This document shows positions 1 through 64,000 of a stretch of DNA of 64,000 nucleotides, piece by piece; the stretch's first letter is position 1, and each line of letters begins with the position of its first letter. The DNA is from a virus (taxonomy: Duplodnaviria; Caudoviricetes). The notes beneath the pieces are model-generated. The model had not been told where the DNA came from, searched no databases, and saw only the letters and a list, made by a program, of their open reading frames with translations. The translations under genes and the position numbers were made by a program. The DNA lies in the IMG/VR virus record IMGVR_UViG_3300042975_000096; one strand, given 5' to 3'.

Positions 1-1504
1 CAAAAGATTTAACAATTTTAGTTCTACGTTTATCACCAAATTTGTTTTTTAATTCTTCTAATTGAGAAATTATTTCTTTATCGATTAGAATTTCGTCTGC
101 CAATTTAGCTTTACAATCATCAATAATTGCATTATATTCTTTGATTGTATCAAATATTTTATCTCTATCCAATTTAACCAAAGTACGAACTTTTTTATCT
201 AAGATAAAATTAGCCTGTTCTTCATTTAATTTATATTTTTCCATAAGGGATTGTTTTGCTTGAACATCAGTTTCACTATCGATAATGATATTTACTGCAT
301 TTTTAATATCATCAATAACTTTAGTCAATCCTAATTGCTGATTCAATTTATTATTGGTTACATCTAAAGTATATTCTGTACGTCGTTTAATAACATCTCT
401 ACGATGATTAATATAAATATCCATATAATCATCTAATGTTACCAACTTTAATGTTTTATCAACCACTCCACGAATAATGTATGATACCTTTTTCTGCAAT
501 TGAGTTTTTGCATACAAATCTTTAACTAGCAATGGAATATTTGCTGTTTTTTGACACTCTACAACAACTCTTATATCCATGCCTTTTGATTCATCACGAA
601 CACATACAACTCTCGGTAACGCTTTTGTTACAATCAATTCATGAATCTTCTCTAGCAAAGTTGGTTTTTTACTTTCAGGTGGCAAGTCAATAAATACAAT
701 CTGGGGATTTCCATTTTCTTCATTTTGCTCAATAACATAATTTGCTCTGAATTCCAAATGTGCCTGACCTGTTGTATATAGCTCATCAATATTTTTATTC
801 AGCATAGAAGAGCCATATGGCAAATCCGGTCCCTTTATGTATTTCATTAAATCTTTTACAGTAAAATCTTTATGCTGAATGGCATAAATAATTCCATCGC
901 AAACTTCTTTCAAATTGTGAGAAGGAACATTGGTTGTATATCCTACTGCAATTCCTGAAGCTCCGTTTAATAAAAAATTTGGAAATAATGCAGGTAATAT
1001 TTTAGGTTCTGTTGCAGTTTCAGAGTAATTTGGTTGGAATTCTACGCTATGCTTGTTCATAACGTCCTCTAGAATCTCGTAAGAGGCTTTTGCAAGTCTA
1101 CCCTCTGTATATCTATCTGCTGCTTCACCATCACCGTCTAACGAGCCGTTATTGCCGTGAAAATCGATTAATGGATAACGATATGTCCATGGTTGCGACA
1201 TGTTTGCAATTGTTCCATAACATGAACCATGCGGATGATAATTACCACTTACCGCACCTGCAATTTTTGCACATTTCACATATGGTTTTGTTACCTCAAA
1301 TCCAGATTCTTTACAACAATATAGAATTCTTCTTTGTACAGGTTTCATACCATCTCGCACATCAGGCAATGCTCTATCAATAATAGTCATTACTGAATAT
1401 GATAACATAGATAACTCAATTTCATCTTTTAAGTTTCCGTCCACTATGTTTTCATTTGCAATAATTGAATCTATGCTTTCTTTGGTATTCTTCTTTTTAG
1501 CCAA
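1..1504 (-). CDS. gyrA: DNA gyrase/topoisomerase IIA subunit A (3' end runs off the window)
   Basis: Manual translation from TTG at 1504 (RBS GAGGGG upstream): RALPDVRDGMKPVQRRILY, YHPHG, DFHGNNGSLDGD, catalytic AADRYTEGRL, PNFLLNGASGIAVGYTTNVPSHN. Missing from the ORF track because its stop lies outside the window. Confidence 0.95.
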   Translation of the reverse strand, partial: MAKKKNTKESIDSIIANENIVDGNLKDEIELSMLSYSVMTIIDRALPDVRDGMKPVQRRILYCCKESGFEVTKPYVKCAKIAGAVSGNYHPHGSCYGTIANMSQPWTYRYPLIDFHGNNGSLDGDGEAADRYTEGRLAKASYEILEDVMNKHSVEFQPNYSETATEPKILPALFPNFLLNGASGIAVGYTTNVPSHNLKEVCDGIIYAIQHKDFTVKDLMKYIKGPDLPYGSSMLNKNIDELYTTGQAHLEFRANYVIEQNEENGNPQIVFIDLPPESKKPTLLEKIHELIVTKALPRVVCVRDESKGMDIRVVVECQKTANIPLLVKDLYAKTQLQKKVSYIIRGVVDKTLKLVTLDDYMDIYINHRRDVIKRRTEYTLDVTNNKLNQQLGLTKVIDDIKNAVNIIIDSETDVQAKQSLMEKYKLNEEQANFILDKKVRTLVKLDRDKIFDTIKEYNAIIDDCKAKLADEILIDKEIISQLEELKNKFGDKRRTKIVKSF

Positions 1505-1605
1505 ATCTAACCCCTCTTTCAAATATCGTAATTTTATTTTATTTATTTTTTCAAAAAATCATAAACACTGATATTTCTTATTAATATTTTTGCTGTTATT
1601 ATATT

Positions 1606-1637
1606 AAAAAAAGCACTCTGTTTTTTGAGTGCTTTTT
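1606..1637 (-). terminator. Intrinsic terminator after the 2H phosphoesterase gene
   Basis: AAAAGCACTC...GAGTGCTTTT inverted repeat with flanking A/T tracts. Confidence 0.7.
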
Positions 1638-1638
1638 A

Positions 1639-2172
1639 TTAACGCCATAGTTTTATTTTAAATAAAACATTATCAACATATTGCCCGTTCACTTTAAATG
1701 AATTCCATAATGTAATATTATCAAATGGTATTGCGATTCCATGAACATTAATATCTGGTATGTTTTGAGAAGCATCATATGCCATTGTTATATGTGGTGT
1801 ATATCCCTTAAACTTGCTTGGAGCTTTTTGATACCCAACACGATTAAAACATTCTTCCAATTGGTATCGTGCCTGATATAACTTGAAAGAACTATTTACA
1901 CCTATCCATAAAGCTCCTTGTGGGAATCTATTTACTCCACTAGCAAACACATATTGATTGAAACATTTATTTTGTTTTTCAAATAGTTTCATTCCCTCAA
2001 CTACTTTTTCAAAATCCGTTTCATCTTCTCCTAGAAAATCAACCGTAACATGAAAATCATTAGGGTCTTCCCAATCACCTGTCATTTTATGTTTCAAAAT
2101 ATTCTGATAATACATTAATTGTTGTTTTACCATATTGTCAGATATATCCATTGAAAGCCATAGTTGTGCCAT
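1639..2172 (-). CDS. 2H phosphoesterase (2'-5' RNA ligase / ThpR-like cyclic phosphodiesterase family)
   Basis: Two HxT motifs (FHVTVDF, PHITMAY) with typical spacing; 177 aa. Confidence 0.85.
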   Translation of the reverse strand: MAQLWLSMDISDNMVKQQLMYYQNILKHKMTGDWEDPNDFHVTVDFLGEDETDFEKVVEGMKLFEKQNKCFNQYVFASGVNRFPQGALWIGVNSSFKLYQARYQLEECFNRVGYQKAPSKFKGYTPHITMAYDASQNIPDINVHGIAIPFDNITLWNSFKVNGQYVDNVLFKIKLWR

Positions 2173-2216
2173 GCTTTAACCGCCGTCCTTTTTTATGTTC
2201 TATCTATAGAATATTT

Positions 2217-2414
2217 TTACATGGTGGTTTTTATTCCAACAGTTGACTCTTTTTTTAATTTTTTATACATCTTGTGCATTTTGTTTATGTTATTGTTGCA
2301 CACAACTGATAACATATATAAATCCTGGTTTTTATCCACCAACAAATCCATAAGGGGGTTTTTATTTACTTTTGCCTTTTTATAGTATTTTTTTCTTTCT
2401 TTTAACGTAGACAT
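2217..2414 (-). CDS. Small basic hypothetical protein
   Basis: 65-aa ORF, RBS-like AAGGGG upstream, same strand as neighbours. Confidence 0.55.
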   Translation of the reverse strand: MSTLKERKKYYKKAKVNKNPLMDLLVDKNQDLYMLSVVCNNNINKMHKMYKKLKKESTVGIKTTM

Positions 2415-2444
2415 TATATTTAGACCCCTTTCTTGTTTTTGATG

Positions 2445-2550
2445 ATTTCAATTCACGCACCTCGTGCGAGGTGCGAGCCGGACAAGCAAGAGATTAGAAG
2501 AAATTAAGCCCGCGCATTTCAATTCACGCATCCGTCTAGCGAGGTGCGAC
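2445..2550 (-). CRISPR. CRISPR mini-array 1 (type I-C-like; 2 imperfect repeats, 1 spacer)
   Basis: Repeats at ~2445-2478 and 2516-2550 are insertion-bearing variants of ATTTCAATTCACGCACCTCTGCGAGGTGCGAC; ~37-nt spacer 2479-2515; followed by the same leader as array 2. Confidence 0.85.
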
Positions 2551-2751
2551 AGCACCCATGCCGAAGCCTTGCTAGTGCAAGGGCTGAAATGGCACTTTGT
2601 GCGAACCCCTAATCATTTTACAAAATTCATTTACATATCCCCATGCAAATACGTATGAACCCTATAAAACAAAGGGGTGCGAAGCACCTAGTGTTTTTCT
2701 GTTCACTTATGCTTCGCACTTATTATAACATTTCACTTATTCTATTGTCAA
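2551..2751 (-). promoter_or_regulatory. CRISPR leader copy 1 with sigma70/sigmaA promoter
   Basis: Near-identical to 11138-11337. Minus-strand TTGACA (2751-2746), 18 nt, then extended TGnTATAAT (2727-2722) pointing into the array. Confidence 0.85.
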
Positions 2752-2770
2752 GTATTAATATTTAATTTTA

Positions 2771-4472
2771 TTAAAGATTATCAATATCTATTTTGTCAGA
2801 ATTTGATTCAATAAATTGTCTTCTCGGCAAAACATTCTTTCCCATCAGCACTTCGAATGTATCAGCCACTTCTTTTGCTTCATCTAAATTAATGCGTTTC
2901 AATGTTCTTGTTTTTGGGTCTAATGTTGTTTCGCCTAGCTGTTCAGGATTCATCTCCCCAAGCCCTTTAAACCGGTTCAGTGTATATTTATCTTTTGCAT
3001 GTTTTTGACGATATTCCCGAAGTTCTGAATCATCCAACAAATATACAGAAGAATTGTCTGATTTAATAATTCTATACAATGGTGGTTGTGCTGAATATAC
3101 ACGACCAGATTCAATTAATCCAGGCAAATAATAATAAAACAATGTTAAAATTAAGCTTCTGATATGATTTCCATCAACATCCGCATCGGCCATAATGATA
3201 ATTTTATCGTATCTTACATCGTCTACGCTAAATGTTTTGCCAACACCACCGCCAATAGAAGCAACAATGCTTTTTACTGTATCTGAATTTAAGATTTTAC
3301 CAATATCGGCTTTATTAACATTTAGAATCTTACCTCTTAATGGCAAAATAGATTGATATGTTCTATCTCTTCCTTCTTTTGCCGAACCTCCAGCGCTATC
3401 GCCTTCAGTTAAGAATAATTCTCGATAACCGTTTTTATTACTACATTCTGCCAATTTTCCTGGCAAAGCAACTTTAGAAGCTTTTTTTGTCTGTCTACTA
3501 ATGCTTCTAGCTTTTCTTGCTGCTTCTTCAGCTTCTTTTACTTTTGAAGCTCTATTAATAATAGAATCAAATACATCGTACAGTTTTTTATTTTTAATCT
3601 CTTTATCAAAAAAATCATGCATGATTTTTTCAACTGCTTCTTGTGCTTCTTTATTTCCTAATTTTGTTTTTGTCTGTCCTTCAAATTCCGCTTCTGGAAT
3701 TTTAATGGATATAGTGCAATACATACCATCCATAAGATATTTCATTTCAATAGGGTCTTTAATTAATTTTTTATCAATTCCATATTGATTAATAATATCC
3801 TTATAAGCGTTTTTAAATCCTTGTAAATGAAAACCGCCCTCATATGTATTAACATTATTTGCAAATGATTTTATTTTTGTATTTGGTTCAGCTTCATCGT
3901 CATGAATAAATGCAATATCACATAAAATCAATTGACCATTAGGCAATTCATATTGTCCAAAAAATGAAAAAGGATTATCATATAACTTTATTTTTCCTTC
4001 AATCATTTTCATTGTATATCCAGTAATACCATCTTCAAAATGATAAACTGTATCTGTTTTATCCACATCGTTAATATATCTGATTTTAATTCCAGGATTT
4101 AATGATGCCAATTCTTTCAATCTGTTATTTACATGTTCACTAGGATTTAATGTGATTTTGAAAATAGATTTATCAGGATGGTATTTTATTTCCGTTCCCG
4201 TTTCTGTTGTTTTGCCAATTTGTTCAACATCAGAGGTAGGAACACCCCTAGAAAATGTTTGTTTATAAATTGCCCCATTACGTTTAACAACAACCTCAAA
4301 ATTATCCGCTAGTGCATTTACGCAAGTAACACCAACGCCGTGCAATCCACTCGAACAATTGCCAACAACAATATTATTAATGTTATACGTATGTGTATTT
4401 TTTACATTTAAATCATAGATTTTACCTTTGTATGCTTCTTTATTTATTTCTTTTACTCGGAATAAATTTCAA
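2771..4472 (-). CDS. gyrB: Split-intein C-fragment fused to the C-terminal part of DNA gyrase/topoisomerase IIA subunit B (apparent +1 frameshift near 4458)
   Basis: SGLHGVGVTCVNAL, EFEGQTKTKLGN, TOPRIM motifs TEGDSAGGS, PLRGKILN, MADADVDG, RFKGLGEM. The frame extends upstream of the tracked ORF through RVKEINKEAYKGKIYDLNVKNTHTYNINNIVVGN. The RBS (AGGGGG, 4481-4486) and TTG (4472) are one base out of frame. Confidence 0.9.
4358..4472 (-). other. Split intein C-terminal half (IntC, ~38 aa)
   Basis: Block F/G motif IYDLNVKNTHTYNINNIVVGN ending in Asn, followed by Cys+1 of the extein (CSSGLHGVG). Confidence 0.88.
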
Positions 4473-4498
4473 AATTAACGCCCCCTATTTACAAAATA

Positions 4499-5354
4499 TT
4501 ATATGGAATTACAAATTCTTTTTGCAATTTCTCTCATCGCTGGTTGAAAAACAGTTCTTCCTGCACGTTCATATAGTTTAGAATCAGATAAACCACAAGA
4601 TAAAATTTTGTCAATACTTTCATCTTCAATTCCTTGCAATCTAAAACATTCTCTAGGCGTTAATTTTCTCAATCTATTATTGTCAATAATCAGTGGCACG
4701 TTATTTCCACCGAGTACCCATAGAAGCTGTCAATGTTGGACAATATCCTTGAAATCTTCTAAAATTTCCACGTCTGTATTGATAGATACATATTTCGCTA
4801 TCATTTTTTGATATACTTTCGAGGATAGGAAATATTTTTCCGGTACGTTGTCCTCTAATATGTCCGACAATGAACACCCTTTCTCTGAGGACGGGATACC
4901 CAAAATTTTTTGCGTTGACACATTGCCATTCAACATCATACCCCAATTTGTCCAACTCCCAGAGTATTCGTTTAAAGCTTTCTCCGTTATCATGATTCAA
5001 TAACCCCTTTACATTTTCAAACCAAAACATCTTTGGCTTTTTTATTTTCAAAATCTTTGCCAATTCAAAAAACATTTGTCCTCTAGGGTCTTTTGAGGCA
5101 AATCCTTCTCTATCTCCTGCAATTGAAAACTTTGCACATGGAAAACCACCACATAACAAATCAATATCAGGAAGTGTATTGTAATCATAAGTTCGAATAT
5201 CTTTATCGTATGGCATTTCATTAAACAATGATTGATATATTGTCTGTGATGCAATTTCATAATCTGAACTGAATACACATTTCGTATCAAACTTTTCTAA
5301 TGCCAATCTAAATCCACCTATGCCACAAAACATATCTGCATATTTGATAGTCAT
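4499..5354 (-). CDS. C5-cytosine DNA methyltransferase-fold protein 1 (apparent +1 frameshift at ~4712; atypical motif X)
   Basis: Motifs I DMFCGIGG, IV GFPC, VI ENVKG, VIII RERVF. TLTASMGT joins GGNNVPLII-RKLTPRECFRLQG (IX) and LYERAGRTV (X) if one base is removed. Confidence 0.85.
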
Positions 5355-5406
5355 TATTATTTCCTCTTCTCATAAAATATTTACTATACTTTTTAGTATA
5401 TTAAAA

Positions 5407-5691
5407 TCATTTTGATGTATATTTTTTTGGTTTTCCATTTTCATCCAACACATTACCGCCAATAACATATGAGATTGAATATTTAGCATGTACTGCTGTG
5501 ACATAGTATTCATATTTCGTATTTTTATCAGCAACAATATAATAATCCTCTCCAAATTGTTCTACAAATATAAACTGTGATGAGTCATTACAAAAATCTT
5601 CACCAGTTTTTCTATTAACACTAGCGTTCCCTGTACATCCTGCCAATACAAGCGTACACACAATTAATACGATTGAAATGTATTTTTTCAT
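5407..5691 (-). CDS. Putative lipoprotein
   Basis: MKK + hydrophobic stretch + lipobox LAGC; RBS GAGGG. Confidence 0.75.
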   Translation of the reverse strand: MKKYISIVLIVCTLVLAGCTGNASVNRKTGEDFCNDSSQFIFVEQFGEDYYIVADKNTKYEYYVTAVHAKYSISYVIGGNVLDENGKPKKYTSK

Positions 5692-5703
5692 GATAACCCT
5701 CTT

Positions 5704-6627
5704 TTACAAATATTTTTCTACTTGTTTTGCCAAATTCTCTGCAAATAATGATGGTATTCCACTACAACGTTCATATTGTTTTGCTAATGGAATGTTTACA
5801 TCAAAGCAAAACGTATCAGGAACGCTCTGTATTCGTAAACATTCACGTACTGTAAATCTTCTAGGAGGATTTATTTGCGTTTTTCTTATATCGTAATTTG
5901 CTGGTGATGGGTATAACGGCAACTGTCTTGCACAAGAAACGATAGTAAATGATTGTTCATTCCATTGCCGTTGCCTGTTCCTAGAAATATATCTAGAAGA
6001 AAATCCACCATCATAATACTCATAATGATTAAAAGACTCATATTTTTTAGCAGGAATAGGTAAATCATGTATTGCATCATAAAGAGTTTTCTTTGGTAAT
6101 GTGTTAGGAAACTCAAAATTATCATTATGAATTCCAACAACAAAAACTCTTTTCCTGTCTTGTGGAATTCCATAATCAGATAGATTCATTAACTTGAATT
6201 TTACAATATATCCCATATTTTCAAATGATTGAATTAAAAAATTAAAAAACGCGCAATGTTTTTTACTAACCAATCCTGCAACATTTTCAATAACAAATGC
6301 TTTTGGTCTTTTATCATTAACAATACGCATAAACTGCAAACTTAAATCGCCATTCTTTTCATCATGTACTCCTTTTCCGCTTCCTGCAACACTAAATGGC
6401 TTACAAGGGAAACCTCCAATGATTACATCCGAATTAGGAATATCTGATGATTTTAACTTTCTTATATCTTTACACACAGCATTGAATTTAATATTTTTAA
6501 TATAAGTATCAACCGCATATTGATTATTATCAACTGCATAATTTATATCAAAAACATTTTTAAATCCCATTGCCCCTATACCTGCACCACAAAACAAATC
6601 TGTTACAGTATACATATTCTTAATCAT
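5704..6627 (-). CDS. C5-cytosine DNA methyltransferase-fold protein 2 (atypical motif X)
   Basis: DLFCGAG, GFPCKPFS, ENVAG, QDRKRVF, RRFTVRECLRIQSVPD. Motif X reads QYERCSGIP instead of QYxQIGNAVP. Confidence 0.9.
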   Translation of the reverse strand: MIKNMYTVTDLFCGAGIGAMGFKNVFDINYAVDNNQYAVDTYIKNIKFNAVCKDIRKLKSSDIPNSDVIIGGFPCKPFSVAGSGKGVHDEKNGDLSLQFMRIVNDKRPKAFVIENVAGLVSKKHCAFFNFLIQSFENMGYIVKFKLMNLSDYGIPQDRKRVFVVGIHNDNFEFPNTLPKKTLYDAIHDLPIPAKKYESFNHYEYYDGGFSSRYISRNRQRQWNEQSFTIVSCARQLPLYPSPANYDIRKTQINPPRRFTVRECLRIQSVPDTFCFDVNIPLAKQYERCSGIPSLFAENLAKQVEKYL

Positions 6628-7325
6628 CCTTTTATCGCAATATATCCTTCAAAATTCAACATACGCCAAAAAGTTTCAACCTTTGCAAACCCTGCTTGAT
6701 GCAATAATTCTTTATTCCATTCTGAAGTAACTGGAACCAAAACTCCAGCCAATGATTTTCTTTTTTCTTCAATTTGCTCTTTTGAATATCCATTTTCATT
6801 TTTTAATTGATAATAGCTATCTACTAACAAATTATTAATTGTATTACATGAACCTAAAACCTTTTCAACAAAAATAAAAATCCCATTTTTATTTAAAGAA
6901 TCATAAATGTTTTGTAAAATTTGCTGTCTATTTTCAATTGGTGTGAATTGAATTGTTAGCACAGACATAATAATATCAAAATTATTTGTACCAAAATCTT
7001 CTTCTAAAATGTCTCGATTCATGATTTTAATGTTATCTGCGTGTTCAAATCTTTTTTTTGCTTTTTCAATCATCGGTTCAGAAACATCAATTCCTAAACA
7101 TTGGTATTTATTGTTATTTTCAAATGGGATTAAGTTTAATCCATTTGAACATCCCAAATCCAAAACGTTTCCGCTTTTATGTTTACATAGCATTTGTATT
7201 GTTTTTCGCATAACATCATATTGTGGAATTGAACGTTGTAACATATCCTCAAAACAATCTGCTACTTGTTCGTCAAATTCCCACTTGCCATTAACGTGGA
7301 TTTTATCTTTTGCCATATTAATCAC
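6624..7325 (-). CDS. cmoA: CmoA-like carboxy-S-adenosylmethionine synthase (class I SAM-dependent fold)
   Basis: WEFDEQVADCFEDMLQRSIPQY, DLGCSNG, LTIQF and KRKSLAGVL...AGF...FWRMLNFEGYIAIK parallel E. coli CmoA ([41 protein letters not shown] including the Arg199 equivalent). Confidence 0.82.
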   Translation of the reverse strand: MINMAKDKIHVNGKWEFDEQVADCFEDMLQRSIPQYDVMRKTIQMLCKHKSGNVLDLGCSNGLNLIPFENNNKYQCLGIDVSEPMIEKAKKRFEHADNIKIMNRDILEEDFGTNNFDIIMSVLTIQFTPIENRQQILQNIYDSLNKNGIFIFVEKVLGSCNTINNLLVDSYYQLKNENGYSKEQIEEKRKSLAGVLVPVTSEWNKELLHQAGFAKVETFWRMLNFEGYIAIKG

Positions 7326-7693
7326 TAGCCTTTATATACATATAAAAATCTTCATCAACATTTTTAAAAAATAAATAACATTTCCTTTTATCGTTGAACG
7401 TATAATTAAAACTATCTTCTGTATATGGAGCATTAATGTTATTCGTCATCTTGCCAATTTTATCAAAGTTTTTTTCTACAAGAAAATTTTTAATATCATA
7501 ATCCATTGGCAAAAACAATGATAGATATTTCCCTTTTGAACATTTTCCAACGTCTGTATGTATTTCAAACTTTGTGCCCAACCATACTTTCATCACCATA
7601 TCTTACAATTTCTTCATCTTTAGATATAGCCAATTTATATACTGTATATCCATCGCCTTTTGTTGCTTGTTCAAATCCTTGTGATATTTTCAT
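7318..7693 (-). CDS. Hypothetical protein (either a 42-aa ORF plus a 93-aa ORF, or one ~124-aa ORF with a +1 frameshift near 7577)
   Basis: Strong RBS GAGGTG before ATG 7693 gives MKISQGFEQATKGDG..., which stops at ~7565; the tracked ORF 7318-7599 continues in the +1 frame. Confidence 0.5.
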
Positions 7694-7702
7694 AAATCCA
7701 CC

Positions 7703-8446
7703 TCAAAATTTCACTTTATCATAAATAGGAATTTCTTTTTTCAATTGTTCTACATCATCCGTATCTTCTAGTTCAATTAAAAAATCTTCTTTTTTGACAT
7801 TCTCTATTTTTTCCCAATATAATGTATCATTACGTTTAATTAATACATAGTGACCATTTATAGCAGACAGCTTTTTGTCATTTTTCAAAACAATTGAGTT
7901 AACATCACCGTCATAATCATATGAATATACCTCTGAAACTTCGTCAGATTCGTTGTAACAGTTTTTTACTCTGCACCCTACTACTACTTCACTTATTTTT
8001 TTAACGCCCTTAGAAGTGATTACAGGGCTGTTCTCGACGAAACACTTATAACCACTATCACCACCAAATTTACCACCGGCATGAAGTCTAGTAAGAATAC
8101 CTGTTAATGTATCTTGTGGTGAACCATCTTTGTTTTTCCATTCAGGATGTGTTCCAACAGGAATTCCGCGACCTTCATCTGTACTCGTTACCGTTCCATC
8201 TTTGTGAACATGAATGGTAATATTTTCGCCAAATCCTGCCGTATATTCGTCGATGGAATTATCAATAACTTCATAAACTAATTGGTCTATGCCTGATTGT
8301 GAGGTACTACCGATATACATACCTGGACGTTTTCTAACGGCTTCCAACCCATTCAATGATTTAATCTGGTTTACATCATAATCATTTTTCACTTTTAGCA
8401 TTTCTTGTTCTTTAGTCATTTTAATTTTATCCCCTCTCATCGTCAT
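7703..8446 (-). CDS. gyrB: N-terminal GHKL ATPase part of gyrase subunit B fused to split-intein N-fragment (likely start ATG 8419)
   Basis: LEAVRKRPGMYIGS, EVIDNSIDE, DEGRGIP, LHAGGKFG..YK, then an abrupt switch to intein block A. Confidence 0.92.
   Translation of the reverse strand: MTMRGDKIKMTKEQEMLKVKNDYDVNQIKSLNGLEAVRKRPGMYIGSTSQSGIDQLVYEVIDNSIDEYTAGFGENITIHVHKDGTVTSTDEGRGIPVGTHPEWKNKDGSPQDTLTGILTRLHAGGKFGGDSGYKCFVENSPVITSKGVKKISEVVVGCRVKNCYNESDEVSEVYSYDYDGDVNSIVLKNDKKLSAINGHYVLIKRNDTLYWEKIENVKKEDFLIELEDTDDVEQLKKEIPIYDKVKF
7706..8044 (-). other. Split intein N-terminal half (IntN, 113 aa)
   Basis: Starts with Cys1 block A CFVENSPVITSKGVKKISEV; block B-like AINGHYVLI; WEKIENVKKEDFLI; acidic tail; then a stop codon. 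Confidence 0.88.
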
Positions 8447-8471
8447 ATATATTCATTGTATTTATTTTATT

Positions 8472-8511
8472 AAAAAAAATAAAGGATGAAAATTATTCAC
8501 CCTTTATTTTT
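8472..8511 (-). terminator. Probable intrinsic terminator after the MFS gene
   Basis: AAATAAAGGaTGAA...TTCAcCCTTTATTT inverted repeat with A-tract. Confidence 0.55.
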
Positions 8512-8514
8512 CAA

Positions 8515-9745
8515 TTACTTATCTTCTTCTGTTTCGTATAACTGTTGACCTTTATCCTTAAGTACCCATGCAATAATTAAATTAAATACAAATATTGCAG
8601 AAAATAGATACATAATTAATTGATAAGAACCAAACACTGATTTTGTAAACGTAAGCAAAAGTGGACCAGCAATTCCTGCAAATCCCCAAGCTGTTAAAAT
8701 TCTACCATGAATTGTTGACAAATGTCGCGTTCCAAAAATATCACTAAGATATGCTGGCATACATGAAAATCCACCACCATAGCATGTAATAATCATCAAA
8801 ACAAACAATTCAAACAAAAACTCGTTCGTTGTCGTTGCCAACAAGAAGAACATTACAATTTCAAGTACAAAGAATGTAACATATGTATATCCACGACCAA
8901 TATAATCAGAAATTGTAGCCCAAACAATACGACCGAAGACCATTAAGCAATCCGACAATACCAACTAAAGCCGCTGCTCTTGTTGGCGAAAAACCAACAA
9001 CCTCTTGTGCCATAGGTGAAACAACAGATAACAATGCAATACCACAAGAAATATTTATGAAAAAAATAATCCACAACGCTTTAAACTGCCATGTACTATA
9101 AACTTCTTTTGGTGGAATATCCTCTCCAATAAAATCTTCTGCTTCATTGTATCCTTTTGGTGGAGCTAAATATAATGATGACAATGCCATAATAATCATG
9201 TAGGCAAATCCCAAAATCAAGAAATTGCTAACCAATCCATATGTAGAAGATAAAAACTGCATTAAAGGAGCAGCAATCAATGCAGCAAATCCAAATGACA
9301 TGATTGAAATTCCTGTTGCAAAACCTCTATTTTCAGGAAAATATTTAACCAGTGTAGATACAGGAGTTATATAGCCCAATCCCAATCCACAACCGCCAAT
9401 AACACCATAGAACAAATACAACAAAAATAAACTATGTAGAGATAATGCCAATGAAGTTCCAAACAATCCCAACCCAAAAAAGGCAGAAGCCAATAAACCA
9501 ACTTTTTTTGCACCCCACTTATCAACTAGATTCCCAAAAAATCCTGCTGATAATCCAAGGAATAAAATTGCCAATGAAAATGCAAATGTTGTTTGTGATA
9601 AAGACCATCCATTCTCAGCAATAATTGGATTTACCAAAACGCTCCATGCATATACGCTACCAATCGAAATATGGATTCCACCAGCTGCTAATGCAATCAA
9701 CCATCGATTCCTTTGTAGTTTTGAAAATACTTTTTTCATAACCAT
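8515..9745 (-). CDS. MFS transporter, oxalate/formate antiporter (OFA)-like family (apparent +1 frameshift at ~8935)
   Basis: NRWLIALAAGGIHISIGSVYAWSV, GLGLGYITPVSTLVKYFPENRGFATG, GRIVWATISDYIGR, YGGGFSCMPAYLSDIFG. The two tracked ORFs join as NGLGRIVW if one C is removed. Confidence 0.88.
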
Positions 9746-9798
9746 TATTTATATCACTTTCCTTTCAATTGATGTTTTTATTATATTTATTTAAAAAT

Positions 9799-9835
9799 AA
9801 AAATGCTATATATTCGTCTTAAATATATAGCATTT
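9799..9835 (-). terminator. Probable intrinsic terminator
   Basis: AAATGCTATATATT...AATATATAGCATTT inverted repeat. Confidence 0.6.
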
Positions 9836-9842
9836 CTAATAA

Positions 9843-10214
9843 TTATTCTTCTTCCCATCTATAGGCATGTCCACGCATATCAACGTGTACAACATTATCT
9901 CCATATTTCAATCCAATTCCTTCCGCGCCTTTTTCTTCGCATAAATCTGCAAATTCATCAACCGTCATATATTCAGGAACAGCAATGTCTACTGCTATAC
10001 CTTGTATATGATAACTGTTTTTGTATCCACCAACAGATTCATTATAGTCCTTACATCTAGCGCAAGATATAATTTCTAATGGTTCTTCGACTTCTGATTG
10101 TACATTATCCAAAAAATCTAATAATTCCTCTGCAATTCCATCTTCTGGTTGCCATCCACAATGCGGACATGACAATGATTCTTCATCAAAACTATTTGAA
10201 CTATTCATATTCAA
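9843..10214 (-). CDS. Peptidase M15A-family Zn metallopeptidase
   Basis: CPHCG, ISCARC...NESVGGYKNSYH..GIAVDI and VHVDMRG (His/Asp/His Zn ligands). Confidence 0.82.
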   Translation of the reverse strand: MNMNSSNSFDEESLSCPHCGWQPEDGIAEELLDFLDNVQSEVEEPLEIISCARCKDYNESVGGYKNSYHIQGIAVDIAVPEYMTVDEFADLCEEKGAEGIGLKYGDNVVHVDMRGHAYRWEEE

Positions 10215-10356
10215 TTGTAGGGAAAATAGTTAATTTCTTTTTCTAAATAATAAATATGTCATTTTCACCTACTTTTCACCTCACTTTAAAATTTTATTTT
10301 ATTATCCATACTTTAAATAGTATTTATCAGACCTTTTATCTTTGTATTATTAATAC

Positions 10357-10397
10357 AAAAAATGACGAATGCATATACTACACATTCGTCATTTTTT
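10357..10397 (-). terminator. Intrinsic terminator after HU gene 1
   Basis: AAAAAATGACGAATG...CATTCGTCATTTTTT inverted repeat. Confidence 0.7.
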
Positions 10398-10402
10398 CAC
10401 AA

Positions 10403-10681
10403 TTAAGCATTCAGTTTATCTTTCAAGCTACTAGATACAACTACCTTCAATGCTTTAGACGGAGGAATGTCTACCATTTCTCTCGTTTGTGGATTGCGAC
10501 CTTTACGCGCCGCTCTATCAATACGCTTAAACGTACCAAAATTCTTTTGATTATATGTATCGCCATCAACCAATGCATCCACCAATACATCGAAGAATGT
10601 GTCTACACAATCCTCAATTTGGGTTAACGTAATTCCATCCATTCTATCTGAAATTGCTTTTGCCATATCATGTTTCTTCAT
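10403..10681 (-). CDS. HU/IHF-family DNA-binding protein (divergent copy)
   Basis: NFGTF...[11 protein letters not shown], 92 aa. Confidence 0.9.
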   Translation of the reverse strand: MKKHDMAKAISDRMDGITLTQIEDCVDTFFDVLVDALVDGDTYNQKNFGTFKRIDRAARKGRNPQTREMVDIPPSKALKVVVSSSLKDKLNA

Positions 10682-10783
10682 GTAAAATCACCTATTATCT
10701 ATTTTTTTAATAATGTCCTTCTTTAACTAAGAAATTCTCATTTCTATGAAATTAATACATCTTGTTTACATAAAATATTTGTC

Positions 10784-11137
10784 GTTTTTATTCACGCACC
10801 CATACGGGTGCGACCATTTGAACGCTTCTGCTAGTTTTGCATCTTTTTCATTTCGATTCACGCACCTCTGCGAGGTGCGACTTCAAGTTCAGAAAAACTA
10901 TATTTACTTGTATATTTCAATTCACGCACCTCTGCGAGGTGCGACTTGTAGGTGGTACAACCGCATCGTGCATTTCAATTCACGCACCTCTGCGAGGTGC
11001 GACATACTTTTTTAAGTTTCTTTATTTCATTCTTTATTATTTCAATTCACGCACCTCTGCGAGGTGCGACACATCAGAGCTGAAAACTGTTGATGATAAG
11101 CAGTTATTTCAATTCACGCACCTCTGCGAGGTGCGAC
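10784..11137 (-). CRISPR. CRISPR array 2, type I-C-like, 6 repeats and 5 spacers, no adjacent cas genes
   Basis: 32-nt repeat (transcribed GTCGCACCTCGCAGAGGTGCGTGAATTGAAAT) at 10850 (one mismatch), 10914, 10972, 11039 and 11106, plus a degenerate terminal repeat at 10784-10814; spacers 35, 32, 26, 35 and 35 nt. Confidence 0.96.
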
Positions 11138-11337
11138 AGCACACATGCCAAAGCCTTGCTATGCAAGGGCTGAAATGGCACTTTGTGCGAACCCCTAACC
11201 ATTTTACAAAATTCATTGACATTTCCCCATGAAAATAAGCATGAACCCTGTAAAACAAAGGGGTGCGAAGCACCTAGTGTTTTTCTGTTCACTTATGCTT
11301 CGCACTTATTATAACATTTAATTTATTATTTTGTCAA
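11138..11337 (-). promoter_or_regulatory. CRISPR leader copy 2 with sigma70/sigmaA promoter
   Basis: TTGACA (11337-11332), 18 nt, TGnTATAAT (11313-11308); ~200-nt near-duplicate of 2551-2751. Confidence 0.88.
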
Positions 11338-11378
11338 GTGTTTTTTACTTAAAATCTCATAACATAAAAATCTTATAG

Positions 11379-12170
11379 TTACTGCTTCTTTTCAGTTGCT
11401 TCCCAATACTGATTAATCTGTGCAATTGCTCCCTGAACAATATCATTCATTTCTTCCTTATTCAAGGAATCCTTTACCTGTGCATCGTCATTAATCTTCT
11501 TGATTTTCTGTTTCTGCAAAGTGTTTTCCATAATTTTCTTCGCCAATACAATATTTTTCGTTGTATGAAGAAGCTTTACATTCGTTGCCACATTCTGAAT
11601 CAAAACAATATAATCATTTTTTTCCTGATACATTGTAACAACAATATCATCCTGCGACTTTTCTTCCAATTTATCCATTAGCAGAACGTCTTCCAACTGA
11701 TAATCATGTTCTTCTTTTTCTTCAAGCCTAGCAATATGCTGTACTTTAATCAAATCTGCAATTTCCTGACAAACTCTTAATGGTCTCGTGTTGAACGAAT
11801 CCATATACTCATTAAACAAACTTTCATCTGCCAAAGGATATTTTGCTTTCAATTCACGTACTTTTTGCAAAGTAGCATAAATAACCTTATCATTCTGTTC
11901 TTTTGTTTGTTCATTATGTCGTTTATCAATTTTTGCCTGTTCGATTTCTTTTGTTAAACGTCTACGTTCTTTTTCTTTTTCCAAATACCCGTCTTTTTCC
12001 AAATCATGTTTAACAAAAATATTGTTATAAATATAATCCGCAAAACTATACAAGCACAATCCAAAAACATGTAATGCCACAAATGCAACCTTAAAAAACA
12101 AATATCCAAAAGCAATGATAATCAATGCAATTCCAATTGTCATTAATCCAAGTCCAAACATGTTAATCAA
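11379..12170 (-). CDS. Hypothetical membrane-anchored protein
   Basis: 263-aa ORF with N-terminal hydrophobic helices followed by a charged coiled-coil region. Confidence 0.7.
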   Translation of the reverse strand: MINMFGLGLMTIGIALIIIAFGYLFFKVAFVALHVFGLCLYSFADYIYNNIFVKHDLEKDGYLEKEKERRRLTKEIEQAKIDKRHNEQTKEQNDKVIYATLQKVRELKAKYPLADESLFNEYMDSFNTRPLRVCQEIADLIKVQHIARLEEKEEHDYQLEDVLLMDKLEEKSQDDIVVTMYQEKNDYIVLIQNVATNVKLLHTTKNIVLAKKIMENTLQKQKIKKINDDAQVKDSLNKEEMNDIVQGAIAQINQYWEATEKKQ

Positions 12171-12190
12171 TCCCCTTTCTTTATGATTAT

Positions 12191-12219
12191 ATTATATCAT
12201 AGGGTATTGATTTTGTCAA
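12191..12219 (-). promoter_or_regulatory. Consensus sigma70/sigmaA promoter
   Basis: TTGACA-17 nt-TATAAT with extended TG. Confidence 0.8.
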
Positions 12220-12226
12220 CAAGTTT

Positions 12227-12655
12227 TTAAAAAAATAATAATGAAATTACAAAAGCACTAATCATGGTTATACATATCATCATATCTATAATTCGTTTAT
12301 CCTGTATACAGGCAAATAAAATACTAAGTGAACCGTATATAGACAACAAAACACTAAACCATTTATTATAATCAAGCTCTTTGCCCATCATTAATATTGT
12401 CACAAATGTACAAATACATAAAAACATTGATAAAAAATAAAAGCTAGTGCTTTTTTTAAAAATAACCATAGCCAAAAAGCACATAAAAGCCTCTAACAAT
12501 ATCATGTATACATTTTCTCGAAAAAAATAACCTGTAGTGGAAAAATATAAATATATTACCATGTTTGACAATTTTAAATTATGATTAATTACAAAATTAG
12601 ATAATCGTTCCAATTTATACCCCCATGTAAAAATAAGCATGTGCTTGTTTGGCAC
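12227..12655 (-). CDS. Hypothetical integral membrane protein
   Basis: 142-aa ORF with several hydrophobic segments. Confidence 0.6.
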   Translation of the reverse strand: MPNKHMLIFTWGYKLERLSNFVINHNLKLSNMVIYLYFSTTGYFFRENVYMILLEAFMCFLAMVIFKKSTSFYFLSMFLCICTFVTILMMGKELDYNKWFSVLLSIYGSLSILFACIQDKRIIDMMICITMISAFVISLLFF

Positions 12656-12674
12656 ATGCTTACCATCTATAAGA

Positions 12675-12950
12675 TTACTTATTTACTGCTTCTTTAAGTG
12701 CCTTACCAGCCTTAAATGCCGGTGCTTTAGAAGCAGCAATCTCAATTTCTGCTCCAGTCTGAGGATTACGACCCTTACGAGCAGCACGTTCACGAACCTC
12801 GAACGTACCAAATCCTACAATCTGAAGCTTATCACCTGCCGAAAGAGTTTCGGTAATTGCCGTGAAAACCGCATTTACTGCCTTTTCTGCATCCTTCTTC
12901 GTAAGTTCTGCACCGTTTGCTACATTTGTAATAAGTTCCTGTTTTGTCAT
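12675..12950 (-). CDS. hup: HU DNA-binding protein (canonical copy)
   Basis: MTKQELI...[21 protein letters not shown]...[13 protein letters not shown]. Confidence 0.95.
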
Positions 12951-13010
12951 AATGTTTTTTCTCTCCTTCGCTAACTTTTTGTTAGCATGTTTTATTTGAT
13001 TTACAATGAT

Positions 13011-13039
13011 ATTATACTAAAAATTTAATTGTTTGTCAA
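13011..13039 (-). promoter_or_regulatory. Consensus sigma70/sigmaA promoter for hup
   Basis: TTGACA (13039-13034), 17 nt, TATAAT (13016-13011). Confidence 0.78.
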
Positions 13040-13663
13040 CCCATTTTTTCTTACTTTTAAACTATTTTGCGTTAATTCTATTAAATATTTTGCTTCATCA
13101 GCATTTTTTTCTAACAACTCATAGTCTAATTTCTTATATATAGATTGAATATAATCAAATTCAGTATCAAATTTATCATGAAAATTATTTTGAACGAACC
13201 TTAAATAATTTCTACACGCAATAGAACAAATAAAGTTTATTTCTAATAATGATATTGTATGAACATTCTCATGGTTTAATTCTGTCAATGCGACCTTCAA
13301 CTCATTTAATTTATCGTCACCATTGAATTCTAATTTGAATTTGTGTTGCAATGAACTGCAAGCATCTTCTAGTGTAGGCAAATCATAGAACAGTTCTTCA
13401 AACTTAACAATATCTCCACCTTTATGACATCCAAAACAAAACCATGAAGTATAATCTTGAACTTTTCCGTCAGTGTTTCTATATCCTTTTGGATATATTC
13501 GTAATGAAGGTGTTTTTTCGTCATGAAACGGACAACGACAAGAATACAATCCTCCTATTTTTTTTATATCAACCAAAGAAGATATATATTTTACTTCATC
13601 TATTGAACGCCTTATAAATTTTATTTTTAATTTTAATTCTTCGTCTATCATAATGATTCCCAT
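13025..13663 (-). CDS. CHC2 zinc-finger protein (primase zinc-binding domain without TOPRIM)
   Basis: CPFHDEKTPS...WFCFGCHKGGDIV; 212 aa. Confidence 0.85.
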   Translation of the reverse strand: MGIIMIDEELKLKIKFIRRSIDEVKYISSLVDIKKIGGLYSCRCPFHDEKTPSLRIYPKGYRNTDGKVQDYTSWFCFGCHKGGDIVKFEELFYDLPTLEDACSSLQHKFKLEFNGDDKLNELKVALTELNHENVHTISLLEINFICSIACRNYLRFVQNNFHDKFDTEFDYIQSIYKKLDYELLEKNADEAKYLIELTQNSLKVRKNGLTNN

Positions 13664-15012
13664 CCATCATCGTCAACTTCAACAACTTTTAACTTATTAT
13701 ATTGTTTTTCTATACTGAATTTAAATGAAGCACCGTCACGAGTTTTCATAGATTCAATAATACCATTTGTATCGTCAATGGAACGAATTGTCATTGCATT
13801 ATCACAATGGTCTGCAATTTGGTCTGACCCTGCAATTGCAGTAGTATCGGTACGACCATTTTTCTGGTCACCATCTTTTTTACCTTCACGGTTCATCTGT
13901 ACTGCGGATATCACAATTTTATTATTATCACGAGCAAAATGTTTCAAATCAAGCGATATTTGTCCTAAATCATCTCTAGCAACACCTGTTGGATTATTTG
14001 CAGACATAATACCTGCATAATCAACAACAATGAAATCATAAATAACATTTGTTTTTCTTTCAATTTCTTTTGTTTTTGATTCAATAAATGACGGAGTAAC
14101 CGCACTAGGACAATCGACAATATATACTTTACCCACTTTATTGCCAAAAACATCTTCGTTCTTTTTCAGTGCTTCAATATATTCTTCATATACTTTTTCT
14201 TCGCTATCAGATAACGTACCGCTTTTCAATCCTCTCGACTCAACCATAGCTGCACGTGCATCCCATCTACGTTCATATTGTTTTTTATCAATTTCCAAAG
14301 AAAAGAACAGTACATTTATTCCTTGTTTCCAAACATGATATGCTAAATTCAACATTAATGTTGATTTACCATCACCTTTTCTACCTGCAATAAAATTCGT
14401 TGTTCCATAACCCCAACCAATAATTGCTTCATCAATATGTTTGTATCCTGTTTTTATTAATTTTACTTCTTCAGGATGTTCTTTATAGTATTTATATTCG
14501 TCTAAACGTTCTTGCGCATCCTCATCAACAGCACCTTCGCGTTCTACATCAAAATCTGTTGATTGTATTTTAACAAATGTTTTTTGAATTTTCTCTAACA
14601 TTTCCTCAAATGAATCTTCAGAACATGAATTTGGATTTGCGCTTATTATTTCTTCTGCCATTTTTAACGCTTGTCTGCGTTTGTAATAACCAATAAGCTC
14701 ATCCTCAATTGCATGAAAATCAGCTTCATCAATCAATATCATAGTTCTGGCTTCCGAAATAATTGTTTTTAAACGAATCATTTCATCTGGCTCTAAATTA
14801 TGTTTAACAAATTGCCGTTCCATCGTATCATCTGAAATAATACCTTTATATTTCTCATAATACGATGTAACCATAATATAAATGTTTCTAATATTAACAA
14901 AATATGAGCGTTTCATTTTTGACATTGCTTGACCAATATATAATTTATCGCTTAACAAATAAGCTAAAAACTTTTTTTCTAATTCTAACACTTGTGAATT
15001 ATTGCTTGCCAT
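13648..15012 (-). CDS. dnaB: DnaB-like replicative helicase
   Basis: TGYKHID, Walker A GRKGDGKS, FFSLE, VVDY, SAVQMNR, IAGSDQI, KTRDG. Confidence 0.9.
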   Translation of the reverse strand: MASNNSQVLELEKKFLAYLLSDKLYIGQAMSKMKRSYFVNIRNIYIMVTSYYEKYKGIISDDTMERQFVKHNLEPDEMIRLKTIISEARTMILIDEADFHAIEDELIGYYKRRQALKMAEEIISANPNSCSEDSFEEMLEKIQKTFVKIQSTDFDVEREGAVDEDAQERLDEYKYYKEHPEEVKLIKTGYKHIDEAIIGWGYGTTNFIAGRKGDGKSTLMLNLAYHVWKQGINVLFFSLEIDKKQYERRWDARAAMVESRGLKSGTLSDSEEKVYEEYIEALKKNEDVFGNKVGKVYIVDCPSAVTPSFIESKTKEIERKTNVIYDFIVVDYAGIMSANNPTGVARDDLGQISLDLKHFARDNNKIVISAVQMNREGKKDGDQKNGRTDTTAIAGSDQIADHCDNAMTIRSIDDTNGIIESMKTRDGASFKFSIEKQYNKLKVVEVDDDGWESL

Positions 15013-15030
15013 TAACGCTACCCCTTATCA

Positions 15031-15802
15031 TTAAAATTCTTCAAAAGAATCTTGTTTTTCAATTCTATGATTATCTCCTGCAATATAGACAATTTCATCA
15101 TTTTGAATGATAAAATCTTTTACATCAATATTATATTCTGTTTCAATTTCATTAATATTATAATTTGAAGAAATAATTGTTGGTAAGCAATCATTATCTC
15201 TTTTCCTTAAAATCATTTCCAACAATCGTTGTGAAAACTGTTTTTCGTTTTTCCCAGGTTTCATTACCAACATTATCAATGATAAGTAAATCCGATTTAT
15301 ATAAAAACTGTTTTAATTGAGCTTTTTCTTCTTCACTTTTTGAAAACTGTTTTTTTACAATATCATCATACATTGAGAATCCAACAATAAATCTTTTTTT
15401 ATCCTCAAACGTATCAGGGTTAATCATTGCCGAAACACGTTTTGCAATTACGCATTCTGTTGTTGTTTTGCCACGTCCATGCGGGCCAGTTAAAAACAAT
15501 CCTTTACCTGCATCATAATTATCAATAAAATTATCAATATATTTATTGATAATTTTAAAAAATGATTTATCTTTTAAAATATCCAAATCCCATTTATCAT
15601 CCAAAAACTTTCTAGGTATTCCCCAATCCAACAATCGAATATTACGCTTCGCTTTTTTTAAACATTCACATGGAACAAACGTATCGTATATACCATCTAC
15701 TTTTGCAATAAGTCCTGTGCCACCGCAAATTTTACATGGTTTAACGATACGTCTCTTATTTTTCTTCAATTCCAATTCTTTATTTTCATCCGACAGAAAC
15801 AT
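15031..15802 (-). CDS. DnaC/IstB-like helicase loader ATPase (apparent +1 frameshift at ~15257)
   Basis: CxxC...CxC zinc motif, Walker A GPHGRGKT, Walker B LLIIDNVG; continues in the +1 frame as RKRDND.LPTIISSN. Confidence 0.85.
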
Positions 15803-15871
15803 TGAAAATACACTCCCCTTTTTAAGACTTCAAATTTAATGATTTTGAAATCTCTTTATGAGGATAGTATA

Positions 15872-17128
15872 TTACAATGATAATTGATTTGTTAACCACT
15901 CATCAAAACATTTCTTAGAACGATTAATCTTCTCAATTACTGAATCATTGTCAGAATATTTATTTATTATTTCTGCAAATCTAGAGTGTCTATTATCTTG
16001 ATTTTCTTTGCCAACACGATACATTTCACTATCTAAATTAAGCCCTATTTTGAACGCCCATTCAAAATAAGTATATCTATTATCAAAGTCACCTAATAAA
16101 TATGCTTCTTTAATTAATTTTAAACATGGTTCATAAATGCGTTTACTTATATCTCTTAACCGCATTTTACCGTGTTTAACTTGTTCCACAACCTCATTTA
16201 TTTCTCTTTCATCTGTATATGCCCTGCACGGATTAAGATTGTTTTTATAATCTCTGTATTTAGCAACATTTCCATCAAACCACAATAGCACTTTTATCTT
16301 TTCTTTTATCATTCCATCAATTACATTTTTCATTTCTTCAAACGTTAAATTATTTGCTCTTTGTGATGATTCTAATGCTTTTACTTCCTTAATAAAATAT
16401 TTTTTATTCATTTTCATTTTCAAAGATTTATAATAATATTTAATCAAAAAAGGAATTGTTCCTTTTTGATTTATTTTCCTTGCGTTTTCATAGAAAATAC
16501 TAGCATCATTTAATACATAATTGATTGAGCGTAAATTAGAATATCCCATATTTGCCATATATTTTAAAACATTTCTAACCTGTTCAACAGTAAAATTATT
16601 CTTTGTAAATAATGACTTAATCAATTTTATTTCAATGGTATAGTTAAAACATTGACTATGAATCGTTTGATAAAATTCGTTTACTAATGCTTTCGGTCTA
16701 TCTTTTTCAGGCAAATCTTTAAACAATCTCGATTCTTGATTTTTTTGAAGTTTACGCATTTCCTCTAACTGTGCCAATTTTTCTGCTTCCTGCTTCAATT
16801 TTTCTAATTTACGCTTTGCTTTTTCTTCTTGTTTTTTATTAAACAAGACTTCTTTCTTTTTTCTTTCATCTTCATTGATTTTATTCATAATCAATGTTTT
16901 TTTATCTAGTTCTTCACCTTCAAAATATTGTTTATATTTCATGTAAACAGATACAATATCTTTACATTTTAAATGCGCTTCATTATATACAGAGGACAAC
17001 AACTGATGCTGTTCATCCTCCATTTTTACAATATGATTCTTCATAGCAATTGAACTCTTAAATTCCTTATTGCAACAAGGGCATTTAGAATCATTAATCT
17101 GAAACTCATCCATAAACCATACCTCCAT
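15872..17128 (-). CDS. Hypothetical protein with N-terminal C2H2-like zinc finger (possible replication initiator)
   Basis: CPCCNKEF...KNH...H; lies immediately upstream of the loader and helicase genes. Confidence 0.6.
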   Translation of the reverse strand: MEVWFMDEFQINDSKCPCCNKEFKSSIAMKNHIVKMEDEQHQLLSSVYNEAHLKCKDIVSVYMKYKQYFEGEELDKKTLIMNKINEDERKKKEVLFNKKQEEKAKRKLEKLKQEAEKLAQLEEMRKLQKNQESRLFKDLPEKDRPKALVNEFYQTIHSQCFNYTIEIKLIKSLFTKNNFTVEQVRNVLKYMANMGYSNLRSINYVLNDASIFYENARKINQKGTIPFLIKYYYKSLKMKMNKKYFIKEVKALESSQRANNLTFEEMKNVIDGMIKEKIKVLLWFDGNVAKYRDYKNNLNPCRAYTDEREINEVVEQVKHGKMRLRDISKRIYEPCLKLIKEAYLLGDFDNRYTYFEWAFKIGLNLDSEMYRVGKENQDNRHSRFAEIINKYSDNDSVIEKINRSKKCFDEWLTNQLSL

Positions 17129-17134
17129 TAATTC

Positions 17135-18580
17135 TTATTCTTCTGGGCTAACTGAAAATTTGTGAATATCCCATAAAGGTTCTTCTTTATAAAGTTTTTG
17201 TCTTGTTCTAGAATGTCTTCTTAACATTGGAGTATAATCAACAAAATCAAATACATATGCGTTTTTCTTTCCATCATATAATCTCAAAACACGACCAATA
17301 CGTTGAAATGCACGTGTAGAAGATTTACCGCCACCTGCCAAAATAAGCGTATCTAATATTGGTAAATCCAATCCCTCATCTGCTATTGTTGAAGCAATAA
17401 GAATATCACATTTCTTTTGTTTTACTGCTTCCATAACTGCTTTACGGCGTAAGCCATTATCTGAACCAGATAGAAATTCTATATTCTTTACTCTTATTGT
17501 TACGTCTTTTCCTGTTTTTGGATTTTTTATAACAATACCTTGTGTCTTTTCGCCCAAACGCTTAATTAATGCTTTTTGCATCTTTTCACCATGCTTAATA
17601 TTCTTTATTAAAATAAGTATTTTTCTATCACGTTTGTGCATTTGTTTAACAATTTTATATATCATTTTATTTCTATCTTCATTGTCAACAATCGCCTTAT
17701 TATATACTTCATTATAGTTTTTTCCTTTGAACACTTGTTTTACAGGAACAAAATAAATATCTGGCTTAATCAAGTATCCTAACTCTATTAAAGTAGAAGC
17801 ATTAATATTTGTGCTTTTATCTCGTTTGCTTAATACAGATTCAATCAACATATCGTCTCCAGCGTCTCTCCACGGAGTTGCAGATACACCTATTCTGTAA
17901 TATGCAGACGTGCACTTACGGGCAACCGTCTCTGCTGTGTGGGATGGAATATGGTGACATTCGTCCCACAAACACAAATGTGCATTTTTTATATACGATT
18001 CTTCTGCTGATTGTAAAGAAATAACTGTAATGTCTTTATAATCATTAAATCCACCACCAACTAAACCGACTTCAATCCCTAAGAATTTTTCCATTTCTTC
18101 TTTCAACTGAACGCATAAAGTTATTTTATCAGCAAAAATACAAACGGGTTTAACATTAAATTTGGCGATTAACGATGCCATCATAAAAGTTTTACCTGCA
18201 CCTGTTGCTGCTTGTATAATTGCTCTTGAAGGACAATTATCAACAATATCTTTTTGATACGGTCTTGGTTCAAGTTTTATTGTCTTTGCATCATCAATAT
18301 ACTCAACTAATGAAAAATTACCATTTTGTTCTGGCTTCACGCGATTATCATTTATTTGATATTTTAAACCATTTTCCTTACAAAAGTCAAGAACATATGG
18401 TAATAATCCAGTATAAGTCTTTTTCGTTTTTCTATTATACAAATGTCTTGGATATGGGTCATGACCAAATACTTGTATGTAAAATGTTAATATATCCCAT
18501 AATTTTATTTCATAATCTTTTTCCATGTTCATAATTTTTGTATAAACGTTATCTATTTCTAATTGAATCATTATTATCAA
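17135..18580 (-). CDS. Superfamily 2 DExH helicase (UvsW/ResIII-like)
   Basis: RPYQ, ATGAGKT, DECH, SATP, EGLDLP, QRIGRVLR. Confidence 0.92.
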   Translation of the reverse strand: MIIMIQLEIDNVYTKIMNMEKDYEIKLWDILTFYIQVFGHDPYPRHLYNRKTKKTYTGLLPYVLDFCKENGLKYQINDNRVKPEQNGNFSLVEYIDDAKTIKLEPRPYQKDIVDNCPSRAIIQAATGAGKTFMMASLIAKFNVKPVCIFADKITLCVQLKEEMEKFLGIEVGLVGGGFNDYKDITVISLQSAEESYIKNAHLCLWDECHHIPSHTAETVARKCTSAYYRIGVSATPWRDAGDDMLIESVLSKRDKSTNINASTLIELGYLIKPDIYFVPVKQVFKGKNYNEVYNKAIVDNEDRNKMIYKIVKQMHKRDRKILILIKNIKHGEKMQKALIKRLGEKTQGIVIKNPKTGKDVTIRVKNIEFLSGSDNGLRRKAVMEAVKQKKCDILIASTIADEGLDLPILDTLILAGGGKSSTRAFQRIGRVLRLYDGKKNAYVFDFVDYTPMLRRHSRTRQKLYKEEPLWDIHKFSVSPEE

Positions 18581-18585
18581 TCACC

Positions 18586-18918
18586 TCAATTTTTTGTGCT
18601 TTCCACCAAACCTAAATAATGAATTATTTTTTCCAACTCTTCTTTATTTAAGCAATTCCTTTCCCATGAATATTTCACAATATTCTGCAATACTTGTAAT
18701 AATTCTACTGCATTATATTCTCTATGATTAGTTTCATCATTTTTTCTAGCTTTTGGTATGATTCCTTTTATTTCCCACATTCTAATTGTAGCAGATTTTT
18801 TATTTAATAATTTTGCTAAATCACTAATTGACAATGAATCTCCATCTAATATTTTTGCATAAATTTTTTGTTTTGTTTTTACTTTCTTTTCTTCTTCAGT
18901 TAATATTCTTCTAGGCAT
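18586..18918 (-). CDS. MerR-type HTH DNA-binding protein
   Basis: ISDLAKLLNKKSATIRMWEIKGIIP..R....HREY. Confidence 0.8.
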   Translation of the reverse strand: MPRRILTEEEKKVKTKQKIYAKILDGDSLSISDLAKLLNKKSATIRMWEIKGIIPKARKNDETNHREYNAVELLQVLQNIVKYSWERNCLNKEELEKIIHYLGLVESTKN

Positions 18919-18965
18919 TAATTAACCACCTCCAAAATAATAATAATTTTGTACCGTTCAATAAT

Positions 18966-18998
18966 AATAAAGCCTGTATATATTGTACAGGCTTTATT
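18966..18998 (-). terminator. Probable intrinsic terminator
   Basis: AATAAAGCCTGTA...TACAGGCTTTATT inverted repeat. Confidence 0.65.
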
Positions 18999-18999
18999 G

Positions 19000-19257
19000 T
19001 TACATCATTTTTTTTACTTGTTCAAAAAAATCATTAAATGCTTTTTGATACTGTTCTACTTCTTCAACTGTATTTAATCGAATCATCATTCCGTTTTTCG
19101 TTGGGCCATCATATGAATCTGTATGTTTGAACTCTCGAATCCCTGCTCTCAAAATACCACTTTTTTTATTTTCCAACATAGAAAATTTAATTTCACCGAC
19201 ATCACTTAATTTCATTTCATTTTCAAATAAAACGTTATTACTATCATTAAAAGCCAT
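19000..19257 (-). CDS. PC4/YdbC-like ssDNA-binding protein
   Basis: 85 aa; GIREF...GPTKNGMMI resembles the PC4-family DIR.f....PTkKGi motif. Confidence 0.6.
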   Translation of the reverse strand: MAFNDSNNVLFENEMKLSDVGEIKFSMLENKKSGILRAGIREFKHTDSYDGPTKNGMMIRLNTVEEVEQYQKAFNDFFEQVKKMM

Positions 19258-19342
19258 TTGTTAACAAACCCTTTCCTAAAAATAATTAGTATGCGAATAT
19301 TTTCTACTCACATACTAATTATATTAAATCTACAATATTTTG

Positions 19343-22300
19343 TCAACGTCTAACCGTTGTCGGTCTACCTTCAATCCTATACAAATCACCATATTGCGGA
19401 GATAATTTATTTATTACTGTGGACTTCATATTTAAATTACCTACCACAAGTACCATAATTTCTCCTGTATCAGAAACGACAACACAATATGCTCCAATAT
19501 ACTTGTTAATCGCTGTTGTGCAATCATTAAAGAATAAATTAAAATCTACATTTCTAAATTCAATTCCACCATCTTGAAACACATTACAATCCTTTGATAC
19601 TTTATATTTAGTTACAAGATTACAGAAATATGAGTCATTTTTCAACATAAAATCATTCATAAAGACCATTTTTTTATTCAAGTCTTCATTTGTTAAAGTT
19701 TGTTCCATATTAGAAAATACATTTTTAAGCACAATATCATTGTTATCAACAATGTATCCATACGTCAATCCACCAGGCAAGCTATTAATAACATTTTTCC
19801 TAATAATTTCGTCATTATTCTTTCCTGTTCCCAATGTTGTTATAAAATATTTCCAATCGGTTATTCTAGAAATCTCTTGAACTTCCGCTTTCATTGTTCC
19901 TTGATATGGCGTGTAATTATACCATAAGGACAGTAATTTATCTTCAGGAAATTGATAACTAACAACAATTGGTATCTGAATAATGGTGTCTTTTCTTGGT
20001 TTATTACCTTCATTAAATATAATGGTAATAAATGGTGTACCAAATGATGCATCAGTAATTCTTACTGTTTCTGTATTGAATTCCCTTTGGTCTGTTGGAT
20101 TACCATGCTCATCATAGAATATTTCTCCATCCTGATAGCATTGTACATAATCATTATGTGCAGAAGTAACATCACCATTGGCATCTAATGTATTATCTGT
20201 AAAGGTAAATACTGATTTCAATACACCACCATGTATAGTTCCTTCCTCAGAAGGGGTTAAACACGGCAATGTGAACACATTATTTATACCATCCGCAACA
20301 AATTCTAACGTTTTACATCTGCAAACATTTGTAATTAATGTTTTTGAATTCAAATCATAGTCAAAACTATAACCTTCTGTTGCCAATTCAAATGTGATTG
20401 TCTCTCCAATTAATAATGCCGACTGTAAATAAACTGTAAAATATAAATCTTCCTCACCAATTATATCTGATGGAGTTCTAGTAACTTTTTCAATTTTTTG
20501 AGCATTGCTACCAACAACACCAGCTATTTTATATCCATATAAATGCATAGGAATTCTATATTGGTTCGTTCCATCGCCAGACATGTTATAATAAATCAAT
20601 CTAGCATAACATTGTTTTCTATTTCTATGACTATTAGAAATATCATATGCACTATCTTCATTGCCTGAAACTTTTCTAGGTTTTAATAAAGATACCTGCC
20701 GTGGATATTCATTGTTTATATCATTAAACGAAACTTCTTCTGTTAAGTTTAATTTATAATCATAATTATCGGCTTCCTCATCATATTTTACGATTGAAGC
20801 TGATAAAATTTCTGTTGGCATATCTTGTCCACCACAACCGTTTGACAATTCAATCGTAGCCTGAACAATAATCTGTTCTACTGTTTGGTCATACGGTTTA
20901 AACATTACGCTATTTGTTCCAATTCCTGACCATAAGCCAACAACATTTTTCCCTGTTAAATCATAAACTTTTTCAATTGATTTTATCAACTTATCAGAAC
21001 ACAAGTTAATATTAAATGTTTTCAATGAAGATTTTTTATCATATTCACAATGAAATATTGTATCTTTTTGTGTATAAGCGTTATCACTATAATTATTAAC
21101 GACAGAATTAAATGATGGCATTAATAATGTATCTGAATTAATAAAATCTGTTGGAATCATTGGCCAAAACGTATTTTTAGCATATCCATACATACTTCCT
21201 AATAATGATAATATTTCAAAATTTTTAGAATAACCAATAAACTCTTCAATCAAAAATCCTTTTTCAGAAGTATTTTTTGAATCGCCAATAATAAGGTTTT
21301 TTGCAACCAAATGACAAGGCGCACAATCACTTTGCGCTTTTAAACTACCGTTAATATATAAATAAATCTGTCCATTTGTAGGCATTGGGTCTTCTGTCCA
21401 TGCAAGTCTAATATGATAATATTGATTTGCTTTCAATAAATCTGTGGTTAAATCAACCACCGCTTTGTTTTCAACATATTCACTATTCATTTCCTCATAA
21501 TTAAATTGTGACAAAATAAATTGATTCCCTTGTTTTTTTAGTTTTATTATTGGTGATTGAGATTCATTAACCAATGTAATTATGGTTTGATTAATCGTAG
21601 TATCATTACCATTCCAAAAAGGTTTGAAATAAAAGTCCATCGTTCCCGTATGGGAATTAAACAAATATTCAGTTGAGCTATTATGAATTCTATAATTTAA
21701 CGAACGATTACCTTCAATAACTGCACCAAATCCGCAAATAGAATCTTCATATCTAACATTACCCTCTACCGTAATTGGATTATTTATATCATATGCAGGA
21801 GATAACGGAATGGTTGTTTTATTAAATGGGATAATCAATGTGGCAGATGGGATTGTAGAATAATCCATGTGTGCATTACCAAACTGTATTCTTCTCATCT
21901 TCTTTGTCTGCACAGTTGATAAATCATTATTGAACAGTTTTTTGATTGTTTCATCGCCTAAAGAGTTTTCATTATAATCTGAAAAGCTAACGGACTTTCT
22001 CAAATCCATAACATCATTTTCATTAATCACATCATATGCCAATTTATCTGGTCGCATATGATTCATTAAATCACCTGTTTTTGAAGAATCGTTTACAATC
22101 ACCATAGCATTATAAGATGGTGCACCATTATAATTTTCCAATGTATATTTAGAAGAATTACGTCTTCTTATCCTAAACATAGGTAATGCGAAAACATACT
22201 TTCCATACAAAGTTGATGAATTTATATCATAATCTTTTCTTCCTGCAACATATAAATTTTTATCAAAATGAAAAATTTCATCTTTAAATAAATCATTCGT

Positions 22301-23008
22301 TGCTTCACAAAATGCAATATTAACATTATCTATTCCACCAAATTGTCCATTAGCTTTTGCAAAAACCCTAGAATAATGTACAATATCCTTATAGCCTAAC
22401 CCTTCGGGATATTTATTAAAAGCGCATTCGTTAGCTACTTTTATATCCCAACACAAAACCACACGCCTAGAGGTTTCCTCTCCAACACGCTCATCCAATG
22501 CAGGAGTTCCTATATCATCACCTTTAACGTAACCGTATTTCTTCGCAGAACTGCTACCTTTAGCAATTTCAAACCATACCTCTAAGTATACTAAAGTATC
22601 ATCTAGAGAATCCTTTTGAGTTTCCCCTAAATCAATCAATATATAATTATCTAATTTATTATATGTAAAATTTCCTTGCGCATTAATTTCATATCCATTA
22701 ACAAATGCCTTAAATGGGGCAATTGCAATTTTATTAATTAAAGTCAAACCGTTTTCAGTTGGATTATAAATAATTGGGTCTCCTGTGAATTCCTTTTGAA
22801 CCAACTCTGTAAATCCACTATATATAACTTTTCTAATAGCATTCGTTCTAGCGTCTTCTTGCAATTGTTGCATTTCATTCAATTCTGTTTCAAGAATTCC
22901 AATATCATGACCGAATCTTATCTGTTGATAACTAGACTTGTTATTGTAATTAGAAAATTTTTCAAATTTATCCAAATCAAAATCGCTCCTTCCAATTTCT
23001 TTTTTCAT
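19343..23008 (-). CDS. Large virion structural/baseplate-associated protein with probable LamG/ConA-like domain (start may be TTG 22975)
   Basis: 1221 aa in the tail module; ILETELNEMQ, GTMDFYFKP, YYHIRLAW..IYLYINGSL. Confidence 0.7.
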   Translation of the reverse strand: MKKEIGRSDFDLDKFEKFSNYNNKSSYQQIRFGHDIGILETELNEMQQLQEDARTNAIRKVIYSGFTELVQKEFTGDPIIYNPTENGLTLINKIAIAPFKAFVNGYEINAQGNFTYNKLDNYILIDLGETQKDSLDDTLVYLEVWFEIAKGSSSAKKYGYVKGDDIGTPALDERVGEETSRRVVLCWDIKVANECAFNKYPEGLGYKDIVHYSRVFAKANGQFGGIDNVNIAFCEATNDLFKDEIFHFDKNLYVAGRKDYDINSSTLYGKYVFALPMFRIRRRNSSKYTLENYNGAPSYNAMVIVNDSSKTGDLMNHMRPDKLAYDVINENDVMDLRKSVSFSDYNENSLGDETIKKLFNNDLSTVQTKKMRRIQFGNAHMDYSTIPSATLIIPFNKTTIPLSPAYDINNPITVEGNVRYEDSICGFGAVIEGNRSLNYRIHNSSTEYLFNSHTGTMDFYFKPFWNGNDTTINQTIITLVNESQSPIIKLKKQGNQFILSQFNYEEMNSEYVENKAVVDLTTDLLKANQYYHIRLAWTEDPMPTNGQIYLYINGSLKAQSDCAPCHLVAKNLIIGDSKNTSEKGFLIEEFIGYSKNFEILSLLGSMYGYAKNTFWPMIPTDFINSDTLLMPSFNSVVNNYSDNAYTQKDTIFHCEYDKKSSLKTFNINLCSDKLIKSIEKVYDLTGKNVVGLWSGIGTNSVMFKPYDQTVEQIIVQATIELSNGCGGQDMPTEILSASIVKYDEEADNYDYKLNLTEEVSFNDINNEYPRQVSLLKPRKVSGNEDSAYDISNSHRNRKQCYARLIYYNMSGDGTNQYRIPMHLYGYKIAGVVGSNAQKIEKVTRTPSDIIGEEDLYFTVYLQSALLIGETITFELATEGYSFDYDLNSKTLITNVCRCKTLEFVADGINNVFTLPCLTPSEEGTIHGGVLKSVFTFTDNTLDANGDVTSAHNDYVQCYQDGEIFYDEHGNPTDQREFNTETVRITDASFGTPFITIIFNEGNKPRKDTIIQIPIVVSYQFPEDKLLSLWYNYTPYQGTMKAEVQEISRITDWKYFITTLGTGKNNDEIIRKNVINSLPGGLTYGYIVDNNDIVLKNVFSNMEQTLTNEDLNKKMVFMNDFMLKNDSYFCNLVTKYKVSKDCNVFQDGGIEFRNVDFNLFFNDCTTAINKYIGAYCVVVSDTGEIMVLVVGNLNMKSTVINKLSPQYGDLYRIEGRPTTVRR

Positions 23009-23020
23009 CTAATAATAAAA

Positions 23021-23061
23021 TAAACCCACATCAATTTTTTAATATATTGATGTGGGTTTTT
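23021..23061 (-). terminator. Probable intrinsic terminator
   Basis: AAACCCACATCAAT...ATTGATGTGGGTTT inverted repeat. Confidence 0.65.
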
Positions 23062-23070
23062 ATATAATTT

Positions 23071-23727
23071 TTAGAAGGTTAATTTCCAACAAATTGTCAA
23101 ACGAGAATTATCCGGTTTGTTCCAAACCTTAAATGTTTTATAGTTGAACATGTATCCACTATCTTTACCTGCACCAGCATTCCAATCCTGTGCATCTCCA
23201 CCGAACAATCCCATTTCTGTCAATGGGCCATTAGCTTCATTTTCATAAAATGTGGTGGTCAATTTCAAAATATTCGTTAGCGTATTTACTTCATTTCCTG
23301 CTGCATCAACAAAACACCATGAAGTAAACGGTTTTCTATAAAATTCACCAACCAATTTAGTTGTTGATAATGTTTCAGAAGGGGGGTCTTGCAAATCCCA
23401 CTGAGTTGTATCTACATTGTTTGTTTTTTCGTCATAAGGTTTCGTAATGTCCTGAAGAATACCAACACCCAATGCCAAATACTGCAATCCTCTATCAAGG
23501 AAGTTTCCCTGAAAAGCTGGTGTTGTTGCACCCGTAATAGCACCTGGAGCCATTCTAGCTGCCATTAGTTCTGAAGCTTTATCAACAATAAGGTTTTGAA
23601 TTGTTAACTGTTTCTGCATTACACCGTTAACAACCTTTCCATTCTTTATTTCCCCACCTTGATGCAAATACATTGAAATCTGACCAGATGGCTTTTTATT
23701 TTTTAAATAATTTTCATTAAAATTCAT
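23071..23727 (-). CDS. Baseplate/tail-fibre attachment protein (tail-collar-fibre N-terminal-like)
   Basis: NLIVD...LALGVG...EANGPLTEMGLFGG...ICWKLTF pattern; tail module context. Confidence 0.65.
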   Translation of the reverse strand: MNFNENYLKNKKPSGQISMYLHQGGEIKNGKVVNGVMQKQLTIQNLIVDKASELMAARMAPGAITGATTPAFQGNFLDRGLQYLALGVGILQDITKPYDEKTNNVDTTQWDLQDPPSETLSTTKLVGEFYRKPFTSWCFVDAAGNEVNTLTNILKLTTTFYENEANGPLTEMGLFGGDAQDWNAGAGKDSGYMFNYKTFKVWNKPDNSRLTICWKLTF

Positions 23728-23745
23728 TTATTTCAAATTCCTCTC

Positions 23746-25734
23746 TTATTTAAATTTTACAACAATATTCGGTAAAATAATATTCATAGGTACGTTTAGT
23801 GTATCATAATATTCCTCATACGGAATATCATTAAACACTAAGCATTGCACTGTTGCACCTGCTGAACCTGTATTATATACTGTAAAAATATCATCATTAT
23901 CAATATCAGCATACAAATCGCCAATCGAACCCTCTTCAATTGAAGAATTTGTAGTCAATATTGGTGTTCCTAAAGATAATCTATAATTCTCTCCAAACTC
24001 CTTTGAAGAAATAGATACCCCCTGTTGCCCTGCTAATGTTGCATTAACATAATTAATATTTTTCCATGTTTTGCTATACATATCAATTACAGTCCATTGA
24101 AATTTATTTCCTGTTGTTTGAACTACATTTGATTTCTTATCTGTAGTAATACCTGTATTATAAACAATAATTTGGTTATCAACGCATTTTACAAAAATTT
24201 CACCATTTCTACCATTTGTGTTTTCTTTAGCGCAAATATGGATAAAATATCTATCATCATCTAATTTGAAGGGCATTGTAATAAATGTGCCGTCCATACC
24301 GGAAAACGTACCCTCTCCGCTATAAACAACCTCATTATCAATCAAAATGGTTTCTAAATTCATTTTTAAATTTCTTGTACCTGTATTATATACTCGGAAT
24401 CTTTTTGCTTGTTTTTCAACAAACAAATCGCCTATTTTACCCTTATCTTCCCAATCATAATCTATCAATGTAGGAATTACAGTATAATCTTTATTCTCTA
24501 ATTGATGTCCAACATAATATTTTCTTTTACGATAAATAATCTTTTTGTCTTCATCTTCTTCATCAACCATTGCTCCTGCTGTTTGACCATACTGATGAAA
24601 CATTTCAATACCATAAATTTCTTTATCATGAATGGACGGCAAATCATATCCCAAATTTTTAATAATATGTGATAAATTTTCCAAATCTTCCGTCATTCTA
24701 TAAATTTTATTTTTCATGGAAGTTTCGTCTGTATAATATTCAGTTAATGTAGTATAAATCTTATTATATTGTTCTTCCGATAATGGAGCTAAATGTCTCA
24801 AATCCGTTATTTGGTCATCATAAATAATATTGGAGAATTTACCATCAGGTCTATCAGATTTTGTATTTTCATCAACCCAATCAACACCACCAAAAGGATT
24901 ATATTTTTCATCATAACCTGAATTATTCAATCTCATAATTCTAAATAATGGGATTGCATAAACATACCCATCTATTGTATGAATAGTTGGATTAGCTATT
25001 AATCCTTCTCCGGCAATAAATAAATACGGGTCATTTTCTGACTGTTTATAAAAATATTTTTTTGCTCGATAACCATTTTGAGCTAAAGGATGTATGCTTT
25101 CATTTGGTTTCCCATCTGCATCAACAAACCCCTTACTATACTTGTTATCAAAATCTTCATAATGTGAGATTGTCCATTGAAGCTGGATTCTTCTACTCGT
25201 TTCAGCTTCAATTCTTTCATCAATGATATTAAAGTCCATAGGGGAGTTAATATCATATCCGAACATAGGAACTTTATCGTTTTTCTTAAGTTCTGAAAAC
25301 CAAAATTCAAGAAAAACAAAATCATGTCTTACATCACCTACTGGTGGATTCGGCAATCTTATCGGAATATTTTTTTTCGTTTCGCCAGTTCTATAATATT
25401 CATGATGTGTTAAAAACCCATTTACAACCGAATCAAATGGTGGTAATTCAAATCCATTCAAATTAGTTGTATTATTATTAATAATCTTAAAACATTTTTC
25501 AAGGTTATTAGTTTTATCTATTGTTAAAATTCCACTTTTTGTAATTTGTTTTAAAGTTTTTGCAGCATTGTCAACATTAAGCCATTGAGCTTCATTTACC
25601 TCACGTTCCATAACATAGGCATCAGAACCCACATTTAATGCAACAAAATGTGTATTATCTTTCCATGTTCCCTTTATTGGTTGAGAAAACGTAGGATTAT
25701 AATCTGGCAACACTGAACTTTGTGTAGTCGGCAT
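23746..25734 (-). CDS. Virion structural protein, N-terminally paralogous to 19343-23008
   Basis: Shared motifs VFLEFWF, DERIEAETSRRIQLQW, YAIPLFRI, RPD...DLR. Confidence 0.7.
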   Translation of the reverse strand: MPTTQSSVLPDYNPTFSQPIKGTWKDNTHFVALNVGSDAYVMEREVNEAQWLNVDNAAKTLKQITKSGILTIDKTNNLEKCFKIINNNTTNLNGFELPPFDSVVNGFLTHHEYYRTGETKKNIPIRLPNPPVGDVRHDFVFLEFWFSELKKNDKVPMFGYDINSPMDFNIIDERIEAETSRRIQLQWTISHYEDFDNKYSKGFVDADGKPNESIHPLAQNGYRAKKYFYKQSENDPYLFIAGEGLIANPTIHTIDGYVYAIPLFRIMRLNNSGYDEKYNPFGGVDWVDENTKSDRPDGKFSNIIYDDQITDLRHLAPLSEEQYNKIYTTLTEYYTDETSMKNKIYRMTEDLENLSHIIKNLGYDLPSIHDKEIYGIEMFHQYGQTAGAMVDEEDEDKKIIYRKRKYYVGHQLENKDYTVIPTLIDYDWEDKGKIGDLFVEKQAKRFRVYNTGTRNLKMNLETILIDNEVVYSGEGTFSGMDGTFITMPFKLDDDRYFIHICAKENTNGRNGEIFVKCVDNQIIVYNTGITTDKKSNVVQTTGNKFQWTVIDMYSKTWKNINYVNATLAGQQGVSISSKEFGENYRLSLGTPILTTNSSIEEGSIGDLYADIDNDDIFTVYNTGSAGATVQCLVFNDIPYEEYYDTLNVPMNIILPNIVVKFK

Positions 25735-25799
25735 TTAATTCACTTCTTTCATTTTTTCTACTAATTAAATAGTACAATTACTGTTTTTTATAGCAAGTT

Positions 25800-26471
25800 T
25801 TATTTGAATAGCACCTGATACGCAGTTAATATTGCATCTTCATCTTTTGAATTCTTAAAACCAACATAAACAATTTCACTATCTGCATCATTCTTAATAC
25901 TTTTTTTGCATTTATAATACATTTTTCCATCAAAAGAATAGTAGGTCATTAATTCACTATCTGAATCATAAAACACCGAAAATTCTTTTGCTCCCTTTAT
26001 TTTAATCTCGTTTGTTTTAGCAATGCCTTCAGGTCTAATTTTAATATCATGCTTTCCTACATCAATATTTTCACTATTATTCAAATCAACAAAATCTGAC
26101 ATATTAAACTCAAATAACATACCATCTGTATATTTAATTGTTGATAACATAACTTCTTTTTTGAATGTCATCACATCAATTTTTGAAAAACAACTTGGGT
26201 CATGAATAATATCAATTGTTTCATTCACTTCAATATTTTTAGTTAGCGGTTTTGCGTTTTTGCTGTTATTTGTTAAAACGCCGTTTTTATCAACATACCA
26301 TGGATTTCCTTTACTATCTTTTTCTTCAATCCAATATGTACGCTTAATTTTTTTTTCTAATCCAACAACACTATCTACATAAATTCCAGAAGTAAATGGT
26401 TTTATGGCGTTTGAAACCCCACAAGCCATATTACTCCCTTCCTCAAACAATACATACATATGTATAACCAC
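25800..26471 (-). CDS. Hypothetical protein (tail module)
   Basis: 223-aa ORF, co-oriented with neighbours. Confidence 0.65.
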   Translation of the reverse strand: MVIHMYVLFEEGSNMACGVSNAIKPFTSGIYVDSVVGLEKKIKRTYWIEEKDSKGNPWYVDKNGVLTNNSKNAKPLTKNIEVNETIDIIHDPSCFSKIDVMTFKKEVMLSTIKYTDGMLFEFNMSDFVDLNNSENIDVGKHDIKIRPEGIAKTNEIKIKGAKEFSVFYDSDSELMTYYSFDGKMYYKCKKSIKNDADSEIVYVGFKNSKDEDAILTAYQVLFK

Positions 26472-26477
26472 CTATCA

Positions 26478-29390
26478 TTAAATTTTACTGTGTTTTATAA
26501 CAGTTTCTTTGCCCTTAGAATCAACCGTATATAATTTCATATCAACATCTTCTTCAATATGTTTTTTATCAAACAATTCTTCTTCATATGCATCAAAATA
26601 TATATATGTATCTTCATGCATTCGATACTTAATACCATACCTACTATGATTAATAATTCTATTTTTTCTTCTACGTGGATTTTTAGAATATGTCATAGTT
26701 GTTTCATTTGTATAAGGAACTAATCCATATTTTAACTCTCTAAAATCAAATTCAACTAATACTTTTTCTTCTTCTTCAGGTTTTTTATAAATCTCATTCC
26801 AATCAACAAATGCTTCCCACAACATTTGTGATTCTCTCACCTTATCATATTTTTCATGGTCAAAATATTCAAATAAAATCCACAAATCGTCTTTCAACGC
26901 ATATCGAATTCCTGTTCTAAAAGTATTAGTTGTTCTGTTTTCTGATTTTATTATATTTCCGTTTGCATCATATTGTAAACCACCATTTGTTTTTAACGTT
27001 CTATCTGTAGAAATAGGCTTTATTCCAAACTTTGCTTCTTGAAGATACATATCCAAACTAACTGTATATTCATCTTTTGGTTTCTTTACATACCTATCTT
27101 CATAATTAACAACCAACCATGGCATACATTCCTCTTTTGGTTTTGGAATATAAACACTTTCCGTATGAAGAACATCCACCCAATCTCTATCATATAATGT
27201 ATATTTTGGCGCAATTGGAAATGCAGAATTAGTATTTGTACTTTTTTTACCATCAGCCGTAGCTTTCAATACAAAATCATAATCAATATTTTTCCATCCA
27301 TAAACGTTACTTTCTTCAAAGTCACGTTTTTCAATCAATAATTTATCTGAATTGCTAAAATCTTCTCCATATCGTTCTTTATACCACTCTCTATAATTTT
27401 CTTCACCAACCAAAACAATCATGATAATTGGTATCGTATGAGCAGGTCTTACAATATTCGTTATTTCTTTTACATCACTATAAACTTCATTTATTTCAGC
27501 CGTGCTATCTATTGATTTTTCGATTTCAACAGTAAATCTATACTGATTATCCCAATTAATATCCTTATTTAATCCATAATGCGCATAATCAGTAAATAAT
27601 TCATATATATGAACATCAAATCCTGTATATGCCTTTATTGCTTTTGATATGGAATTTTTATTAGCCCCAGACAATAAAGACTCAATGATTCCTGATACAA
27701 CCTCACGATACTTCTCTTGACTCCATTTAGTTTTCCATGGAACGCCAATCAATGCGCCAAAATTATTATAAATAGCATCTCCATGTGCAGTAGATAAGTA
27801 CATGTTATCTTCTAAAATGCCTTTTTCGTAATTTGCGTCCCCATATTCAATACCCAATGAACGTAACAATTTTACATAGTTAATATCATAAACTTCTTTG
27901 TTATAATCATCTGGAACCATTTTTAATAAATCTTCAAAACATCCCTGATAATACGCCATGCGTTTCTTTACTTCTGCTGAAACGTCCTTTGAATCAGAAG
28001 TTGATTTTACTAATTTTTCTTCAACAATAATAAAATCATACTTTTTGAAATTAACATCTAATGGGGTAGTTATTTGAACTTCATTACCATTAGGTATATA
28101 CACTTTTCTATTTAATGCAGGTTTTAATGTAACTTTGTTAAAAAAACTATTATTTGGAGTTAAAATTCTCTCCGTCTTTGGAAAAACAACAGAAATAATT
28201 TTATCTCCTGAATCATTAATAAACATTAAACTATCAATAGTTAAATCTTTTTCATATGGAAGTTTACTCTTAATTAACAATTCATCTGTAACAATTTTAT
28301 GATAGTCATAAAGTTTATTTAGAAGAAAATAAAATTCTTGATATGATGGTTTTCTTTCATTACCTAAATAATAATATAAAATACCATATGTGTTTTTTTG
28401 AGAATTTTTATCTGTTATATCATAAAACTCATCAACTAATTGTTTTTTATAGGGAACAACATTAATTGCAAAATCATTAATATATTCTCTTAAATCACGA
28501 TAACCTTGCAATTGCATGTCATTTACGCTTGATTTATCAGCATAATGACCCTGTTCAGTTGATAAAAATTCAATATCTAAATTAAGTCCATTCCTTTGAG
28601 CTTGTTCAAGCACTCCAGATTTCATTGCACTTATTATTGGACGAAAAGTTTCATAATCAAATTCTCCAGAACTTTCATCCCCTTGAAATGCAAAAAAATC
28701 AATGTATGGCAAAAAACCTGCTTTTTCTGTCAAATCATATTTTGAGTTTGTGCCATATAATTCGCCAGTTGCTTCCGCTAACCAACCCGTATGAAACTTT
28801 TGTTTATCCTCATTAATATACGTTGATTTCGTATATTCATTAATCGCCGTTAAAATCCCTGGACCACCGATTTTTATATCACTATACTTATTATGAATAA
28901 TATCATGAATGTATTTTAGCATTTGTACATATAACTCTGGTGGACATTTTATCGCGCCTGTCTTATCAATCTGTTCAGGAACAGTCATAATTTGCCAATA
29001 TTTTATCCATGAATATTTATCAATAACGGTCACAGCATATTGAGCATACTGCATATAATTAAATGATGTAATGATTGTTGGAAATTCAAGTTCAATCACC
29101 ATATTCAATTTATATTGTCCAACATACTTTTTATATTCTTCAATGCGTTGATTAAAAGGCCATATATCCCCATTAACACCACTATTCGCAAGGTATAATG
29201 AATTCGAGGCATCTTTACTAATTTGAATTGTATCAATAACATCCGTTATTTTTAATTTATTCACATGTAAAAACATATCTTGTAGCTTTGATTGTATTGC
29301 TTCTACACCAATCAAACCTTTATATTCCCAAGTTTGACCTAATAAGTTATCTCCATTTTTCAAACAAGTGAATCGAATACCACTTCTCAA
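26478..29390 (-). CDS. Baseplate-associated protein with glycoside-hydrolase-like N-terminal region
   Basis: Follows baseplate J. Central YLSTA...NFGALIG...YREVV...IVRPAHT resembles baseplate wedge (gpI-like) proteins; the N-terminus resembles a clan GH-A barrel. Confidence 0.6.
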   Translation of the reverse strand: MRSGIRFTCLKNGDNLLGQTWEYKGLIGVEAIQSKLQDMFLHVNKLKITDVIDTIQISKDASNSLYLANSGVNGDIWPFNQRIEEYKKYVGQYKLNMVIELEFPTIITSFNYMQYAQYAVTVIDKYSWIKYWQIMTVPEQIDKTGAIKCPPELYVQMLKYIHDIIHNKYSDIKIGGPGILTAINEYTKSTYINEDKQKFHTGWLAEATGELYGTNSKYDLTEKAGFLPYIDFFAFQGDESSGEFDYETFRPIISAMKSGVLEQAQRNGLNLDIEFLSTEQGHYADKSSVNDMQLQGYRDLREYINDFAINVVPYKKQLVDEFYDITDKNSQKNTYGILYYYLGNERKPSYQEFYFLLNKLYDYHKIVTDELLIKSKLPYEKDLTIDSLMFINDSGDKIISVVFPKTERILTPNNSFFNKVTLKPALNRKVYIPNGNEVQITTPLDVNFKKYDFIIVEEKLVKSTSDSKDVSAEVKKRMAYYQGCFEDLLKMVPDDYNKEVYDINYVKLLRSLGIEYGDANYEKGILEDNMYLSTAHGDAIYNNFGALIGVPWKTKWSQEKYREVVSGIIESLLSGANKNSISKAIKAYTGFDVHIYELFTDYAHYGLNKDINWDNQYRFTVEIEKSIDSTAEINEVYSDVKEITNIVRPAHTIPIIMIVLVGEENYREWYKERYGEDFSNSDKLLIEKRDFEESNVYGWKNIDYDFVLKATADGKKSTNTNSAFPIAPKYTLYDRDWVDVLHTESVYIPKPKEECMPWLVVNYEDRYVKKPKDEYTVSLDMYLQEAKFGIKPISTDRTLKTNGGLQYDANGNIIKSENRTTNTFRTGIRYALKDDLWILFEYFDHEKYDKVRESQMLWEAFVDWNEIYKKPEEEEKVLVEFDFRELKYGLVPYTNETTMTYSKNPRRRKNRIINHSRYGIKYRMHEDTYIYFDAYEEELFDKKHIEEDVDMKLYTVDSKGKETVIKHSKI

Positions 29391-29413
29391 TTTTTTTCAC
29401 GACCTTTTTGTTT

Positions 29414-31360
29414 TTAACTATCTAAAGTATTTTCAGATATAACATTAATTTCAACATTATCCAACATAAAATACTCATTTAATTCTAATTGTATTTTTGC
29501 TTCCGCAATTTTATTTTTTCTCGCTAATGACACGGTACTCAAATCAACTCTGGTTACACCCGTCGTTTGTCTTGCCAACGCAACCAATTCCGAATTCTCA
29601 ATTGAACTACCCATAGATTTTAAATTATTTACAAACGTACTAATATTCGTTGCTATTGTATTTTTGATTAATGTCGAATCACTATCTATATCACAATAAA
29701 CATCCATCATTATTTGCAAATCAACCCTATTTGCTTGTCTAAGAAGTATATCCGCTGTTAAAATTCGTTTCGCATTCATTTCTTTTTGTAATGACAAAAT
29801 TAATTGATTATAATTATATTTTATGGCCAACGTATCTCCTTCTTGAAGGATATCTTTGTTTATCCAATGGATACAGTCCTTTGATAAAATGCTTCCACCA
29901 ACATCATTACCCAATTGCGAAGTATATTTTTCATCAGAATATGTTGTTTTCACTAAAGCATAATCTGGTTTTGCGTACACTCTTAAATATATTCTATTTT
30001 TTTTCTTAATAAAAGTTCTACTATTTAATCGTTTATCTACTGCAATTATTTTATATGGTTTACCATTATAATAAACTTTTTGAAACATAGGAGCAATATC
30101 ATATTTACTAATATCTTCAAATGTTACTAGTGACCAATTTATAGAATAATCAATATTCGTTAAATATTCCCTTGCAGATTGAAGTTCAACATCCACTTTT
30201 TTCTTCAGTACCTCAATCTCTGTGGCATCAACAATATCCATTGGATAATAATTAGTGTCATTAAATGCATCTGTTATTGAAAAATCCCAAAGTATATCTT
30301 TATAATATGTTTGAGTTATTTTATTCGCTGTAGTCCCATATTCAATTTCATAATTTTCTGCATTCTCATACGTTTTACCAGAAGCCAAAGACGAAATTGA
30401 AACAATGTTTAATGTTGGTTGGTAATCCAAAACTAAATCTTCTGCGCCTTTTTTTAAATATGTAGATGTTATTTTAAAATTCTTATCAACTTCTTGAATT
30501 TGTCTACCTCTAACCCAAATATCAACCATGCCACCCCTACCATATTGATATTCTTTTGCTGAGTTGATAAATCCACCATCTCTAAACATAATTGAATCTG
30601 CTCCACCAATAACAACTGCATCTTCAACAAAATCTTTTTGAATGATATATTTCAAATAGCCATTCTTTGTGCAAATTGAAGCTCCCAATATTGCCAACAT
30701 TATTCTCATTTTTAAGCTTGTATCATTTTCCTGGTCTTCTCCACCACTACAAGCTATTGGATTAGATACTGCAACAATCCCATCAATATCTCCACTATAC
30801 GTTTCTGTTATCGTACCTGCTGAAACATTACCGGAACTTCCAGCAACAACGCTTTGCACTTCACACTCCAAATATTTATATCCCGTACCTGAATCTATAG
30901 GTAAATTATTATAAATATCTCTATTTGTCGCATATGCAGAATCTAATGTTTTAAATACTACCTGGTCAGAAGATGCTGTTCCGCTCGTTGCAATCTCAAA
31001 ATTTGCAGGTATATAAACCTCTGTTGGCAATGAATCCATTGTCAATTTTGTTCTATTTGTATTTTTAATATAAAATCTAACTCTACCAGAAGAATATGTT
31101 GCACCTCTTCTATATGTAAAATAATTAAATCCTAATCTATCCAAATTATAATCAGAAGCCGTTAAAATTGATTGATTAATTTCCATCAATTTCAAATCTG
31201 TATAAAAAGAAGCTAATTCATCAGCTTCTGGACACACTAATACATCACTAATAAATGTTCCTGCTTTAGAATCTATTTTTTCATCTTTATCATTAATATT
31301 ATTTCTAATAGATTGTCGTATCTCATCATATGTACGTTGTTTAATCAAAAATCTCGCCAC
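29414..31360 (-). CDS. Baseplate J-like wedge protein
   Basis: LDRLG.NY...RRGA, VAGSSGNVSAGTI, VSNPIACSGGEDQEND..LKMRI. Confidence 0.88.
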   Translation of the reverse strand: MARFLIKQRTYDEIRQSIRNNINDKDEKIDSKAGTFISDVLVCPEADELASFYTDLKLMEINQSILTASDYNLDRLGFNYFTYRRGATYSSGRVRFYIKNTNRTKLTMDSLPTEVYIPANFEIATSGTASSDQVVFKTLDSAYATNRDIYNNLPIDSGTGYKYLECEVQSVVAGSSGNVSAGTITETYSGDIDGIVAVSNPIACSGGEDQENDTSLKMRIMLAILGASICTKNGYLKYIIQKDFVEDAVVIGGADSIMFRDGGFINSAKEYQYGRGGMVDIWVRGRQIQEVDKNFKITSTYLKKGAEDLVLDYQPTLNIVSISSLASGKTYENAENYEIEYGTTANKITQTYYKDILWDFSITDAFNDTNYYPMDIVDATEIEVLKKKVDVELQSAREYLTNIDYSINWSLVTFEDISKYDIAPMFQKVYYNGKPYKIIAVDKRLNSRTFIKKKNRIYLRVYAKPDYALVKTTYSDEKYTSQLGNDVGGSILSKDCIHWINKDILQEGDTLAIKYNYNQLILSLQKEMNAKRILTADILLRQANRVDLQIMMDVYCDIDSDSTLIKNTIATNISTFVNNLKSMGSSIENSELVALARQTTGVTRVDLSTVSLARKNKIAEAKIQLELNEYFMLDNVEINVISENTLDS

Positions 31361-31363
31361 CTT

Positions 31364-31849
31364 TTATAATAGAATCGTTTGTTCTAAAATCTCGTTTGAA
31401 GTGTTTTTTATCACTACCGAAACATCATATCCTACATAATAATTATCTACTTTTATTGACTCGACACCTAACAATATTTCATCTGTTGTCATATTATTAT
31501 ATGTATCACTTTCTTCACATTGTAAAAACCGTAAATATTCTAATGAAGTCCTTATCATTAATTGAAGTTTTGGACTAGTTAATTTTGTTGATTTCTGTCC
31601 AATTAAATCATGTATTTCTGAACCCCATCTTTCAAAAAATGGATTATCACCTTTTACATCATTTATTATTTTCAGCATTTCCTGCTGAAGTTTTATACTC
31701 CCTGTTGCCAAAACAGCTTGACCGGATTTATCAAAAGCTATATCATAATAATATCCTTTACCTAAACATTTTGGACATTTTTCAGGCATATATTGTTTAC
31801 CACCTGTATAGTGGTCACATAAATTAAATATTTTTACATCATAAGACAT
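31364..31849 (-). CDS. Baseplate wedge/sheath initiator (gp25/GPW-like)
   Basis: KLQQEMLKII...GDNPFFERWGSEIHDLIG; immediately upstream of baseplate J. Confidence 0.7.
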   Translation of the reverse strand: MSYDVKIFNLCDHYTGGKQYMPEKCPKCLGKGYYYDIAFDKSGQAVLATGSIKLQQEMLKIINDVKGDNPFFERWGSEIHDLIGQKSTKLTSPKLQLMIRTSLEYLRFLQCEESDTYNNMTTDEILLGVESIKVDNYYVGYDVSVVIKNTSNEILEQTILL

Positions 31850-31869
31850 AACGTTAACACCTCAAAATA

Positions 31870-32808
31870 TCAATTTCCATCTCCACGACCATAATTTGCA
31901 TTGAAAGATGGAGCATTCATTGTAACAGCAGAAGGAGAAACTATATTTGTCGTTTCTGTATCTAAAACCATTGAGCTTTTTCCTTTCACGGACATGCTGA
32001 TATAATCCTCAAATATTCTAAGTCCTGTGCCGTTTACAGAAATTTCTATAAAACCATTATCTGCATCCAAACGAATCATTGCCACACAATCTTGTTTTGC
32101 GCTCATTGACCCATTACTATCATCTCTATCTTGTTCCCCCGTCTTAGCCCACGCTCTTAAATCCAATTTATTACTCCAACGATTATGAATATAATTATTT
32201 CCAAATCCTTTGGTTAATATTTCTCCCGGTCTTAATGGAGGATAACACATTTTATAATTTTCGTTTAAATAACCTAAAATCATCGGACGATTGTTTTTTG
32301 CAAATCCAACAATTACTTTAGCACCAACCGGCGGTAAATAATTTATTCCGCACCAATTAGTCGGTCCAGACCACAAAAATGGATATGTCAAGTCAACCGT
32401 CTCTCTTGTTGAAGTATTTCCCATTTCGTTTAATGTTCTATCCTCTGCATTATATGAAACATTACCATTATCAGATTTTCCCTCTCCACCTATATTTAAA
32501 ATTCCACTACCTAGTCCTTCAAATCTTAAACAAACCTTACCGACATTCTCATTCACCGCATTTGTTGTGTCAAGCGGATTTAATCCAATTGGCGAAATTC
32601 TATTAACAGTTGGATTATCAATTGTGGCGATTCTTAAACATATATCATAATTTTCATCTATGCTTGCTTTTTTTGTTTGACCATATTCATGTGGTATAAC
32701 AGGAAGTGCTTGTGGTAACAAAATTCCCGTTTTTGACCAGTCTTCTATATCCATTTCTTGTTCTTGCGCTTTTATTTCTTCCATAGAAGTTTTTATCATA
32801 ACTAACAT
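31870..32808 (-). CDS. Baseplate spike/assembly protein (gpV-like OB fold plus beta-helix)
   Basis: YLPPVGAKVIVGF...PMILGYL; beta-rich C-terminus. Confidence 0.68.
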   Translation of the reverse strand: MLVMIKTSMEEIKAQEQEMDIEDWSKTGILLPQALPVIPHEYGQTKKASIDENYDICLRIATIDNPTVNRISPIGLNPLDTTNAVNENVGKVCLRFEGLGSGILNIGGEGKSDNGNVSYNAEDRTLNEMGNTSTRETVDLTYPFLWSGPTNWCGINYLPPVGAKVIVGFAKNNRPMILGYLNENYKMCYPPLRPGEILTKGFGNNYIHNRWSNKLDLRAWAKTGEQDRDDSNGSMSAKQDCVAMIRLDADNGFIEISVNGTGLRIFEDYISMSVKGKSSMVLDTETTNIVSPSAVTMNAPSFNANYGRGDGN

Positions 32809-32831
32809 TTCCTTCCTTATATATACTCTCT

Positions 32832-32866
32832 AAAAAAAGAATACATCAATTTATTTGATGTATTCT
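32832..32866 (-). terminator. Probable intrinsic terminator
   Basis: AGAATACATCAA...TTGATGTATTCT with A-tract. Confidence 0.65.
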
Positions 32867-32872
32867 AATCAA

Positions 32873-33352
32873 CTATTTTTTCAGTTTTTTCTTAACAACA
32901 TCTTTTGCCTTTTTTGAAGCTTCTTTAACCTTTGTTTCAACTGCTTTTTTTGCAGAATCTTCTATTTTTTTCTTTGCCTTAAATGCGTTAAAATTATCAA
33001 TCTGCGCATTAGCACTTTCAATGTTTTTTACTGAATCTGTAATACTAGACATCGCTTTCGATATACCTGCAATATTTCCACCTCGTAAAGCACTAACGGC
33101 TGATACAATATTTTTTACATTTTTGACCGTAGATATAATGCCTTTTATGGAATTTATTTTTGCTTTATTTGCATCTATTTTTCCTTTTATATCATTAACC
33201 GTGCCTTTGATTTTGTCTATTAAACTAGAAGCCTTTTTTTTAGTATCACTTACTCCAGCCTTTTTATCAACTTGTGATTTTGCAGCTTCCACTTGTTCTT
33301 TTTCTTTGTTTTGTATAGTTTGCGCTATTGTTTTTGGCGTTTGGTCAGCCAT
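32873..33352 (-). CDS. Lys/Ala-rich hypothetical protein
   Basis: 159-aa ORF with RBS GGAGTGA. Confidence 0.7.
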   Translation of the reverse strand: MADQTPKTIAQTIQNKEKEQVEAAKSQVDKKAGVSDTKKKASSLIDKIKGTVNDIKGKIDANKAKINSIKGIISTVKNVKNIVSAVSALRGGNIAGISKAMSSITDSVKNIESANAQIDNFNAFKAKKKIEDSAKKAVETKVKEASKKAKDVVKKKLKK

Positions 33353-33364
33353 ATCATCACTCCG

Positions 33365-34117
33365 TTATAATTTTGTAGGTTTAATATTTGCTTTATTCAT
33401 ATTGTCTGTAATAGTTTTATTCATTTTGGCAATCATTTTATTGGAATATTCCTTAACTGCTTCTGATTCCACCTTTGATTGTAATGGCATCTTTTTTAAC
33501 ATTTTTTCAGAATATTCTGCAACAGTTGCAGCATTTTTTGCTTTTTCTTCTGCTGTTGTTGAATCATATTCTTTATATGTAGCTGATGTAGCATTAGCAT
33601 TTCCTGTTTTTCCTTTATAATTGGGGTCTATAGCTTTTATGCTTGCATCATTTTCTACTGAACCAGACTTTGACTGCTTAGACACTAAAGCCAATGCACT
33701 TGAGCCTGTTTTGATTGCATTAGCAATACCAGTCATTAATGCTGCCGTTGCTGCAACTTTTGTTAAAACTCCTAATGCCGGGACTTTTTGTAATTTGCCT
33801 ATAAGTTTTCCCATAACATTTGAAGCTAATACACCTAACGCTCCAGAAATAACTCCACCCAATCCGCCATTCAACAATCCTTTTGCTTTATTTATCTTAT
33901 CTTTTGCATCATTTAGCTTGTTTTTTGCATCATCAACTTTTCCCTTTACGTTATTTATTGTGCTTGTTACTTTTGCGGTTACGTTGCTTGTTGCATTTTT
34001 AACAACATCTGTTCCTTTTTTTATCGCTTCTGTTTTTGCTTTATTTGCTAATTGATTAGCTTTACTTTTTATTTCTGCACTTTTACTGTTTTTTGCTCTG
34101 CTATCACTAACTGACAT
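33365..34117 (-). CDS. Lys/Ala-rich hypothetical protein with central Gly-rich hydrophobic segment
   Basis: 250-aa ORF with RBS AGGTGA. Confidence 0.7.
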   Translation of the reverse strand: MSVSDSRAKNSKSAEIKSKANQLANKAKTEAIKKGTDVVKNATSNVTAKVTSTINNVKGKVDDAKNKLNDAKDKINKAKGLLNGGLGGVISGALGVLASNVMGKLIGKLQKVPALGVLTKVAATAALMTGIANAIKTGSSALALVSKQSKSGSVENDASIKAIDPNYKGKTGNANATSATYKEYDSTTAEEKAKNAATVAEYSEKMLKKMPLQSKVESEAVKEYSNKMIAKMNKTITDNMNKANIKPTKL

Positions 34118-34123
34118 AATTTA

Positions 34124-37100
34124 TCACCTAAAATAAAAATTCAATTTATACATATCTAAATTAACATTATAATCCTTTGCAAGTTTTGCACATTGAGCTG
34201 TTGCGGTATCACCTAGTTGATTCATTTTTTTCCCTAAACTAGCATTAAATCCATAATCCGTTGCTTCTTGTGTTTTTAACCAACCGTCTGGAGGATTTTT
34301 ACCATATTGTTTCTTATACAATGCAATTGCATATGATTTACTCCTTGCAAAATTAACCTTGACCATTTGATATTCTGACGTTAACGATTGCAAATCCTTC
34401 CATTCTGATGAACTTGCTAACAACTTTTGGTTTTTAATACTATTAAACTTATCCTCAACACCATTTTGCCTGTCAAGATTACTAGTTCCGCTATCCGATG
34501 CCATTTCTTGCGCAACACTTGTTGCTGATTGTTGTTCAACCTGTTTGTTATTACCTGTCTGTTGGTCTTCTTTACTTGTTGTTTGCGATTTTTCTTCTTG
34601 TTTTGAACTAGTTTTTTCACTATTAGTCGTTCTTGCATTTTTTGCTTCACTTGTATCAACGGTTTTTATGGTTTTTGCCTGACTTCCTGTTTCTTTTGTA
34701 ATCACTGAATCATATGTTCCATCTTTTATTGAATTCGTAATTGTATCAGTTACTTCCAATTTACCTTCCACATTATATTGTTTTCCATTTGTTACTTCAT
34801 TTGTTGAGCTGTCAAAATCACCAACAATGCAACTCGTACTTACAATCTTTCCCTTAACCGCATCACTATATCTTTCTGTTGTGGTAATAGCTTTTTCCTT
34901 ACCATTCTTATCAACTATTTTTTTAGTTATCGTTTTTTCACTCAACATATCATCTGCAATTCTTTCAGTTGAAGTTTCGACAACATTACCGTTTGAATCT
35001 TTGATTATTTTTTTTCTTATGCTATTAGCATTATCAATTTTCTCAACATATTCAGTTACAGCATTGTCCCCATCTTTATATTCATATTTGGTAATATTTC
35101 TCCCATCATATTTTTCTTTTTCATCAGCCGTCAAATCCTTTTTATCGCTTTTACTTTCAGGGAAAGCATTATCTGCACCAATATCAAGAACATTAGGTAT
35201 TACAATTGATTTACCTTGTTGTTGTTGCAATTCCAACTCAAATTGAGTATAACTTATTTCCAAAGAACTTCCAAAAACTTCTGTATTTAATGCAATAATC
35301 GCGTGCATTAATTCTTCCGCTAATAACTGCGCCCTTGTTGCTTTTGGAGCAGATACTTGAAAATCTGGTGATTTCTCAGCAAAATCCTTCCTATCTGCAA
35401 CATTTCTAAATTCACTTCTTGCGCCTTTATCTGTAGCTTCTTTTTGCATTAAATATGTTATACATCCTTCAGCATGTTCTTTATATGATTCTACGCCACC
35501 GTTTGTAACATTTGCTGTGGTTTCAGAATCCCAAATAAAATCTTTATCTGTAGGAGTCTTTTTTAAAAATACCCACGCCGTTTTATCATTATCATATAAA
35601 TAATATTTAAATTCATACAATAATTTTCCTTTACCATCAATCATTTGATAGCATTTTCCTGTAACTTCTGAGGTTCTTTTCACCCAACCATCAGCATAAG
35701 TTTTCTTATCCCAGGCATTTTTATCCTTCAAAACAATTGTTGAATTTTCGTCAGGAACAGCTTCACTTGCTACTTCTTTCGGTGATAATTGACTTTCCGA
35801 CAAATCTACTTTATAAACCGCACCTAATATTACCATCAACGTATCACCAGGTAACACCAAATGTGATTGTGTATTTTTATCATATTTTAAACGTATTGCC
35901 TGTAATTTACCTAAGTCAGGACAATATCCCAACATTGGGTCATAATACGTTTTATATAATAACAGCATATGGTCTATACATGAAGGTTTACCCATCATTC
36001 TTCCGCAAGTTAATGTCAATGTCATAGTCGATTCTTTTGCAACACCAATACTTCTAGAAATTTGTTCAACATAATATATTGATTGTGCATTTGTTGTCAT
36101 TGCCAACTGACTTGCTTTAACCCCATTATAAGAAGAATGCATTTGAGTAGCAGCACTAATTGATTGGTTCAAATCTCCACCAGGTTTTACATCCACTAAA
36201 TCTGTTTCTGTATTTTTTGATTTATCCCCTGCTTTTGCATCAGTTGCTGGTTTTGTATTTTTATCTGTTTGAGAATCATTATTTTTATCATTTTTTGCTG
36301 ATTCAGTCGCGGTTTTATCTGCTGTTGTTTTTGTTGATTTTTGGCTATTTTCATTGGTTTTTGTAACAGTACCTTCTGTCGTAACCGCTGTTCCTGTCGT
36401 AGCATTAACAGTGGTCGTTTTTTCAACTGCTTTTGGTTTACCATTTTCACTTTCCTGTTTTACGCTAGATTTTTCTAACTGCTGGAAAGAATCCCATACA
36501 GGTTTTAATGAAGTGGAAGTTGTTTCCGCAAAAGTACCTGAATTTCCGTTTCTACCATTTGCAATTAACGTACTTTCCATTGCACTTTTTTCTGTTTGTG
36601 GATAAATTGGATTGTCTGGATGTTCATCATATGCAAAGAAACGAACTGGATTGCCAATTTTTATAAATGAATCTTCAATCATATTCATGGTTGCAGAATT
36701 TCTTCTAGCCAAAGAATTCGCAACCATCATAAATGCCAACATATGTGCATTTTCTTTATTACCCATATATGGAAAAGTAATAGTGTTTGGCATTGGTCTA
36801 CAACCAAAACGAATCATAGACGGAATATCAGGGAACACCCTACGCAATTGTTCTACTGGTCCACCTTTATCGAAAACACCAAAATCTCCCTCAATATTAA
36901 CTTCATACATATTATAAATTCCTTTATCTGTATCAGTTAAACTGAAAGACATAATATATTCTTGTGGTATTTCAGGAATAAGCGCATCTGTTAATTCAGA
37001 TAACGTATTATCATAATAACTTCTAGTAACATTATCGTATTGTTCTTGTGTTTCAGGCGGTAATGAAGAATCTTTTGTTTTGCCATCCTTTGACGATTCT

Positions 37101-39412
37101 AAAGTAAAATATCCACTTTTTTTTGCTTTAGCTCTTAACACAGATATACTATCGGTATTATTATAATTTATCTGTAATGTTCTACCAACAAAACGATATA
37201 AATCAGAAGCATTTGACTCCGTTAGATTTGAGCCACCATCTGTTGGATGCTGAAAAACTGTGGCATTTGAACTAATTATTTCAGGATATCTATTGCCATC
37301 ATTTAAATATGTTGCAGCTAAATTCCATAAGGTATCTCCCTCAACAATTACATGAGTTGCAAATGCATTTCCAGTTCCACCTGTACTTTTTTCATTAGAA
37401 ACATACGTAGCTAATTCATTCGTCTCTACAGAACCACTCATCATTTCCGCACCTTTTTGTGGCAATCCTCCAGTATGTGCCAATACTGTAGCTGATGCTT
37501 TTGCTTTTAAATATTCTGCATATTCAGGCGTTATTTTCTTTACTTTTTTATTAACGTCTTCTGAACCATTATCAGTTTTTACACCTTTTTTCTTATCTGA
37601 TTCTGCTTTTTCTTCTGCCTGTTTTTCTTCTTTTTTAACTAAATATGTTTTTGAATTAACTGCGAAATATTGCTGAACATCATCAATTTTAACTTGGTCT
37701 AATAATCCACCTTCTAACTGATTTAACCCCATATTATTTTTAACTAATGCATTTACCCCCAATGCATAATTTGGGCATTTCAAAACAATATTTCCTTCTT
37801 CATCAGCAAAAAATTCTAACAACAATTTCTTTGCAGCTTTATTACATTCCTGCAATCTTTTCTCCATAGTTGCAGTAAATAATGACTCTGAACTTGTTTG
37901 TTTTAATTGATAAGTAAACGGAGGGAACTGAATATTTTCAATTCTATCTTTTAAATACCATGTAGGTATACCTGCATCTAAACACAATCTTCGAATAATC
38001 CAACTTACTGGTTTACCTGCAAATACATTGGTTAATGCCAAATTTCTCCATGAATATCTTAATGCCTCTTTTTGTTCATCCGAAGCCTTTCCTGCACTTT
38101 CAACCCCTAAATGCTGTGCAACCGCATATGGATTAAACAATTCAAACGTTCCAAAGTGTTTTGTATCTTGTGCAGAAAATCTCAAATCTAAACCATTTGA
38201 GCCTGATGCTCCAGGTGTCATTGAAGGGTTCATTGTTACATATGATAAATCTAATAATTTCAGCTGGTCTGACCCAGTAATACTAATTGTACATCCTGCT
38301 GTTTTACCTGAACTATGAGTTTTGGTAACTGCATCAATATAACCAAAAAATATTTGATTCATTTTGAAATCGCCCGTAGCACTATCTCTTTCAAAATTAG
38401 ATTTTCCATATACCCAAATTTCATCCATTGGTTCCCAGTCACATTTTTCGGCAACCTTCCATCCACTTACTTGATGGTTTTCACCTAATCCCTCATTTTT
38501 GTTACCGTCAGTGTCTCCAGCATTTTGTCCTTGTGTTAATGGCAAAATTAATTCATATTTATCTCCATTCGGTTGTGTTACATAAACCGTTCCTGTAATG
38601 CCATCATCATTTTTTCTTGTTTTGAATGTTGCTCCACCTAATGATTTACCATCATCGCGATTCCAAAAAGATTCACCAGTCTTATTTGCTTGTGCCAATA
38701 CATCTTCATTATTTTTTACCTGGGTTGCATCTGTTGTTGTTCCCATAGAACTAGGATTAGCAACATCTTTTGCTAATTGCGCATTATTATCAGGGAATTC
38801 ACCACTAACCATTGTACTTAATGTTGGCGTTCCTGCTGAAACAACAGAACTATGTTCATAACAAAAAACTCTTTCTGCCCCTTGTAAATCAATCTGACAA
38901 GTACCCATTGAACCAGCAATACTATGCGACGTTCTTAATGCAGTAAAATTATCTAATTTATATGTACGAACATAATGTCCATCACCAATTTGACCTGCCT
39001 CATCGCCTTTTTGCAATGTCATGTTAACTTGTGCATTTGCTGCATAAAATAATTTTTTCCTGATTAATACTACATAATCCTGTTTAAAATTAACAATCTT
39101 TATATTGCCTGTTCCAGAAGCGTATTGCATTTGAGTACCTTCTAGAATTTGCGGATAATCATATTTTTTAAAATTTGCTCCAGAAAGTATATTTTTTGAC
39201 ATTGACCATACTTCTGAGCCAGCAACCTCCCCCGGATTTGAAAAGTCTTCGTCATTTAATACCTTCGGCTGGCTATCAGAAGTCTGTTCTTTTGCTTTTG
39301 CTTCCGCATCTTGCTTATTTTTTGCAGGGTCAGAATTTTTTTTTGTATCCGTTTTTGTTTTATCAGTTGTTGTACCAGTTGTTGTATCAGTATTTTTATT
39401 TTCTTCTGCCAA
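34124..39412 (-). CDS. Large baseplate hub/tail protein with LysM domain
   Basis: 1762 aa. Hub-like QIFFGYID...ITGSDQLKLL, EFFADEEGNIV and IKIGNPV; LysM HVIVEGDTLWNLAATYL at ~37270-37355. Confidence 0.72.
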   Translation of the reverse strand: MAEENKNTDTTTGTTTDKTKTDTKKNSDPAKNKQDAEAKAKEQTSDSQPKVLNDEDFSNPGEVAGSEVWSMSKNILSGANFKKYDYPQILEGTQMQYASGTGNIKIVNFKQDYVVLIRKKLFYAANAQVNMTLQKGDEAGQIGDGHYVRTYKLDNFTALRTSHSIAGSMGTCQIDLQGAERVFCYEHSSVVSAGTPTLSTMVSGEFPDNNAQLAKDVANPSSMGTTTDATQVKNNEDVLAQANKTGESFWNRDDGKSLGGATFKTRKNDDGITGTVYVTQPNGDKYELILPLTQGQNAGDTDGNKNEGLGENHQVSGWKVAEKCDWEPMDEIWVYGKSNFERDSATGDFKMNQIFFGYIDAVTKTHSSGKTAGCTISITGSDQLKLLDLSYVTMNPSMTPGASGSNGLDLRFSAQDTKHFGTFELFNPYAVAQHLGVESAGKASDEQKEALRYSWRNLALTNVFAGKPVSWIIRRLCLDAGIPTWYLKDRIENIQFPPFTYQLKQTSSESLFTATMEKRLQECNKAAKKLLLEFFADEEGNIVLKCPNYALGVNALVKNNMGLNQLEGGLLDQVKIDDVQQYFAVNSKTYLVKKEEKQAEEKAESDKKKGVKTDNGSEDVNKKVKKITPEYAEYLKAKASATVLAHTGGLPQKGAEMMSGSVETNELATYVSNEKSTGGTGNAFATHVIVEGDTLWNLAATYLNDGNRYPEIISSNATVFQHPTDGGSNLTESNASDLYRFVGRTLQINYNNTDSISVLRAKAKKSGYFTLESSKDGKTKDSSLPPETQEQYDNVTRSYYDNTLSELTDALIPEIPQEYIMSFSLTDTDKGIYNMYEVNIEGDFGVFDKGGPVEQLRRVFPDIPSMIRFGCRPMPNTITFPYMGNKENAHMLAFMMVANSLARRNSATMNMIEDSFIKIGNPVRFFAYDEHPDNPIYPQTEKSAMESTLIANGRNGNSGTFAETTSTSLKPVWDSFQQLEKSSVKQESENGKPKAVEKTTTVNATTGTAVTTEGTVTKTNENSQKSTKTTADKTATESAKNDKNNDSQTDKNTKPATDAKAGDKSKNTETDLVDVKPGGDLNQSISAATQMHSSYNGVKASQLAMTTNAQSIYYVEQISRSIGVAKESTMTLTLTCGRMMGKPSCIDHMLLLYKTYYDPMLGYCPDLGKLQAIRLKYDKNTQSHLVLPGDTLMVILGAVYKVDLSESQLSPKEVASEAVPDENSTIVLKDKNAWDKKTYADGWVKRTSEVTGKCYQMIDGKGKLLYEFKYYLYDNDKTAWVFLKKTPTDKDFIWDSETTANVTNGGVESYKEHAEGCITYLMQKEATDKGARSEFRNVADRKDFAEKSPDFQVSAPKATRAQLLAEELMHAIIALNTEVFGSSLEISYTQFELELQQQQGKSIVIPNVLDIGADNAFPESKSDKKDLTADEKEKYDGRNITKYEYKDGDNAVTEYVEKIDNANSIRKKIIKDSNGNVVETSTERIADDMLSEKTITKKIVDKNGKEKAITTTERYSDAVKGKIVSTSCIVGDFDSSTNEVTNGKQYNVEGKLEVTDTITNSIKDGTYDSVITKETGSQAKTIKTVDTSEAKNARTTNSEKTSSKQEEKSQTTSKEDQQTGNNKQVEQQSATSVAQEMASDSGTSNLDRQNGVEDKFNSIKNQKLLASSSEWKDLQSLTSEYQMVKVNFARSKSYAIALYKKQYGKNPPDGWLKTQEATDYGFNASLGKKMNQLGDTATAQCAKLAKDYNVNLDMYKLNFYFR

Positions 39413-39430
39413 AAAAATCTACTCCCTTCA

Positions 39431-41158
39431 TTAATTTGTCTTAGTTGCACTTCCACCTTGTGTTGGTGGTGTTGTGTTTGTAGAGCTACTTGTTGATGTA
39501 CTTGCTGATGTACTTGCTGATGCGCTTGCTGCTGATGCGCTTGCTGCTGATGCGCTTGAACTTGTATTTTGGGTTGATTTATCACTCTTCGGTGTAAATA
39601 AATTATTCATCACCGTACCTGCCAATACTGTTGTAAATAAATTACGCAATGAAGCACCACCGCCAGTAGCAGTCGTTGAAGTTAAATCAGGCTTATCTAC
39701 TTTTACTTGTCGTGTAACCGTAAATTGCATTTCATAATAAATCAATGGCGTTTCTGCTGATTTATTATAAGAAAACGAATCAAAATGACCAATATAAATT
39801 CTATCATCAAAATAAATAATTACCTGTCTAGGTCTATACGCATCCGTCAATTGGTCTTCTATATCTGACCAATTCGTTGCTGCCCTATTATGGTCAATTG
39901 TATGTTGCGCATTATAAGCTTGCACGGTACTAACCACATTATTTAATTCAGTTGCAGTCATGTTACCTAATGTATAATAATTTCCGCTAGTTGCTTTCAT
40001 TGGAAATGCAGTATCTTTTGCTCCTGTAAAATTACCCGTTAGCATTTGTAATACACCAGTTAATAAATTACCTGTTCCACCATTCATTTGAGTCATAATG
40101 GATTTTAAATTATCATTTCTAGCACTACCACCAAATAAACCAAGAACTAAATCTGCTGCAATACTACTAGTAATTGCAGAAGATGTTGTACCCATTCCTG
40201 TCTGTAATTCTTTAAGAACCACATTAAACATTCCTTTGAAATTAGTAGCATCGCCTGTTGTATCCGCTGCTGCTTTCATTAAATTTGTTAAATTCGTTGA
40301 AGTGCTTGCTGTTTGTGCAGTCTGATTATATAATCCACTCAAATTTAATCCAGCATTTGCAACTGCGTTAAATAAATTTGCATTACTTTTTGCATTAGCT
40401 GTTTTTGTTCCAAATATTTTTGCACCCAAAGAACGGTTAGGGTCTCCTGTATAACCTAACCATTCTGAAGTAGCCCCCATAACTTTTCCTAAATATTTTG
40501 ATATTGGAGATTTACTTCCTTTAAGTGAATCTAACATTCCTGTTAACGAATCAGATATTGAAGCACTTTTTGCAGATGAAGAACCACTTAAACTTGTTAT
40601 TTGATTTGTATGTACCGTTGATACACTAATATTCTGATATTTTAACAATGCACCAGAATTATGATACACTTCTTCCAAAGCTTCAATCCCTTTCATTGAA
40701 GCATATCCTACCGTACCACTTAATTTCAAAGTCCAAACATCATCTCCATAATGATGGAAATAAATTCCTCCACGTGTATACACTTTTTGTTTTACCTTTG
40801 CTGTTGTTATACTTAACTTAGACGGATTTATATACATAACAATCTCTTTCTTTTCTGTTGGAGTTTGATAGTATTCTAATGACATAGGAACACGTTCTTT
40901 TAATGACATATATCTATCAGCTGCCATTTGTGCAGCGCCTAAATTACTTGTAACATAATTGTTATATCTAGAAAAATGTTCCATATATGTTTTTGTATTA
41001 ACAACCGTTGATAAATTGCCGACAATTGTTCCTGGAATATTAATAGCCGAGCTTATATTGTTTGTTCCACTACTTGTTGAGGAATCATCTTTTCTTAATG
41101 CATTTGATAACAATATTGTACCAACATTTGCTAAAATATTATAATCCAACTTCTTCAC
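39431..41158 (-). CDS. Tail-tube initiator/baseplate-proximal protein
   Basis: MYINPSKL..., LKLSGTVG, YIGHFDSFSY...YYEMQFTV with a long Ser/Thr/Ala insert; lies directly after the tape-measure-like genes. Confidence 0.6.
   Translation of the reverse strand: MKKLDYNILANVGTILLSNALRKDDSSTSSGTNNISSAINIPGTIVGNLSTVVNTKTYMEHFSRYNNYVTSNLGAAQMAADRYMSLKERVPMSLEYYQTPTEKKEIVMYINPSKLSITTAKVKQKVYTRGGIYFHHYGDDVWTLKLSGTVGYASMKGIEALEEVYHNSGALLKYQNISVSTVHTNQITSLSGSSSAKSASISDSLTGMLDSLKGSKSPISKYLGKVMGATSEWLGYTGDPNRSLGAKIFGTKTANAKSNANLFNAVANAGLNLSGLYNQTAQTASTSTNLTNLMKAAADTTGDATNFKGMFNVVLKELQTGMGTTSSAITSSIAADLVLGLFGGSARNDNLKSIMTQMNGGTGNLLTGVLQMLTGNFTGAKDTAFPMKATSGNYYTLGNMTATELNNVVSTVQAYNAQHTIDHNRAATNWSDIEDQLTDAYRPRQVIIYFDDRIYIGHFDSFSYNKSAETPLIYYEMQFTVTRQVKVDKPDLTSTTATGGGASLRNLFTTVLAGTVMNNLFTPKSDKSTQNTSSSASAASASAASASASTSASTSTSSSTNTTPPTQGGSATKTN
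39489..39560. repeat. Coding tandem repeat (12/15-nt units) encoding a Ser/Ala/Thr linker
   Basis: CTTGCTGATGTA and CTTGCTGCTGATGCG units. Confidence 0.8.
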
Positions 41159-41198
41159 CTACCTATAAAAACAATACAGTAAAAAATAAAATTAATGA

Positions 41199-44100
41199 TT
41201 ATACATTCTTAATATTTACGAGATTAACATCACATTTTATTGATTCTAAAAATGCTTTTATCTTTGCTGCCATTTCTTCACTTGATTTCCCTTTTTTCAA
41301 TTGTCCTGTTATTGCCATTGCAGCAGTACGCTCACCTTTTTGCATTTGTTCTAATTTTTGCTTCTGCAATTCTCGCATAGACATTTCCATTGTATCTTGT
41401 TGGCTTTTCAAATTAGCTTTCGTCGCATCCTCTACTTGTTTTAACGACCTCTTTGCAGCATCATCTGTTGCCTTTTGTGCACTTTCATGATATTTAGAAA
41501 TATATGTTTCATTTTTCGGTTTTTGTGCATCCATTGCTTCATAACGTTTGCGTATTTCATCTATAGATTCAAATTTACTACCAATATCCACATACATTCC
41601 ATCCACAATTCTTCCTTGCCCTGTTTTACCACTAGAAACACCCATAGATTGCAATGCATTCGCAAAACGTTTCGCGTTATCTTCTGCCTGTTCTGATAAT
41701 GTTTTTGGCTTAAAATTCTTCAGCAAACCGCTTAAATCACCTGAACCAAATGCGCCTAAATTAACACCCCTATTTTTTAATTGTGCCAAAACGCTTTCAA
41801 ACGTTGCCAAATACTTTGATTCCAGTGTTGTAAAATATCCATTTTGTGCCAAAATATGAACAAATGCAGCTGCATCGCCTCTATTTGCTGCTGCTGCCAA
41901 TGCTTGTCTATCTTTAGCATAAGCAATAGAATGGTCTGCCATAAAATTAGCAGCCTCTTCCAGGCTATTAAACGTAGCATAACCACCGTCACCTGCATTA
42001 CCATAATTGTATCCTGGTTTATGTTGATTAAGCATACCCCATCCTGATTCAGATATTAACTGTGCCAAAATATAATCAGCTCTAACACCAGTTTTTGCAG
42101 AAACAATTTTACAATATTGAACCATTTCAGAATCTTGTGGTAAATCACCCATCAAATTATCTGTAGGCGTTGTTGAAGGGGAAGAATTATCTGGACCATA
42201 TCCTGTAGGAACATCCCCATTCATATAACCTAAAGCTCTATTTAAATAATGGCTTGTTGTAACCGAATCAGCAGCTTCATATATATCACTACCATTTTCT
42301 CTTGCTGCTTCAACAGCATTATCAACAGCCCCTTCACCTGCATTATAAGCTGCTATTGCTAATCGATAATCGCCATTATATTTATCTAAAAGGTCTCTAA
42401 ACATTGTTGCTCCAAGATTAATGTTTTCAGAAGTATTCATGTTGAGGACTTCAGGATGCCATTGAGGATTTATTTGCATAAACCCATATCCACCTACATC
42501 ATAACCACCATCATTATCATAATCATGTAACCCTAATATTTGACCACTATGCTCACTTAATGCTATCGCAGCAAATGCATTTGCACTAATTCCATGTGCA
42601 TTTGCAATATATTCAAGTTCATTAGCCGCTTCAGGACTTTGACTTTGAACTAATGCTAAAGCACTTCCTCCACCGCTACCATCACCAGACCCACCCCTAC
42701 TAGGGTCTTCCTGATATGCTTCTTGTTGCGCTTCTTCTTCAAGTCGTTCTCTTGTTTCTCTTTTTAATATGTCTTCCCAAGAACCATTTTCGCCACCACT
42801 TGTAAGCACTTCTGACCAATTACTCATTATTTTACCAGCAACTGCATTTTCATCTGTTCCACTACCAAACGTTAAACCTGCCAATTCATCATTTAGTGGT
42901 TGCAAATCACCCTGTTTACATCTTGCATAACTGGCAATCTGTTCCATTTCATGTTGTTCTTTTTTTAATTGCTTATATTTATTATAATTATCGGCATCAC
43001 TTATATCAGGTTCTCCATCAAATTCTTCTAATTGATTTGTAACTTTGTTATAATGTTCTTGAGCAGCTTTTTCAATACCTGCATAATATTCAACTGGACT
43101 ATCTGGATTAAATATTGTATTAAATTTAGTTTCAACACTTTCTTTCTCTTGTTCATTCAGTTGTACATTTTTATATGGCTTGTTCCCTCTACGATTTCTA
43201 TTTGCCAGTGCAGCTCTTCTTTTATACTCTGCAAACGCTTGCTGTGCTGTTGCTAAAAGAACCGCCAACGATACGTGAGCTTTTGTAAAATCGTCCATCA
43301 TTTGTTTGAATATTCTTTTTTCAGAAGCGTTAAGAGAATCATAATCAATTCCATTTTCTGCTAAGAATTGTTTGATTGCACGTCCTTGTTCTGTATCGGA
43401 CTTTATCAAATCAATCATTGAATGCCCATACATATCTGTATCTGCATTCAAAGTTTTTAAAAATTCCATATTTGCAGCAGAAACCTTATTACCGATTCCC
43501 AACAGCTCTTTTAATTTATCTCCACCCTTAGAAGCAAAACTACTTGCTGCCATTCCTGCAATTGGAGCTACATATTTTCCAACAACAGGTATTCTAGATG
43601 CTGCTCCACTAGCTAATGCATATGCACCGCCCTCTACTGCCGTATCAACACCAACTCTTGCAACGTGTTCATACCACGGTCTAGTTTCACCATTTGAAAA
43701 TTCGTTTAATGCAGAAAACAAACCTGTCATTGCAAATGTTCCTCTATTGTCTTTCAAGAACCCTTTTATCCTATTAAACACTTTCATTCCAATAGATTGT
43801 GACCTTGCTTTTAATTCAGCTTGTTTTTTCACTAATTGTTTTGTTTCTTTATCATATTTCATCTTTTCTCCCATCAATGCATGGGCTTTTGCTAAATTAC
43901 GATTCCTTTTTTTATCATTGTTTTTTTCTAATTCTTTTACTTCTTTTTCTATTGCTTCAGATACTTTTTTGTTTTTACTAAATCCTCTTGTTACGGCAAC
44001 CGTAGCCAAACCTAATGTCCCATAATACAAATAATTGCTGAATCCTGTAGAAGCTACATAATCTCTTATTTTATTATCTTGATGCAAATCTACAGGACTA

Positions 44101-47100
44101 CCATCTTTATTAACAAACTGCATTTTAGCCGTTCCTGAATCAAACATATCAGCCATAGTTTGTACATACGTTTCATCTGATTCCCCTGCACCAAGTTCAG
44201 CAGCTTCACTTTTTCCTGAATTTGCAAGAGTAGCACCACCAATCAACGCAAGTAATCCTAATTTTCCTTTTTTTCCTTTGAATATGTTAGGGATTTTACC
44301 AAATAATTTTGAAGCCTTGTTTTTTAGTCCACTGAAAAAACCACCTGTTTTTGACTTTGCTTTTTCAGCGACTTCCTCAACTTCATCAACTGTTTTATTT
44401 GATACATTTGTTTTTTTATTCCACCAATTTTTAATTCCACGTTTTGCACCATGTAAAGCTAATGCACCTAAACCAAAAGCCCCTGCACCCATAGCTAATG
44501 TTTTCCATGGATTATGTGCTGCCCATAACAATGCACTATGAACAATAGGACTCTTTGATAACTCGCCAAGGAATTTTATTATTTTTGTAATTCCTTTAGC
44601 CATCGCATCGATTATCTTTTTCATTTTATTTGCTAAATCATCCATTTGTTTCTTATATTTTGTATTAATTAATTCAGCTAATTTATTCGCTTCTAATACT
44701 CGCGTTGCTTTTATCTTTTGCATTTCAGATAATTGTTTTCCTGCTTTTGCAAGCGAGTCCTCAAAACCTTTTAATCCTTTTTCAACGTTTTCACTTTTAT
44801 GAAGTTCTTCTTCATCCATTCCTGCTAAATATTTTCCTGCTCCCTCTGTATCGCCATTGGAGAGTTTTGATGTTAAGACGGATGCATTTTTTTGTGTCAT
44901 TCCATCTCCCATCATGCTTTGCATCATGACAAAATTACTTATTCCGTCAGATACCCCAAGACCGCTATTTAGCATATTATATTTCATGTTTAGGCGTTCG
45001 CCCATCATTTTATATCTATTTTTAAACGGGTCTCCGTTTTCATCAGCAACCATTAATGCGCTTCCCATAGCTGCCCACATGCTACCTGTTTGCCCAGCCA
45101 TTACCGCATAATATGCATTTGTTTTATTTTTGCTAAAATTAGTTTGTACTGTTGCAATATTTGTTGTAAGATTTACCGCATCTTCAACACGCATTCCATC
45201 ATCAACCATACTTGAAACCATATTAATAGCAAGATTTCCACCAAATCCCATGTTACGCAATGTATCCGTTAAACGAGAAACCTGTTTCATATATTTTTCT
45301 ACAGGAACTTGTGCCTTTTGTGCATCTGCCATAACGGTATAAATCGTAGTCGTTGCGGTTTCTGCATCTGAACGATTATTTTTGTACCAAGTATTTAATG
45401 CTTCTGCCATCGTTCCATTACTTATGCCATACAAATTTGCAGGAGCAAATAAAGTATGAGTAAAATAATTTAAATCTCGTGCATTTGCATTTGGGTTTGA
45501 ATTATAAGAACCACCAACTTGTTTAGCTAAATCTCTGTACATTTTTGATGGTTCATCAAAATCAACCATTCCATAAGTCATGGCATAATATTTATTACCC
45601 ATATTGTATGTCAAATCTCTTGCTCCACTTGCGCCATTTGCGCCAATAGAATAATTCGACATATAATTATTGTATAATGATTGACCGTTTTTCTTATAAC
45701 GGTCTTTTACAATATCTAAAAAACTCGTAGCAGAAAAAAGACCACCCATGCCAAGCATTGCCAATCCTTTTCCTATTACTCCCCAAACACTAGATACATC
45801 TTTAAATAATTCTTTATAGAAACTTACTTCTTTATTATTAATTGCCTCATCTAAATCATCACGTTCGTTTTCTAATTTTTCTAATTGTTCTTTTAATGCA
45901 GATACAACTTTTGAATCAGGGTCTATTAATGACTGTGCATTTATTGCCTTTACTGTATCATCAATTGCTGTTTCAATCGTTTTTCTGACTTCAGAAGCTG
46001 TTTTTTTATCTTGTTTGTTTGAAAAATGTTTTAAACCAAGTTTACTTACATTATCTGCGACATCAATAACTGCATTATTTGTTCTCATTTGATTATTAAT
46101 CAAAAGTTGACTGTTTTGAGCCAGTATATTACTCTTACTAAAATGTTTCCCACTTGCCATATCAACTGAGTTTTGAACAGTGTCATGCGCTTGACTTGCA
46201 TAAGAATATACTCTATCTAGATTATCAACGCTATCGCTAAAACTATCTGAAAACAACGAATTACTATTTCGTCTAGACATATTTAATTCATTAAGCATAG
46301 CTGTTGCACTATGATTAAATCCCATTGAAGCTAATTCACGACCAGCCATTTCTGTCGTTATTTGAGAATTACTATCAACGTTTTTAAATTCACTAACTAA
46401 TGAAGTTAATTCTTGTTGCGCTGATTTTTTATAATTCTCGTGTATATGCCTAATTGCATCAGCCATAGAATCTTCAGATAAGCTAAAATCATAAGTCTGA
46501 CCTAATACATCTGATACTTCATTTATTAACGGTTTTACTACTGTTAATTCTTTTTGAATCTTATCAACTCTAGAAAAAACCTCATTGAATTTTTCAAAAT
46601 CAAAATCTTGTGTACTTTTAGAAAAACCCATGATTGTTTGCTGTGCAAGTTCATGTACTTGTTTTAAGTTCTCTAAATATCCAGATATATTTCCTTGTTG
46701 CCGATTATTTTTTATATTATTTTTTACTTCTTCAATTTTACCAACAATAGTTAATGCATCAATATTTGGTGTATCACCTGTCATTTGCAACAACATTGTA
46801 TTTGATTTAGCAATGTTATCATATAAGTGACTCATTGTTTGCGAAATTGAAGTCAAAATACGTGAATCAGTTTTATTAACAATATTTTGGTCATTAATAA
46901 TATTTGATTCAATTTTAGTTTTATTAATTGTTTCCGCAGAATTTAATAAAGCACTTCTTATTTTCTTCGTATTGTCAATAAGTCGTACTAAAGAATCCCC
47001 TGCTTGCGAATAATTATTATGTATATCATTCAAAACTTTCAAATCAAACATTTTAGATAAGCTATTTAAAAGTTTTTCTGAATCCCCTGATAATTTATTA

Positions 47101-47468
47101 TTATTTTCATTAATCATACTCATGGAATTCTTAACGACTTCCATAACAGCTTTTTGCAATTTAACATTTACTTTCTGTAAAGACCCATAACTTGCTGTCT
47201 TTGTTCCATCGCCAAAAGACTGATATGTTTCAATTGCAGATTCAATATTTTGCAATTGTTGTTTGATATTTAAATATTTATTAATAACATTTCTGTTTGT
47301 GTCGGAAGTCCTTAAAGAAATTATTGTTTGATTAACTGAATTTAACAACGAAGCAACATTACTCAGTCCTTCAGACACATTCTTTAATCCATCATCACTT
47401 TTTATATTTTGTTGTATTATAGAAATTATTGATTCTTTTGTATCTGTAGCCATTTCACATTTCTCCAT
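41199..47468 (-). CDS. Tape-measure-like protein 1 with lytic transglycosylase (SLT) and GH73 glucosaminidase-like domains
   Basis: 2089 aa, largely helical; SEHSG...GFMQINP...AIAAYNAGEGAV (SLT); ILAQLISESGWG...NYGN...FNSLEEA...GYFT (GH73-like). Confidence 0.82.
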   Translation of the reverse strand: MEKCEMATDTKESIISIIQQNIKSDDGLKNVSEGLSNVASLLNSVNQTIISLRTSDTNRNVINKYLNIKQQLQNIESAIETYQSFGDGTKTASYGSLQKVNVKLQKAVMEVVKNSMSMINENNNKLSGDSEKLLNSLSKMFDLKVLNDIHNNYSQAGDSLVRLIDNTKKIRSALLNSAETINKTKIESNIINDQNIVNKTDSRILTSISQTMSHLYDNIAKSNTMLLQMTGDTPNIDALTIVGKIEEVKNNIKNNRQQGNISGYLENLKQVHELAQQTIMGFSKSTQDFDFEKFNEVFSRVDKIQKELTVVKPLINEVSDVLGQTYDFSLSEDSMADAIRHIHENYKKSAQQELTSLVSEFKNVDSNSQITTEMAGRELASMGFNHSATAMLNELNMSRRNSNSLFSDSFSDSVDNLDRVYSYASQAHDTVQNSVDMASGKHFSKSNILAQNSQLLINNQMRTNNAVIDVADNVSKLGLKHFSNKQDKKTASEVRKTIETAIDDTVKAINAQSLIDPDSKVVSALKEQLEKLENERDDLDEAINNKEVSFYKELFKDVSSVWGVIGKGLAMLGMGGLFSATSFLDIVKDRYKKNGQSLYNNYMSNYSIGANGASGARDLTYNMGNKYYAMTYGMVDFDEPSKMYRDLAKQVGGSYNSNPNANARDLNYFTHTLFAPANLYGISNGTMAEALNTWYKNNRSDAETATTTIYTVMADAQKAQVPVEKYMKQVSRLTDTLRNMGFGGNLAINMVSSMVDDGMRVEDAVNLTTNIATVQTNFSKNKTNAYYAVMAGQTGSMWAAMGSALMVADENGDPFKNRYKMMGERLNMKYNMLNSGLGVSDGISNFVMMQSMMGDGMTQKNASVLTSKLSNGDTEGAGKYLAGMDEEELHKSENVEKGLKGFEDSLAKAGKQLSEMQKIKATRVLEANKLAELINTKYKKQMDDLANKMKKIIDAMAKGITKIIKFLGELSKSPIVHSALLWAAHNPWKTLAMGAGAFGLGALALHGAKRGIKNWWNKKTNVSNKTVDEVEEVAEKAKSKTGGFFSGLKNKASKLFGKIPNIFKGKKGKLGLLALIGGATLANSGKSEAAELGAGESDETYVQTMADMFDSGTAKMQFVNKDGSPVDLHQDNKIRDYVASTGFSNYLYYGTLGLATVAVTRGFSKNKKVSEAIEKEVKELEKNNDKKRNRNLAKAHALMGEKMKYDKETKQLVKKQAELKARSQSIGMKVFNRIKGFLKDNRGTFAMTGLFSALNEFSNGETRPWYEHVARVGVDTAVEGGAYALASGAASRIPVVGKYVAPIAGMAASSFASKGGDKLKELLGIGNKVSAANMEFLKTLNADTDMYGHSMIDLIKSDTEQGRAIKQFLAENGIDYDSLNASEKRIFKQMMDDFTKAHVSLAVLLATAQQAFAEYKRRAALANRNRRGNKPYKNVQLNEQEKESVETKFNTIFNPDSPVEYYAGIEKAAQEHYNKVTNQLEEFDGEPDISDADNYNKYKQLKKEQHEMEQIASYARCKQGDLQPLNDELAGLTFGSGTDENAVAGKIMSNWSEVLTSGGENGSWEDILKRETRERLEEEAQQEAYQEDPSRGGSGDGSGGGSALALVQSQSPEAANELEYIANAHGISANAFAAIALSEHSGQILGLHDYDNDGGYDVGGYGFMQINPQWHPEVLNMNTSENINLGATMFRDLLDKYNGDYRLAIAAYNAGEGAVDNAVEAARENGSDIYEAADSVTTSHYLNRALGYMNGDVPTGYGPDNSSPSTTPTDNLMGDLPQDSEMVQYCKIVSAKTGVRADYILAQLISESGWGMLNQHKPGYNYGNAGDGGYATFNSLEEAANFMADHSIAYAKDRQALAAAANRGDAAAFVHILAQNGYFTTLESKYLATFESVLAQLKNRGVNLGAFGSGDLSGLLKNFKPKTLSEQAEDNAKRFANALQSMGVSSGKTGQGRIVDGMYVDIGSKFESIDEIRKRYEAMDAQKPKNETYISKYHESAQKATDDAAKRSLKQVEDATKANLKSQQDTMEMSMRELQKQKLEQMQKGERTAAMAITGQLKKGKSSEEMAAKIKAFLESIKCDVNLVNIKNV

Positions 47469-47469
47469 T

Positions 47470-47505
47470 AAAAAAAATTACATCTATTAAAAAAATAGAT
47501 GTAAT
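47470..47505 (-). terminator. Probable intrinsic terminator
   Basis: ATTACATCTATT...AATAGATGTAAT with A-tract. Confidence 0.6.
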
Positions 47506-47525
47506 CATTAAAACTATGAGCATTG

Positions 47526-47963
47526 TTATGCATCAATTGAAGCATTTTTACTTGCTGTTTCTTTTTTCGTTGTCTTTTTGTCAAGATTTTTGAGTTCGTC
47601 ATCTTTCTTCTGACGAATAACCTCAAATTCTCTATACAAGTCATTAACAATCGTTGGATTAACTCCATTAAACAAAATTTCCTTTTCTGCTTCGCCAATT
47701 TCTTGACCATCAATTGTTATAAGTGCTCTTTCAAGAATTTCAATCTGCATCTTATACATACGAGTAATTTCATCACGATAATCTGGACCTGAACTGTTTT
47801 TCAGAGCACTCAAATATTCCTCAGAGGAAATTAATTTGAATCCCCACGTTTTACCATAACGAACTACGTCTTCAGTATCTTGTCCAATATTTACTAAGTC
47901 CTCAATCATTTGAGACACAAGTTTATTTGTTTTAGCTGGCATTTTATCACCGGCTCCTTTCAC
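47526..47963 (-). CDS. Putative tail assembly chaperone (short paralogue)
   Basis: WGFKL...ALITID...IVNDLYREF, similar to the N-terminus of 60185-61159. Confidence 0.6.
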   Translation of the reverse strand: MKGAGDKMPAKTNKLVSQMIEDLVNIGQDTEDVVRYGKTWGFKLISSEEYLSALKNSSGPDYRDEITRMYKMQIEILERALITIDGQEIGEAEKEILFNGVNPTIVNDLYREFEVIRQKKDDELKNLDKKTTKKETASKNASIDA

Positions 47964-48029
47964 AATAATTGTTTATTTCTTTCTGCTACATAGGAAATAT
48001 ATTATACTCAACAAAAAATAATAGTATGT

Positions 48030-51000
48030 TTATTTATAATTAACATTTGTTGCAATTAACGGATTGTCCATATATTCCCTTGCAATTTCATCTACTTTTT
48101 TCAAAATATCTCTAAACACCCAATTCTTTTTTACAATTTCTTCTGGATGTTGTGTCAATTCTTCATTTACTCTTTTTTCTATTGATTTCAGGTTTGCCTT
48201 TGCTGTTTCATTTCCTTTTTCAACCGTTCCGCTTTTTATTGCAGTTTGTATTTTTTTATTAGAAGCATCAATTTCTTTTTTTATAGAATCTATAGATTCA
48301 AATTTACTTCCAATATCTACATACATCCCATTAACAATTCTTCCTTGTGCGGTTTTACCGTTAGACACACCCATAGACTCTAACGCTTTATTAAATCTTT
48401 TTGAATTATCTTCAACTTGTTCTGATAATGATTTCGGTTTGAATTTAGATATATCTAATTTTGGTGCTTTAACATTCGGGAATGGGTTGGACGTGCTTCC
48501 ATCTCCACCACCACGACCATCTGCTCCTGTAAGTAAATATTTATTAGGTGTATATCTTGCTGGTCCGCCTAATCCATCACTAGAATAAAAACTGACATCC
48601 AAATGCAAACTATCCTCTACTCCTGCTGCACCTCCATGTTGAGCAATTAATTGTTCCAATAAATCCTCTTCGTCTGCCGACATATCACGTGCAATATCCA
48701 CTTTTGCGCCAGAACCATGGCTTCCAGGATTTGTTCCATTATGGTGATACCAATGTATACCATCAGGTTTTAGTGTCTCTGCACCACCCGTGATTGTTAT
48801 TTTATGACCAGTTTTTTCATAAAATTCTTTTGCAACCGCATTCATTGCTGCTGCAACTTTAGGATTGACGTGAACCAAATCAGTAGCACCAGGTATGCTT
48901 TCTGATTTTTCCATATAAGTCATGTCAAATCCACCCTCGCCATTACCTAAATAATCACCAGAAGCTCCAGGAAGACTTGTATTTCCAGCTGCTTGTATTT
49001 CTTTGACTTTTTCTTCTATCTCTTCACTACCAACTGTGTTCCAATACGACTCATATTCTTTATTGTAATGTTGTTCAGCTTCCCATTCCATAAATTTTTG
49101 AAATTCCCATGATTCTGAACCACCTATTGTTGCAGAATCAAATCTATTACCATTATCACCTTGAAAAGATGCTTTCCATCTTCCCCATTCTCCATTCATA
49201 AAATTATAATACGCTTTATCACCATCATCATCTGAATTAGCCATTTCATGAAATTGATTTGCTCTATCAGTAAACCAACTTTCATCATTAGTATGATAAT
49301 AATAATTCGCAATATCACCAAATAATCTACTTGCATTACCTGACAAATCTCCTGAACGTCTTTGATACCAACTTCCTTTCGTTTTATCATCAGCTTTCCA
49401 TTGCTCTTGAACTTCGCCAAATATTGTATATTTAGAAGTATCATCTAAAGTCATTGTTCCATCTGCTGCTTTTACTAATTTTGCATTTGATAAATCTTTA
49501 CCATTAGTTGTTCTTAAATTAGCACAAGCATTTCTAATATTAGCTAATGATTGCGCTGCTGCATTTAATGCTTGCGCCATATCGCCATAAATGCCCATGA
49601 ATTCTATAACTTTATCTTCCCAAATCTTCTTTTCATATTCACTAAGTTCGCCCATATTCACTCCATGCGTAGCCAAACTGGTTTGAACATAACGTTTAAA
49701 ATCAGAATTAGACAACCCCAAATATGATGCTAGATTTTCCATTATTTCTTGTTGTTTTTCGATTTCCACGTCCGACATATTCCCTTTAATAATTTTTGCC
49801 TGTCGTGCTAACGATTCATCATCTTCGGTATTACCAAAAAACTTATTAATTCCTATATTTGCTCCGGTCATTGCTAAAGAACTACCAATAAACGGTATAG
49901 CAGAACGTAATCCTTTTGCTATTAACCCTCCACCAGGAACTCTACTCATAAGACCTGTCAATACCACGTCTGCTAGTGTACCTGCACCTGCTTCAGCAAC
50001 ATCTGTTCCAATTCTCCTGCCCCAACTTTGATTGGGGTCTCCAAACAACATATCTTGTCCAACAGCAAGTGCTAAATTACCGCCAAAACCTTTTATATGA
50101 TTTTTAATTTGCTGGCGTTTTGACATTTTTTTGTACTTTTCAAATTCAGCATCATATCTCTTTAAATCTTCTTTAAATTTATTCTCACTGTTATGGTATT
50201 TTTCAACTTCTCTTTCATATTGTTTTTTACTTGTTTCAAATTCCTTATTCGCTTGAACCAATTTATCATAAGCAGCTTTTTGCTTTCTATATTTTGAGCT
50301 GCTTTTTGCATTTTTCTTTGATGGCGCATTTCCTGGAGATGGTGGTTTTTGTTTATCAAAAATAGGTTTTTTTTCATTAAAAACAGGTTTTGTAGGCACG
50401 GACAATGATTTTGATTTACAAAAATGTTTATAAATTTTATATAGTCCCATAGGTAATCCTAACATTGTTGCGCATATAAAAATTTTATCTTCCAAAGAAG
50501 CATTATTTCTATCTTGAGGTGAACTTGTTACAATTTGCACCTTTGCTTTTCCTGTTTCAAACAAATATGAAATTTTACCCCACCATAAATTATCATTATT
50601 TTTATTTTCTTCTTCTCCAGGAGCTACTTGTGGTGAAGCAAATGCCGTTGATGCACCAACAACTCCCATTGCTAATGCTGATAAACCTATTACGCCAACG
50701 CTTTTTGCGCCACCTGCAATAGAAGAAGGATGTCTAATTGTATTAGCTGAACTTTTTAACACATAGCCTAATCCTTTTTTTGCTGCCACTCCTGCCATAA
50801 CAACACCTGCTGTTGTTTTTATTGGGTCTTCTGCAAATGTATTTAGTATTGATTTGCCAAATGGCGAATTCAAAAATCCACCAATCATTTTAATAACTTC
50901 AACCATAGATTTTGCATATTTATCTATTTTTAATCCCAACCATTTAGCAAAATGATTTAGTTGGCTTCCTAATTGAGTATCTAAAATGTTAGCAATACTA

Positions 51001-53894
51001 TTCATATGCTTTTTATATTCAGCTTTTATTTTTTGCGATTCAGCTAATTGATTCGATGCCTGTGCCAATTGTTGCAACATATCCTGTGTCATTGTTACTG
51101 GCGCCATTGGGTCATTTTGCTCATCAAAACCTTTTAACTTTTCTTTTATCTCGCCATATTTACCTTGTTGTGCTAAATTTGTCAATACAGACGATTGCTT
51201 TTGAGTGTAACCTTGTCGCATTAATCTATCTTGTAAATCCAACGCTCCTTCTGGAGTGTTTGCTCCACCCCATCTATCACCGAAAAACGATGATTCTTTA
51301 AACAATCTATCAACCATAGTATCATAATGAGAATCCATTGGTTTTCCATTCTCATCATGACTAAGCAAACCTTTGTTTACCATAGTGAACGGGTCATCTT
51401 TTTCTCCGTTCATGATTCCCCAAAATATGCTTCGACCCCAATCATGACTCATTTTGCTTTTTGCACTAGCCGTTTCAGATACCATTTGTGAAGCGTCTTC
51501 AACCCTAAGACCATTATACCCTGTTATTGACTCAACTGCATGAGCAACTTTTGGTGCACTTACCCCTAAATCTCTTAATGAGCTAGACAATTGATTTACT
51601 GTAGCAAACATTTTTTCCATGGGTACATTTGATTGTCTTGCTGAACCTTCCAATTTTCTAAATTCTTCAACCGTATCAGATACAGACATCCCCATATCTT
51701 TATAAAAGTTTTTAATAAATCCTTGTGTTGCTTCATCAGGTAAATCATATAAAAGTTTATCAGGTAACAATTGCTCTGTGAATTGTCGCATATCTTCTCT
51801 GTTTTGACTAGGAGAAGAATTATATTGTCCACCAACATTTTTTACTAAACTAGAATAAAAATTTGCAGGAGCATCAAACCCAGCTTGTCCATAAGTTAAC
51901 CCAAAAAATGATTGACCCATGCCATAAGAAATTGCATTGTTTCTCGAATGACTAGGATTTAACCCCATTGAAGCATCTGACATAGAAAGTTGATAATTCA
52001 TTTTACCGTTTGCTTTATATCGGTCTAATATTGTTTCTAATGCATGTAATGGGCTAAATAAAGCTCCTATACCTAATGCACTTAATCCACCTGCTAATAT
52101 ACCTACAACTAAATTTTTAGCTTTACCCATTGCTCTAAATACAGTGGCTAAATTTTCAAAAGGCTTTTTTAAATTATCTACTTTTTCAACCTCTTGTTTC
52201 AATGCTTTTTGTCTTTCTTTTAATGCCTTATAAACTTCATCATGCTTTCCTATTTCTTCAAACGCAACAACAATCTTGTTTACAAAATCTAATGATTGTT
52301 TTGCAGATACTTTCATTGATTCAAAATCTGCACTATCTTCTTGATTCATTCCTGCATATTGAATCCATGAAATATTTAAATTATTTAATAATCCAACTTG
52401 TTTATCTGCTACTTGTATTCCTATTTGTCCTGCATGTTCTAAATTTCCACTAACACCTGCATCAAAAACGCTTTCATTTCCATCTTGATATGTAGCAACA
52501 CTTTTTGACACTTGTTCTAATTGTCTATTTCCCAAAGAAATCGTTCTTGATAGTTCTCGATTATGATTGGCAAAATTAGAACCGCCAAATACAGAAAATT
52601 TATCCATATTTAACCGATTCGTTAAATTAAAATACACGGAATCATTTAAATTGGGCGAACCGACACTGTTTGCTCTACGTATATCATACGCTGCTACATA
52701 ATTATTAGAAGCTGAATTATTTGTAGTTATTTTTTGTTTCAATTCTGATGCCGATTTTTGCAATTTTTTTAAATAAATTGTTCGCTCTAATTTTTGAAAA
52801 TCGTCAAATATTGGTTTAATACTGACTGTTGAAAAATTTAATTGCGAAATTAAATCCCCAATATTATTGTTGTTTCCCTCTTTGTTCAATATAGAATCTA
52901 ATATTGTTGATGTTTTTTCACTTAATGACATGTAATCTTTAATTGAATGAACTACTTTTTGAGAATCATCTTCTGAAATACCATCTGCATCAAGAATATC
53001 CTTTAATTGAACAACAACCTGCATTAAATTTTCATTCATTCCACTAAGAGAGTTTACCGTTTTATTTAAATCTGTTCCTTTTGCGCTTGCTAATTGTTTC
53101 TTTGTATCATTAATAGCAGATAGCAACGTTGAATTATTTGATTCTAATTGACTTATTTTTTCCAACACACCATCATCAATTACTTCCAAGTCATCTATGA
53201 TTTGTGTGCCGTTTTCCGATATGCGTTGCATTTGTTCAAGTTGAGACCGCAAAGAATCACTTAATTGACTGGTTAGCATATTATTATTCGTTATATCAAC
53301 ATTTCCACTTGATAATGCTTTTATTGCCTTTGGTATTAATTCAGAACCAAATGCATCACCAAAATTTTTAACCAAGCCATCTTTTAATTTTATATCAACA
53401 TCATTAATTATATTACCAATAGAATCTACATGATTTACAATGTTGTTAATAATTGTTCTGTCACACGCTAAATCTTGCATACTAGTGCTTAATTTAGCTA
53501 ATTGTCTTTTTACTTTTTCATCATCTGTTAATGATATTTGACTTTGAACAACCTCTGATAATTGATGTAAATCTCCTAAAGAACTTAATGACATGATTAT
53601 TTTATCATTTATTTGTTTTTGAGATTTTGTATAATTGTTGACGAAATCATCTAACTTTATTGATTGTATATTATTAAATGCTTCTAATACATTGTCTAAA
53701 TATTGTTTGCACAATATAATTGTATCCGTCATTTCCTTAGAAAAATCTTCAGTAGAAGCGGAAAATAAATTTAGCATAGATTGCACGTCATTAACATTTT
53801 TGACCATCTTATTTATTTGTCGTTGTTCTTGTTCATAATCAAGTGTTGTTTGTGTTTCTACCAAACTTGAACCCACTTCAACCGAGTTTTTCAT
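48030..53894 (-). CDS. Tape-measure-like protein 2 with C-terminal M15-like Zn peptidase domain
   Basis: 1954 aa, paralogous core; ITITGG...SHGSGAKVDI...HLDVS at ~48590-48900. Confidence 0.78.
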   Translation of the reverse strand: MKNSVEVGSSLVETQTTLDYEQEQRQINKMVKNVNDVQSMLNLFSASTEDFSKEMTDTIILCKQYLDNVLEAFNNIQSIKLDDFVNNYTKSQKQINDKIIMSLSSLGDLHQLSEVVQSQISLTDDEKVKRQLAKLSTSMQDLACDRTIINNIVNHVDSIGNIINDVDIKLKDGLVKNFGDAFGSELIPKAIKALSSGNVDITNNNMLTSQLSDSLRSQLEQMQRISENGTQIIDDLEVIDDGVLEKISQLESNNSTLLSAINDTKKQLASAKGTDLNKTVNSLSGMNENLMQVVVQLKDILDADGISEDDSQKVVHSIKDYMSLSEKTSTILDSILNKEGNNNNIGDLISQLNFSTVSIKPIFDDFQKLERTIYLKKLQKSASELKQKITTNNSASNNYVAAYDIRRANSVGSPNLNDSVYFNLTNRLNMDKFSVFGGSNFANHNRELSRTISLGNRQLEQVSKSVATYQDGNESVFDAGVSGNLEHAGQIGIQVADKQVGLLNNLNISWIQYAGMNQEDSADFESMKVSAKQSLDFVNKIVVAFEEIGKHDEVYKALKERQKALKQEVEKVDNLKKPFENLATVFRAMGKAKNLVVGILAGGLSALGIGALFSPLHALETILDRYKANGKMNYQLSMSDASMGLNPSHSRNNAISYGMGQSFFGLTYGQAGFDAPANFYSSLVKNVGGQYNSSPSQNREDMRQFTEQLLPDKLLYDLPDEATQGFIKNFYKDMGMSVSDTVEEFRKLEGSARQSNVPMEKMFATVNQLSSSLRDLGVSAPKVAHAVESITGYNGLRVEDASQMVSETASAKSKMSHDWGRSIFWGIMNGEKDDPFTMVNKGLLSHDENGKPMDSHYDTMVDRLFKESSFFGDRWGGANTPEGALDLQDRLMRQGYTQKQSSVLTNLAQQGKYGEIKEKLKGFDEQNDPMAPVTMTQDMLQQLAQASNQLAESQKIKAEYKKHMNSIANILDTQLGSQLNHFAKWLGLKIDKYAKSMVEVIKMIGGFLNSPFGKSILNTFAEDPIKTTAGVVMAGVAAKKGLGYVLKSSANTIRHPSSIAGGAKSVGVIGLSALAMGVVGASTAFASPQVAPGEEENKNNDNLWWGKISYLFETGKAKVQIVTSSPQDRNNASLEDKIFICATMLGLPMGLYKIYKHFCKSKSLSVPTKPVFNEKKPIFDKQKPPSPGNAPSKKNAKSSSKYRKQKAAYDKLVQANKEFETSKKQYEREVEKYHNSENKFKEDLKRYDAEFEKYKKMSKRQQIKNHIKGFGGNLALAVGQDMLFGDPNQSWGRRIGTDVAEAGAGTLADVVLTGLMSRVPGGGLIAKGLRSAIPFIGSSLAMTGANIGINKFFGNTEDDESLARQAKIIKGNMSDVEIEKQQEIMENLASYLGLSNSDFKRYVQTSLATHGVNMGELSEYEKKIWEDKVIEFMGIYGDMAQALNAAAQSLANIRNACANLRTTNGKDLSNAKLVKAADGTMTLDDTSKYTIFGEVQEQWKADDKTKGSWYQRRSGDLSGNASRLFGDIANYYYHTNDESWFTDRANQFHEMANSDDDGDKAYYNFMNGEWGRWKASFQGDNGNRFDSATIGGSESWEFQKFMEWEAEQHYNKEYESYWNTVGSEEIEEKVKEIQAAGNTSLPGASGDYLGNGEGGFDMTYMEKSESIPGATDLVHVNPKVAAAMNAVAKEFYEKTGHKITITGGAETLKPDGIHWYHHNGTNPGSHGSGAKVDIARDMSADEEDLLEQLIAQHGGAAGVEDSLHLDVSFYSSDGLGGPARYTPNKYLLTGADGRGGGDGSTSNPFPNVKAPKLDISKFKPKSLSEQVEDNSKRFNKALESMGVSNGKTAQGRIVNGMYVDIGSKFESIDSIKKEIDASNKKIQTAIKSGTVEKGNETAKANLKSIEKRVNEELTQHPEEIVKKNWVFRDILKKVDEIAREYMDNPLIATNVNYK

Positions 53895-53914
53895 TTACAA
53901 ACCCTCCATATATT

Positions 53915-56900
53915 TTATCTATTTGCAAGCTGTGAATTAATTGCAAGTATTGCACTTATCACATCTTTTGAAGTCTTTTGTGTCGCAGCTTTTACAGAAT
54001 TAACCTGTTTATTAATATCTTCTAATTGTTTCTTTACTTTATCTCCACTATTATCAACAGCAGTTATTTCAATTTTAACCTTTTCTTGATTTTCAGCCTT
54101 ATTTTCTTCTGTGGCTTTATCTTGTGCTTCTTGAATCTTGCGCTGATTTTCCTTATATGCTGCATTATTTTGATTATTAATTGCATCTTTTTCTGCTTGC
54201 GCCTTATCGTTTGCAGCTAACAATGTTTGGTCTGCGTTTTTATATGCATGATATGTAGGTGGTTTTGGTTCATATTTTGCATCAAGAACTTTATTCATTT
54301 CAAGCGGACCAGTACTTGCCTTTCCATCTTTATTTAATGCAACCTTACCATCACCCGTAAATGCACCGTTTAATCCATATCCATATCTATCAAAATCTTT
54401 TTCTCCAGAATTCATACGGAAATTTTTACGAACACCTGCTAATGTTAAACTTTTTCCATTAGCTGATAATGCAGTTGTTCCATCAATAATTAACTGACCT
54501 GTTGCCACTTTATCTTTTAACAATTCTGCATTACTTAATCCACCACCCATTTTACCAAGTTGTGTTAATAATGCATCTCTACCTTTCATTGCATTATTCA
54601 ATGCTTCTTCAGGCGTTTGCGCCGTATTACTCCCAACACCATCTCCTGCACCTGGAGTATAATTATCAGGCACATCTCCACTAGCTCCAACTTTAGATGC
54701 ATCACCATATGCTAACCATCCTGATGGGTCAAAATCCTCTTTTACAACTCCATAATCTTTACCTTTTGCATGAATAACCTTACCATTACCTGCATAAATA
54801 GCACTATGACCAACACCATTATCTCCGGGATAAGAACCTTTACTAAACAATATATCTCCAGGTTTAATATTGGAAAAATTAGTTGATAATGCTCCGGCGT
54901 TTTTCATTTGGTCATATTGGTCATCTGCCTGTCTAACCAAAGATACACCACCAGCAGCATATGAAGCTTGAGTTAATCCACTACAATCATAAGCATTTGG
55001 TCCAGTTCCTCCGAGAAGATATTCTTTTCCGATTGCTGATGTTGCAAAATCTACAATTTTTTGTCTTTGATTTTCTTTATTATTTGTAGGTGGTGGGGTT
55101 GCATTATATTTTTTACGTATAGCTTCTGCATCATCTGTTTTACCATTTCCTGAACCATCGCCAGTTTCATTTGCTTTATTTTGCAATGCTCGCGCTGTTG
55201 CCCATTTTTTTCTATCTTCTAATCCTAATCCATATTGTTTTCCCCAGTCACCATCAATTGCTTCAGAAGAAAATTTAGCGAAATCTTTTGCCCTATTATC
55301 ATCACGTAAATGTTGGAATGCCGTGCCTGAATCGCCATATTCAGACACATATTTGGTTCCTCGTTCCCTGTCATATTCCTGCAACATTTGATATTCGTCT
55401 CTACCTAAATTTCTTTGACTTAATGGTATATCTTCATTATTTCTTTGTCGATATTGCTCATCATAAACCATAAATCTATCTGAAATTGGGCTACCATCTT
55501 TAAAATTATCACCCTGTTCATCATCATAAACATGATTCCAATAATAACTACCATTTTGTGCAGTATTATAAATAATTGGGGCATGTTCATTATCAGAATC
55601 ACCGTATTCAGTCATTACATAATCTAAATATTGTGCGTGTGTATCACCATCATTTTCAGCAGCATATGTACCATCATTTTTAGCTTTATCTGTTGCTGCT
55701 GAAGTCTGCTGACCTGCCAAGAAACTTGCAACCAAATCACTCAATCCCATGGATTTCAACTGATTAAAGATATTATCCATGTATTGTTGTTGGTCTTTAG
55801 TTAATCCATCTAACTTCATTCCATGCTCACGCAATGCTCTATCTGCCGATTTAGCTCTATCATCATTAGAATTTACTAAACTATTTGAATTTTGTGTATA
55901 TTTTTCTTTTGCACCATCAACTGTTTGCGTATATCTATCATGTTCTCGTTTAATACCATCATCATCAGATATACCAAACATTTTTTTTGCTTGATTTGCT
56001 AACCATTGACCTCCAGCAGAACCCGCTGCTCCACCTAATACTGTTCCTGCTGGTCCAACTGCGGAACCAGCAGCAGCGCCTAACAAGCCACCACCAACAG
56101 TTCCAATCATATCTAATGCGCCACGAGCAAATCTTTCGCCACCAGTAAATCTATCAGGATGTTGATAATAATCATATATCTCTGAACCTGCCGAAATCAA
56201 TCCTCCAACCGCAGGTGCACCGTATCTAAGCATTTTACTACTGTTTTTACCAAAAGTAGATAAATCACCTAACATTCTTGATTCTTGATTCTGTTGTGCT
56301 TTACTATTTTCTCTATTGCTACGATTAGCATAATTAGCACCAACCGTTGCCAATCCAAATGCACTTGCAGTTGCAACCAAACCATTATCAGACATAAAGC
56401 CACTTTTTTTACCATCACTGTCTTTATCTCCAGGCAAATCTATTGTTGGTGAGTTAATCTTATTTATGATTTGTTGTTCTAAAATGCTATTGTTTTTATC
56501 TACATCACCTGTATTCGGAATATCCGCATTCGGAGAACCATTGTCAGGTGGAGTTTGGTCATCATCACCACCACGATTACCCCCATAACTAGTATGAGAA
56601 TCATCAGCCCAATCTTTATCTTGTTTATCAAACTCACTAGGTTTATTATCTTTCTGACGTTTTTCCCATTCATTCATAAACCCTGAATAATTACTCATAT
56701 ATTGAGATGATGCTTGTTCACCATTTACAGTTTGAGTTTTTGCAGTACCACTAGAAAACATTTGATATAGCTTATATGCACCATAGGCAACACCGCCCAT
56801 AGCTGCCATTCCCAATGTTAATGGCAATGCTTTTCCTAAAAACCCTGCCGCTGCTCCAACTCTACCTTTACCACCAGATGGTAAATGCGTTGCTGCGTTA

Positions 56901-59900
56901 GAAGCTGTGTCTTTAATAAAAGCACCTGCTCTATTTTTTGCAAATCTAGCTGCCATCGGCAATCCAATTGCTGTTGCACCAACAACTCCAGCCGTTAAAA
57001 ACGGATGGTCTCCTATCGTACTTGTTACTGTTTGACCAGCTTTTGAATTAAGAAAATCATCTAATCCTTTAGCAAATTCACCAATTTTAGTGACAATTGT
57101 ATCCAATGCGTTAGCAAATCCTTCACGGAATATGCTAAGTGGGCCAGTTAAATAATCATTAATTGCTTCCCCAACATGTTTTTCTGCCATAGTTACATCA
57201 GCTTCAATTTTTTGTGTAGCTGCTAACTGCTTGGATGCTTCTGCAATTTTTTGTTTGGCATCAACCATAGCTTCTGCTAATTGTTGTTTACCACCATCTT
57301 TATGTGCATCTGCTTTTGATAACAAATCTGCAACTAAGCCAGTATGACCTTTTTGTGCAGCATCAGCAATCATGGAACTATCTTTGTCGGTATAACCTCT
57401 TTGTCTTAAACTCTCAATAAACATTGAAAGTCCGGCACCATTATTTAATCCACCTCCAATAGAACCCTTAAACATAGCTTCTTGCATAACACGTTGTGCC
57501 ATAACCTGATAATAATCACCACGTGGAGCACCTTTTTCATCATGAGACATTAATCCTTGACTTATTAACGAAATTGGGTCTCCACCTTGACCAGCCATCA
57601 TACCAAAAAACGCACTACTGTTATAGTCCTTTGCCATGTTAGTGTTAGCTCTTGCTTGACTTTGAACTAAGCTCTGAGCATCTTCTACACGCAATCCTCT
57701 ACCTACCAAAGCGTTCATTGAACTCAATACTTGTCTACCGTCAACTCCGCTTTCACGCAAGCTATTTGCCATTCCTGTAACTGTTTGTACATATTTTTCA
57801 ACAGGAATACCAGCAGAATTTGCAGTTTGTGCTAAACTAACTAATGTATATGAAGCTTCATTAGCAGACATTCCCAAATCCTTATAGAATGTCTTCATCA
57901 TATTAGCCACTGTAGAGCTAGAAATATCATAAACTTTACTTATTGCAAAAGTGTTTTTTGCAATAATGTCCATATCAGCGGCCGCCATGTTTGGAGATGA
58001 ACCATAATGTCCACCGACACCATGAGCCATAGCATCTCTATATTTCATCGGTTCATCAAAACCAATCATGCCAGAAGTCATGGAATAATATTCGTCTCCA
58101 AGCGTTCTTGAAAACTCTTTCATTCTTGCAGGATTAAAGTCCGCACCCATATAAGCATCGCTTTTTGCCATGTTATATCTGCGCTTACCCTCATCTTCTT
58201 CTAACCCCACACCTTTTTCAATAAAGCTAATCGGATTTAATAATGCGCCTAATCCCAATAAACCAAGTCCACCTGCAAGCAAGTTCTTGAATTTTTTAAC
58301 GCCACTCCAAATATCAGAAAAAATTGTTGCTAAATTACTAGATTTATCTTTTACTGAATCTACCTGATTTTTAATATCACTTAAAGCTTCACTTTGTGCT
58401 CGTAATTTCCCTAAAGTTTCATCATTTGGGTCAATTTCTTCCACGGCTCTTATTGTAGCATTAACATTTTTTAATGCTTCTTCTACAGATTTACCAAATC
58501 CATCCAATATTTTTTTATCATCAGGAGATAAACTTTTTCCACCGCCACTTTTCAAGTTCATTCCACTTGCAGTATTAATTACCGCATCAGCATTTGCGCT
58601 TGAAATTGTAGACATTCCACCCATAGCTGTTTGCATAGCTTCTCTATCTTGTGCATTTTTTGCGCGTTCCAGGTCTTGTGTCCATTTAGGCATTTGCATT
58701 TGTGAAAGAACACCTGTTCTTTTAGCAGTCTGAAGATTTTTTCCCAAATCAGATTCATTACCAAGTAAATTTCCCGTTTTAACATATTTATAAAACAATC
58801 CACCTGTTTTGCCATTTTTCGCACCTAATGCTTCTAAAGCATTGTTAGTTCCATCTATTCCACTAGCAACACCAGAAGCCAAAGTTCCATAATTTCTAGA
58901 AGCAATATCTAAATCCACTTTTTTTCTAGTTGCATTTTCAGGGTCAGGATTATTTATATTTTCGAATTCAGCCATATCTTGTTTTATTTCTTCTGAAATA
59001 GAGCTAGATATAATTGAATTTATTTCCTTTTTTGCATTCTCAACATTTTCCTGAAACATTTTTAACCCATCGGTTAAAATTTCAATTTGTTTTTGATATG
59101 CACTACTTTGTGAAGAATCTCCACCTTCTTGCCTTGAATGCCAATCTAATACTCGTATTTGACCTTCAATCATTTGTTTTGAATTATCTATAAAATCCAA
59201 CAAATGATTTGAAGCTGAACGTTTAACATCAGAGCTATTATTAGTCTTGATTTCGTTCAACATACTAGTCATTGAACCAATCAAAGTATTACTAGTATTT
59301 TGAGTTAAATTTGCTTGCTGTTCATTTGTCAAGCCACCGTTCTTAATAGCCTGTGTTGTTTGGTCTGCAACATTTGAAATCTGTTTCAAAATGTCCATAC
59401 CTGCAACAGTGGTAATGGAATTCATAACAGAGTCAATAAATTCTTTACTGTTTGCATTCATCTGATTAACTTTAGACATGTGTTCAAACAGTGTATTAAT
59501 TGTTTCAGATTGGTCTTTTAATTGTTGTGCTTGATTCTGAAAAACTTCCTGTGCTTGTGCACCTGCTTGTTCAGCAGATTGACTTGCAGAATCAGCTTCA
59601 TGTCCAAATTGACTTGCTGAGCTCTGTGCTTCCTTCATTGCATTATTAAAAGAATTAGCTTTAGTTGAATTTTCACTCATTTTTTCACTAATTTTAGACA
59701 ATATATCATTTACTTGTGCAAATCCAGAATCAACGTCTCCAATAATTGACTTTATTGAATCACTAGAGCTAGAACTTAATCCCTGTCTAATTCCTTCATC
59801 AATTGCATCAGCAATTTCACTTGAATTGACATTGTTTTTGATATTATCAAAAACACTTTTTAATTCAGCAATCTTACTTTCAACATTACTTGTCTGCAAC

Positions 59901-60163
59901 TGTTGACCTTTTTCTGAAAGTTTAGCAGAAACATTTTGAATATCGCCAACCAACTGTGATAATGTTTTTATATCACTCTGAAAGTTCTGGTTCATATTTT
60001 TATTATTATCTGTTATTGACTTTAATACAGAGTTTAATTCTCCGACTTTCTTTTTAACATTATCTAAGTTATTAATAATTTCCGTGCTACTTCCATCATT
60101 AATATTTGTAGAAGTAGCACTGTCCTTAGTAGACGTGTCATAACGATTAAATTTTGAATCCAT
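53915..60163 (-). CDS. Tape-measure-like protein 3 with NlpC/P60 peptidase domain
   Basis: 2082 aa; GKEYLLGG...YDCSGLTQ...PGDILF...GHSAIYAGNGKVIHA; directly follows the chaperone and tube genes. Confidence 0.85.
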   Translation of the reverse strand: MDSKFNRYDTSTKDSATSTNINDGSSTEIINNLDNVKKKVGELNSVLKSITDNNKNMNQNFQSDIKTLSQLVGDIQNVSAKLSEKGQQLQTSNVESKIAELKSVFDNIKNNVNSSEIADAIDEGIRQGLSSSSSDSIKSIIGDVDSGFAQVNDILSKISEKMSENSTKANSFNNAMKEAQSSASQFGHEADSASQSAEQAGAQAQEVFQNQAQQLKDQSETINTLFEHMSKVNQMNANSKEFIDSVMNSITTVAGMDILKQISNVADQTTQAIKNGGLTNEQQANLTQNTSNTLIGSMTSMLNEIKTNNSSDVKRSASNHLLDFIDNSKQMIEGQIRVLDWHSRQEGGDSSQSSAYQKQIEILTDGLKMFQENVENAKKEINSIISSSISEEIKQDMAEFENINNPDPENATRKKVDLDIASRNYGTLASGVASGIDGTNNALEALGAKNGKTGGLFYKYVKTGNLLGNESDLGKNLQTAKRTGVLSQMQMPKWTQDLERAKNAQDREAMQTAMGGMSTISSANADAVINTASGMNLKSGGGKSLSPDDKKILDGFGKSVEEALKNVNATIRAVEEIDPNDETLGKLRAQSEALSDIKNQVDSVKDKSSNLATIFSDIWSGVKKFKNLLAGGLGLLGLGALLNPISFIEKGVGLEEDEGKRRYNMAKSDAYMGADFNPARMKEFSRTLGDEYYSMTSGMIGFDEPMKYRDAMAHGVGGHYGSSPNMAAADMDIIAKNTFAISKVYDISSSTVANMMKTFYKDLGMSANEASYTLVSLAQTANSAGIPVEKYVQTVTGMANSLRESGVDGRQVLSSMNALVGRGLRVEDAQSLVQSQARANTNMAKDYNSSAFFGMMAGQGGDPISLISQGLMSHDEKGAPRGDYYQVMAQRVMQEAMFKGSIGGGLNNGAGLSMFIESLRQRGYTDKDSSMIADAAQKGHTGLVADLLSKADAHKDGGKQQLAEAMVDAKQKIAEASKQLAATQKIEADVTMAEKHVGEAINDYLTGPLSIFREGFANALDTIVTKIGEFAKGLDDFLNSKAGQTVTSTIGDHPFLTAGVVGATAIGLPMAARFAKNRAGAFIKDTASNAATHLPSGGKGRVGAAAGFLGKALPLTLGMAAMGGVAYGAYKLYQMFSSGTAKTQTVNGEQASSQYMSNYSGFMNEWEKRQKDNKPSEFDKQDKDWADDSHTSYGGNRGGDDDQTPPDNGSPNADIPNTGDVDKNNSILEQQIINKINSPTIDLPGDKDSDGKKSGFMSDNGLVATASAFGLATVGANYANRSNRENSKAQQNQESRMLGDLSTFGKNSSKMLRYGAPAVGGLISAGSEIYDYYQHPDRFTGGERFARGALDMIGTVGGGLLGAAAGSAVGPAGTVLGGAAGSAGGQWLANQAKKMFGISDDDGIKREHDRYTQTVDGAKEKYTQNSNSLVNSNDDRAKSADRALREHGMKLDGLTKDQQQYMDNIFNQLKSMGLSDLVASFLAGQQTSAATDKAKNDGTYAAENDGDTHAQYLDYVMTEYGDSDNEHAPIIYNTAQNGSYYWNHVYDDEQGDNFKDGSPISDRFMVYDEQYRQRNNEDIPLSQRNLGRDEYQMLQEYDRERGTKYVSEYGDSGTAFQHLRDDNRAKDFAKFSSEAIDGDWGKQYGLGLEDRKKWATARALQNKANETGDGSGNGKTDDAEAIRKKYNATPPPTNNKENQRQKIVDFATSAIGKEYLLGGTGPNAYDCSGLTQASYAAGGVSLVRQADDQYDQMKNAGALSTNFSNIKPGDILFSKGSYPGDNGVGHSAIYAGNGKVIHAKGKDYGVVKEDFDPSGWLAYGDASKVGASGDVPDNYTPGAGDGVGSNTAQTPEEALNNAMKGRDALLTQLGKMGGGLSNAELLKDKVATGQLIIDGTTALSANGKSLTLAGVRKNFRMNSGEKDFDRYGYGLNGAFTGDGKVALNKDGKASTGPLEMNKVLDAKYEPKPPTYHAYKNADQTLLAANDKAQAEKDAINNQNNAAYKENQRKIQEAQDKATEENKAENQEKVKIEITAVDNSGDKVKKQLEDINKQVNSVKAATQKTSKDVISAILAINSQLANR

Positions 60164-60184
60164 TAATAAATTCCACCACCTTTA

Positions 60185-61159
60185 TTATTTAATTTCTATT
60201 GCATCTAAATCATCAGGATTTACACCTGCTTTTTGTGCATCTTCATTAATTGACTTTATTACTTTTTCATTCTCTTTATCAGCCATTTTTGTATTAGCAA
60301 TTGCCCTACTTAAGAAATCTTCCTTAGATTCTGTAGCATTACCCTTTCTAACGTCATCTGACAATTCTGTTATCTCATCTTCATTCATAAACATTTTCAT
60401 TTTTTTGTCAAAATCTTCATCAACCGTTGTATCTTTATATGAGATAATTTGATTCGGGTTATTTGGGTTCACTTCTTCGTGAGCTTTTGTTTTATTTACT
60501 TTATTCGGCTTCAATCCTTTAGCTTGTGCTTCAAGTGAATTTTCTTGCTCCCTTACTTTCATTGCCAATTCAGGATTCATATAAAATGCCATATAATCCA
60601 TTTTGTTTTTTAATTTTTCTTCTTCTTCTTTTTCATCTTCTAACAATTGATAATAATAATAAAACCACTGGTGGTCATTCATCTTTTTAACTCTATCTTC
60701 TGTTGGTAGTGCTCCTGCTGATTTCATCACTTTAAATCTAACACGAGAAAAGAAATCTTTACTCATTTCTTTTATCTGTTCTAAGTTATCAATTGCTTCT
60801 AACTGCATCTTATCTAATTTTTGATATTCCGTAAACAGTTCATCGATAACCTGCGTTGGCAATTTTGGAAAAATTAACTCTTTTGATTCATCATCAACTT
60901 CAATATTATTGATTGATATTAATGCTGTTTTAACAACTGTTATTTTAAAATTTAACCAGCTGGTTGCATCATCATGAACAATCGTAGAAATAGACCATAC
61001 CTTTGCATGTTCTTGACGATTTAATGTTTTAAATCCCCAATCTTTATTAAATCTATTGATTATTTTAATGCCATATCCATTAAAAATTATTTGTTCTAAT
61101 AAATCTTTCTTTTCTTCTTCTTCTTTTTTCTTATCGTCCATTATCTCACCAACTTTCAA
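60185..61159 (-). CDS. Putative tail assembly chaperone (long paralogue; likely start ATG 61142)
   Basis: Lies between the tube and tape-measure genes; WGFKTL, LPTEDRVKKMNDHQW. Confidence 0.65.
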   Translation of the reverse strand: MKVGEIMDDKKKEEEEKKDLLEQIIFNGYGIKIINRFNKDWGFKTLNRQEHAKVWSISTIVHDDATSWLNFKITVVKTALISINNIEVDDESKELIFPKLPTQVIDELFTEYQKLDKMQLEAIDNLEQIKEMSKDFFSRVRFKVMKSAGALPTEDRVKKMNDHQWFYYYYQLLEDEKEEEEKLKNKMDYMAFYMNPELAMKVREQENSLEAQAKGLKPNKVNKTKAHEEVNPNNPNQIISYKDTTVDEDFDKKMKMFMNEDEITELSDDVRKGNATESKEDFLSRAIANTKMADKENEKVIKSINEDAQKAGVNPDDLDAIEIK

Positions 61160-61209
61160 TTATCCTTACTAATAATAAAATAAAATGTCTGTTACGTTTC
61201 ATTACCAAT

Positions 61210-61242
61210 AAAAAAAAGAGATACAATTAAGTATCTCTTTTT
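61210..61242 (-). terminator. Intrinsic terminator after the tail-tube genes
   Basis: AAAAAGAGATAC...GTATCTCTTTTT inverted repeat. Confidence 0.72.
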
Positions 61243-61245
61243 ATA

Positions 61246-61917
61246 TCAATAAACGTCAGCATAAGAAATCGTTGCTTGCTCTGCCACCGTAATATTCTGT
61301 ACGGAATACGTTTTAGAATAACTCTGAATCCAACAATCAATATAAGTTTCTACATAATATACATCATCAGAACCTTCACGTCTTGTTTTCACCTGAATTT
61401 CCAAAGGAACTTTTTGGTCTTTCAAAGTCTTAAACGTTAATCTCGTTTTTGTTTTATAACCATCAGCTTCACTTTTAACCGTTGGCGCATCCCATGTATT
61501 TGATGTACCATCTTTTGAATCATAAACCTTTGAACCAACCTCATTGAATGGAACACCATTAGTAGTTAAACCCAATGCATTCCAAATTGAAGATTCATAC
61601 AAAGCAATACGATTAACTGAAATTGTACCACCATTAGTATTGTTAGGAACTGCTTGCACAACACCTTCCCAACCAATAGCTTGCAACTTGTTAATGTTTC
61701 TTGATTCTGAAACGTTAAAAGATTGAATCATTCCTACAATACATCCATTTGCATAAATAAATATGTTAGTGGATGTCATTGCCCCTGCATTATCATATGA
61801 GGACAATGGTTTCATAGTGTTATTTGCTACACGAATATCATTTCTCGTAGCTCTATGAGTGTTTGTAGAAGTGTTTTGACCAAAGTTATTAAAGTGTCTA
61901 GTTGAATCATAAGCCAT
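61246..61917 (-). CDS. Tail tube protein (paralogue B)
   Basis: VGMIQSF...SESR...LQAIG.EGVVQAVP.NT.GG.I...R...ETYIDCWIQSYSK; downstream of the sheath gene. Confidence 0.8.
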   Translation of the reverse strand: MAYDSTRHFNNFGQNTSTNTHRATRNDIRVANNTMKPLSSYDNAGAMTSTNIFIYANGCIVGMIQSFNVSESRNINKLQAIGWEGVVQAVPNNTNGGTISVNRIALYESSIWNALGLTTNGVPFNEVGSKVYDSKDGTSNTWDAPTVKSEADGYKTKTRLTFKTLKDQKVPLEIQVKTRREGSDDVYYVETYIDCWIQSYSKTYSVQNITVAEQATISYADVY

Positions 61918-61933
61918 TATCTACTCACCCCCA

Positions 61934-62566
61934 TTAACCATTATTCGTAATAACACTACTATATACGTCAGAATACTGAATCGTAGCCTGTTCTGTTACA
62001 GTAATTGTTCCACTTGCAATTGCTTTAGAATATGTTTGTAACCAACAATCTGTATATGTTTCAACATTATACGTTGTGTTTTGGTCATCAGGCAATTTCG
62101 TTTTTACCTGCAACTCCAAAGGAACACGTTGTTCTTTCAAAGTCTTAAACGGATTTCCTAACGTATTTGTTGAACTACTATATGCCGTTGCTGAATTATA
62201 CACCTGACTATCCGTTGTTGCAAACTGACCAGTCGGTGTCAATCCTAATGCATTATATAAATTACCATTAAATATTGCAAAACGTGACAATGAAATCTGA
62301 CCACCACGAGTATTACCAGGAACAGATTGGACAACACCTTCTGTTCCCAGTTCCTGTATCTTAACAATATCTCTAGATTCAGATGGAGTAAAGGATTGTA
62401 CAAATCCAATTCTCATGTTATTTGAATATATTTCAATATTTGTACTAGTTACAGGTAGAGATGCGGAGTTATCCGCAATCTCTGGCATACCTGTGGCACG
62501 TTGAGTATTTAATGCTTTATTTGTACTTGAAGTATAAGCTGATTTTGTACCGCTTACTAATGCCAT
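61934..62566 (-). CDS. Tail tube protein (paralogue A)
   Basis: IGFVQSF...SESR...IQELG.EGVVQSVP.NT.GG.I...R...ETYTDCWLQTYSK. Confidence 0.8.
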   Translation of the reverse strand: MALVSGTKSAYTSSTNKALNTQRATGMPEIADNSASLPVTSTNIEIYSNNMRIGFVQSFTPSESRDIVKIQELGTEGVVQSVPGNTRGGQISLSRFAIFNGNLYNALGLTPTGQFATTDSQVYNSATAYSSSTNTLGNPFKTLKEQRVPLELQVKTKLPDDQNTTYNVETYTDCWLQTYSKAIASGTITVTEQATIQYSDVYSSVITNNG

Positions 62567-62606
62567 TAAAAATCACCTGCCATTAAAATTTTATAATATT
62601 CTGAAA

Positions 62607-64000
62607 TTAAGCACTCATACCAAAGCTAATCGTAATATAGTTCAATGGAGAAACCGCTTCTATTTCAAAGTTAACAAGAACTTCGCGTGGGTCATCCGCA
62701 CTATCTTTTACCGTCGGGCCTGTATAGCTTAAGATTATTTCTTGTGAAACAAACTGACTTAAAATACTATTAACTGTGAATTTAATGTTTGTTTTAGCAG
62801 CAGGAAGATTCTTGATACCAACATACATTTCATCACATGATTTACGAACCTGTGCAATAACATAGTCTTTAATCTGTACGTATGTGATTTCTGTTGTGAT
62901 AATCTCATCATCTTTTGTGGTAATACCATGACGAACACGGATACCATTAGATTTTTCCTCAACAACACAGCAACCTGATTCAGCAAGTGCATTCTTTTCA
63001 ACTTCCGTATATGTATCCAACAATGAGTTAAATCCACATGCGATTTTTTTACGTGTTAATGGCTCTGCTGGGTCATGCGTAAATGCAACCGTAGCAACAC
63101 CCAATGCTAAATAGCAACCTGGCAATGTACGAGTATTAATTCTACCTGTTGACAAGTTTTTAACATCATAAGAAACACGACCAGGAGTTACATAAACAAC
63201 ACGTTCATCAGAATAAGCTTCTGCCTGTTGTTTCATACCCAAAGTCTTATCAGCAGCAGTTGCTGCTTTATTAATCTTCTGACCTGCATAAGAAGATAAG
63301 AATACCATACGCTCATGTCTTCCACTTTCAGCAGACATTGTATTAACATGAGATTGAGCATAAGAACCAACATTCGTTGAAGTTGTCAATGGAACAATCG
63401 CATTAACATTATCAACACCTGCAACATCCTTAGTCAATTTATCAATAGCAGCCTTCATTTCATAATCAGAATCATTTTTAGCCTGTACACATACGACTGG
63501 ATTTACTCCTGCCTTAAATGCAAGTTCTGCACCTAATGCCAATGAGTTTGTTACAATTGAAGAAGCCGTTACATCATAGTTACCATATTCTTGAACAACA
63601 TCGTCATAAGAATAGAAAACTTTTGGTTCATAATCTTCAATGGCTTTTTTGTATTTATAAGAAATATAATATACATTATTTTCCGCAATCGCTTCACCAA
63701 ATGTAGCAGCAGTTGTAACAATACGAACCGTATCACCTGTATTAACGACATCTTTATCAAAATCAGGAAGCAAGAATGTAATACCAGGAATAATATTCAA
63801 ATATTCTGATACTGCATCTACCTTTTTCGGGCCATAAATAACAGTGTTATCGGAAACTCTTGTTATCTGAACTTCTTTTGTTGCACTATCAACTACTTCC
63901 AAATCATACGTTCCACTAATAACCTCATCGGAATCAGTTACTAAGAAATATTTATAATCTTCAGCAGATTTTACTTCTTCCTTATTCACAGGAACGAATG
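62607..64000 (-). CDS. Contractile tail sheath protein (5' end outside the window)
   Basis: HVNTMS...ERM, PAEPLTRKKI, IRVRHGITT, EITYVQIKDYV, PLNYITISF. Confidence 0.88.
   Translation of the reverse strand, partial: FVPVNKEEVKSAEDYKYFLVTDSDEVISGTYDLEVVDSATKEVQITRVSDNTVIYGPKKVDAVSEYLNIIPGITFLLPDFDKDVVNTGDTVRIVTTAATFGEAIAENNVYYISYKYKKAIEDYEPKVFYSYDDVVQEYGNYDVTASSIVTNSLALGAELAFKAGVNPVVCVQAKNDSDYEMKAAIDKLTKDVAGVDNVNAIVPLTTSTNVGSYAQSHVNTMSAESGRHERMVFLSSYAGQKINKAATAADKTLGMKQQAEAYSDERVVYVTPGRVSYDVKNLSTGRINTRTLPGCYLALGVATVAFTHDPAEPLTRKKIACGFNSLLDTYTEVEKNALAESGCCVVEEKSNGIRVRHGITTKDDEIITTEITYVQIKDYVIAQVRKSCDEMYVGIKNLPAAKTNIKFTVNSILSQFVSQEIILSYTGPTVKDSADDPREVLVNFEIEAVSPLNYITISFGMSA

Follow-up and report, generated by a model that had tools for sequence, protein, structure and literature searches.

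In a large tailed phage of wastewater sludge, the GyrB-like ATPase subunit of a DNA topoisomerase is, as read from its sequence, encoded as two genes. The gene for this B (ATPase) subunit of the phage's type IIA topoisomerase is very probably interrupted within the ATP lid by a naturally split intein of class 1 type. Since two separate genes carry the two halves of the self-splicing element, we predict that the enzyme is most likely joined post-translationally. The features below lie in the window, the whole 64,000-nucleotide stretch of record IMGVR_UViG_3300042975_000096 that was analyzed.

8431–8436, minus strand: ribosome-binding site of the N-half gene, GAGGGG, read from the sequence, 11 nt upstream of ATG 8419
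7703–8446, minus strand: N-half ORF; the likely start is ATG 8419, so that gene 1 spans 7703–8419
8045–8419, minus strand: N-extein, GyrB-like residues 1–125 (GHKL ATPase to the ATP-lid YK); Pfam HATPase_c
7703–8044, minus strand: IntN, 113 aa, plus stop codon; PF14890 profile positions 22–106, residues at 8044–7706
7318–7693, minus strand: cargo gene 1, 124-aa ORF, no assigned function; broken here by a spurious base at 7576
6624–7325, minus strand: cargo gene 2, class I SAM-dependent methyltransferase; Pfam Methyltransf_25/11/31
5704–6627, minus strand: cargo gene 3, C5 cytosine DNA methyltransferase; Pfam PF00145, E 1e-66
5407–5691, minus strand: cargo gene 4, 94 aa, N terminus resembling that of a lipoprotein; phrog_8801, no assigned function
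4499–5354, minus strand: cargo gene 5, second C5 DNA methyltransferase; PF00145 on both fragments, spurious base at 4712
4481–4486, minus strand: ribosome-binding site of the C-half gene, AGGGGG, read from the sequence, 8 nt upstream of TTG 4472
4358–4472, minus strand: IntC, 38 aa, corrected sequence MKFIPVKEINKEAYKGKIYDLNVKNTHTYNINNIVVGN; PF14890 profile positions 122–155; the record has a spurious base at 4458
2771–4357, minus strand: C-extein, Cys+1 and the remainder of the GyrB-like subunit (528 aa), plus stop codon; Pfam DNA_gyraseB, Toprim, DNA_gyraseB_C
2–1522, minus strand: GyrA-like partner subunit, extending past the window edge; Pfam DNA_topoisoIV, E 5e-115

The N-half gene encodes a 238-residue precursor composed of GyrB residues 1–125 and the acidic 113-residue IntN. 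Its extein ends in ...HAGGKFGGDSGYK, the last residues being GDSGYK with the Lys codon at 8047–8045. It aligns with residues 1–124 of phage G gp252, and relatives begin at the identical MTKEQ.... IntN runs from Cys1 through block B (AINGHY) and an acidic ELEDTDD tail to KVKF and the stop codon at 7703–7705, and has a net charge of −7. An earlier, sequence-only reading had placed a 113-residue IntN with Cys1 and an acidic tail at the end of the first gene; all of these elements are present, on the minus strand. Upstream of the N-half gene, a hairpin and T-run at about 8470–8505 terminates an MFS gene.

The C-half gene starts at TTG 4472 and specifies a 566-residue precursor in which a basic 38-residue IntC (net charge +3) precedes GyrB residues 126–653. 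IntC ends VVGN and is followed by Cys and 527 more GyrB residues; the open frame from 4468 to 2771 (565 codons) reads ...KEAYKGKIYDLNVKNTHTYNINNIVVGN and then CSSGLHGVG. A second gene about 3.2 kb downstream, with a 38-residue IntC ending VVGN followed by CSSGLHGVG, had also been claimed, and was found as described. The C-extein comprises the ATP-lid GLHGVG, the transducer, TOPRIM and the GyrB C-terminal domain, and is 51% identical to residues 128–653 of gp252. A promoter-like site at 4527–4498 scores 10/12, but such sites are no commoner here than in shuffled sequence.

The domains of a type IIA topoisomerase B subunit are present (HATPase_c, DNA_gyraseB, Toprim and DNA_gyraseB_C in Pfam) and an A subunit is encoded nearby; in relatives, the GyrA-like gene specifies 795–804 aa. 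Among relatives, the best characterized is the "DNA topoisomerase II large subunit" of phage G. Over the junction, the uninterrupted gp252 (656 aa) reads ...SAYK followed by SSAGLHGVG. Removal of the intein would restore the lid, with YK-CSSGLHGVG matching the phage G YK-SSAGLHGVG residue for residue. Because gp252 aligns on both sides of the junction, no GyrB residue is lost, which agrees with the earlier claim that splicing would leave none missing.

The split-intein reading is supported by profile matches, a HINT-like fold, a complex model, invariant catalytic residues, purifying selection and conservation. IntN and IntC match PF14890 with E-values of 4e-5 (positions 22–106) and 5e-5 (positions 122–155), each under the gathering cut-off of 35.8 bits alone and with a rough sum of about 47 bits. 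The layout is above chance, as the halves match complementary parts of the profile and the arrangement recurs in at least six diverged lineages. Family profiles match inteins in the PDB (PI-PkoII, gp41-1, KlbA and RecA), that of IntC matching the KlbA, PI-PkoII and RecA inteins. In a representative library the IntN family profile finds 695 proteins; all 10 that were checked have Hint or intein domains, and GyrB was absent among the top matches checked.

In an AlphaFold model of IntN alone (pLDDT 78), the protein adopts a HINT fold. Of the 44 top-ranking Foldseek matches in the PDB, nearly all are HINT domains (hedgehog, gp41-1, DnaB and Npu DnaE), with weak E-values of 9e-3 or worse, and the Npu DnaE IntN chain 4qfq_A, which is among the best matches, gives TM scores of 0.60/0.65. 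The modeled IntN–IntC complex scored 0.91 in three runs, and the best of the 3 controls scored 0.00; the pass may partly reflect likeness to split-intein complexes already solved. Of 80 solved complexes, 58 attained that mark, as did 2 of 110 mismatched pairs. Contacts agreed between runs to at least 99%, and partner pLDDT was at least 91 (91–92 in the two-chain model). In the predicted interface every IntC residue from 1 to 37 is in contact.

So large an interface makes association alone plausible, and the halves might splice no more but clamp the GyrB pieces tightly and non-covalently into a three-chain enzyme. Two atypical residues favor the same view: block B has INGH in place of TxxH, and Gly takes the position of the penultimate His. 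Both features, remarked upon in the sequence-only reading, were confirmed and are family-wide: block-B Thr and the penultimate His are absent, the family having I-[ND]-G-H and ending VGN (VAN in one relative). The penultimate Gly is less unusual than had been claimed, because cyanobacterial DnaE split inteins also lack the penultimate His (Npu ends ASN and Ssp ends AAN). Neither block-B Thr nor the penultimate His is universal among active inteins. Ile in block B, and Gly or Ala in place of the penultimate His, can each slow individual steps in other inteins. Against a clamp, C1 and H65 of IntN (H65 being the block-B His), D20, H27 and N38 of IntC (the block-F Asp and His and the terminal Asn) and Cys+1 are invariant down to approximately 40–50% identity (18–32 N-halves and 15–17 C-halves), and a pure clamp would not need these catalytic residues. 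Furthermore, a 151-residue HINT domain staying in the ATP lid would probably prevent the lid from closing over ATP. We regard loss of splicing as distinctly unlikely.

Comparison with contig L003 gave dN/dS values of 0.10 for IntN, 0.03 for IntC and 0.05–0.06 for the exteins, which supports purifying selection on both intein halves. Net charges are opposite across the family (IntN −4 to −16, IntC 0 to +3). Metatranscriptome contigs cover parts of both halves, with DNA carry-over a possible source.

In the window record, an extra base at 4458 puts TTG 4472 out of frame with IntC by one position. Were this frameshift real, the locus would be a decaying pseudogene in which the IntC-GyrB C part is untranslated and the phage uses the host gyrase. 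JGI contig L008 (98% identical) gives this view some support, as it too has an extra base at the start of IntC and has more breaks in the C part. However, three independent DNA runs yielded contigs without base 4458, one of them with just 3 substitutions relative to the window in 6.4 kb, and JGI contig L013 (99.66% identical) lacks it too. The gene product P0123 is likewise an in-frame 566-residue protein, starting (M)KFIPVKEINKEAYKG.... The frameshift is therefore a sequencing or assembly error of the window record, and the sequence-only reading's concern that a real frameshift near 4458 would undo its proposal falls away. The extra base is also placed differently in the window (CC[G]AG) and L008 (CCAG[G]). 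Insertions shared against the phylogeny, with a pattern in which YTGG becomes YT[C]GG, indicate technical error. Four frameshifts in the window record are technical; they follow a sequence pattern and are relevant to any annotation of phage genome IMGVR_UViG_3300042975_000096. With the C frame open over its 565 codons and dN/dS low, decay of the gene is very improbable.

Approximately 32 protein clusters have a matching N-half (53–100% identity), and 15 have an IntC of exactly 38 aa. The identical split occurs in at least six diverged lineages that differ in what lies between the halves. In relatives, the halves are 12–38 nt apart and still two ORFs, or have a homing-endonuclease-like gene between them: L004 and L014 have no intervening gene, and L006/L007 and L015 have a free-standing endonuclease-like gene (PHROG homing endonuclease, E 6e-7). 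The C-half start codon in relatives is ATG, GTG or TTG. In L012, from a sister lineage, GyrB is split twice, by lid and TOPRIM split inteins. When IntN was searched against longer proteins, no contiguous form of GyrB turned up, which is weak evidence. Joining of the ORFs at the nucleic-acid level (intron, ribosomal bypass or assembly chimera) is extremely improbable: although 3.2 kb of unrelated genes could in principle be a mobile insert removed from RNA, a stop codon closes IntN, in every lineage IntC comes with a ribosome-binding site and start codon of its own, the halves are still two ORFs where only 12–38 nt separate them, no Rfam family (including group I and II introns) reaches threshold in the whole window, and independent contigs from several studies cover the entire locus without joints.

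For the preferred reading, protein trans-splicing, the following course is proposed. As the sequence shows, both genes have a G-rich ribosome-binding site and a start codon of their own and encode the 238- and 566-residue precursors. IntN and IntC would associate and fold as a single HINT domain. Cys1 would undergo an N–S acyl shift aided by the invariant block-B His, and Cys+1 would attack the thioester. The terminal Asn38 would cyclize, aided by the block-F Asp and His because the penultimate His is missing. An S–N shift would connect Lys125 with Cys, yielding a 653-residue subunit with the lid YK-CSSGLHGVG restored, which would pair with the GyrA-like subunit encoded downstream. Without splicing, the GHKL ATPase domain is severed in the lid and so should be inactive.

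The 3.2-kb gap between the halves holds, as cargo, five non-endonuclease genes that form a DNA-methyltransferase cassette; in relatives this position is empty or holds a gene resembling a homing endonuclease. Searches of Pfam and PHROG gave no endonuclease match among the five intervening ORFs, and no match of any kind for cargo gene 1. That gene is intact (124 aa) in L003, L008, L009 and L012, and base 7576/7577 is absent in three runs. The true product of cargo gene 5 is 284 aa; the gene is intact in L013, and base 4712 is absent in three runs. Cargo genes 4 and 5 are missing from the sister lineage L003/L012. A more ambitious reading, which we consider unlikely, is that of an obligately split lid-intein family fixed throughout a clade of large phages from sludge and wastewater. 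Mobile or accessory genes would be tolerated in the gap as their landing site (endonucleases, and here a DNA-modification cassette), and two mutually unrelated natural split inteins would build the GyrB of the sister lineage from three polypeptides. Far from being a neutral scar, trans-splicing would act via Cys1 and Cys+1 as a timing or redox checkpoint and tie topoisomerase activation to expression of the embedded DNA-modification genes, and the halves would be a ready-made orthogonal natural pair. The post-translational control point for replication suggested in the sequence-only reading gained no support from the analysis.

The lid split intein in GyrB is a fresh example of an already known arrangement. 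Dassa et al. (2009; PMC2677866) described "fractured genes" of uncultured phages with the split inteins gp41-1, gp41-8, NrdJ-1, IMPDH-1 and NrdA-2. Like these, the present system concerns a phage replication-related enzyme, with co-oriented halves, an upstream IntN, a short downstream IntC and separate translation signals; both halves lie on the minus strand in the original order (N upstream of C), 3.2 kb apart. L006/L007 and L015 share the free-standing endonuclease-like gene between the halves with the Dassa systems, and L004 and L014 resemble gp41-7 (PMC2677866) in having nothing there. By contrast, the GyrB host protein is new, the site is the GHKL ATP lid, and the gap in the window holds a methyltransferase cassette, not a homing endonuclease. 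The words gyrase, topoisomerase and GyrB do not occur in the text of PMC2677866.

The same canonical split at the endonuclease-insertion position is seen in the DnaE inteins of cyanobacteria, Ssp and Npu DnaE (Wu et al., 1998; see PMC6390638), which have an IntN of approximately 100–120 aa and an IntC of approximately 36–38 aa. They also share Cys1, Cys+1, an acidic IntN, a basic IntC and the lack of a penultimate His. They differ in host protein and show no significant sequence similarity outside the intein blocks; the DnaE halves lie hundreds of kb apart, whereas ours occupy one locus and have Ile for Thr in block B. GyrB is a recurrent intein host, with 33 cases (PMC4760082) and 61 archaeal cases (PMC9348778). 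Contiguous GyrB inteins of bacteria and archaea, such as Ssp GyrB, have been split artificially for protein engineering (PMC3443213, PMC4760082, PMC9348778). These share the GyrB family as host, but they splice in cis and their split versions in use are man-made. We found no published natural split intein with GyrB as host protein at the ATP-lid site, nor any paper describing a natural split GyrB intein, in line with the sequence-only reading, which knew of none.

These results add to the natural split inteins a family that has many members (approximately 30 clusters for the N-half, 15 for the C-half) and a conventional geometry (113 + 38 aa, Cys1/Cys+1). Protein-ligation tools are developed from natural split inteins, and the many diverged members, together with a sister phage carrying two unrelated split inteins in one protein, are candidate orthogonal pairs. 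For the phages themselves, an essential replication enzyme can remain split across long evolutionary distances, and the gap between the intein halves is able to absorb kilobases of unrelated cargo.

The gyrB homolog of the window is divided between two minus-strand genes.

7703–8446, minus strand: open frame of the N gene, encoding the GHKL ATPase N-terminus and the N-terminal intein half (IntN)
4468 to 2771, minus strand: open frame of the C gene, encoding the C-terminal intein half (IntC) and the C-terminal part of GyrB, about 3.2 kb downstream of the N gene

The GHKL ATPase part of the N gene ends ...HAGGKFGGDSGYK and is followed by a Cys-initiated tail of 113 amino acids and a stop codon. 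Its probable start is ATG 8419, downstream of GAGGGG, and relatives start at the same place. The frame of the C gene reads ...KEAYKGKIYDLNVKNTHTYNINNIVVGN and continues through CSSGLHGVG into a full GyrB C-terminal part. Pfam assigns HATPase_c to the N piece and DNA_gyraseB, Toprim, and DNA_gyraseB_C to the C piece. The isolated phage giving the top match to this GyrB is Bacillus phage G, whose gp252 (656 amino acids) is uninterrupted. Its ...SAYK aligns with the end of the first piece and its SSAGLHGVG with the second, so removal of the intein would restore the ATP lid exactly, with Cys replacing the first Ser. The open frames, the Pfam matches, and this alignment confirm the claim, made earlier from the sequence, that gyrB is split by a 113-residue IntN and an IntC with nothing missing. 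Several tblastn matches that seemed to enter IntN (phage G, BcepSauron, and Rhizobium phages) proved to be alignment spill-over: the gene is uninterrupted in phage G and the Rhizobium phages, and in BcepSauron the extra length is in the TOPRIM region. The window has no intein at the TOPRIM site.

Both halves match intein profiles, as the sequence-only reading had proposed to check. Positions 22–106 of PF14890 (Intein_splicing) match the first piece and positions 122–155 the second. A profile built from 18 IntN sequences matched PI-PkoII, gp41-1, and KlbA in the PDB, and the IntC profile matched the block F-G region of the KlbA, PI-PkoII, and RecA inteins. Polyubiquitin entries also matched the IntN profile in the PDB, but were rejected as additive low scores (∼2 bits per unit) of the acidic tail against repeated units. 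Against a representative library, the IntN profile matched 695 proteins, its own family with E below 1e-40 and then diverse intein-bearing proteins; Hint or intein domains were present in all 10 library matches checked (DNA polymerase III alpha, glycosyltransferases, and epimerases). The AlphaFold prediction for IntN by itself (pLDDT 78) gave best structural matches that were almost all HINT domains, the Npu DnaE IntN chain among them, with weak E-values. Against 0.00 for the highest of three controls, the two-chain model of IntN with IntC scored 0.91 in three runs; 58 of 80 solved complexes attain that mark, as do 2 of 110 mismatched pairs. Contact agreement between runs was at least 99% and partner pLDDT at least 91. 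In this model, residues 1–37 of IntC are in contact and its C-terminus packs against block B. Split-intein complexes have already been solved, so this result shows likeness more than proof.

The design is conserved well beyond this phage. GyrB-N fused to IntN occurs in ∼32 clusters of stand-alone proteins of 229–245 amino acids (53–100% identity), and an IntC of exactly 38 residues followed by CS[SG]GLHGVG in 15 clusters. Cys1 and Cys+1 are invariant, as are the block-B and block-F His, the block-F Asp, and the terminal Asn. The atypical residues singled out from the sequence are family-wide features; the block-B Ile is invariant and the penultimate Gly is replaced only once, by Ala. Net charge is −4 to −16 for IntN, which is acidic, and 0 to +3 for IntC, which is neutral to basic. 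Such charge complementarity is usual in split inteins. The last 20 residues of IntN (94–113; 7706–7765), with the pattern DDVEELKKxIPxYxxxK[YF], lie beyond the profile-matching part and are nonetheless strongly conserved. P106 and K112 are invariant and the tail touches IntC in the model; its conservation exceeds that of a mere linker.

Class-1 protein trans-splicing, which would rebuild a GyrB-like subunit of 653 residues, is the best-supported reading. Profiles, models, and conservation support the split-intein reading that was originally proposed; the sequence itself shows the architecture, and the chemistry is inferred. The intein halves could instead be splice-dead and serve only as a clamp holding the GyrB pieces together, but the invariance of the catalytic residues makes this unlikely.

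A decaying, frameshifted C gene would be a pseudogene. In this record, the TTG at 4472, preceded by a ribosome-binding site (AGGGGG, 4486–4481), is offset by one base from the IntC frame, and the sequence-only reading had raised the prospect of a real frameshift near 4458 that leaves IntC-GyrB untranslated. That frameshift is not real. Three independent DNA runs, each from a different study, gave contigs without the base at 4458; over 6.4 kb, one of these contigs has just three substitutions relative to the window. These runs also each lack one base at 4712, 7576/7577, and 8935/8936. Of the four sites, the JGI contig L013 (99.66% identical) spans 4458 and 4712 and has neither extra base; its product P0123 is an in-frame protein of 566 amino acids, (M)KFIPVKEINKEAYKG... 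In L003, the closest diverged relative, the IntC start is in frame. A pseudogene is also unlikely given the low dN/dS values against L003 (IntN 0.10, IntC 0.03, and exteins 0.05–0.06), a comparison in which synonymous sites are near saturation (dS ∼1). A programmed +1 frameshift at the IntC start and a non-canonical IntC initiation codon were both dropped, as the three runs and L013 lack the extra base.

The four extra bases break one gene each: IntC-GyrB-C, a C5 methyltransferase, the 124-aa ORF, and an MFS transporter. Three of them conform to a single change, YTGG to YT[C]GG; L008, a JGI contig 2% divergent from the window, shares these three, and a near-identical run has none of the four. 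The extra bases therefore look like a systematic technical error and not like inheritance, so that the four frameshifts in this record can be read as technical, three of them with a single sequence pattern. With two C5 methyltransferases encoded by the phage, modification of a CCAR/YTGG motif is a possible source of the error. The MFS transporter gene (8515–9745) lies directly upstream of gyrB-N; the spurious base at 8935 is its only break, and it is intact (409 amino acids) in L003, L009, and L012.

The interval between the halves differs among relatives.

Content of the interval between the gyrB halves
Window, 4499–7693: five co-oriented genes, a DNA-modification cassette
Window, L008, and L013: five-gene version of the cassette
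L003/L012: three-gene methyltransferase cassette
L006/L007 and L015: ORF of 349/363 amino acids matching a PHROG homing-endonuclease family
L004/L005: halves 38 nt apart
L014: halves 12 nt apart

The window cassette comprises a 124-aa ORF, a SAM methyltransferase, a C5 DNA methyltransferase, a 94-aa lipoprotein-like ORF, and a second C5 methyltransferase; none of the five is endonuclease-like. The cassette of the sister lineage differs by 1167 bp, lacking both the 94-aa ORF and the second C5 methyltransferase. Identity between the 349- and 363-aa endonuclease-like ORFs is 35%. Joining of the halves at the RNA level is unlikely: a stop codon ends the IntN gene, the halves have separate start signals, only 12–38 nt lie between them in some relatives, and an Rfam scan of the window matched nothing.

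The survey of relatives suggested by the sequence-only reading showed the lid intein to be split in every lineage recovered, and a search among longer proteins, which counts as weak evidence, turned up no contiguous (cis) form. In L004 (10753–15135), L014 (6724–9804), and the gene product P0136, IntC-GyrB-C is interrupted by one or two additional contiguous inteins bearing HNH domains, giving products of 929–1460 amino acids. In L012 (5196–10836), and also in L003, three genes with two different split inteins together encode GyrB, one intein at the lid (YK|C...VGN|C) and one at the TOPRIM site (EGDSAGG|C ... VVHN|SAKEGRD). In this clade, GyrB is an intein hot spot. In L006 (13056–13968), L007 (6476–7388), and L015 (9385–9829), a separate ORF of 60–72 amino acids specifies the GyrB C-terminal domain, and the gap before it holds a small ORF. 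No intein signal was seen at this site; a further, third split, an intron, or misassembly might account for it.

We treat the window as a piece of a large myovirus-like phage genome. It is AT-rich (GC ∼0.31), has almost all genes on the minus strand, and encodes tail sheath and baseplate proteins and three ORFs of ∼2000 amino acids. This stretch is present in public runs of 14 studies, with bioreactor sludge and wastewater as their sources, and megablast with the locus matched no isolated phage. Promoter and terminator counts did not exceed those in shuffled sequence, so transcription units are not assignable. Metatranscriptome contigs (X17) overlap parts of both gyrB halves, with library DNA a possible source, and give no transcript ends. 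A LigT/2′-5′ RNA ligase-like gene (1639–2172; weak Acb1 similarity) lies between the gyrB and gyrA genes, a position kept in all relatives examined. A sequence of ∼200 bp is present twice (2464–2765 and 11100–11314). Short direct repeats adjoin the second copy (10746–11232) and read identically in three frames, resembling a CRISPR array; the part of the window read showed no cas gene.

The layout of this gyrB is the same as that of the "fractured gene" (Dassa et al., 2009; PMC2677866), where the genes concerned are helicase, RNR, IMPDH, and DnaE, with topoisomerase absent. GyrB inteins in reviews and surveys are contiguous only (PMC4760082; PMC9348778), and the split GyrB inteins we found in the literature are man-made (PMC3443213). 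The literature covered, which includes few subscription papers and does not prove absence, yielded no natural split GyrB or topoisomerase intein, in agreement with the sequence-only reading, which knew of none in GyrB. New here are the host site, the non-endonuclease cargo between the halves, and the doubly split sister allele. The two split inteins of that allele in L012 are unrelated, their IntN halves sharing only 26% identity over 58 amino acids, and on this basis the lid and TOPRIM inteins may form a natural orthogonal pair.

Follow-up and report, generated by a model that had tools for sequence, protein, structure and literature searches.

A phage gene predicted to encode a carboxy-SAM (Cx-SAM) synthase, lying beside two genes for enzymes of C5-cytosine methyltransferase (MTase) fold, raises the question of whether the phage writes a carboxymethyl mark on the cytosines of DNA. 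An initial annotation of the window (the whole 64-kb stretch of DNA analysed here) had proposed that Cx-SAM made by the phage itself is used by C5-MTase-fold enzymes to write 5-carboxymethylcytosine, and it pointed to a precedent in a cyanophage. The precedent is correct: CmoA and CmoX of Synechococcus phage S-B43 make 5-carboxymethylcytosine (Yang et al., Nat Commun 2025, PMC12783734), and natural 5-carboxymethylcytosine was not described until December 2025. In that system R350 of SpCmoX replaces N304 of HhaI and contacts the carboxymethyl group (PDB 8YF3), an R350N substitution is dead with both cofactors, and the motif 'SPPC' served as a filter in the published census (PMC12783734). The kind of system is therefore not new; the cassette is a new instance of the known CmoA-CmoX kind, an Arg-less variant writer included, and its new parts are the two-writer form and the location between intein halves. 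Judged from the genes of this giant, uncultured wastewater phage, we put at about three in four the probability that they encode a DNA cytosine carboxymethylation cassette of this kind with two writers. Its features, all on the minus strand, are as follows.

7703..8446, minus strand: gyrB N-part with the N-intein half (HATPase_c plus Intein_splicing)
7318..7693, minus strand: split homologue of a 124-aa protein found ahead of cmoA in relatives; 1-nt insertion near 7577
7316..6624, minus strand: cmoA homologue, 230 aa, predicted carboxy-SAM synthase; ATG at 7316, frame open from GTG 7325
6627..5704, minus strand: MTase A, 307 aa, HaeIII-like C5-MTase fold; PCK, YERCSGIP
5407..5691, minus strand: predicted lipoprotein gene between MTase A and MTase B, 94 aa; signal peptide ends LAGC
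5354..4499, minus strand: MTase B, whole span; PCA, YERAGRTV; split here
2771..about 4470, minus strand: C-intein half with gyrB C-part (DNA_gyraseB, Toprim, GyrB_C); start broken by an extra G near 4457

The cassette sits between the two halves of a split gyrB intein, with gyrB-N and the N-intein on one side and the C-intein and gyrB-C on the other, which is the intein-embedded location first described. The gyrB-N/N-intein arrangement is the same in the closest relatives (L004 and L005), in which the same intein site holds cmoA and an A-type enzyme alone. Among about 150 loci examined, this phage is the only one with both MTase types in one locus, in keeping with the earlier suggestion that novelty lies in the two-writer form. 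The cmoA homologue overlaps MTase A by 4 nt (ATGA), as had been noted, but the second MTase is not two genes downstream, since just the 94-aa lipoprotein gene separates the two. This gene occurs only in near-identical metagenome twins (L068/L069) and is absent from L004/L005. Upstream of cmoA, tblastn of an L004 gene (8925-9299, 124 aa) matches 7318..7693 in two frames; the 124-aa ORF has no Pfam family. Neither it nor the lipoprotein has homologues in any other CmoA locus fetched, and they are thus not conserved partners. A promoter and terminator scan of 4200-8700 found sites no commoner than in shuffles.

The best family for the cmoA homologue is TIGR00740 CmoA (E 4e-50, with the next family at 6e-14), in which it scores 170.6 bits, under the curated equivalog cut-off of 193.3 (NCBIfam), and CmoA structures in the PDB are matched at E 3e-36 (1im8) and 1e-30 (4gek). 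Arg199 of E. coli CmoA salt-bridges the cofactor carboxylate (PMC3663124). The KR motif that had been read as keeping its equivalent does so: 'EEKRKS' aligns with E. coli 'SQKRSM' in 4gek, whose chain Arg213 is E. coli Arg199, offset by a 14-residue tag. This is an E. coli-like 'KR' type of CmoA, whereas SpCmoA of S-B43 reads 'KEKELR' at the same place. Identity is 48% to the CmoA of Erwinia phage Y3 and 29% to the biochemically proven SpCmoA.

Both MTases match PF00145 (E about 1e-66) and keep the catalytic PC and ENV motifs, as originally read (GGFPCK and IENV in MTase A, GGFPCA and FENV in MTase B), together with the Arg of motif VIII (QDRKRVF and LRERVF). They depart from canonical C5 MTases in motif X, where Gly-Asn is replaced by SG in MTase A and GR in MTase B, and in motif IV, where Pro-Cys-Gln has become PCK and PCA. 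The replacement of PCQ had been pointed out for both and is real, but it is not special to this phage, being a feature of whole clades. Loss of the Gln after the catalytic Cys is shared with SpCmoX; unlike SpCmoX, both enzymes read GFPC and not 'SPPC', and both resemble canonical enzymes more closely than they resemble SpCmoX.

In MTase B, whose other motifs are LRERVF and YERAGRTV, the AGA codon at 4558..4556 encodes an Arg that aligns in sequence with HhaI N304 and SpCmoX R350, as had been supposed: YERAGRTV stands against 'ykqfGNsv' of HhaI, 'yrqfGNsv' of Shigella Dcm and 'TERVGRMV' of SpCmoX, so that the Arg lies in the same local motif (ERxGR) as in SpCmoX (TERVGR). An engineered enzyme, M.MpeI N374K, is reportedly a carboxymethyltransferase (Kohli laboratory, 2021), and MTase B resembles it in the basic residue that replaces the motif X Asn, although MTase B is natural, is directed at a different target and is accompanied by a cofactor supply of its own, and MTase A does not follow that logic. 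A structural model of MTase B gives Z 32 against HhaI versus 23.7 against 8YF3. Across 120 MTase B homologues, PCA always occurs with YER[AC]GR and PCQ always with GN.

The expectation that cmoA would co-occur with an Asn-less motif X across phages is borne out for both clades. A CmoA homologue lies within 5 kb of 49 of 52 ERxGR-type genes in IMG/VR loci, the remaining three being cut by the contig end, and near none of 27 GN-type relatives of MTase B. A-type enzymes are likewise accompanied by CmoA at 22 of 23 loci, mostly directly upstream, and none of about 35 loci with GN-type enzymes has it. For both enzymes this linkage supports the initial inference of carboxymethylation. As in S-B43, a phage CmoA homologue adjoins an enzyme of C5-MTase fold, and MTase B is, by its motifs and linkage, presumably a CmoX-type enzyme that is intact in the natural population. 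Also as in S-B43, no CmoB was seen in an unsystematic look within the 64-kb window, where the initial annotation saw no restriction enzyme either. The present locus differs from the CmoA-CmoX-CmoY system of S-B43 in that one cmoA serves two writers, MTase A has no counterpart of R350, the cassette lies in a split intein, and tblastn with three CmoY-type ligases found no CmoY-like ligase in the window.

Depletion of SAM by CmoA was raised as a possibility by Yang et al. (PMC12783734), and the cmoA homologue might serve some such other use, be it a counter-defence in which host SAM is drained or diverted, tRNA modification or a small-molecule pathway, with both MTases methylating from SAM. Its score beneath the equivalog threshold and the absence of a CmoY-like ligase from the window would fit such a use. 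We regard this as very improbable, however, as CmoA keeps tightly and specifically to the C5-MTase clades that lack the Asn and does not occur beside those that have it, the cmoA homologue shares its ATGA overlap with MTase A, and MTase B has the exact substitution that makes SpCmoX Cx-SAM-specific.

MTase A (GGFPCK, IENV, QDRKRVF, QYERCSGIPS) is of a different lineage. It matches M.HaeIII with E 3.5e-48 and 38% identity in an alignment that spans the target-recognition region (SRNRQRQWNE..F versus SRNRVRQWNE..F), and its AF2 model (pLDDT 91.5) has 1dct, M.HaeIII, as its best PDB match (Z 38.5, rmsd 1.7 A, 298 residues aligned), compared with Z 28.4 for 8YF3 (CmoX). The fold is therefore shared with M.HaeIII, but motif I reads FCGAGIGA and not FSGAGGLD, the gene is coupled to cmoA, and motif X has lost the Asn and is one residue shorter. 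Whether the gap is placed as YERC-SGIP or as YERCSG-IP against YKMIGNAVP of M.HaeIII, the position of R350/N304 holds no Arg, only Ser or Gly. The rewiring of motif X that had been proposed for both enzymes thus stands as an Asn-to-Arg change in MTase B, but YERCSGIP of MTase A is a clade-wide state without that Arg: [YH]xRCSG[IV]P or a near variant was found in all 120 of the best MTase A homologues, the Asn being lost throughout. Searching viral contigs with MTase A alone as the query found no related loci, and an alignment query was needed.

Since the whole clade lacks Arg at the Asn position, the one residue for which binding of the carboxylate has experimental support, the published Asn-to-Arg logic does not explain MTase A, and because SpCmoX R350N is dead with both cofactors, an Arg-less enzyme needs a different solution. 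The Lys after the catalytic Cys (PCK) was considered as a carboxylate binder and set aside clade-wide. This position varies among the 120 best homologues (Gln in 39, Thr in 32 and Lys in 7; Ser, Asn and Ala also occur) and is Gln in about 40% of the clade; such variation makes it an unlikely determinant. Clade members of the PCK type often adjoin CmoA. Of the basic residues, only the Arg of 'YER', R287 in MTase A, is both invariant in the clade and peculiar to it, and it is a candidate carboxylate binder.

A rival possibility is that only the MTase B type uses Cx-SAM, and that MTase A makes 5-methylcytosine at GGCC from SAM like any ordinary C5 MTase, its motif X having drifted and its place in the cassette having regulatory and not chemical reasons. 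M.HaeIII is its best match by both structure and sequence, it has no Arg at N304/R350, and many clade members keep Gln after the catalytic Cys; one member (L009) has no CmoA nearby and a bacterial-looking context. The window also has 11 GGCC sites where 28.5 are expected, depleted yet present, as ordinary restriction evasion would lead one to expect. Against this, L004 and L005, and most of the 22 CmoA-linked A-type loci, have the A-type enzyme as the sole C5-MTase homologue beside CmoA, and were this a SAM enzyme, CmoA there would be without a user. The A type also takes the place of CmoX in cassettes with CmoA and a CmoY-like ligase; such a ligase is present at five A-type loci (L011, L012, L013, L016 and L024), where it would need a carboxyl handle. 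GN-type relatives, by contrast, lie beside CmoA at none of about 62 loci, and the loss of Asn runs through the whole clade. We therefore think it unlikely that MTase A is an ordinary methyltransferase. We lean slightly towards the view that the RCSG[IV]P clade represents a second family of natural DNA cytosine carboxymethyltransferases, recruited independently of the first. Its members would bind Cx-SAM although they lack the published Arg, and the invariant 'YER' Arg of the shortened motif X may be what holds the cofactor. The family would be widespread in Bacillota phages and prophages and be missed by the SPPC plus R350 signature; in this phage it would act beside an Arg-type CmoX, both supplied by a single cmoA, so that two different motifs receive the same anionic mark.

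The chemistry that we infer from the observed gene identities, motif states and linkage would run as follows. The CmoA homologue would convert SAM and host prephenate to carboxy-SAM. In MTase B the catalytic Cys (PCA) would attack cytosine C6 and the carboxymethyl group would pass to C5, with the Arg that replaces the motif X Asn holding the cofactor carboxylate. MTase A, predicted to be translationally coupled to cmoA, would transfer the carboxymethyl group in the same way but at another site; the match of its fold and recognition region to those of M.HaeIII makes GGCC, or a sequence close to it, the probable target. In this separate lineage, with its shorter motif X (Y-E-R-C-S-G-I-P), R287 may take the part of the carboxylate-binding Arg. 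As there is no CmoY-type ligase in the window, the product may stay 5-carboxymethylcytosine (5cxmC), which would protect the DNA from host restriction.

The initial annotation treated MTase B as one gene in the window and missed a frameshift: frame 1 stops at 4701, and an extra C shifts the rest into the +1 frame.

4701..5354, minus strand: MTase B part 1, 217 codons (217 aa), motifs I-VIII, GGFPCA; TIGR00675 E 2e-61
4499..4699, minus strand: MTase B part 2, 66 aa, +1 frame, motifs IX-X, YERAGRTV; Arg codon 4558..4556
4712, minus strand: extra C, ACTCGGTGG versus ACTGGTGG, which breaks MTase B in this assembly
4730..4993, minus strand: alternative-frame ORF inside MTase B, 87 aa, +1 frame

An intact MTase B of 284 aa is present on contigs from three other studies and on near-identical metagenome contigs, and part 1 is 100% identical to one such protein (P0121). 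The extra C is absent from L068-L070 and from contigs of runs X3, X7 and X8, and present in X1, the probable source sample. The metagenome twins likewise lack the extra G near 4457 and read LKFIPVKEINKEAYKGKIYDLNVKNTHTYNINNIVVGNCS at the start of the gyrB C-half, and one base at 7574-7577 is missing from contigs of all four runs, X1 included. A natural two-subunit enzyme was considered for MTase B (GTG 4699 behind GGTGG; compare the alpha/beta arrangement of phage MM1) and rejected, since there are alleles in which MTase B is one unbroken ORF and the nested annotation in MM1 is uninformative. The 87-aa ORF is also open, and similar, in 68%-identical homologues (L071/L074); it is matched by 528 library proteins (E <= 1e-3, best 1e-16), and Pfam and PDB sequence searches returned nothing for it.

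The number of 1-nt insertions, five within an 11-kb part of the window, could mean that the cassette is decaying in this genome, in which case MTase B, the C-half of gyrB and genes nearby would be true pseudogenes and not products of sequencing error, and the insertions at 4458, 4712 and 8935 do recur in a Logan contig of run X1 at a depth of 13. A further insertion lies at about 15250. X1 is not independent, however, because it may be the data from which the window was built, and none of the insertions appears in three runs of three other studies or in three ENA contigs at 99.4% identity. All five, moreover, are next to GG/CC at YTGG/CCAR, which resembles systematic error and not independent mutation, and the gyrB C-half would be lost through one of them. 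Decay of the cassette is thus rather doubtful, although, with its insertion in X1 too, MTase B may really be dead in this particular strain. The idea that the insertions arose because CCAG at a modified motif was miscalled throughout as CCGAG was rejected, CCAG/CTGG being not depleted (174 sites versus 164 expected) and CCGAG/CTCGG numbering only 8 sites; what is left is the local pattern at YTGG/CCAR.

Neither MTase here carries in full the SPPC plus R350 signature that was used to catalogue candidates. If the Arg-less HaeIII-like clade does transfer carboxymethyl groups, the modification would be more widespread than in the published census, extending to Bacillus and Paenibacillus prophages; the clade would also represent a second structural answer to the recognition of Cx-SAM, and its GGCC-type enzymes could be used to tag DNA with carboxyl groups at specific sites. 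The two-writer cassette would offer a natural example in which two specificities draw on a single cofactor supply.

The genes of interest all lie on the minus strand and are arranged as follows.

8446..7703, minus: gyrB N-terminal part fused to the N-intein half
7693..7318, minus: short ORF homologous to a 124-aa protein in relatives
7316..6624, minus: cmoA homologue, from its ATG
6627..5704, minus: MTase A (HaeIII-like C5-MTase fold), 307 aa, with its ATG overlapping the cmoA stop as ATGA
5691..5407, minus: lipoprotein gene, 94 aa
5354..4499, minus: MTase B (Arg-type C5-MTase fold)
ends at 2771, minus: C-intein half fused to the remaining gyrB

A split intein thus fractures gyrB (2771-8446), and ~3.2 kb of cargo (the 124-aa ORF, cmoA, MTase A, the lipoprotein and MTase B) is positioned between the halves instead of a homing endonuclease. 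The closest relatives, L004 and L005, have a smaller cargo at the same intein site and a second intein break farther along gyrB, where 138-aa and 55-aa ORFs separate the pieces. A phage-encoded MFS_1 transporter gene (8518-9745, minus) immediately precedes gyrB-N and the cmoA cassette; the protein is 409 aa in relatives and is split by an insertion in the window copy. Any tie to the supply of prephenate or shikimate for CmoA is purely speculative.

In Synechococcus phage S-B43, carboxy-SAM (Cx-SAM) comes from CmoA, cytosine at GC sites is converted to 5-carboxymethylcytosine by the C5-MTase homologue CmoX, and CmoY ligates glycine onto this base (Yang et al., Nat Commun 2025, PMC12783734). The structure of CmoX (8YF3) has Arg350 in place of HhaI Asn304, touching the carboxymethyl group, and 5,615 candidates with 'SPPC' plus R350 have been catalogued (PMC12783734). 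The initial annotation, which proposed a natural carboxymethylation system with a cyanophage precedent, was therefore correct in its idea, and the kind of system is already published in S-B43.

The cmoA homologue matches TIGR00740 with E 4e-50; the score falls short of the curated cut-off, yet no other methyltransferase family comes close. Solved structures of CmoA (1im8 and 4gek) match it as well. As first noticed, the gene overlaps a C5-MTase gene (MTase A) and keeps a KR motif, which in alignment falls on E. coli Arg199, the residue forming a salt bridge to the cofactor carboxylate (PMC3663124). Its product very probably makes Cx-SAM.

In the window MTase B is frameshifted at 4712: frame 1 stops at '...CPTLTASMGTRWK*' and the remainder is in the +1 frame. 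The protein P0121 (284 aa, ENA metagenomes) is 100% identical to the first part and reads through as '...TASMGTGGNNVPLII...'. The contigs that encode it (L068-L070) share 99.4% identity with the window and have the same gene order (MTase A, lipoprotein, MTase B, C-intein), without one C at position 4712 and without one G near 4457, where the extra G in the window destroys the C-intein/gyrB-C gene start. Measured against L004, a related phage, the window has three further genes with a +1 break of this kind, near 7577, 8935 and 15250. All five insertions are single-base, break their genes (C-intein/gyrB-C, MTase B, the 124-aa ORF, the MFS transporter and a 256-aa protein) in the same direction, and sit at YTGG/CCAR beside GG or CC. 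We compared public contigs over positions 4300-9000 from four sequencing runs, X1 (the probable source of the window DNA), X3, X7 and X8. Contigs of the last three, from three other studies of sludge and wastewater, have no extra base at 4458, 4712 or 8935, and all four insertions covered are missing from them; X1 retains three of the four (4458, 4712 and 8935). The breaks most probably stem from errors in the source data, with real strain-specific decay of the broken genes less likely, and MTase B is treated as intact in the population because neither P0121 and L068-L070 nor X3, X7 and X8 have the insertion. Apart from this frameshift, what the initial annotation observed is real.

The motif states reported for MTase B (GGFPCA, FENV, and YERAGRTV lacking the motif X Asn) are each present, with the Arg codon AGA at 4558..4556. 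In sequence alignment this Arg occupies the motif X Asn position as had been claimed, corresponding to HhaI N304 and to SpCmoX R350 (local motif ERAGR versus ERVGR). Among the 120 best homologues, PCA (or PCC/PCF) always accompanies YER[AC]GR and PCQ always accompanies GN. In 80 IMG/VR loci retrieved with an alignment of the B clade, a CmoA homologue lies within 5 kb of 49 of the 52 ERxGR-type genes, usually abutting, the other three reaching a contig edge, and near none of the 27 canonical GN-type genes. Homologues with 68% and 67% identity immediately follow CmoA in phage contigs of 55-92 kb (L071-L073) and in a 281-kb IMG/VR contig (L074), respectively. The nearest structural match of the AF2 model (intact protein, pLDDT 88) is M.HhaI (Z 32, rmsd 2.2 A), with a lower Z of 23.7 to 8YF3. 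A tree recovers the B clade as monophyletic (97/96), placed within the GN-type enzymes and apart from SpCmoX; we do not press an independent origin because SpCmoX sits on a long branch. We read MTase B as an enzyme of the CmoX type that belongs to another lineage, and the intact form probably carboxymethylates cytosine.

An 87-aa ORF (4730-4993, minus; …SGSWTNWGMMLNG…SEKGCSLSDILEDNVPEKYFLS…) in the +1 frame of MTase B overlaps motifs VI-VIII. An open counterpart with about half of its residues identical occurs in the 68%-identical homologues L071/L074. Matches to the ORF number 528 library proteins (best E 1e-16). In some of these (P0256, P0272) the N-terminus looks like a +1-frame reading of motif IV, and the module shares its frame with a recognition region and motifs IX-X. 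This arrangement resembles the two-polypeptide C5-MTases M.AquI and M.EcoHK31I.

MTase A likewise has the motifs first described (GGFPCK, IENV, and QYERCSGIPS without the Asn). It resembles M.HaeIII in sequence (E 3.5e-48, recognition region included) and in fold (model pLDDT 91.5; 1dct Z 38.5, rmsd 1.7 A, versus Z 28.4 for CmoX 8YF3), which makes GGCC or a near variant its likely target. Its motif X is one residue shorter than that of HaeIII, with neither Asn nor Arg at that position. All 120 best homologues, Paenibacillus, Bacillus and Vibrio records among them, have [YH]xRCSG[IV]P or a near variant, with a variable residue (Q, T, K, S, N, A) following the catalytic Cys. A CmoA homologue is present in 22/23 A-type loci, mostly immediately upstream, the exception (L009) having a bacterial-looking context, and is absent from ~35 GN-type loci retrieved by the same scans; co-occurrence of cmoA with an Asn-less motif X is seen for both A-type and ERxGR enzymes. 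Five A-type loci also encode a CmoY ligase homologue, placed next to CmoA and the A-type enzyme or between them, which is hard to understand unless the A-type enzyme supplies a carboxyl handle. L004 and L005 (MTase 89%, CmoA 83% identical) carry cmoA and the A-type enzyme only, at the same site between the intein halves. The conserved core therefore consists of these two genes, to which only this phage and its near-identical twins from metagenomes add the lipoprotein and MTase B. Of the basic residues peculiar to the A clade, R287 in 'YER' alone is invariant; Arg also occupies this position in SpCmoX and the B clade, canonical enzymes having Q, M or C, and R287 is a candidate carboxylate binder. 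We consider it plausible, at roughly 0.65, that MTase A carboxymethylates cytosine.

In a Bacillus genome (L060:6237-7277) and an Aneurinibacillus plasmid (L061:6220-7299), a degenerate C5-MTase paralogue lies behind the CmoA and A-type pair; it has no catalytic Cys (SPPSN) and no ENV Glu, and may be an inactive reader or partner. A further Arg-less state beside CmoA occurs in Staphylococcus phage vB-SscS-F1 (L002:6491-7498), where the C5-MTase of a CmoA/CmoY-like/MTase cassette keeps PCQ and has motif X VVGGVI (Asn to Gly).

Among ~150 loci examined, A and B types occur together only in the window and its twins; in L015, L017 and L026 the A type is paired with a third type reading 'CNGMTVP'. 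Neither the 64-kb window nor the flanks of the closest relatives contain a CmoY-like ligase.

The phage is a large low-GC myophage (tail sheath, baseplate, DnaB, topoisomerase II large subunit) recovered from bioreactor-sludge and wastewater metagenomes in ~15 studies. The stretch 41199-60163 (minus) within its tail region holds three ORFs of ~1950-2090 aa and one of 1762 aa. The window has no GATC (~153 expected from trinucleotide frequencies), followed among depleted palindromes by GGCC (11 versus 28.5 expected); CTGCAG and GGATCC also have no sites. The absence of GATC, CTGCAG and GGATCC is strong restriction-site avoidance.

Strong comparative evidence supports the reading of the cassette as a putative phage cytosine carboxymethylation system. 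A system in which CmoA and CmoX write 5-carboxymethylcytosine is already known; what is new is a lineage of putative Arg-less HaeIII-like writers, with its CmoA and CmoY linkage quantified, and the fact that such a writer shares a split-intein gap with one of the Arg type.
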